DNA from: Dicyema japonicum
Taxonomy: Eukaryota; Animalia; Dicyemida
Length of the DNA stretch: 33,000 bases
Assembly: GCA_011109175.1 (NCBI GenBank)
Contig: RDEW01000034.1
Coordinates: 424,556-457,555, forward strand
Direction of reading: 5' to 3'
Notes under the pieces: generated by a model
Told to the model about the DNA's origin: nothing
Seen by the model: the letters and a program-made list of their open reading frames with translations, nothing else
Databases searched by the model: none
In this document: in pieces, positions 1 to 33,000 of the stretch
Layout of the letters: each line of letters starts with the position of its first letter
How positions within the stretch are numbered: position 1 is the stretch's first letter
Program-made: the position numbers and the translations under genes

Positions 1-384
1 ATTGCAATTTTTATTTTAAAAATTGCAAATAAAAATTTTTTTTAATTGTAAATAATTGCAGTGTAGAAAAATTAACGAAATTATTTATTGTAATACGAAA
101 TTAAATATTCCTAAACATTTTCAGGTTTAATGTTTCGATCTTTAGTAATAATTTTCGTAAAAAGGGAACAAAATCCGAGGGGATCTCCCTTTCAACTGAG
201 GCTGAGCTACCGCGACAATTTCGAAGGTATGAGTAAATTTCTGGCGAAAGATTTTTATTTGAGTAATCAAGAATACTTAGTATCCCAGATTTTTTAAGCT
301 TTTTTGATATATAAATTTTATATTGCTACTAAAATAGCCTCCAGACATTCTATTCCACTCGTCACAAAATTTTTACAACTTCCT

Positions 385-1726
385 CAAGTAGGCCTCGGTA
401 TGCGCTTGGGATGCGATGCCGCTGTCCATTCAGTGAGGACATTATAAACCGCAGTATAGAAGATGCCCGGGGACATGTTCTGGTCAAACTGGACATCAAG
501 AACGCATTCAATAGTTTAAGGAGGACAATATCCTGGAGGTGTGTTAAGAGATGCCCTAATATTTTCGAATTTGTGAATCAGTCATACAGCCTATCTTCAA
601 CCTTACTTTTCGGGGACTACCTAATCCATTCGTATTCTGGATTGCAACAGGGAGATCCCCTTGGATTCTTATTGTTTTGTCTTGCAAAAGAGAAAATCAC
701 CAAACTTCCGTGCTCGCCCTCAACCTATGGTATCTGGATGATGCGGTCCTCGGAGGACCCCGGATACTGTTTTTCGGAATTTGGAAGTGATATTTTCAGC
801 ACTGTTGAAAGCAGGACTGGAATTAAATTACACGAAATGCGAAATCTACAATTGTGGACTTTCAGAAGAGAAGTATTCAAAAGCTTTGTCATGTTTCGGA
901 AATTTACTCCCTGGAAGTATTTCTACACCCGATGAAGAACTTATATTCCTCGGATCCCCAATCACCATAAATGCAATGGGAAGAGCTATACGTGAAAAAC
1001 GACTGTTACTCGGAGAAACTCTTGACCGCTTGTGTCTACTTGACATGCATACAGCATTATTCCTCCTGAAAACAGTTCAACGTACAGAGGTTTGCACAAG
1101 TCCTGAGGACTGCTCCCTATTTCACCCTGTATGACCAACTCGCACAGATTAACGAGATTTTCCGTACTACAGCAGAATGTATCTTTCAACGTCCGGTTCG
1201 AGGATTACTCATGGAAGCAAGCCACGCTGCCAGTGAGACTCGGAGGACTTGGAATTCAAACCTCTGTGGACCTTTCTCTCCCTTCATAACTATCATCGCT
1301 AGTGGCCTGTAACTCATGTCATAAAGATTCTACACTCTTACTGAATTCTCTATTGACAAGGACGCCGGCCATGCTTGTGAGGTCTGGAGCTGAACTTATC
1401 AGCTTTCTCTACCTTCCTCGTACTCTCGGCGGGCTTGAACGATGCTATATGTTGGAATTCTTCCAAAGATTTGCTTGTCATCTAGCCAACATCGCCGTGC
1501 CTGATTGTTTTCGGGGGCGTCTTCCGAGAACGGTGCCTGGCTCAACGTCATTCCCAATGGAGTTCTGGGTACTTCCTGGATGATGAATGCATCCGTATTG
1601 GGATCTCATTGCGACTGGGATTAAAAGTCTGTGTTCCACATCCGTGCCTATGAGGGACAAGATCGACTGTTTTGGCCTCCACCCTCTCTTATGCAAAAAG
1701 AGTGCAGGCAGATTTTCCAGACACAT
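385..1726 (+). mobile_element. Degenerate CRE-like (RLE-type) non-LTR retrotransposon, RT through zinc-knuckle region
   Basis: Frameshifted motifs QVGLGMRLGCDAAVHSVR, LVKLDIKNAFNSL, GLQQGDPLG, WYLDD (~728), QATLPVRLGGLG (~1220), GAWLNVIP, and PHPC..KIDCFGLHPLLCKKSAGRFSRH. The 3' part is colinear with the minus-strand copy at 28555-29545. Confidence 0.85.
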
Positions 1727-1918
1727 GTTAACATATTATATGCGGCCATAATTGTAACTTAATCATGAAAAATATGTAGTACCGATCTTTAGCATATATT
1801 AGTTATTCTGAAGACTTGTCAAAATTAATGTGTCAATTTAATTTAGTTATGTGTTGAAAATTTATAACTGGAGACTTTCGTGATTCTAACAAATTTGATT
1901 CGTTATATTTTCTTCTAG

Positions 1919-2505
1919 GTATTTAAAATATATTTTGTTAGACGAAAATGTAAAGAATATGAATTTATTTCTCGATAATTTATTATTTTTTTGAAACATA
2001 TTGCAAATCTACACTCGATCGCGAAGTTATACTAATTCCCTTTATTAAAATATAGAAAATATAGCTAAATGCTCTAACTCTAAACATTTAATATGGGTGT
2101 ATGATCTAATAAATTTTATATTGTAATTTTGTTGTTATTTAAAAGGTACATGGATTATCCTTACCTTGATAATTTTATAAATTATACCATTTTAAGATAT
2201 ATCTGCCAGATATTAAGTGATCCTAATGATATTTTGCCTATATTTTTGAATTCTGATTTTAGCGATTTGAATCCACGCGATCCTATACTAGATAAAATTG
2301 TACAGTTTATAAAAAATAATCTTTCTGAAATCGACGATTTATTACGATAAGTAGTTATTTCTTATTTTCTATCTTAAGATCGATGAAGTCAACGATAAAT
2401 TTATTGAATGCAACCACAGATGAACGAATTTGGCTTTGGGCTGTGTGGGAATGCGCTAATCTAGCAGAGATTTATCGTTATTTTTTTATTTTTTAAAATA
2501 GCATG
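1919..2505 (+). pseudogene. Possible host gene fragment of unknown product with micro-introns; frame appears disrupted
   Basis: GT-AG candidates at 1919-1941 (23 nt), 2123-2145 (23 nt) and 2351-2378 (28 nt). Splicing 2123-2145 joins NIAKCSNSKHLIWVYDLINFIL to YMDYPYLDNF..., but stops and frameshifts remain at ~1990 and ~2348. No family recognised. Confidence 0.3.
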
Positions 2506-2621
2506 TTAATATGTGGACATTTTCATTTCTCATAACATTATTATGAAAATTGAGAATATCTGTTTACTATCCAATATGAAAGAGATCCATTATTATGCTA
2601 AAATTTTTTGAATAAATTACA

Positions 2622-3310
2622 ATAACAACAACAACAACGATTTATTGACAAAAGAGTTAAGGAGATTTCTGAGGGTATTACATCTGAGTTTCTATTATAA
2701 GGCTTGGACTCCACACCTGGACCCTTCCTCCTTTTTTTTATTATTAATCTTTTTCGGAACGTTTCTCCCAGCTTTTTAATCTTTATTCTCCCAGCTTTAT
2801 GTATGTGTCCTGGACCTTTGATCTCCTCCTGAAACCATTGATCCGATCCTCCACAATCTTGATAATCGGTTCCAGGAGCTTGTTTTCGTCCTCGTTTAGA
2901 CAGTCTTTCAGTTTCTTGTTTAAGGAGAACTTAATATCAGCTCATCTAGTTTTCTCTAGGAGGATAAGATCTTGTCCTCTTCGAGAGAAGAACCACCCCT
3001 CGCACCCATAAAGTAGGCTAGGGAGAATAAATCCCTTGAGGATAAACAATTATGTATCACAGCTAACGTGTAACTTTCGTGTACATAGGAGCGACTGAAA
3101 GGCTATCTTTCTTCTCCCCTTTATGTCGTCCATGTAATCTCCTGCGTGTCCATAGTCGACCCCAGTTAGCGCAGACTGAGTGAATTGTTTACTCCCAGTG
3201 TGTATTCTTGTTTCAGGTACTTTTTCAAACTCTTATTCGGAGTGCGCAAGATTTTTCAGCAGAGAGCTTTAGCCCTCTCAAGTTGCACCAATGCTCAATC
3301 TGGTCGACAT
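2622..3310 (-). mobile_element. Degenerate LINE 3' remnant
   Basis: Minus-strand FILPSLLYGCEGW resembles the post-RT LINE motif. The (AAC)n run at 2624-2638 sits where a 3' tail would be. Confidence 0.55.
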
Positions 3311-3454
3311 ACAAATTACAATATTGTTATTTATAATTTAGAGTTATATTAATCATCAGTAAAGTTAATAAATATTTAATGATCCCTTTAGTAATAATAA
3401 TACTTTAATAAAAATAATACTAATATTAAAATTTTTATCTGGAATATGGAAGAC

Positions 3455-3855
3455 AGGTACACCCACCCAGTCTTGATGACCATTTACAAACAATACATCG
3501 AACCATGCTTCTCGTACGCGTGTGCTTCGTGGGGACCTTCATTATCATGGACGAACACTAAGAAAATGAGGACGTTCAAAAGAAGGCTTTCAGAATGACC
3601 GAGCGGTGGTCTTGTGGAGACACAGAACCGGACCGACTACTCTGGAGGCCCTCATTAAACAAAACTCCGCATTCGAAGGTGGCCCTGCAAATACAGTCAG
3701 CCACCCTGTAAGAGCTTGTGTGAGTACGAGGAGGAGCACCTGGAAAGAATGAGGATTTTGGCGGAGCGCATCGGGATCACGTAATAGTTAGTTTTGGTTT
3801 TACCGTAATTTTGGGTGTTAAATAAATAAAATAAATAAAAATAAATAAATTAAAT
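3455..3855 (+). mobile_element. 5'-truncated APE-RT LINE 3' end, related to the element at 21574-24401
   Basis: VLMTIYKQYIEPCFSYACASWGPSLS resembles ILATIYKQFIRPTMTYASPSW at ~23980. It ends GGGATCAC.TAA like the related copies and has an A-rich tail at 3820-3850. Confidence 0.7.
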
Positions 3856-3999
3856 ATTTGAATTTTGTGTACCTGCATGTTTGTTTCTAATAGCACGATT
3901 TTTTCCTTACTGGTCTTCATACATGGATCATCTATCTTCCTTCTGATTCCGTTCTAAAACATTCTTATGTTTATTAGGAACCACTTTGAATTTTTGACA

Positions 4000-4450
4000 A
4001 ATTGCAAAACGCCTGGAGATCTCGAGATTTCAGAGACTGAGCCATCTTATTCAAGAGAGAAAACAACACACGATGGGAGATCCACTAAACCATCAGAATC
4101 CTTCAAAACTTGAATTTACATCAATCTGTTAAAAAGATTGGACAATCATCTTCTCTTCTATGCCATCTTGCTTTCTTGGAAACCAGAAGACTTGCTCACC
4201 TCTGACAGAAAAGATATTGCTCAACTTTCCGTATTTGTACGAGGGATAACTGAAACATTCCAAATTTTTGAAGAATTTGTCAGTCATTCTAATGATGAGT
4301 ACAGTGACAGAAATCGATAACTTAGCATCTAAATGACCTAAAATTTGAAACTGCAGGGAAGTAATCAATTTGTACATCAAATGTAAGCCCCAATCACTGC
4401 TTTTAGAAAGAAATTAGATTTGTGGGAATTACAGTTAAAAAAGGGAATAT
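4000..4450 (+). mobile_element. hAT transposase fragment (Buster/GTF2IRD2/ZBED5-like), degenerate
   Basis: NLKLQGSNQFVHQM*APITAFRKKLDLWELQLKKG at 4342-4446 matches the LN.LQG...I.AF..KL.LW region of Buster-type transposases. Confidence 0.65.
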
Positions 4451-4459
4451 GATATGAGC

Positions 4460-4916
4460 AATTGGTCATATAGCGGCTGCCTTGATTGCGTGACTATTCC
4501 TTCTCAGGATGGCTAGCGAGATTCGCTTAAATAACCAGTAGCGCTCACGGCTCTCATGATCGTGTAGAATCCGATTCCCTAGAATACCCAAGAATTCTAG
4601 GGCGACTATGTGTCAACGCGATTGCAACGAATCAAAAATCTTTGGGTAGGACTTGTAGTTTGCCAGTTTAAACCTCTCGGCCCTCTCAGCAGCAGAACAG
4701 GTTTCATGGCATTCTGGAGTCAGTTACAAGAGGCAAGCGTGTCGGTGCAGAATTCAAGAGGGAAGATTGGCATCCCATCTGGTCGCTTTCCGTCACACCT
4801 GCAAAAGCTGACAGGTTCGAGCATGAGCAATATCTTTCTGTCAGAGGTGAGCAAGTCTTCTGGGGTGTCCGCGGCGTCCAAAGCTCATCTAACGACTTCG
4901 TACAAGGCTATGTGTC
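4460..4916 (-). mobile_element. CRE-like retrotransposon 3' part (RLE domain)
   Basis: Minus strand reads RHIALYEVV, CRCDGKRPDGM and RERYWLFKRISLAILRRNSHAI. Nucleotide similarity to 28575-29020. Confidence 0.8.
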
Positions 4917-5961
4917 GTCCATCTGGATCTATGGAATATGGAGGAAAACATTCAGTTCTTAAAGTTGTGAGAATCCCTCCAAGGAATAGATTGGGGAGAA
5001 AGAATTATTAATCGACTATGAATGCTTTAATTAAAACTAGTGAAATTCATCATACCATATTCATTACCAGGAATATGAGACAGTCTGGGAGCTTGAATGG
5101 AAGAGTTATCCAACAACATAGGAGTGAATCTACTATTCGTGTGCCTGTCATATCTACCACACTTTAAAGTCTAAACAACCCAAAGAAACAGGATATTGAT
5201 CCCTTCAAAGCTCCTTTCAAGTTTTTAAAATTTAAATTTGCTTACGTTGAATCTCTTTCAGAAAATATAGAAATAGCGTTGGTTTGGACTTATTACGCCT
5301 AAATTTGTCAATTTAACCAAAAGTCAGGTGATCCTAACCTCTCTCAGAATCACCCCAACTTTTCTAGTTGTTTTTCTAGGAACCGACACAATGCCTTAAA
5401 TTCATTTTATGGGTGATTTTTTCACATTTGGAATTTGTCACTCTACTTCCTCACGATGTCCTCAAAGACGCAACTTTAGTAACTCAAACCTACTTTAACT
5501 AGCAATAATTTATTTTATTCGTTATATTTCACATATATTTTTGTAATTAAAAACACAAATCTATCAAAAATGATCCCCACCGACATGATCGACTCTGCGT
5601 AGTCTCTCACGATCGCAAACGACATCAACTTGAGAAGCCACCGAATTCCACGTGTATCTGGTTATTAGAGTAGCCAGGCTTTTTAGTATAGTTTTTATTT
5701 ACTAAAAAACTAAGAATCGCCGACAAATTAAAAGGGAATAAAGTACAGTTATCCTCATCCTTTCTTCCCACAATAATGGCTGAATTTATTTATTTGATAA
5801 CTCAGTTATGTCGGCCTTCATTTTTAACAAGCAATCTTAATTGACCCTCTTACAAAAGAACCACATTAAGGCTGATTGTTAACTGTGGTACCCTAAACAA
5901 ACCATGTGCATCATTTACTAAAGGAAACTTACTAAGTGGACTAAAACAAATCTATCAAGAC

Positions 5962-6569
5962 ATTATTATTATTATTAAAGCACTTTCACGAAAGCCATAA
6001 TGATTATAGCCCCGCATGTGCAACACTCAAAGAAACAATATTTATAGTTAGTCTTTTCTATTTTCCTCTGTCGAATGCGAGTGATCTCAATTCGTCCAGG
6101 TCGTCTCCCGTCTTTAAATTTTTTCTCACACGATTTAAGTCTTTGTTTAGGGCTGTCGGAAGTGTCGATCTAGGTCGTCCGCGGAAGGGTTTTTCGCATC
6201 TGTCAAAGTAATCTTCCATCGCTTTGTTAGCGGGTGCGTCCGGGTTCATTCTTAGTACATGCCCAAATAGCCTCCACCGGGCATCTATCACATCCTTGCT
6301 GATGTTAAGAAACACATACACTTGTTGTAGATACCAGTGGTTGTATTCTACGTGGCCCACTCCATTCCGAGTAAGCTTCTTAGTTGCCTTCTATGGAACG
6401 AATCCAGTTTCAATAGTTCGTTGAAGGAACTTCCCCATGTCCCAGCGTTATACAGTAGGATCGGTTTCACAAACGCGTTGTAAAGCCTGCATCTGATGTC
6501 AATTCCAAGTCCTTTGGCCCTTAGCCATCCTTTCTTCAGTTTAGCCATTGCCGCATTTGCCAGTGTTTT
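5962..6569 (-). mobile_element. RTE-like LINE 3' end running into the gap
   Basis: RLYNAFVKPILLYNAGTW, LDSFHRRQLRSLLG, RWRLFGHVLRM and RGRPRSTLP motifs with a (TAA)n tail at 5962-5976. Near-identical to 8423-9000. Confidence 0.85.
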
Positions 6570-7035
6570 NNNNNNNNNNNNNNNNNNNNNNNNNNNNNNN
6601 NNNNNNNNNNNNNNNNNNNNNNNNNNNNNNNNNNNNNNNNNNNNNNNNNNNNNNNNNNNNNNNNNNNNNNNNNNNNNNNNNNNNNNNNNNNNNNNNNNNN
6701 NNNNNNNNNNNNNNNNNNNNNNNNNNNNNNNNNNNNNNNNNNNNNNNNNNNNNNNNNNNNNNNNNNNNNNNNNNNNNNNNNNNNNNNNNNNNNNNNNNNN
6801 NNNNNNNNNNNNNNNNNNNNNNNNNNNNNNNNNNNNNNNNNNNNNNNNNNNNNNNNNNNNNNNNNNNNNNNNNNNNNNNNNNNNNNNNNNNNNNNNNNNN
6901 NNNNNNNNNNNNNNNNNNNNNNNNNNNNNNNNNNNNNNNNNNNNNNNNNNNNNNNNNNNNNNNNNNNNNNNNNNNNNNNNNNNNNNNNNNNNNNNNNNNN
7001 NNNNNNNNNNNNNNNNNNNNNNNNNNNNNNNNNNN
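6570..7035. other. Assembly gap (466 N)
   Basis: Run of N. Confidence 1.
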
Positions 7036-7194
7036 CGGTAAAAGTCGCTAATTTGGTAGACTCTCAGCTGGTGTTTACCATTTTCTTTTTAATCAACTGA
7101 TCCTCATATATGTCAAATACATGACATATGATATGAGTCTGTGTTTTTCAGTTTTTATTTTTATGACTTTCAAATAAGTAACAAGGCTCTCTTA

Positions 7195-7350
7195 CATACT
7201 CCAATTCTGATGACAGCAGTCACACCAAAATCACCTTACTTTATGACAAGGCTGAACAATTCAGTTGAATCAGTTTTTAGAGATTTTTTGGACATTAACA
7301 GTGACACAACCTCTTGAGTATATATCATCTCGGTGGACACATATCTTTCT
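7195..7350 (-). pseudogene. Possible decayed protein-kinase fragment (subdomains VIb-VII)
   Basis: Minus strand reads RKICVHRD, then after a frameshift LLMSKK...LVIK*GDFGVTA. HRD and DFG are in the right order and roughly the right spacing. Confidence 0.35.
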
Positions 7351-7732
7351 GATTTATTTATTTATTAACCCCGGATACACCGAGAAAGAAGTTAAAGTAA
7401 ACAACTAATTAAGTGTATCCAGTTTCCACTTCTACAGAAACAGAGTCCATCCGGAATCAGCATAAAAGGTAAGACGTCCATTACATGCAGTTGTGGAAAC
7501 CCCTCCAGTGGAGTGAGGAAGAGCAAATGATCCTTTTTCGTGCCAGCTTGGCACTGGGCATCACCTAGACAGGTGGATCACATGACGCCACTCTATTAGG
7601 AAGAGAGAGGAGGAACAGACAAGCAAGCGGAAAACTTCAACCAATTAACTTTCTGATATGAATTTTGACCCTAAATTTTGAGTTTTACATAAAGTTAGAA
7701 ATTTTATCGAAAATAAAAGATTATTTTATTAC

Positions 7733-8270
7733 AAATGCCCTCTCGTGTCTAAGAAGTGCAGGAAAATTCCCAAGACACAAAGCGATAAACGGAATTGTCA
7801 AGCGAGCCCTGGAGTTAGCGGGATATTCTGCCATACTTGAACCTGTTGTCCTGGACAGAGGAGACGGAGAACTTCCTGACGGATCACAATTTTCCCATTC
7901 GAAGAGGGGAAACTTTTGGTGTGGGATGCTACTTGTGTCGACCCACTTTTCCCATCCAACATTGTCGGGAGTGTGGTAGACACACTGTATGCCGGCTGAA
8001 AAAAACAATGAATGCAAAAGAGAAAAAATATGAAACATTGCACGATCGTTCACTTTCTATCCAATTGTGGTCAAGACAACTGGAGGAATAAGTGGAAAAT
8101 CGAAACTTGGACACCTAGCTACAATAAAAAGCCACGACACACTCGAGACCGATGGCTTCTCCAGTTGATTTCAGTTGCAAACATGAGAAGAAACGCAACG
8201 TCGATAATGTCCACTTTGGATGGTTGATTGCTAAAGTTTGTCAAACTATTATTACAAACAAATAAGTTTT
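7733..8270 (+). mobile_element. CRE-like retrotransposon 3' fragment
   Basis: ALSCLRSAGKFPRHKAINGIVKRALELAGYSAILEP..GDGELPDG, VWDATCVD and RDRWLLQLISVANMRRNATSI. Confidence 0.8.
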
Positions 8271-8289
8271 ATTAATTACATTTATTTAT

Positions 8290-10340
8290 AGAATCACGAA
8301 AATCAATTGTAATTAATTAACACTAAGAAAGCTGAATTCTTCATTGTCTTTTCCAAATAATTCTTTTTTTTGATATTCCTTTATATTGTCAGTGTTCAAG
8401 TTAGATAGGTCACATTGTATTTATTATTATTATGGTACTTTCACGAAAGCCATAATGCCCCGCATGTGCAACACTCAAAGAAACAATATTTATAGTTAAT
8501 CTCTTCCATCTTCCTCTGCCGAATGCGAGTGATCTCAATTCGTTCAGGTCGTCACCCATCTTTAGATTTTTTTAAATCTTTGTTTAGGGAAGTCGGAAGT
8601 GTCGATCTAGGGAGTCCGCGGAAGGGTTTGTCACAACTGTCAAAGTAATCTTCCATTGCTTTGTTAGCGGTTGCGTCCGGGTTTATTCTTAGTACATGCC
8701 CAAATAGCCTCCACCGGCCATCATTCACATCCTTGCTGATGTAAGAACACATACACTTGTTGTAGATACCAGTGGTGGATATTATACGTGGCCACTACAT
8801 TCCGAGTAAGCTTCTTAGTTGCCTTCTATGGAACGAATCCAGTTTCAATAGTTCGCTGAAGGAACTTCCCCATGTCCCAGCATTGTACAGTAGGATCGAT
8901 TTCACAAACGCGTTGTAAAGCCTGTATCTGATGTCAATTCCAAGTCCTTTGGCTCTTAGCCATCCTTTCTTTAGTTTAGCCATTGCCGCATTTTAAAGTG
9001 TTCTCCTCCTTAGTACATCTTCAGCGTCTCCTACTAGAGAGCCGAGCTTATTAGTACATCTCCATCTTTCATGAGTAATATCGTCTTCTTTTTTGATTTC
9101 CGTATTTTCAGTTTTGTTTACATTTACGCTGAGAAACCATTTCTCAAGCTCCGCAGGTGCATTTTATAGGTGTTAGTACGATCGCGTCTCGTGATTCGAA
9201 ATCCACATCATCCACATAAGATGTCTTTTCTATGTCTCCTATATAGCATTTACGGAGGTCGCGGAGTGCAGATTCAAGGTATATGGTGAATAGTAAAGGG
9301 GAGAGGGTATCACCCTGGGGTGTCCCAATCTTTGTTTTGAAACTGCGGGAATTGCTCCTTCTGTCTTCACAGATAGTCTTGTGTTCGCAAGTAGTAGACT
9401 GATTATCCTAACCGACGATTCATCCAATAATTGCTCAAGCATATTCATCAGTTTCTGTCTGTTTATTGAGTCAAAAGCTCTGGAGAGATCTATTCCCAAC
9501 ACGGTCGTTGCGCTCTTGAATCTTTGGTGCGTTGCACAGCGCCATCTATGGCTCCGTAGACCTCCCTTCTCGGAACCCACTTTGTATTTGAGTGCAATAA
9601 ATCTTGCAATAGTGGTCATATGGGTTTTCCTTTGTTTTAGGACCCGCAATATTCCTGCCCTTCGAAGACACATTGAAGATTTCCTCTACTTTTTACCTCC
9701 AATAGCTTTTTGCTGATTGCTTCTTTGTCAAATTGTCATATGCGCATTGTGCAGCATAAATAATGTCAGTTATTTCATTCATGTCCGTTGGCGGAGATGA
9801 TGACACATAATTTGATATCACTGCATTTAATGTAATAAGAACATGATTATGGATCTTCTGTGTGGCTAGCAACTTATATGGAATCTTCTTGTGGGTTTCC
9901 TTCCATCTCGGGGAACTGATTTAAATCTCTCAACTTGAACATAAAATTCTTTTTTGCATCTTCCATACATAGAAATTTCTGTTTTTGCTAAGTTGTTCTC
10001 CGAGCGTCCTGATCCGATTAAGCATCTCGACTTTTCTGGTCCACGTGGGTCTTTTTAGGCTTTACATTCAATAGTTTTCTAACGCCGAGTACACCTTTAT
10101 GAGTGGAGAAACGAGCATTGAATTGCTGGACAATGAGACTCCATCCACCCCGAGAGATTCTCCCGAATCTCCTTTTCGCAGAGTTGACAACCATTGAGAT
10201 CCACTCGATCCTGTCACCTGATCGAATCTCAGTGATTAATGCTTTAAGGGACAGCAGATGAGCAGGAACATTTCCCACAGGAGATCTTATGCTAGTTCCA
10301 TTGGCATCATGTAGTCCCGAAGACACACTTCTCACTTCTA
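8290..10340 (-). mobile_element. 5' portion of an RLE-type (NeSL/R2-like) retroelement, interrupted by an RTE-like LINE
   Basis: 8350-8422 joined to 9578-9690 reconstitutes the sequence found uninterrupted at ~26295-26460. Minus strand reads EITDIIYAAQCAYDNLTKK...YWR. Family assignment is from remembered resemblance only. Confidence 0.5.
8423..9577 (-). mobile_element. 5'-truncated RTE-like LINE with 12-bp target-site duplication
   Basis: RT motifs VLGIDLSRAFDSINR, GTPQGDTLSP and YVDDVDF. (TAA)n tail at 8421-8432. TSD CAC(A/T)TTGTATTT at 8411-8422 and 9578-9589. Confidence 0.85.
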
Positions 10341-10344
10341 ATTG

Positions 10345-12000
10345 GTTTCTATGTTAAAATGCATCCTGGACCAAATGCTTTAAAGATACTTAGCCTGAAC
10401 ATTAACGGAGTTAGAGGCTAGGCATCCGAACTGAGTTTATATTTGGAGAGTAATAAAATTGATATCTGCCTTTTACAAGAGACCAAGCTTTCTGGGAAAT
10501 CCACTATTCCTAAATTTATCGGTTTAATGTATTGAGAGTCGACCGACAATCGTGACGAGATGAAGGACTATTGACCCTCGTCAGGAGAGGCATTATGTTC
10601 GATAAAACTACTCCATATTCAGGAATATGATAAAAGACGTAAACACAGAAATTATTTGGATTTCGGTACAAACCTCTATCGGAGCTATTAATATAGCCAA
10701 CGTCTCTGTTCACCCTTCAGGTTCCTGTTCAAAAGGATTTTCTATGGATTTGTCTGCCCTAGATATGATGGAAAACTTGTTGATGTCTGGAGAATTTAAT
10801 GCCAAGCATTTTTCGTGGTATGAGAAACAACCTCCAGACACAAGGGGATTTCATATGTTCACCACTGCTTGCTCCGTTTATTTGCTGTTCTGTAAACTAT
10901 GATTTACGAAGCGACCATAATCACATTCTGATCAAGATCAATTGTACACCAATAACGCTGTCAAAACACATCATTTTTTATGACTATATTAATGCTGCTT
11001 GTAAAGGATTCAAAAGATACGTATATTCGTCTTTTTGAATTTCCATACGAAAAATTTCAACTCAATTGATAGAACCGACTATTACTTTAATAAAGTCGTC
11101 TAGCACAATAAAACTAATAAAAAAAGAAATTGTCTCAAACGCAAAAAACAACTAATAAAACATCATACTAACAGAATTCGTTAACTGAACATGAAGATTA
11201 ACGAAAAGACAAAACTTCACCAAAAAACAAAACTGTGCCGAATTTCTAGAGCATGAGAAAATAGTTCACGCACCAAGATGTGGAAAATACTGCAAAATTT
11301 CAAAAACGATGAAAATAATATCGAAAGAGACCGTGAACAGGATGTGGATCTGAATAAATTTATCAAACATTGTGTGAGAATAAGCCACAAGCCATTCCAA
11401 AAGGTGGACATTCCTTCACACAAAAAACCGAAATCGAAAAGGAGAAACCCAACAATGTATGTTCTACCGGGAGATGTCGACATGGAGATCCATCGAACAA
11501 AAACACACATTCCTGTGGACCGGACGGGATCCAGGTTATTCTGATGAAAATAATGGGCACAGTAAGAGTATCAGCATTAACAAGCATCTTCAACGACTCA
11601 ACTCCCTGATTGTGTTCTTGGGAAACCTTAGAGAGAAAAAAGATCTGAGTGGTATGGATGTCATATACAAACAGTTCATCGAGGATACAATAGGATACGC
11701 ATGTTTTATCTGCGGATCTCACCCTTCTGCAACAAATTTGGAAAAGATATGCGACATTCAAATGAAGGCAGCAAATCTACTAAAGAAATATTCCCGTGTG
11801 GAAATCCTGCCTAGAAATTTATAAAATACGATAGAGGCGACTGGATTAGTGCCCATGCGAATGACTCGGGTATGCGGACCGCGTCCATAACGGATATGCT
11901 CACGAACGAAGTCGGAACACCAAGAAAAGATACGGAGACTGTTGAGGGAGGCTGGGATCACCTAAATTTTGTTTATTTTTGAATATGACGGTTGTTTTTT
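10345..12000 (+). mobile_element. Internally deleted, degenerate APE-type LINE (Ingi/Vingi- or Jockey-like)
   Basis: APE motifs LKILSLNINGVRG, IDICLLQETKL, GEFNAKHFSW and SDHNHI. The 3' end GGGATCACCTAA resembles 24326-24337. A 2A-like remnant YVKMHPGP lies at 10350-10373. Confidence 0.75.
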
Positions 12001-12250
12001 TGTTCAATAATAATAATAAAAAGAGCAAAATTTATTTAAAATTATAAAAATCCAATTTTAGCCAAATCCGGTAAAATTTGTGTCTAATTTCCAAAATACT
12101 GAATAAACTGAATCCTACTCAAGACATGATCTACTGCGGTCTCTAACGGTGATTCAAAAGAGTGCTAGTATATGATTTTACTTGATATTTCCGTACACAG
12201 ATTTTTAACCTATTTTTAATTATTTAATGCCTTTGGCGATATTTTATAAA

Positions 12251-14269
12251 ATGCTGCTTCTTTTGCTGATTTCAACTATACAATCTCGAATAACCCAGTA
12301 TTATATTAATCAAATTATCCAAGGAAAATAGACGTTAAAGTTATACACGAAGATGATGTTAAGGATAAATTTGGTGATAAAATAGGTTTACTTTTAAAAT
12401 TATATCAAGAAAATATGCAAGAAGTTACACCAACACCTTTACCAACATCAACACCAACACCTTTACCAACATCTACACCAACACCAACAACTGCACAAAC
12501 ACTTTCACCAACAACTACACCAACAACTTCACCAATAACTAAAGCGACAACTACACCGACAACTACACCAACATCTACACCAACACCTGCACAAACACTT
12601 TCACCAACAACTACACCAACAACTCCACCAATAACTAAAGCGACAACTACACCGACAACTACACCAACATCTACACCAACACCAACAACTGCACAAACAC
12701 TTTCACCAACAACTACACCAACAACTACACCAACATCTACACCAACAACTACACTAACACCTTCTCCAACAACTGCACCAAAAAGTGAATTAAATGAGGA
12801 CTATGTTGAGGTTCGTATTTTAATAATCTTAAGATTATTAGACAACTCAATAATGAGTCATTATCTTCAAAAATTAATAAGAAATTATCAATTATCGAAG
12901 AGATGAAACCAACAAAAACATTCAAAGAAACTCTCGGGGATATTACTTGGATCGATCAAATGGATTTAAAATCAGGATCTACTATTTCCACCGATTCAAT
13001 TGCAGTTAATATACATCATAATGAAGCAAAGGGAGACGGTATGGCAGGATTAACTATCTTTAGCTCGTATTTTAGTTATTAAAAATAATGAAACAATTAT
13101 CGATGGTAAAGAAACCAAACAAATCGATAGAGTGGTGTCAATAATTTTTAATAATGAAAATAATAACACCGAGAGTAAAATCACTAAAGTGACTATTTTT
13201 TTCCAAGATATTATTCAGAAAATGCGGTATAACTATGTATGTGTTTATTGGAATAACGGATTATGGGATAATGAAACTATGAAAACGGAAATTAGTTCAA
13301 ATGACAGTGTAACATGCACTACTGAACATCTTACTAGCTTTTCAGTCTTATTCGTAATCTTTTATATAAATTTAGAATTCCAGAAAAGGTCAATTAAATT
13401 CTAAAAAGACAGCAACCTCATATATCACCATTATTGGATTATCTATATCAGAAATTTCAATCATTACTTCATTTATTATTTTCTTTAATCAATTCAAGTT
13501 CATATTTACTTAGTTTAGACTTTTAATTAAATCTCAGATTCAGTTGACGTTGATTAACCTTGAAATATCAATTTTCATAACAAATACTGTTTTTATATTC
13601 GGAATTTTCTCAGGATTTGAAAAATCTTTTATTCAATGTGTCACTGTTGGAGCACTATTACATTATGGGCTACTAACTCAGTTTTTCTGGATGCTTTCCC
13701 AGACAATAATTCATTATATAAAATTCATCAAAGTTATTGGCATGAACATTAATAATCTGATTTTAAAGATTCTTACAATTAACTGGGGTTAATCTTTGTC
13801 ATAATTTGCAGGAATACCTCTGTTAGTAGTCATTATCATAGGTGCAGTCTCAAGAAATGCGTATTATTCGGATAACAAGTAAAATTTGATTCAATATTTA
13901 AGATGTATGTTGCATGGAACTGCATTCTACTTGGGCCTGTTAGTTCCATGTGCAGTTATTTTTTTAATTATCACAATTTTATACTTTTACATTTTTTACA
14001 AATTCATTTATTACAAAATAAAACTAAAATCATTCCAATTAAAAAAATCAACAAATTCAATATTAATTTTCTTATTTTTTCTATCGGGTTTATATTTTTT
14101 ATTATTTGCAGGAATTAACTGGTTTTTGGCCTTTTTCCTTGAATTTGATAAATTTAAAATAATCGAATACGTCTTCTGTATTTTAGTGTGTCCACAGGGC
14201 TTAATTATTCTAATATTGAATATTCACAATAAGCGAAAATTCAAGCAGATTCCCACCCCACTATGGTAA
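12251..14269 (+). CDS. Adhesion G-protein-coupled receptor (signal peptide, Thr/Pro mucin stalk, GPS, secretin-family 7TM), multi-exon
   Basis: Starts MLLLLLISTIQS. Frame is restored by introns 12298-12323 (26 nt), 12811-12833 (23), 13039-13063 (25), 13354-13375 (22), 13498-13518 (21), 13788-13811 (24) and 13879-13902 (24). In-frame introns are probable at 12386-12409 and 14088-14111. GPS reads CVYW..W..CTTEHLTSFSVL; TM motifs include ALLHYGLLTQFFWML, NWGIP, GINW and PQG. The C-terminus is uncertain and may extend by further splicing to ~14507. Confidence 0.9.
12424..12780 (+). repeat. Coding tandem repeats of the mucin-like stalk (~96-102 nt unit x ~2.5, plus short TP units)
   Basis: AQTLSPTTTPTT recurs three times at 32 and 34 aa spacing. 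TPTPLPTS occurs twice. Confidence 0.9.
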
Positions 14270-14494
14270 AAATTACAAAAGGATCAACAACTGCACTGTC
14301 AAGTTCCCCAATGACTACACCAATGACCACACTCACGTTTAAATGATTAGTTATTGTAGGACGCCTTTATAGGTATTTTAACAATAATTGATTTATACAG
14401 TCATTATATTAACTTGCTTTAAAACATTTTACCCTTTGTAAAGTTGTGCATGTACATTTCAGCTGGAAAGAATGGAGCAAAATTTTCCCGGATT

Positions 14495-14920
14495 CCCTCT
14501 CTAATTAAAGCCAGTCGGATTTGTTCCAGCCAACCAAAGACCAGACTGAAAAATTCTCTTCCAAAGGGAAAGAGCTAGATACCTTGACTGAGACGCCACC
14601 TTTGTGGATAGCCTCTCTCTCCAACCTTGTTATAACAGAAACTAACCCAGGCTCTGTTTCGGAGAAGGCTGAGACCCTAAAAACGAAGAAATACGTATGC
14701 CTCGGTGGACAGTTCATTTTTGAACCAGTCGCCGTGGATACGTCAGGAATCATAGGAAGCAGGTCACTGATTCTGCTAAACAGAATCGGATCGAGAAGAA
14801 AAATGATAAGAAAGGAGTTGGCTCATTGAGATCAATTCCTTGAAAATCGTCAGGGGAAATGCATTCTAAATTATTAGAGCATCCAGTAGTCGTTAGTTAG
14901 ATTTTTGAATTAAAACTTTT
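14495..14920 (+). mobile_element. CRE-like retrotransposon 3' fragment
   Basis: DATFVDSLS, AETLKTKKY..FIFEPVAVDTSGIIG and SLKIVRGNAF. Confidence 0.75.
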
Positions 14921-15090
14921 TTATTAGAAAACAAAGATGAAGGTGCAGTAGTGTCTGCACTTTACAAAACCACGAATGTCAAGGAAATTTGTCCATAAGC
15001 ACTTATAAAATAATCAATGTTATTGTAAAATTAGCATAATCATATAATTAGAATAAATTAATTATTTAAAATTATCATTATGGGATATCT

Positions 15091-15990
15091 TCCAAAGGAA
15101 ATAACGGCCCACGGAGCGAAGCATTGTACTGTCTTTTGCAAGATAGGAATTTGTTTTTTGCACACACAGGGTCATTATGCAACCATTGTAAAAAAAGCAA
15201 GAAAACTTGATCATTTGGCCACTCAGTGTGGAAAAATGCTAATTAGTGATTATCTCCGAAGACATAATGAAGTGATAAAGTGCATCCATCTTCATCTTTG
15301 TCGAATTTATAAAATCAAAAGAAGCAGGAAATTGAAATGACATTCGGTTCAGTCAATATTGACAAATTAAAATGTCGAAATTAGAGTTGACACGTCGATT
15401 TTGACAGAAACAAAAGTCCAATACAATAAACCGGATATTTTTGTGTATGACAAAACAAAGAAGCAAGTAACTTTAATTGAAGTAGGGATTACTTCACAAG
15501 ACCGACTAAAGCAAGTTGAAGTTGAGAAACTTCATAAATATGACTTGCTAGCAAATGAACTTTCGTTGCTCTATGAATGCCAAGTGAAGATTATGACAAG
15601 TGAAGATTATTCCAGGAGTTGTCTCAAGATGCTTCAAGAATCATATGGATAAATTATCTATTGAAGAATCAACGAGGACTTACATCCAATCGGTTGTGCT
15701 GAAGAGAACGCTCGAAAGTATGCTCATTGAACATAAGCATGGGATGAAGGTATACGATGAAGAGTACGCCTCTGCTACCTCCCAACTTGTGGAACTGGCA
15801 TGCCATGAGGACAGCCCACTGGACTCTAACGGAGATATTTTGACTGAATCTGATGTGGAGATGCGGAGTAACAGGGAGGTTATGGCACATTCTTCTTCTA
15901 AGAGAAGAAGAGGGATTACCAACAATCTGGATCAAAATACGCCTAATTAGTTAATTTACTCGTTATTATTATTATTTTATTTTCATTTAT
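15091..15990 (+). mobile_element. 5'-truncated NeSL/R2-like RLE retroelement with 10-bp TSD
   Basis: EALYCLLQDRNLFF, DHLATQC..DYLRRHNEV, KPDIFVYDK..TLIEVGIT and EKLHKYDLLANEL form a PD-(D/E)xK nuclease region. TSD TGGGATATCT at 15081-15090 and 15991-16000. Confidence 0.85.
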
Positions 15991-16732
15991 TGGGATATCT
16001 GATCGACAAAACACACTAAAACCCTATTTTTACCAATCTTACAAAGAAAACTGTCAAAATTCACTCGATATTGTCGACAATTCCGTCAAATCATTAGTTT
16101 CCAAAATCACTGGGGTAATTTTTTTTTTTTGAGTATAAAATTTTTTTTAACAATTAAACAAATGTCAGTTGAGGAAGCCTGCTGCGTGGATTGCGAACGA
16201 GTTCCCTCGGAGTATGGCTATTCCGATCTTTTGTCTTAGCCATAACCCTTCTCGTTGATCCCTTTTCTTTCTGGCAAGCTGGTGTAATTAAAATTATATT
16301 TTAGCATAATTTTGTGTTGATTAATGAATCAGAATTTGATCATTCACGACTTCCAAGGGTTGTTGTGCAAACTGCAGCTCATGTTTCAGGCTGTGCTTTC
16401 CTTCACAAATCAACGAAAGTAATTATGATCCTTAATATAAGAAGCTCATTGGTGTCTCAGTACATCCTAAATATGGACTTTTTATGAGTTTGAGGGGAGT
16501 TTTGATATTCCCCTACGTGCTGGTCCCTGATTTTGTTTACAAGGAGCCTGTTAAAGTAATCACTGATTCAACGAAAGAGGAGAAGCTGATATTCGAATTT
16601 AACTTCAACTCTAAGACTAATGAGTTTAGGAATATTCAAGAGTTCCAAGAAACGTACTCTAATGAACAACTCCAATATTTTTGACTTCCCACTTCTCAAC
16701 GACCACAGTTTTTATTAAATCTATTGAAATGA
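15991..16732 (+). pseudogene. MMACHC: MMACHC/CblC cobalamin-processing enzyme homologue, apparently disabled
   Basis: Exons ~16001-16114, 16305-16418 and 16442-16732 give TLKPYF..LDIVDNSV, RLPRVVVQTAAHVSG, IGVSVHPKYG..SLRGVLIFP, FNFN and ETYSNEQLQYF. Lesions: in-frame TGA at 16682, probable 2-nt frameshift near 16013, and a retroelement at the 5' end. Confidence 0.85.
16121..16278 (-). mobile_element. 158-bp CRE-like 3' tip with poly(A), inserted at an MMACHC splice donor
   Basis: Minus strand reads RDQREGLWLRQKIGIAILRGNSFAIHAAGFLN* followed by poly(A). TSD CTGG(G/T)GTAATT at 16110-16120 and 16279-16289. Confidence 0.85.
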
Positions 16733-17189
16733 TTCAATAATGTCGATTATCGTTAAACTAACAAATTTAACGTAAAATCTGTTAAAAGAGTTAAGTTTTG
16801 CCTTCTAAATAGCTAATTCACATGTAATTAACCTACAAAATCAAGTGCGGACTGAGCATATATTGCTTTTTATTGGGCTAGTTTGCTTTTTAGCTGAAAT
16901 GATGCAGTGAACAAAAAGGAGTCAAGGATGCTATCTGATATAAATTTAGAGACGTTAAACATAACGTAGTCAATAGTCCTATCTAAAACCATGATGAAAT
17001 ATGAGTTCCGGGAATAAAGTGGGAATGCGTTCAATTTAAAAAATTCTCGATTGGACACTCATAATAGATGTTTATTTAAATAAAATTATTCCAAAGACCA
17101 TGGGTAACTAAACTAATTAACTCCTTAATCCTGATTCGTTCCAGAACTTGTCTCCAGGTAACAACATTGTCTCTTTGAAAAAAGAATCG

Positions 17190-17690
17190 TTGGATTGTCT
17201 TGATTCTGGCCAGACATTGGACGTATAATCTGTGCCTTATCACGAGTGTTCGAAAAACAGGCCCTTTTATAGATCTGTCCTTTCGTAACTTTACCATCTT
17301 TTCTACACTGATTCCGCGATGGACACTCAACAACTCACTTAACAAAACTGGTCCTATTCACTTCATACGGCCTGAATACACCGAACCCACGCGAGAGAAC
17401 CGTGCTGATCTCAGTAGATGTTGAGAAGGCTTATTACTCAGTATACCGGAAGATTCTTATGACATCAATCCACTCTAAATTCAACTCATGGTTGGCTTAT
17501 TTTATCAACGGTGGTGGTAGACAACCAAAAAATGAAAACCACGATACCTTCCAATTGCCAAGTGGTGGAATGGGCCAAGTAGTGGTAGACAACCAAAAAT
17601 GAAAACCACGATACCTTCCAATTGCAGTTCTACAAAAATCATCGTTGTCACCAATGCTATTCAACATGTTTCTCTGTGAGCCCAAAAATG
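17190..17690 (+). mobile_element. LINE RT internal fragment, degenerate
   Basis: RTVLISVDVEKAYYSV and VLQKSSLSPMLFNMF. Contains a ~45-bp direct duplication. Confidence 0.6.
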
Positions 17691-18012
17691 ACTAATTCTT
17701 ATGTCACATTTGTATAAAGAAACTGAACTGGTTATTGTCAACAAAGAACCGACTTGTTTTGCGCTGACGGACAAAATTAGTCATCGAATTGTCATTTCGG
17801 TTGAAAATTAGAATTTATTTTAAAATTATATTAAGACCAATTTTGTCACGCGGGTGGAATAATTGGTGGATTGTGAACAGTGATGAAATGATTTGACTGA
17901 AGAACAGTAGAGTCTACTGGAAATACACATTTGTTGGTAGAATTCAATAATAAGACTAATAATTTCCTAAGTTATTGGGTTATGAAAATAACAGTCAGTA
18001 ATAATCAAATTA

Positions 18013-19321
18013 TTAGAAATAATAGGATAAGGCTCCGTCTGAAGGAGTGACCTCCATTATAGTTGCCACTCCATGATACAAGTTCTATTAATATTTACAA
18101 TATCAAACGTCAATTCCCTCAACAACTTTATTCACAACATCAGAGTGAAGAATTGCCACAACTGAACCCACCACCTGTCATTCTTGCACCATATACTCCC
18201 TCGAAAGAACAGACAATGTCTTTCAAAGAATCCAATTCCTTACAGTAGACCTCATAATCATCCCTAATAATATTATTTACAGTTTACTTAAGAGAACGGT
18301 GACTTCCACACAAAAGTGATCCCAACTTTCTTAAATCCCCCGTTTTTAGAACTTCCAATGATTCCAAGTATCTATTAATTTCAGAAACGGCATGTCGAGC
18401 TCTCTTTTTGAGTATTAAATGATCATTTAAAGCTAAAATATAATTATTAGTAAAACACTCAAGATTTTCAAGTTTAGCTTGTCTATAAGAAGTAATTCCC
18501 ATAATATAAAGTGCCTCCTTACATTGAGAACGCCTTAAGGCATACTCTGATGTGGCAAGTTCATGCTTCACGTTAGAATTTATAACCAAGACTACAACAT
18601 TAGGGAAAGGAATTCTTTTAAACTCACGTGTTCTTTATGTTAATAAATCTAATACAAGCAATCTATAAAGATCACATTTCCATTTTCTCCACTAAAAGAC
18701 ACCAGTTGGTCCATTATTCCACAAGGAGTTCCAGCAAACACGTGTTCGGCCTTTTGGCATAGTAAGGCTTTGTTGAGTAAGGTTTGGTCATTTTCTAGAG
18801 GACCAAAGATTTTTTCAAGGAATAAATAGAATGCGACTTCTATGGAAGCAGAACTTGACAATCCTCCCCCAATTGGAACGGATGTTGAAATAACAGCATT
18901 AAATGGTAATATTTTATCTATATATATTACTTGGTAGTACCCTTAAAATAAACAAGGACTCCTTTGATGTAATTAGCCCATTTCGGTGTACCAGGAACAA
19001 ACCATTGTGATAAATCAGAACATTCTATAACATGAGGGACATCAACATCAGTGGACAAAGTAATCACTGCACTCTGATCATTATGAGAGGGTGATCCAAC
19101 AACAGCAGTAACTAATGGTATTGTCTAATTTTTATTTATTAAATAACTATAGGAAGAACATATCCGTCATTGTAGTCGATATGTCCTCCAATTAGATTGA
19201 CTCTACCAGGTGCGACAGAAATGACTTTGGGGGTTGTTTTAAAATGTTCTGTGAACTGATTGATTGCCTGAGATTTGACTTGTTCTATTGATGTTAATTC
19301 CCTTTGGTTATATATCAACAT
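18013..19321 (-). pseudogene. GALK1: Galactokinase (GALK1-like), 6 exons, frameshifted in the C-terminal glycine-rich motif
   Basis: Motifs [56 protein letters not shown] and GARMTGGGF. Introns at 19125-19147, 18918-18940 and 18633-18655 (23 nt each), and 18264-18287 and 18085-18108 (24 nt each). Frame breaks at ~18165. Confidence 0.88.
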
Positions 19322-19466
19322 ACTTTAATGGCATTTAATTACTGAACGTATCTTTTAAATATAATGGTCATACTAAGGCGTGTCAAACCACATATTCAAT
19401 TAATATCTAAAAAAATAATATAAATAATTTTATTTTTTTGAATTAACCTGGTAGCATCCACTAAGG

Positions 19467-21557
19467 CAGGGGTCTAAAATCAATCCAGATCGATCGTAAG
19501 GGGGTCGAAAATGAAATATTTGGGGGTCGAAAATAAATTTAATATATTTAATCTTTTTCAATTTAAATTAAGTTAGTTTATTTTTAAAGTGGAAAACCTT
19601 TGTTCTTTAAAATTTTTAAAATTACCAGTTTGTTTTTGTTCGTGTATGAAAATTTTTAAAATTACCATCGTTTGGGTCTTCCGACGTCTATGGTTGGAAA
19701 ATATAAAGGATTTAAGGCATATTTGAAAAAAATATGTCCAAATGTGATTCATATACATTGCGTTTTACATAAACAACATTTGGTTTCAAAAGCTCTTTCG
19801 CCAATTCTACATGAAACGTTAAATATAGTTATTAAAACGATAAACAAAATTAAAGCATACAGCAAGTATGAACGTCTTTTTAAAAAATTTTGCTATGAGG
19901 CTAAAGAAACATATTTCCGTCTTGTGCTTCACATTGAGGTTTTAGTTTCCAATTTTATTTTACAGATACGATGGTTATCAAAGGGAAATGCATTAGAACG
20001 ATTTTCAATATTATTTGACACAATCGTAAATTTTCTTACTTCTGAAGGTGATAAAAATTTAGCAGATTTAATTGTTTAGAAAAAGAAAGAAATTGTTTAT
20101 TTGACTTGGATTTTTGGAAAATTTGATGAAGTTTCATTAGAACTTCAGGGAAAGTATGTGACGTTAATAGATTGTAAAAGAATTATTCAAATATTTATTG
20201 AAAAAATTAAGTTATATAAATATATTTTGGAAAAAAGAAATTATTATAACATTCCCGAATTCTAATCAATTGGTCAAACATTTGATGAAGATATTAAAAA
20301 TTTTTTGCAACATTTATTAAGTATAGAAAGATTTGATTCTTCGATTCCAAGATATTCTTGAATTAGAAATTCCATCTTGGATGATTAATCCGTTTTTGTC
20401 AAAGCCAGAAGAACATAAAGAAATTATTAAAGAGGAATTAGTTATGTTAAAATTCAATCCAGAATTAAAACTATATTATAATGATTCACAATCACCTGTT
20501 ATTTTTTGGCAAAATATGAAAGTGAAGGAGAGTTATCCAAAATTGTGGACAGAAATAGCACAATTGCTACTCTATTTTCCGACATCATACTGTGTTGAAT
20601 GCGGATTTAGCATTCTACATCGAATTGTAAATAAAGAACGAAACAGATTGGAAGTGTCCATTAGAGGAGATCTTCGATTAAAAATAACACAAATAGAGCC
20701 AGATATCGAATCTTTGATCAAAAAACACCAGTCACAGGGATCTTAGTATAAATTTTATTATAGATTTATACTAAGATACCAACTTAACATCGAGTATATA
20801 CTTTTTTTGTTTTATTTGATTATTAACAATGAATTCATTTTAGATAATTAACTAATTTTACTTAGAATTAAAGTTTGTCAACCCCATGAGTGCCGATGTG
20901 GCCGGAAGGTCGACTGCTATGGACATCATGCCGTTTCTTGTCGAAAAAGCGCAGGTCGATTCGCTAGACACAAGGCTATAAATGAAGTGGTGAAGCGCGC
21001 CCTCGAGTTGGCGGGATACCCATCCATTCTAGAGCCAACGGGCTTGAGTAGGGATGATGGGAAGCGACCCGATGGAATTACTGTCTTCCCCTTCTCTCGG
21101 GGCAAATACTTAATTTGGGATGCTGCCTGTACTGAGAGCTTTTCCCAGTCGAAACTTTTGAGGTCGGCAATGAAAGCGGGAGAGGAAACTCAAAAATAAA
21201 GAAATACAGCAGCCTCCTAAACCGTTTCCATGTACAGCCAGTAGTCGTCGAGACGAGCGGAGTCTTTGGCCCCAAGACGGTCTCTTTCCTTAGAGCACTT
21301 GGGTGTCTATTGACCAAAGCCTCGAGGGAGCGTCGGGAAACCGAATGGCTTTTCCAAAAGATATCCCTGGCAGTAATCAGAGGTAACAGCCACTCGATCA
21401 TATCCGCTGGACTCTAGAACGATTTTATTGTTATAAATAAATGTTTACTTAGAATTATCTGTTCAAAATAAAAAAGTTTTAAGGGGTCGAGTAAATATTA
21501 GGGGGGTCGAAAAAAAAGTCAAGGGGTCGACGAGTAAAAAAAGGTTGAGAACCCCTG
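19467..21557 (+). mobile_element. Buster-family hAT DNA transposon, internally deleted and non-functional
   Basis: Ends CAGGGGT...ACCCCTG with perfect 8-bp TSD CACTAAGG (19459-19466, 21558-21565; NNNTANNN pattern). GGGGTCGA subterminal repeats at both ends. Motifs HCVLH, RWLSKG, FPTSYCVECGFS and RNRL..RGDLRL. Confidence 0.95.
20871..21443 (+). mobile_element. 5'-truncated CRE-like retroposon nested in the hAT
   Basis: PHECRCG..GHHAVSCRKSAGRFARH, DGKRPDG, WDAAC and ISLAVIRGN. 14-bp TSD TTTACTTAGAATTA at 20857-20870 and 21444-21457. Confidence 0.9.
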
Positions 21558-21573
21558 CACTAAGGTCTCACCC

Positions 21574-24401
21574 TAAATTGAAAAATGTCATGTGGCTCGC
21601 CGACGACGTGGTGGCATTTGGAAAAAAACCACACTTTCCCCTATCTTCACGGGTGGACTAATAAGGAAGACCTGCGCCGCTGCAGAGACGTTAAGGCAAA
21701 CCCTGGACCATCCAGAATAGTCTAACTAAAACATAAATGGAATCAAAAACAAGATAATCGAACTTGGGACATTTGTGAAAGAAAATCACATTGATCTGTT
21801 GCTAATTCAAGAGTCTAAACTTTCTCCAATTCACAGTAATTTGCCGTGACAGAATTGGCAAACTTGGTGGGGGTCTTCTCACAGTTATCCGCAACGGCAT
21901 TCCGTTTGAGGACTTAACTAACAGTGCCTACACTATGCTTAAAGGATATGGAAATCTCGAACTTTTGGTTACCAAAGTACGATTCCCAAGACTATCAATA
22001 ATAATTGTCAACGCATATCTCCTACCGTTGAGTTCCTGCTCGTCCAGTGCTCCCAGACTCACTCCTCTCGCATCACTGAAGGATGTGATTATCTGTGGTG
22101 ACTTCAATGCGAAGCACCCACTGTGGCTGACAGGACAAACCTACGACAAAAGAGGGAAGATGATAATTGAGGACCTCCACAGCCTATGTATACTCAACGA
22201 TCCTGCATCTCATACAAGAACACCTACTCGACGTAACGATAAACCTTCTATCGACATCTCATTGTCATCACCGTCCTTGGCCCCACTTATTGACTGGTCA
22301 GTGAAGTATGACACCAGTAGTGATCACAACCCAATATTTTTGGAGGTCAAAACAAGGTCACGGATAAAAGGACAATGCCCAACAATAACTAACTACAGCC
22401 TTGCAAATTGGAAAGGATTCAAGGAATACGTCGATAATTGTATTGGACTATTAAATTTCCCCACTTTTCCCTCCGTCGAACAATTAGTGAAATGGTTCCA
22501 TTATAAACGATGCGAAAAAGAAGTACATTCCTATGGGGAGACAACCAACGTCATCAAAACGTTTCAACACAACGACGAAACATCTGATCGGAGAACGAAA
22601 CAATCTAAAGATGGTAAAATCGCCAACAGAAGAGAACATCAGGAAAATACGAGAATTGAACAGAGATATCGACAACAACATAAAGACAGAAAATGCAAAT
22701 AGATGGACGAGACTATCGAAAGCTCTCTACAAAAACCCCCCAATGCCAAGAGTGTGAAAGTGGATCAAAAACATCAAAAGACCCTCCCCAGAAAGAAAAG
22801 TCGAAGTCTACATAAAACCAGACACTCTGATAAAATATTACACATCTATATCCTACAGGAAGTTTTCAAAAGAACACCAAGTATTCCTGAAAAAGATTGA
22901 ACCGAAACGCTCCGATAACTGGATCCTATTTACTAGTCAGGATGTTCGCAGAGCCATATCTAAGGCCAACAACTCAGAGGCCAAAGGACCAGACAACATA
23001 ACCACATGTGAACTGAAGCACCTAGGCCATCGAGCCCTGGAACTATTAGCCTATATATTCAACCTCTCCATTAACACAAATACAATCCCTGAAATATGGA
23101 AGAAGTCTCTAATCAGACCTATCCGAAAACCCAACAAACCAATAGATGAACCATCTTCCTATCGCCCAATATCTATTCTAAGTCCGGTCTCAAAAATCCT
23201 TGAAAGTATTGTTTTGGAAAAAATAGAAGACTCAAACTCAATACCTCCGACCCAGCACGGATTCCGGGATAACCATTCGACCACAATACACCTTACAACC
23301 CTCACACAATTCATTGCGGAAGAATTTAACTCCCCCAAACCCCAACAGTACTTATATCCGTGGACATCATAAAAACGTTCGACTCAGTCCCTAGGAAACT
23401 TCTAAAAAAGAATATATTTGAAACCAACATTCATCAGAGACTGAAACTTTGGCTTGGAAACTTCCTAAATAGAAGACGAGCACAAGTACTCTGTAACAAC
23501 ATCAAATCAGGATCTCGCTATTTTCCAAATGGAGTCCCTAAAGGCTCCCCACTATCACCCCAACTCTTCAATCTTTACATAAACGACATGCCACAAACCT
23601 GTAATGAAAACTGTCTAATCCTCTCATATGCCGACGATATCATTCTTGCCTCCAAGGACAGAAACATTCAATCAGCGACTCAGTTGGCTCAACAAATGCT
23701 CGATAACTTGGAACTATGGCTCTCGAAGCGGAGACTTGACACATCAGCAGCAAAGTCCTTTGTCACACTGTTTACCACCTACAAGAGACAGCTCTGTATC
23801 GAACCAAAAGTCTTTATGAAGAACGAAGCTATCTCTATTAACAAAACACCGAAGATTCTCGGAGTAACCTTTGATCAGGGACTCACCTTTATCCGGCATG
23901 TTGAAAACAGAGTAACTTCTGCTCTGAAAAAATTAAGAATTTTAAAAGTGCTCTCAAAAATATTTAGAGATCAAACTGGGATCCTTGCCACGATTTACAA
24001 ACAATTCATCCGACCAACGATGACGTATGCAAGTCCTTCATGGGCAATGCAAATGTCACGATCTTCCACATTGAAGTTATCTGCAATCGAGGAGACTGCA
24101 ATAAGGTTAATTGGACCAGATCACAACATCCAACCTATTGAAAATTTTTTAATTGAAATACAACGAAAACTATTAAAGGAGGCTGTTCTACCGAGCTGCC
24201 CTCTATTCCAAATACTATCGAATTATCTACAATCATACAGAAATTGTGAGCCGATGCCATGTCCTATGAGAAGAGCTGTTCAGGATTTTCGACCCCGCCG
24301 GACTCGTCCTCACCTTTGTCGGTCTGGGATCACTTAGTTAGATGAGAACTTTTATTTCTTTCTCTTTGACCCAGTGATCATGGGGGTAGTAATAATAATA
24401 A
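21574..24401 (+). mobile_element. Near full-length 2.8-kb single-ORF APE+RT LINE (Ingi/Vingi-like), frameshifted
   Basis: 13-bp TSD TAAGGTCTCACCC (21561-21573, 24402-24414) and (TAA)n tail. APE motifs LIQESKL, GDFNAKH and SDHNPI. RT motifs SYRPISIL, QHGFR, GVPKGSPLSP, YADD and KILGVTFD. 2A-like CRDVKANPGP at 21681-21710. No ORF1 or RNase H seen. Confidence 0.92.
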
Positions 24402-24414
24402 TAAGGTCTCACCC

Positions 24415-26470
24415 GATCCCAAAAGGATCAAAAATAGCCAATTTCTCCCCACCCGATTGGATAAACCCATGGAGTGGTTTCTCGACTTTTGTGCCGAGTA
24501 TCTCTGATCTCATTCCTTCTAATTAACGCTTCAAGATAGTGTAAGCAAGCCCATCTTTATGTACCTCAACGCGCAGCTCTGTCGATTTAATCTTCGAAAG
24601 TTAAGGATGGTTTCTCAGTTGAGATGGTAACCCTTGGACAATTTTCTTGCTTTCGAATTACAATCAGGTTCACGTCTGTTCTTGGGCACATCAGTTTTCG
24701 GCATATCCTCCAGAAATTTGCTTGTCATATGTCCATTATCTCCATGCTACATCAGCACGTAGAATCCAAGAAATTTAAGTTAGCCTCTTCACATTACCGC
24801 TCAGTCTGTCCATGATATATGTTAGTTCCTTGGACTTTCTTTCAAATGCACCTAGGATATCTTCACATTTTGTGTCTTTCATCCTGCTTTGCATGATCTT
24901 TTCATCTATCATTTTTTTCTCACCCCTTTGCCTGTCTTGTTTCACACGACAATCATCTTTTCTTCTCACAGAAGGAAACTGCTTTTCTAGCCACTGGGCT
25001 GTCACCATAGCTCTCTCTGTGACTAGTCGACTCGCTGTTGATAGACAATTTTCCGTTGGTTTGTACCGAACACTTCAAAAGACTATGCAATGTAGGCTAA
25101 GCATTTCTTGTCCCATTGCAATTTCTTTAAAAGTGGACCAATTGTTGACAGTTGTATCATCTTAATGGCCTCCTGGTCTATTCGAACGTTATATGGCCCA
25201 ATTGAGAATCCCAAACGTATCTGAGAGGTGGCTTCAGTGTTAGGATCAATTTTTCCATTGGTAGTATCACCCAATCTCAGAGGAACCTGTATTTGTATTA
25301 TAATATGTTGTCATCCACCAAGAAAAGGATATTCTTTAATATAACCACAGATGGTCTGGAAGTTGCCTCAATGACTTTGTGATTTCCAATCCCGAATGGC
25401 GATATAGTGTTTAGTTCCACTATGAATTTCTTTTAATCCTCCATATCTTTAAATTCACATGAAATGACTTCGGTCCTTTAAACGTGAGACGAGCGTCATT
25501 TACATTTGCTAAGCTCATCGCTGAAATATCAGTTAGTTGCCAACTTTGTTTCATTTAACTCCTCAATTTGGGGGACATCATAAAACTGTTGATTAGAACA
25601 GAATTGATATTCGTCATTTTACGTAATTTTACACTTTTTACACGAGAAGGCTTGATTACACAATTTTGAATTATTTTATTATTAAACCTTCTCAGGGATC
25701 GACCTTCTTACAACCCACAGTTTTCAGAATTGGAAAACTTGTCCCTTTGTATCACCCTTACTGTTCCGCTCGTATACCACTTGAGAGAGCAAATCACTAG
25801 ACAAGACAGCTGTTTTTCTTGATTCCTCTTCGACGTCACCTCCGAGTTCAGAGCCTTTTGAGATAAGATGATTAGTCACTCTTGTAACCTCATCATCATC
25901 GTTTAATTTTCAGTCCATGTCTCTGCTCAATTATCATGCTCTTTAAAGTTTTTTAATCGTCATCGATTGGATTTACGCCCTTGTAGAGACATCCACGTTG
26001 AGTTTTTCTATATAGGAATTTACAACTTCGTTATGTTGCCGTATATACGCACCGCTAAGCATCCTGGTACACCGTGTAGCCATGTGATCCACACTTTTTT
26101 TTGGCCACACCACAATGACTGAAATTTGCTTTCATCTTTTTAAAGAACAGATTCCGATCCTGTATCATGCAGTACATTGCTTCCGACCTTAGACTATTGT
26201 TTCCCCCAGTGAGCCATTCTGTTGATCCATTGATGTCAACATTCGTATTTTCAAATCACTTAAATATAATTAAATGAAGCAATTTCTGATTAGTCTTCTC
26301 CAAATAATTCTTTTTTTGATATTCCTTTATATTGTCAGTGTTCAAGTTAGATAGGTCATCCACATTGTATTTGAGTACAATAAATCTTGCATATGTGTTT
26401 TCCTTTGTTTTAAGGCCCGCAAGATTCCTGCCATTCGAAGACACGTGGAAGATTTTCTCTCACGGTCGGT
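24415..26470 (-). mobile_element. Composite degenerate RLE-type retroelement remnants
   Basis: 26020-26230 on the minus strand reads WLTGGNNSLRSEAMYCMIQDRNLFF..SVDHMATRCTRML..YIRQHNEVV, homologous to 15091-15290. 26295-26460 matches 8350-8422 plus 9578-9690. The identity of 24415-25950 is less certain. Confidence 0.55.
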
Positions 26471-26581
26471 AAATAATTAAAATAACACTTACTCTTATCA
26501 GAAATTGAGATTAATGTTTTTCCAAAGTATAAATATATATAAAATATAATAAATAAATAAATAAATTAAAAAATAAATCAC

Positions 26582-28138
26582 ATGGTAGTAAAGTCATATG
26601 GTAAGGATAAGCCAAAGCAAATAAGAGAGAGTAATATATCATCAGGGAAAGGTAAAATGTAATAAATATAAAAGCTGTGTGTGATGCAGTAAGAACAAGT
26701 CTTGGACCTTGTGGAATGGATAAGATGGTAATATGAATAATAAAATAGATTGTCGGAGAGAAAGTATGTGTATCGAATGATGGTGCTACAGTATTGAGTG
26801 AGATGAAGATAAGTGAGCCTGGTGGACGAATGATGGTTGAATTATCAAAAGGACAGGACGTAGAGGCAGGAGATGGAACAACAAGTGTAGTGATAGTATG
26901 TGGTAGTTTATTGAATGCATGTAAAGGATTATTGGAAATGGGTAAAAGTAAATTTAATGTTAGGATTGAATGCTGGATTAATAAGTGAAAGTGTGAGAAT
27001 ATTTGGTAGAGAATGTTGTAAAGTAATGAATGAAATGTCAATAATGGGAGAAATAGGTACAGATATAGCATCAACAGCACTAAATTCAAAAGTAGCAAAT
27101 TGTTTGTCGTCATTGAGTGTTGATGCAATAAACAAAGTGAAAAGTGAAGATAATAGAGTGGATATTGGAGATATTAGAATAGTAAGTGAAATGAGTGGTA
27201 CTTTGGAAGATTCACTATTATTTGATGGACTAATATTTGAAGGAAGTAATCCACAGACACAATCAGGAAAGGTTGGGTTAATCCAATATTGTCTTTCTCC
27301 ACCAAAATCAGATATGGAGTTTACAGTAAATGTGTCAGATTATACACAAATTGATAATGCATTCAGACAAGAACAGTCATATATTCTTAAAAGAGTAAAG
27401 GCTATTAAGAATGCTGGAATAAGTCTTCTTTTAATTCAAAAATCAATTTTGAGGGATGCAACTAATTCAATGGCACTTCATTTACTTAAAAAATTAAATA
27501 TTACAGTGATTAGGGATGTTGAACGAACTGATGTTCCCATAATATGTAAAGCATTTGGTTGTAGACCAATTCCATCACCTGACCATCTCCTTCCTAATTA
27601 TTTGGGTTATTCTCCTTCCATTGTTCACAAAAACAAACAATTATATGTCACTTGTATTCCTAATGCTAAGGTTGTCTCTATTCTCCTTAGAGCCTCTAAT
27701 TCTATTATTCTACAAGAGGCTAAACGTTCACTTCATGATGCTCTTTCTGTGTGTAAATGTCTTGTTGCTCATCCAAGAATTCTTCCTGGTGGAGGAGCTG
27801 TTGAAATTGAATTATCCCTTGCACTGGCTAAATATGCAAATACACTCAATGGACCTAAACAAATATGTATTAATGCCTTTGCTGAGGCTATGGAAATAAT
27901 ACCTTATACTCTTGCTGAAAATGCCGGTCTTCCTCCTATTCCAACCGTTACTAAACTACGTAATGCTCATTACAATAACAAACATATCGCTATTATTGCT
28001 AATAAGGCTAATCTTGGTAATGCCATTGATAACCACCTTGTTCATCCTATTTCCGTTTTTATTAATATCATTACACTCGCTTGTGAAACTGTTGCTAATA
28101 TTATGAAAATTGATGATGTCATCATTACTAACTCTTAA
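26582..28138 (+). CDS. CCT4: T-complex protein 1 subunit delta (chaperonin CCT4)
   Basis: Spliced N-terminus [34 protein letters not shown], then [56 protein letters not shown] and KIDD. Introns at 26652-26674 (23 nt), 26728-26748 (21) and 26942-26963 (22). Confidence 0.95.
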
Positions 28139-28554
28139 CTTTTTTGGTCTTTCTAATTTTTGGTCTTTCATTCTTGTACACTTCAACTATCCGCTTACCA
28201 AACAGATAGACATTCCATACGTTTTACACCTAGTCTACACATACAGGCGGGTACGAGTACTAGGCAAACGATATACTACTATCGTCTTGTCATCCTCCAA
28301 GCGAATGGATTATAATAAATCCGTTTTCTGAGTCAGTCGAAAATTCTGAATGTATGATTTTTCTTATTTTGGAATTGGAATAAATAAAAGTCAGTCTGAA
28401 TAACAACATTGACAAAAATCGTATTTCAAGTCAACCAAATATTATAGACAGCAAAGCTAGCTTCATGGAATCGTCGAAAATCATTAACACAATAAAGCTT
28501 CCAGAAAGAGAAAAATAGATGTTTATAAAACTTAATTTATCCTCAAATTTTTTA

Positions 28555-29545
28555 TTAAGGAACGAAAAGAGAGTAAATGGTCATATAGCGGCTGCCCTGA
28601 CTCAGGATGGTTAGCGAGATTCGCTCAAGTAAATAGCAGCGCTCACGAGGGTATCCTGATCGTGTAGCTATCCGCTTCCCTAGAAGATTAAAGAATTCCA
28701 GCGTCGCAGGCACAAAGGAACAAGACGTCTCAACGGCGAGTGTAGCAAACAAAAAATCCTTGGGTAAGACCGCTACTTTCCCCGTTTTATTTTCTCTGCT
28801 TTCTCAGCGGCAGAACAGGCTCTAGAGGTACTCTGGAGTAGGTTGCAAGAGACAAACGTGTCGGTGCAGGTGACATCCCAGACAAGAGGTTTCCCGACTT
28901 CAAATAGGAAAATTATCATCTCATCTGGATGTTTCCCGTCCCGCCTGCAAAGACCGACTGGTTTGGGCTTGGCTGCGTCCAAAGCTCGCCTAACGACTTC
29001 GTTCAAGGCCATGTGTCTGGTAAATCTGCCTGCACTCTTCCTGCAGGAGTGAGGATGTAGGCCAAAACAGTCGATTTCGTCTCGGCACGGATGTGTAACA
29101 CAGACATTTGATCTCAGTCTTAATGAGATCCCAATACGGACGCATTTATCATTTACAAAGGTACTCAAGAAGGTACCCAAGGGCGATGTTTGCTAGATGA
29201 CATTAACAAATCTTCGAAAGAATTCTAGCATATAGCATTGTCCAGGCCCCGCTAAGAGAATGAGGAATCTAGGGAAAGCTGATAAGTACGGTTCTAGTCC
29301 TCACGAGCATGGCCGGCGTCTTTGTCAATAGAGAATTCTGGTAGAGAGTGTAGAATCCTCTTAACAAGGGTGTTACAGGCCATTAGCGACGATAGATATC
29401 CAGGGAGAGAACGGTCTACAGGGTTGCGAATTCCAAGCCCTCCAGTTTCACTGGCAGCGTGGCTTGCTTCCATTAGTAATCCTTAGACCGGACGTTGAGG
29501 ATACACTCCGCTGTCGTACGGAAGATCCCGTTATCTATGCGAGAA
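28555..29545 (-). mobile_element. CRE-like retrotransposon 3' ~1 kb
   Basis: QATLPVKLEGLG, HPHSCRKSAGRFTRH, RDGKHPD, VWDVTCTDT and RERCYLLERISL. Colinear with 1140-1726 plus 4460-4916. Confidence 0.85.
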
Positions 29546-29579
29546 GATTCTTTTTTTTAAATAACTTTTTTTAAATCCA

Positions 29580-30178
29580 ATCCCATAGTCCCGATGACAT
29601 TGTAGTTCTCCACGTGGTGTAAGTTGGATTACACAGCAGTAAGAAATAAGAGCCACTTACTTTCTTTATCGGTTGCCAAAAGGATTTCCGTTGGTGGCCG
29701 TCGAACGGGCACATAAGGTTTTGCTCTGATTAGATTTTCCTAACGTCTGGAGATGTCGAACCCAACCCATGGCCGAACAAAATTATAATCTTACAACTAT
29801 CTATCAATTTAATTACGCCAAAGTAAATCAATTTGACGAGAAACAAATTTGATATTGCTATCTCAAAATCAAATATTTCCATCATCTCACAAACATCGAC
29901 GTTTACATGCTACTCAGTACTCCACTCCGAAAGGGTAAATTGGTCTTGTGGTGTTGGACTGGTCTCTCATAAATTTTTCCTTTTCTTTAACCGGCACTAC
30001 CTGGCACACAGCCATACAATCATCAGATAACCAGATGGAAGTAATTTCCATTAACGTCATGACCACCCATTAAACTATTGATAATATATTCGACTCTAAT
30101 CATGCTGACAAAATGGCTACCATCCTAACTTGGAATTCCTACTCAACTTCTAAACGTTATCACTTGCGATGACCTTTA
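29580..30178 (+). mobile_element. 5' fragment of an Ingi/Vingi-like LINE (2A-like motif plus decayed APE)
   Basis: FLTSGDVEPNPWP at 29737-29775, followed by IIILQL, KFDIAI and other APE remnants. Truncated at the pogo element. Confidence 0.6.
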
Positions 30179-30180
30179 TA

Positions 30181-30760
30181 CAGTCAGACCTCGATTTGGA
30201 ACGGACCGTGTGGCTGGAACACCTCAGTTTTTGGAACACTTTGTAGGATCGCTTTCAAAAATACTGAAAACCTCGATTTGGTACTGAATTTATTACTAGT
30301 TTTTTTTTATTTCTAGTCATTAAAAAATTAATTATTTTTAAATAAAAAACTCACACTAAGTCATTATGACTCTTATTTACGAGAAAAAAGTTGAAATTGC
30401 TCGACTACTCCTGAAAAATCATTCACACAGAGTATTTGCTCGGAAGTATGAAACGAGCATTGGCACAATAGCTCGAATGACAAAAACGATTACGCCGTAC
30501 ATTACCCGTGGGAACATTATTTCAAATTTTCGAACTCAAACAAAAACTGACGATATTTTTTAAAAATTTGGATATTAAAGTTCTCGACACTTTTCAACAA
30601 TTACGACTCCAAAATATTCAAGTTTCTGGCCTTCTCATTAAAAGATTGGCAATTTTGCTTTTTCTTTCATCTTAAACTTAGATGGATGGCTAATGAATTT
30701 AAAAAAAGACATGAATACAAATTCAAAATCTTTGAGGGCGAAAAAATTGAATTATTTTTT
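30181..30760 (+). mobile_element. pogo/Tigger-like DNA transposon, left end and CENP-B-type HTH region
   Basis: TA followed by CAGTCAGACCTCGATTTGG as a terminus, with ACCTCGATTTGG repeated at ~30270. ORF MTLIYEKKVEIARLL..SHRVFARKYETSIGTIARM and a later GWL..KKRH remnant. No right TIR found. Confidence 0.7.
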
Positions 30761-31111
30761 TCCATATTCATCAATTTTTTTCATAAAAAACTTTCAACGT
30801 AGTCAAAAGTTTTTTGATTACGTCGATCCAAGTAAAGTTCAAATTGTTTCAGTTTCGTTTATTTAAGGATTTGTTGACGATTTGCTCCTTGACACATTCT
30901 TCGAGTTCCCAGTTGATTGTCACTTATCAAGTCGTATAATTCAATATATTCTGATAATTTTTTGTTCACACAATTTGTCAATTGTTTATACTAATCAGGT
31001 ATACAAGTGATTGACCTTCACTCTGTGGGTGAATCACAACTACTTTTGGAATTAGGTACGTAATCCAAGTATAGAACCAATCACCAGGCCTATATTATCA
31101 GGTATAATCTT

Positions 31112-31900
31112 CTTTGCGCTATGCTGACGATACAACCTTACTGGCTGAGACAGAGGATGGCCTCAGGGAGTTTATTCTAAGATTCCGAGAAGAGAGCGCC
31201 GTCTTTGGTTTATTGCTAAATATAAAGAAGACCAAAATTATGACTACTGCTAATAATGGAATAATGGAACTAAAAATTGGGAATGAGAAAATAGAGAGTT
31301 GCAATAATGATGTCCTTCTGGGATGTCTAATTAATCGGAATGGTGACGGAGGCTTGGAAATCAAGAGGCGAATTGTTATGGGACCTTCCAGAGAATGAAT
31401 AGAATTTGGAAAAACAACGATATTTGCTTAAGGCCCAAATGCAGACTGGTTAATGCAATCGTGTGCCCGGTTTTTCTATACGGCGCAGAATCATGGATAC
31501 TGAAAAAGGCGGATAGACGAAAAATTGATGCTTTTGAGCTGTGGTGCTGGAGGAGGTCACTAAGAATCCCTTGGACTTTTAAAATAACAAACATCGATGT
31601 ACTCAAACGGGTAGAGACGGACATTTCGCTAGAAGGAAGAATCGTAAAACACAGATTGGCGTTCTTCGGGCATGTTGTCCGTTCTGATTTACTGGAAAGA
31701 ACCATTATGCTGAGCAATATTACTGGAAAGAGAAGACCTGGCCGACCGAGGACTCAGTGGCTATTCACGGTGGAAGACGTCACGGGAATGCCTATATCAA
31801 GGCTACTTCAAATTGCAACGGATCGGGAAGAGTGGAGGAAACTCGTTCATGAGATCTCCAAGGGTCGGACACGACTTAATTGGACAACATAACATAATCT
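31112..31900 (+). mobile_element. RTE/BovB-like LINE 3' fragment
   Basis: RYADDTTLLAE, GLLLNIKKTKIM, PVFLYGAESW..KADRRKIDAFELWCWRR.LRIPW and GKRRPGRPRTQW. Confidence 0.9.
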
Positions 31901-31904
31901 TAAT

Positions 31905-32570
31905 TTTTTACAAATATATCCATTAATCAAAGTGAAGCTTTTGATTTAAAAAATTATAGACTTCATCAAAACCAGATGCCTTTCAATATGAAGCATCTTT
32001 ATAGTTTCAATAATTTCCTCATTTGTAAAATCAGCAAAAAAAATTCTCTGATCCTTTCACTCTTTTGCTAATTAAGAAATTGTTCTTTTTTCGCTTAACC
32101 ATATTCCAAATGTTACTCTAAAACGGGAAGACATTTCTCCTCATTGAAATTAAGGACCGCCTTCTTATTATCTCCATTTATATTTCTATGCAATCTCCTT
32201 CTATTCATTTCGAAGTAACAATTAGCACTCTAAATCTCTATCTCGATTCATAAACTCCCATCTTTTTAACAATCTTGATTTGATCGCGAACATAGGAAAA
32301 AACCCTCTCAAATTCTCCCCTCTTCGATTTTAAAAGCCATGTGAGCGTAAGGTATTGCGTAATTTTTTCGTCAAATATCTTCGTTCATTTCACTAGCCGT
32401 TGAATTCGCTCAAGTTGTTGCTTAAGTTTAGTGACCATGTCCATATCCAGAAATATCTATAATTTTTAAAGTCAATAAAGTGAATTTATTCAAATTTTCT
32501 AATTCATAAAGTCAAAAAATCGGTCTACTGATTATTTATTGGTAAATCGACCTATAAGTGACAATACCAA
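31905..32570 (-). mobile_element. Degenerate retroelement remnant (region just upstream of RT)
   Basis: Minus strand reads DFTNEEIIETIKML..KASGFDEVYNF, resembling the pre-RT KAxGxD motif. Confidence 0.5.
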
Positions 32571-33000
32571 CAACCCATAAAAATAATATGATTAAAGAGG
32601 TAAAAAGTCCTGAAAATTAAAAATACGTTTATTCTTTGAATAATTGATATTTTTCTTTGAGATGTTCGAATTATTTAAAAGACTAAATTTAAAATAAAAA
32701 AACCTGTTTTTCTTAATTTCCAAAAGTTCATTTTTAGTTAAATTTAATTGTTTATCAAACAAATCCAAAAAGTCACCAGTTTGTAAAGATTTTAAATCAG
32801 TTTTATTATCATCAGGTAAAACCAACAGAATAATAAAAACTCTAACCTCATCATTGAATGTAGCCATTAGTTTTTTTGCTTCTGGCTAAAACTTAAATTA
32901 TTAATTTACAGTTTTAAATTTGGAAGATATTCTTTTCGAGATATCATTGAAAATATATTCACGTGAAAAATTATCCATTAACCACAAAATTATATAGTTT

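Follow-up and report, generated by a model that had tools for sequence, protein, structure and literature searches.

A strand-composition switch within the CCT4 gene of the dicyemid Dicyema japonicum

The gene encoding CCT4 in Dicyema japonicum is under a long-acting, strand-asymmetric substitution pressure that reverses its polarity in the middle of the gene. Over the first ~0.7-1 kb, C has been depleted on the sense strand while A and G have accumulated; over the last ~0.7 kb, G has been depleted there and T and C have accumulated. In both parts of the gene, silent sites have been pushed to very low GC. The analysis covered one window of 33,000 nucleotides, i.e., the whole stretch of DNA. 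An asymmetry of transcription-coupled damage or repair appears to be the most likely cause of the mid-gene reversal, at a rough probability of 0.45, and we infer the link to transcription.

The locus encodes an intact and very fast-evolving CCT4 (TCP-1 delta, a group II chaperonin), whose activity is predicted from the sequence. The following gene model was also recovered independently by a splice-aware ORF search:

26582-26651, forward strand: exon 1 of CCT4, with the ATG at 26582
26652-26674, forward strand: intron 1, 23 nt, GT..AG, no C
26675-26727, forward strand: exon 2, from the gene model and the splice-aware ORF search
26728-26748, forward strand: intron 2, 21 nt, no C
26749-26941, forward strand: exon 3, with the NDGAT and GDGTT motifs; Pfam Cpn60_TCP1, E=2e-20, profile positions 22-82
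26942-26963, forward strand: intron 3, 22 nt, no C
26964-28138, forward strand: exon 4, 1175 nt, intronless, with the stop TAA at 28136-28138; Pfam Cpn60_TCP1, E=2.8e-84, profile positions 120-488

The frame comprises 496 codons, is stop-free in AT-rich DNA and carries the LGPxGMDKM, NDGAT, GDGTT and GGGA motifs; the gene is metazoan-like and uses the standard genetic code. Every named match among the best 120 was T-complex protein 1 subunit delta, at 41-51% identity, the best CCT4 match among them being at 51%. Within the N-terminal 215 residues, 93 of 155 conserved columns are identical to CCT4. The top match (P0001) was rejected as a close relative, as its score is inflated by an insect gene model that is partly duplicated internally. 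The exon-4 ORF was not on record in the contig collection searched. CCT4 is taken to be native to the organism because its introns of 21-23 nt resemble those of the neighbouring genes, its frame is intact and its identity to animal CCT4 is ~50%. The host genome is that of a tiny-intron, parasite-like animal. The protein is nevertheless unusually diverged, since just 75-81% of the columns that are invariant in 60 animal CCT4s are kept and 19-25% are changed.

The earlier note had counted 57 G and 13 C at 26761-26940 and 19 G and 45 C at 27901-28080, and these counts proved exact. In 200-nt windows, the GC skew amounts to +0.45 to +0.70 over 26500-27199, lies at about 0 over 27200-27500 and takes values of 0.00 to -0.34, mostly -0.14 to -0.34, over 27500-28299. 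The AT skew likewise reverses its sign within CCT4. No composition jump elsewhere in the 33-kb window is as large as the two at 26501 and 27531, and C makes up 6.3% of 26501-27200, the minimum of the window (mean 19.2%, sd 3.8). The skewed region is divided as follows:

26520-28200, forward strand: whole skewed unit, in 30-nt bins purine-rich from ~26500-26530 and pyrimidine-rich until ~28200, coinciding with CCT4 and very short flanks
26500-27230, forward strand: 5' zone, sense strand purine-rich and C-poor (A 41, C 7, G 24, T 28%)
27215-27580, forward strand: switch zone, from change-point profiles and a logistic fit, near the centre of the unit
27530-28200, forward strand: 3' zone, sense strand pyrimidine-rich and G-poor (reverse complement A 37, C 14, G 21, T 28%)

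The k-mer spectra of the 5' zone and of the reverse complement of the 3' zone correlate at r=0.98, 0.87 and 0.72 (k=1-3), compared to 0.41, 0.41 and 0.37 when the two zones are compared directly. The sole other strong skew in the window, at 12250-13000, belongs to the Pro/Thr-rich, mucin-like repeat of a 7TM receptor and is unrelated.

Silent sites had been named in the earlier note as a check on the switch, which persists at 4-fold degenerate positions. These sites hold 67 A, 1 C, 10 G and 20 T in codons 1-250 and 16 A, 15 C, 2 G and 62 T in codons 301-497. The compositions of the two parts differ strongly when compared directly (p=3.5e-15) and agree when one is compared with the complement of the other (p=0.59). 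In the composition, k-mer and 4-fold data alike, the 5' half of either strand is its purine-rich half, as had been proposed. A change-point test on third-position purines gave a lnL gain of 36.1 (permutation p<0.002). The flip in codon choice was also borne out: Ile changes from 12 ATA and 3 ATT in the 5' part to 18 ATT and 3 ATA in the 3' part, Val from GTA or GTG in 17 of 21 codons to GTT or GTC in 11 of 12, Ser from 13 AGT to TCT or TCC in 9 of 10, and Leu from TTR in 13 of 17 codons to CTY in 15 of 21. A systematic shift of codon usage along one gene is reminiscent of the GC3 gradients in grass genes, which are gradients of GC content shared by many genes; unlike these, CCT4 displays a purine/pyrimidine reversal that is limited to one gene in this window. 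The other three of the four genes in the window, GALK, MMACHC and the GPCR (7TM receptor), located 8-14 kb from CCT4 and likely expressed at low levels, are without such a switch (change-point lnL gain 1.6-2.5, p=0.28-0.50), in line with what had been noticed by eye. Their skews at 4-fold sites are weak and mutually inconsistent.

The reversal itself is spread over several hundred nucleotides. According to the change-point profiles, first-position C returns at ~27215 (support 27188-27251), and third-position A/T, C3 and G3 change over at 27517-27580 (support 27457-27595); a logistic fit (centre 27395, width parameter 112 nt) put the midpoint of all-site purine content at ~27395. A profile of plateau, switch and plateau describes the data better than a straight gradient (lnL -1163.2 vs. 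-1167.9), and the centre of the switch zone lies within ~35 nt of the midpoint of the unit. For all-site purine content a single step fits not significantly worse than the smooth model (lnL difference 1.2), as would be expected from an artefact, i.e., a chimeric join of paralogues, alleles or co-infecting species, or a misassembly; an assembly gap of 466 N is present elsewhere in the window. Such an artefact is, however, highly improbable. The switch is staggered, with non-overlapping supports for first and third positions, and both the frame and the alignment to CCT4 cross the switch zone without gap, duplication or frame break, the alignment gaps relative to animal CCT4 being short and scattered. 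The two halves are equally diverged, with 60% and 57% of the conserved columns retained, and share the very low silent-site GC. A chimera would furthermore require two relatives with opposite gene-wide biases.

The pressure has also altered the protein. In the conserved columns, taken from 60 animal CCT4s, the 5' zone has lost C (C to G 14, C to A 13), with 38 pyrimidine-to-purine vs. 21 purine-to-pyrimidine changes, and the 3' zone has lost G (G to A 19, G to C 12, G to T 8), with 39 purine-to-pyrimidine vs. 15 pyrimidine-to-purine changes. The replacement of HPT by NAG in the 5' half, which the earlier note had pointed out relative to typical CCT4, corresponds to H108N, P109A and T110G. The suspected enrichment in the 3' part was likewise found, as His rises from 0 to 8, Pro from 4 to 12 and Asn from 10 to 18 residues. 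The three introns (66 nt in total) contain no C but 36 A and 20 T, whereas introns of the neighbouring genes have about equal A and T and ~10% C. The A-richness of the CCT4 introns noticed before therefore stands; the polypyrimidine tract is indeed absent, but this is no peculiarity of CCT4, because the tract is missing from ultra-short introns generally in genomes of this kind (PMC13644364). The flanks of the gene follow the rule of the adjacent zone, purine-rich at the 5' and pyrimidine-rich at the 3' side in 30-nt bins. As the bias is alike at 4-fold sites, in introns and in the short flanks, and as many conserved residues are replaced, the pressure is mutational or at least acts at the nucleic-acid level, and does not represent selection for translation.

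One kind of nucleic-acid-level pressure would be selection on the RNA or DNA itself, in which the excess of purines in the 5' half and of pyrimidines in the 3' half would keep each half from local self-pairing or let the two halves pair with each other. In the predicted fold of the 1635-nt mRNA, 259 of the 493 pairs form between the 5' and 3' zones, and the introns and flanks, which lie within or beside the pre-mRNA, share the bias. However, the minimum free energy (-352) is close to that of shuffles preserving the composition of the zones (-341.5 +/- 10.9), as is the number of long-range pairs (209 +/- 29 in the shuffles). The fold is thus no better than that of the shuffles and shows no sequence-specific pairing between the 5' and 3' parts of the mRNA. 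The cost would be large, given the share of animal-invariant columns that are altered, and the neighbouring genes show nothing alike. We consider such selection unlikely.

The borders of the skewed unit were compared with the features surrounding the gene:

26253-26460, no strand assigned: left flank, copy (with an internal deletion) of a repeat that recurs at 8300-9687, ending ~60 nt before the onset of the skew
26528-26535, forward strand: TATA-like element TATAAATA, ~50 nt upstream of the ATG, read from the sequence, with a putative function
26529-26578, forward strand: (ATAA)n-like A-rich tract enclosing the TATA-like element, from the tandem-repeat listing
28141-28169, forward strand: TTTTTGGTCTTTC, two exact copies with starts 16 nt apart, directly after the stop, from the repeat search
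28571-29192, reverse strand: right flank, remnant of a retroelement that recurs at 4456-4916 and, in inverted orientation, at 1186-1727

The skew spans the region from the TATA-like element to ~60 nt beyond the CCT4 stop and is not continued into flanking DNA, ending at ~26500 and ~28200. The adjoining stretch 28200-28570 is unskewed and without a match elsewhere in the window. The paired TTTTTGGTCTTTC copies may be a candidate 3'-end signal. As AATAAA motifs occur only from 28314 onward, the transcript may extend past the end of the skew. On the left, the skew begins where a young transposon copy ends, and this boundary hence does not discriminate between the models, so that continuation into the flanks is informative on the right side alone. 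No relative of the neighbouring LINE reverse transcriptase exceeded 37% identity in the search. A long minus-strand ORF at 26511-27128 was rejected as an antisense gene; it is a side effect of composition, as that strand has too few purines for stop codons. Known RNA families and tRNAs, which might have imposed an antisense constraint, were absent from the whole window.

Transcription remains a candidate because the skewed stretch matches the likely transcription unit: a skew from the TATA-like element to shortly past the stop, followed by the unskewed stretch 28200-28570, would be the footprint expected of such a unit. CCT4 is a constitutive housekeeping gene, and the lack of a switch in the three neighbours fits a dependence on expression. 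The lower GC at 4-fold sites in CCT4 (0.11-0.18, compared to 0.24-0.29 in the neighbours) is consistent with a locally raised mutation load. As all three neighbours exhibit a mild excess of C over G at 4-fold sites of the coding strand, the 3' zone looks like an extreme of the local norm. CCT4 would then be heavily transcribed in the germ line, with each half dominated by a different polarity or regime. In one version, sense transcription from the 5' promoter would rule the 5' half and antisense transcription from the 3' end the 3' half. In another, a promoter-proximal regime, for instance through exposure of the non-template strand or through R-loops that purine-rich RNA promotes, would give way to a distal regime of repair asymmetry. 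The earlier argument that transcription by itself cannot switch the sign in the middle of a gene overlooked both antisense transcription and any contrast of a promoter-proximal with a distal regime.

Asymmetries linked to transcription are established and vary among taxa (PMC2927911), and a further study links GC skew downstream of promoters to R-loops (PMC3787257). CCT4 resembles such asymmetries in that its skew runs from near the presumed start to close to the gene's 3' end, in the excess of G over C on the sense strand downstream of the promoter, and in that silent and intronic sites are affected, hence a mutational origin. It differs in the mid-gene reversal of sign, in an amplitude many times larger (4-fold GC skew ~0.8), in its location in AT-rich DNA and not in a CpG island, and in a protein sequence that is visibly dragged along. 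In addition, the excess in mammalian transcripts is of the G+T type (PMC2927911), whereas the skew in CCT4 is of the purine/pyrimidine type, which counts against the transcription model. Simple transcription-coupled asymmetry would be expected to keep one sign along the transcript, but that of CCT4 reverses at 27215-27580, and simple deamination of the exposed non-template strand fails for the 5' zone, since the C-poor strand is A-rich and not T-rich. The equal magnitude of the halves and the near-central switch are not predicted by the two-regime version, and the antisense version demands that, throughout the 3' half of a gene that is essential, antisense transcription be stronger than sense transcription. 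The case for transcription is also built on a single gene; stranded libraries have been made for D. japonicum (PMC6736024).

Two further readings are based on replication, i.e., a gene-sized replicon or a switch in fork polarity, which even together we regard as rather unlikely. The earlier note had proposed a gene-sized unit copied inward from both ends. The mirrored 4-fold composition, the near-central switch and the confinement to ~26520-28200 fit this proposal, but no structural mark of a replicon accompanies them. Under this reading, the CCT4 unit would be, now or long ago, a small extrachromosomal or nanochromosome-like molecule, and the same replication-linked bias would act on each strand's own 5' half. 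One process acting on complementary strands would naturally yield the equal and opposite 4-fold composition. The position of the switch near the unit midpoint, the better fit of the plateau-switch-plateau profile, and a skew confined to ~1.7 kb next to neighbours without a switch are also in its favour. Dicyemids have been reported to possess small circular DNAs, chromatin elimination and selective amplification (PMC6543705). The reported circles are, however, mostly ~700 bp in size and non-coding or mitochondrial (PMC6543705). The repeat search identified no terminal inverted repeats joining the ends of the unit and no convincing direct repeats flanking it, just imperfect ones of 12-17 nt at chance level. 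Telomere-like repeats of several types were absent from the window, and the unit sits between transposon copies on one contig, with copies shared within the window. The absence of telomeres does not exclude a somatic nanochromosome form, since the germ-line copy would carry none; a somatic amplicon, on the other hand, would leave no trace, as inheritance is limited to germ-line changes. In one form of this reading CCT4, perhaps along with a whole class of housekeeping genes, would be, or long have been, passed on through the germ line as an inward-copied replicon, or would sit on a fixed pair of origins only ~1.7 kb apart; this we consider improbable, as we do the replicon reading as a whole.

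Ciliate nanochromosomes, with their subtelomeric strand bias, offer the closest parallel to such a unit (Prescott and Dizick 2000, Cavalcanti 2004 and Ricard 2008, as cited in PMC5863220). These are likewise gene-sized units, whose sense strand is rich in A or purines at its 5' end and in pyrimidines at its 3' end, and thus share the sign of the purine skew. Their bias of ~8-18% over 40-200 nt of non-coding ends next to the telomeres is far weaker and shorter than that of CCT4, which fills the coding region. The CCT4 unit is furthermore without telomeric repeats, uses the standard code, is metazoan-like and is embedded in a chromosome.

Alternatively, a fixed origin or site of fork convergence in the middle of CCT4 might flip the leading/lagging asymmetry of a chromosomal locus. 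A mirror symmetry of equal size and a step-like switch would result, and the young transposon copy at the left boundary would have yet to acquire the bias. The sign change of GC skew at a point with mirrored sides is also known from bacterial origins and termini, organelles and mammalian origins. Replication-linked switches span kilobases to megabases beyond single genes, and those in eukaryotic nuclei are weak and mostly of the G+T type, as is the replication-linked skew of mammals; in contrast, the effect in CCT4 is confined to ~1.7 kb and of the purine/pyrimidine type. On the right, the skew is over at ~28200, even though the next stretch, 28200-28570, has no match elsewhere in the window, and the genes 8-14 kb to the left should share its polarity but display weak and mutually inconsistent skews. 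We know of no nuclear replication skew that approaches a 4-fold GC skew of ~0.8. A fork-polarity switch is therefore rated as unlikely.

Recurrent double-strand breaks in the middle of the gene might also produce a mirrored pattern, because 5'-to-3' resection on either side exposes opposite strands. Resection lengths are roughly a kilobase per side, so that the mirror symmetry, the mixed centre and the ~kilobase reach per side would be predicted. However, the bias is not strongest beside the centre but holds or grows outward and then stops abruptly, and deamination of the exposed strand predicts an enrichment of T where A is enriched. Recombination hotspots usually raise GC (PMC2927911), whereas silent-site GC in CCT4 is very low. 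Breaks are accordingly a very unlikely cause.

Strand asymmetry is the standard fossil record of strand exposure in replication, transcription and repair. In CCT4, a single nuclear gene, this asymmetry has a strength similar to that in the most biased organelle genomes, reverses on itself within the gene and has altered much of a protein that is highly conserved. If a gene-sized replicon or paired origins were true, this would represent a new kind of animal genome organisation, with a nanochromosome-like mirror skew of unprecedented strength across a metazoan nuclear coding region. If instead the pattern follows expression level across the genome, it would represent an extreme natural example of proteins shaped by transcription-associated mutagenesis, and could partly account for the notoriously long branches of these parasites.

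Splice-aware reading of 26582-28138 yielded a CCT4 gene whose frame is intact over 496 codons, and an independent intron-tolerant ORF search returned the identical model:

26582-26651 (+), CCT4 exon 1
26675-26727 (+), CCT4 exon 2
26749-26941 (+), CCT4 exon 3
26964-28138 (+), CCT4 exon 4
Between them (+), introns of 23, 21 and 22 nt, all GT..AG

Pfam Cpn60_TCP1 matched exon 3 (E=2e-20) and exon 4 (E=2.8e-84), and all named proteins in the best 120 database matches were T-complex protein 1 subunit delta, at only 41-51% identity. Mean identity was 79% among 60 animal CCT4s, but 50% between these and the CCT4 of the window, which keeps only 75-81% of the columns invariant in all 60. No myxozoan occurred among the best 120 matches, and the searched collections contain no copy or close relative of CCT4 or of the flanking LINE. 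The top match, a hypothetical protein of Ladona fulva (P0001, 630 aa), contains a partial internal duplication in which residues ~539-630 repeat ~210-300 of the insect CCT4 model; the record is apparently in error in its annotation or assembly, and the score of P0001 is inflated because of the duplicated segment.

The base counts of the earlier note, which had proposed a strand-composition switch within CCT4, were exact on recount. In 200-nt windows, GC skew was +0.45 to +0.70 over 26500-27199, about 0 up to 27500, and 0.00 to -0.34 (mostly -0.14 to -0.34) from 27500 to 28299. The two biggest composition jumps of the entire 33-kb window lie at 26501 and 27531, and C falls to 6.3% in 26501-27200, the lowest value in the window. 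The switch persists at 4-fold sites, with A67 C1 G10 T20 in codons 1-250 and A16 C15 G2 T62 in codons 301-497 (p=3.5e-15), whereas codons 1-250 and the complement of 301-497 are indistinguishable (p=0.59). Both parts differ from the pooled neighbouring genes (p=9e-9 and 5e-6, respectively). Correspondingly, k-mer correlations (k=1-3) between the purine-rich 5' zone (26500-27230) and the reverse complement of the pyrimidine-rich 3' zone (27530-28200) were 0.98, 0.87 and 0.72, compared with 0.41, 0.41 and 0.37 for the direct comparison. A change-point test on third-position purines gave a lnL gain of 36.1 for CCT4 (permutation p<0.002) but only 1.6-2.5 (p=0.28-0.50) for GALK, MMACHC and the 7TM receptor, which had been described as lacking the switch. 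The feature is real, statistically overwhelming and unusual in kind.

Codon choice flips within the gene for Ile, Val, Ser and Leu, as claimed before, and also for Ala; exchanging Ser AGT with TCT or Leu TTR with CTY requires multiple steps. The three introns, all inside the 5' zone, contain 0 C in 66 nt (A36/T20), whereas in the neighbours' introns A roughly equals T and C is ~10%. The flanks obey the same rule as the gene, again in line with the earlier reading. Where a column is conserved in 80% or more of the 60 animal CCT4s, the 5' zone has lost C (C>G 14, C>A 13; 38 pyrimidine-to-purine vs 21 reverse changes), and the H-P-T to N-A-G change noticed previously is among these replacements; the 3' zone has lost G (G>A 19, G>C 12, G>T 8; 39 purine-to-pyrimidine vs 15). 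As the bias is concordant among silent sites, introns and flanks, with the protein sequence dragged the same way, the cause must act on the nucleic acid and over a long time. Translational codon selection was rejected, since silent sites, introns and flanks all share the bias. Selection at the RNA or DNA level is improbable. Selection for pairing between the mRNA halves is unsupported: more than half of the predicted mRNA pairs link the two zones, but so do those of shuffles preserving each zone's composition.

Purine richness begins at ~26500-26530, at a TATA-like element, and pyrimidine richness ends at ~28200, 60 nt past the stop codon; the following 370 nt are unskewed and match nothing else in the window. 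No AATAAA occurs between the stop codon and 28314. Two exact copies of TTTTTGGTCTTTC at 28141-28169 (+), the first starting 3 nt past the stop codon, may represent a 3'-end processing signal. A straight gradient fits the skewed unit less well than a plateau-switch-plateau curve with its centre at 27395 and a width parameter of 112 nt. The switch is staggered: first-position C is back at 27215 (support 27188-27251), and the A/T, C and G flips of third positions follow at 27517-27580 (support 27457-27595). The switch zone is therefore ~350 nt wide, and its centre lies no more than a few tens of nt from the unit midpoint (~27360). An artefact is highly improbable, and a chimeric join of two halves in particular is unlikely because the switch is staggered, the alignment crosses the switch zone without gap or frame break, divergence is equal in both halves, and both share an unusually low silent-site GC. 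A mid-gene break hotspot, which predicts bias strongest beside the centre, enrichment of T instead of A, and raised GC, is very unlikely, none of these being seen.

The surroundings of CCT4 comprise the following:

12209-14343 (+), secretin/adhesion-type 7TM receptor
16003-16681 (+), MMACHC
17849-19395 (-), GHMP-kinase/GALK-like gene
21935-24337 (+), EN/RT LINE
26253-26460, internally deleted repeat copy (~200 nt) upstream of CCT4, by comparison with a ~1.4-kb element at 8300-9687
28571 (start), retroelement fragment downstream of CCT4

Introns of the three neighbouring genes are equally short (mostly 19-26 nt), indicating that CCT4 is native to the host genome; introns so short have been reported only from myxobolid myxozoans and Dicyema japonicum (PMC13644364). 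The GC of the window is 36.6%, and the D. japonicum genome has 36.7% GC, 49% repeats and assembly gaps (PMC6736024). Along with the lack of myxozoan matches to CCT4 and of a close relative of the LINE reverse transcriptase, this favours a dicyemid-like over a myxozoan host. Transposon remnants lie on both sides of CCT4. Only ~120 nt of unique DNA separate the upstream repeat (end 26460) from the ATG (26582), and the insertion or deletion is recent, as the two copies share one 48-nt stretch at 100% identity. Several pieces of LINE-type endonuclease/reverse transcriptase, along with a Cys/His-rich retroelement domain that recurs, occur at 21935-24337 (+), 411-935 (+), 28434-29192 (-) and 1186-1727; the best database relative of the reverse transcriptase reaches only 37% identity, so that public protein data contain essentially no sample of this repeat family. 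ORFs at 19478-20848 (+) lie between GALK and the LINE; their match to the hAT-family C-terminal dimerisation domain is weak (E=4e-4, under the Pfam cut-off), and they may be what is left of a transposase, or a domesticated gene. A 466-N assembly gap (~6570-7040) falls within a repeat duplicated at 6009-6567 and 8457-9002 (89-95% identity).

Other skews occur in the window. A Pro/Thr-rich mucin-like repeat (12-nt period, ACA CCA type) at 12415-12800 (+), which belongs to the extracellular portion of the 7TM receptor gene, produces a GC skew of -0.6 unrelated to the CCT4 effect. The second-ranked purine-content jump outside CCT4 lies at ~31840-31880, within 31000-32500; across an RT-like fragment, GC skew there drops from +0.26 to -0.30, probably because repeat pieces of different orientation meet. 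Long stop-free frames lie on very purine-poor strands at 26511-27128 (-) and 24400-25340 (+); these frames, among them a minus-strand ORF of 205 aa that runs antisense to the CCT4 5' zone, are composition artefacts. Gene callers that rely on ORFs could be misled by them.

The explanations that remain fall into two families, transcription-coupled asymmetry and replication or repair polarity. We favour transcription-coupled causes, at a probability of about 0.45, while part of the total probability is assigned to no model. The sign change would then require antisense transcription to dominate the 3' half, or else two regimes that follow one another along the transcript. The footprint from the TATA-like element to just beyond the stop codon, the three neighbours without a switch (probably low-expression genes) and the locally lower silent-site GC in CCT4 are consistent with this; however, equal magnitudes and a central switch are not naturally predicted. 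Transcription-linked asymmetries are known and differ among taxa (PMC2927911). Replication or repair polarity, on the other hand, predicts an exact mirror, and a gene-sized unit copied inward from both ends, as the earlier note suggested, additionally predicts the central switch and the confinement. The skew has the same sign as at ciliate nanochromosome ends, although it amounts there to 8-18% over 40-200 nt (PMC5863220), and dicyemids are reported to form small circular DNAs and eliminate chromatin (PMC6543705). However, such a replicon appears unlikely, as dicyemid circles are described as mostly ~700 bp and non-coding or mitochondrial (PMC6543705), and neither terminal repeats, telomeres nor junction signals of the unit were found in the window sequence. 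A chromosomal fork switch, with an origin or terminus within CCT4, is unlikely as well, since neither the unskewed right flank nor the neighbouring genes fit it well. The CCT4 of D. japonicum thus shows a purine/pyrimidine bias that has mirror symmetry and an organelle-like strength and that is, within this window, confined to this one nuclear gene; such a bias is best filed as a case of strand-asymmetric mutation.
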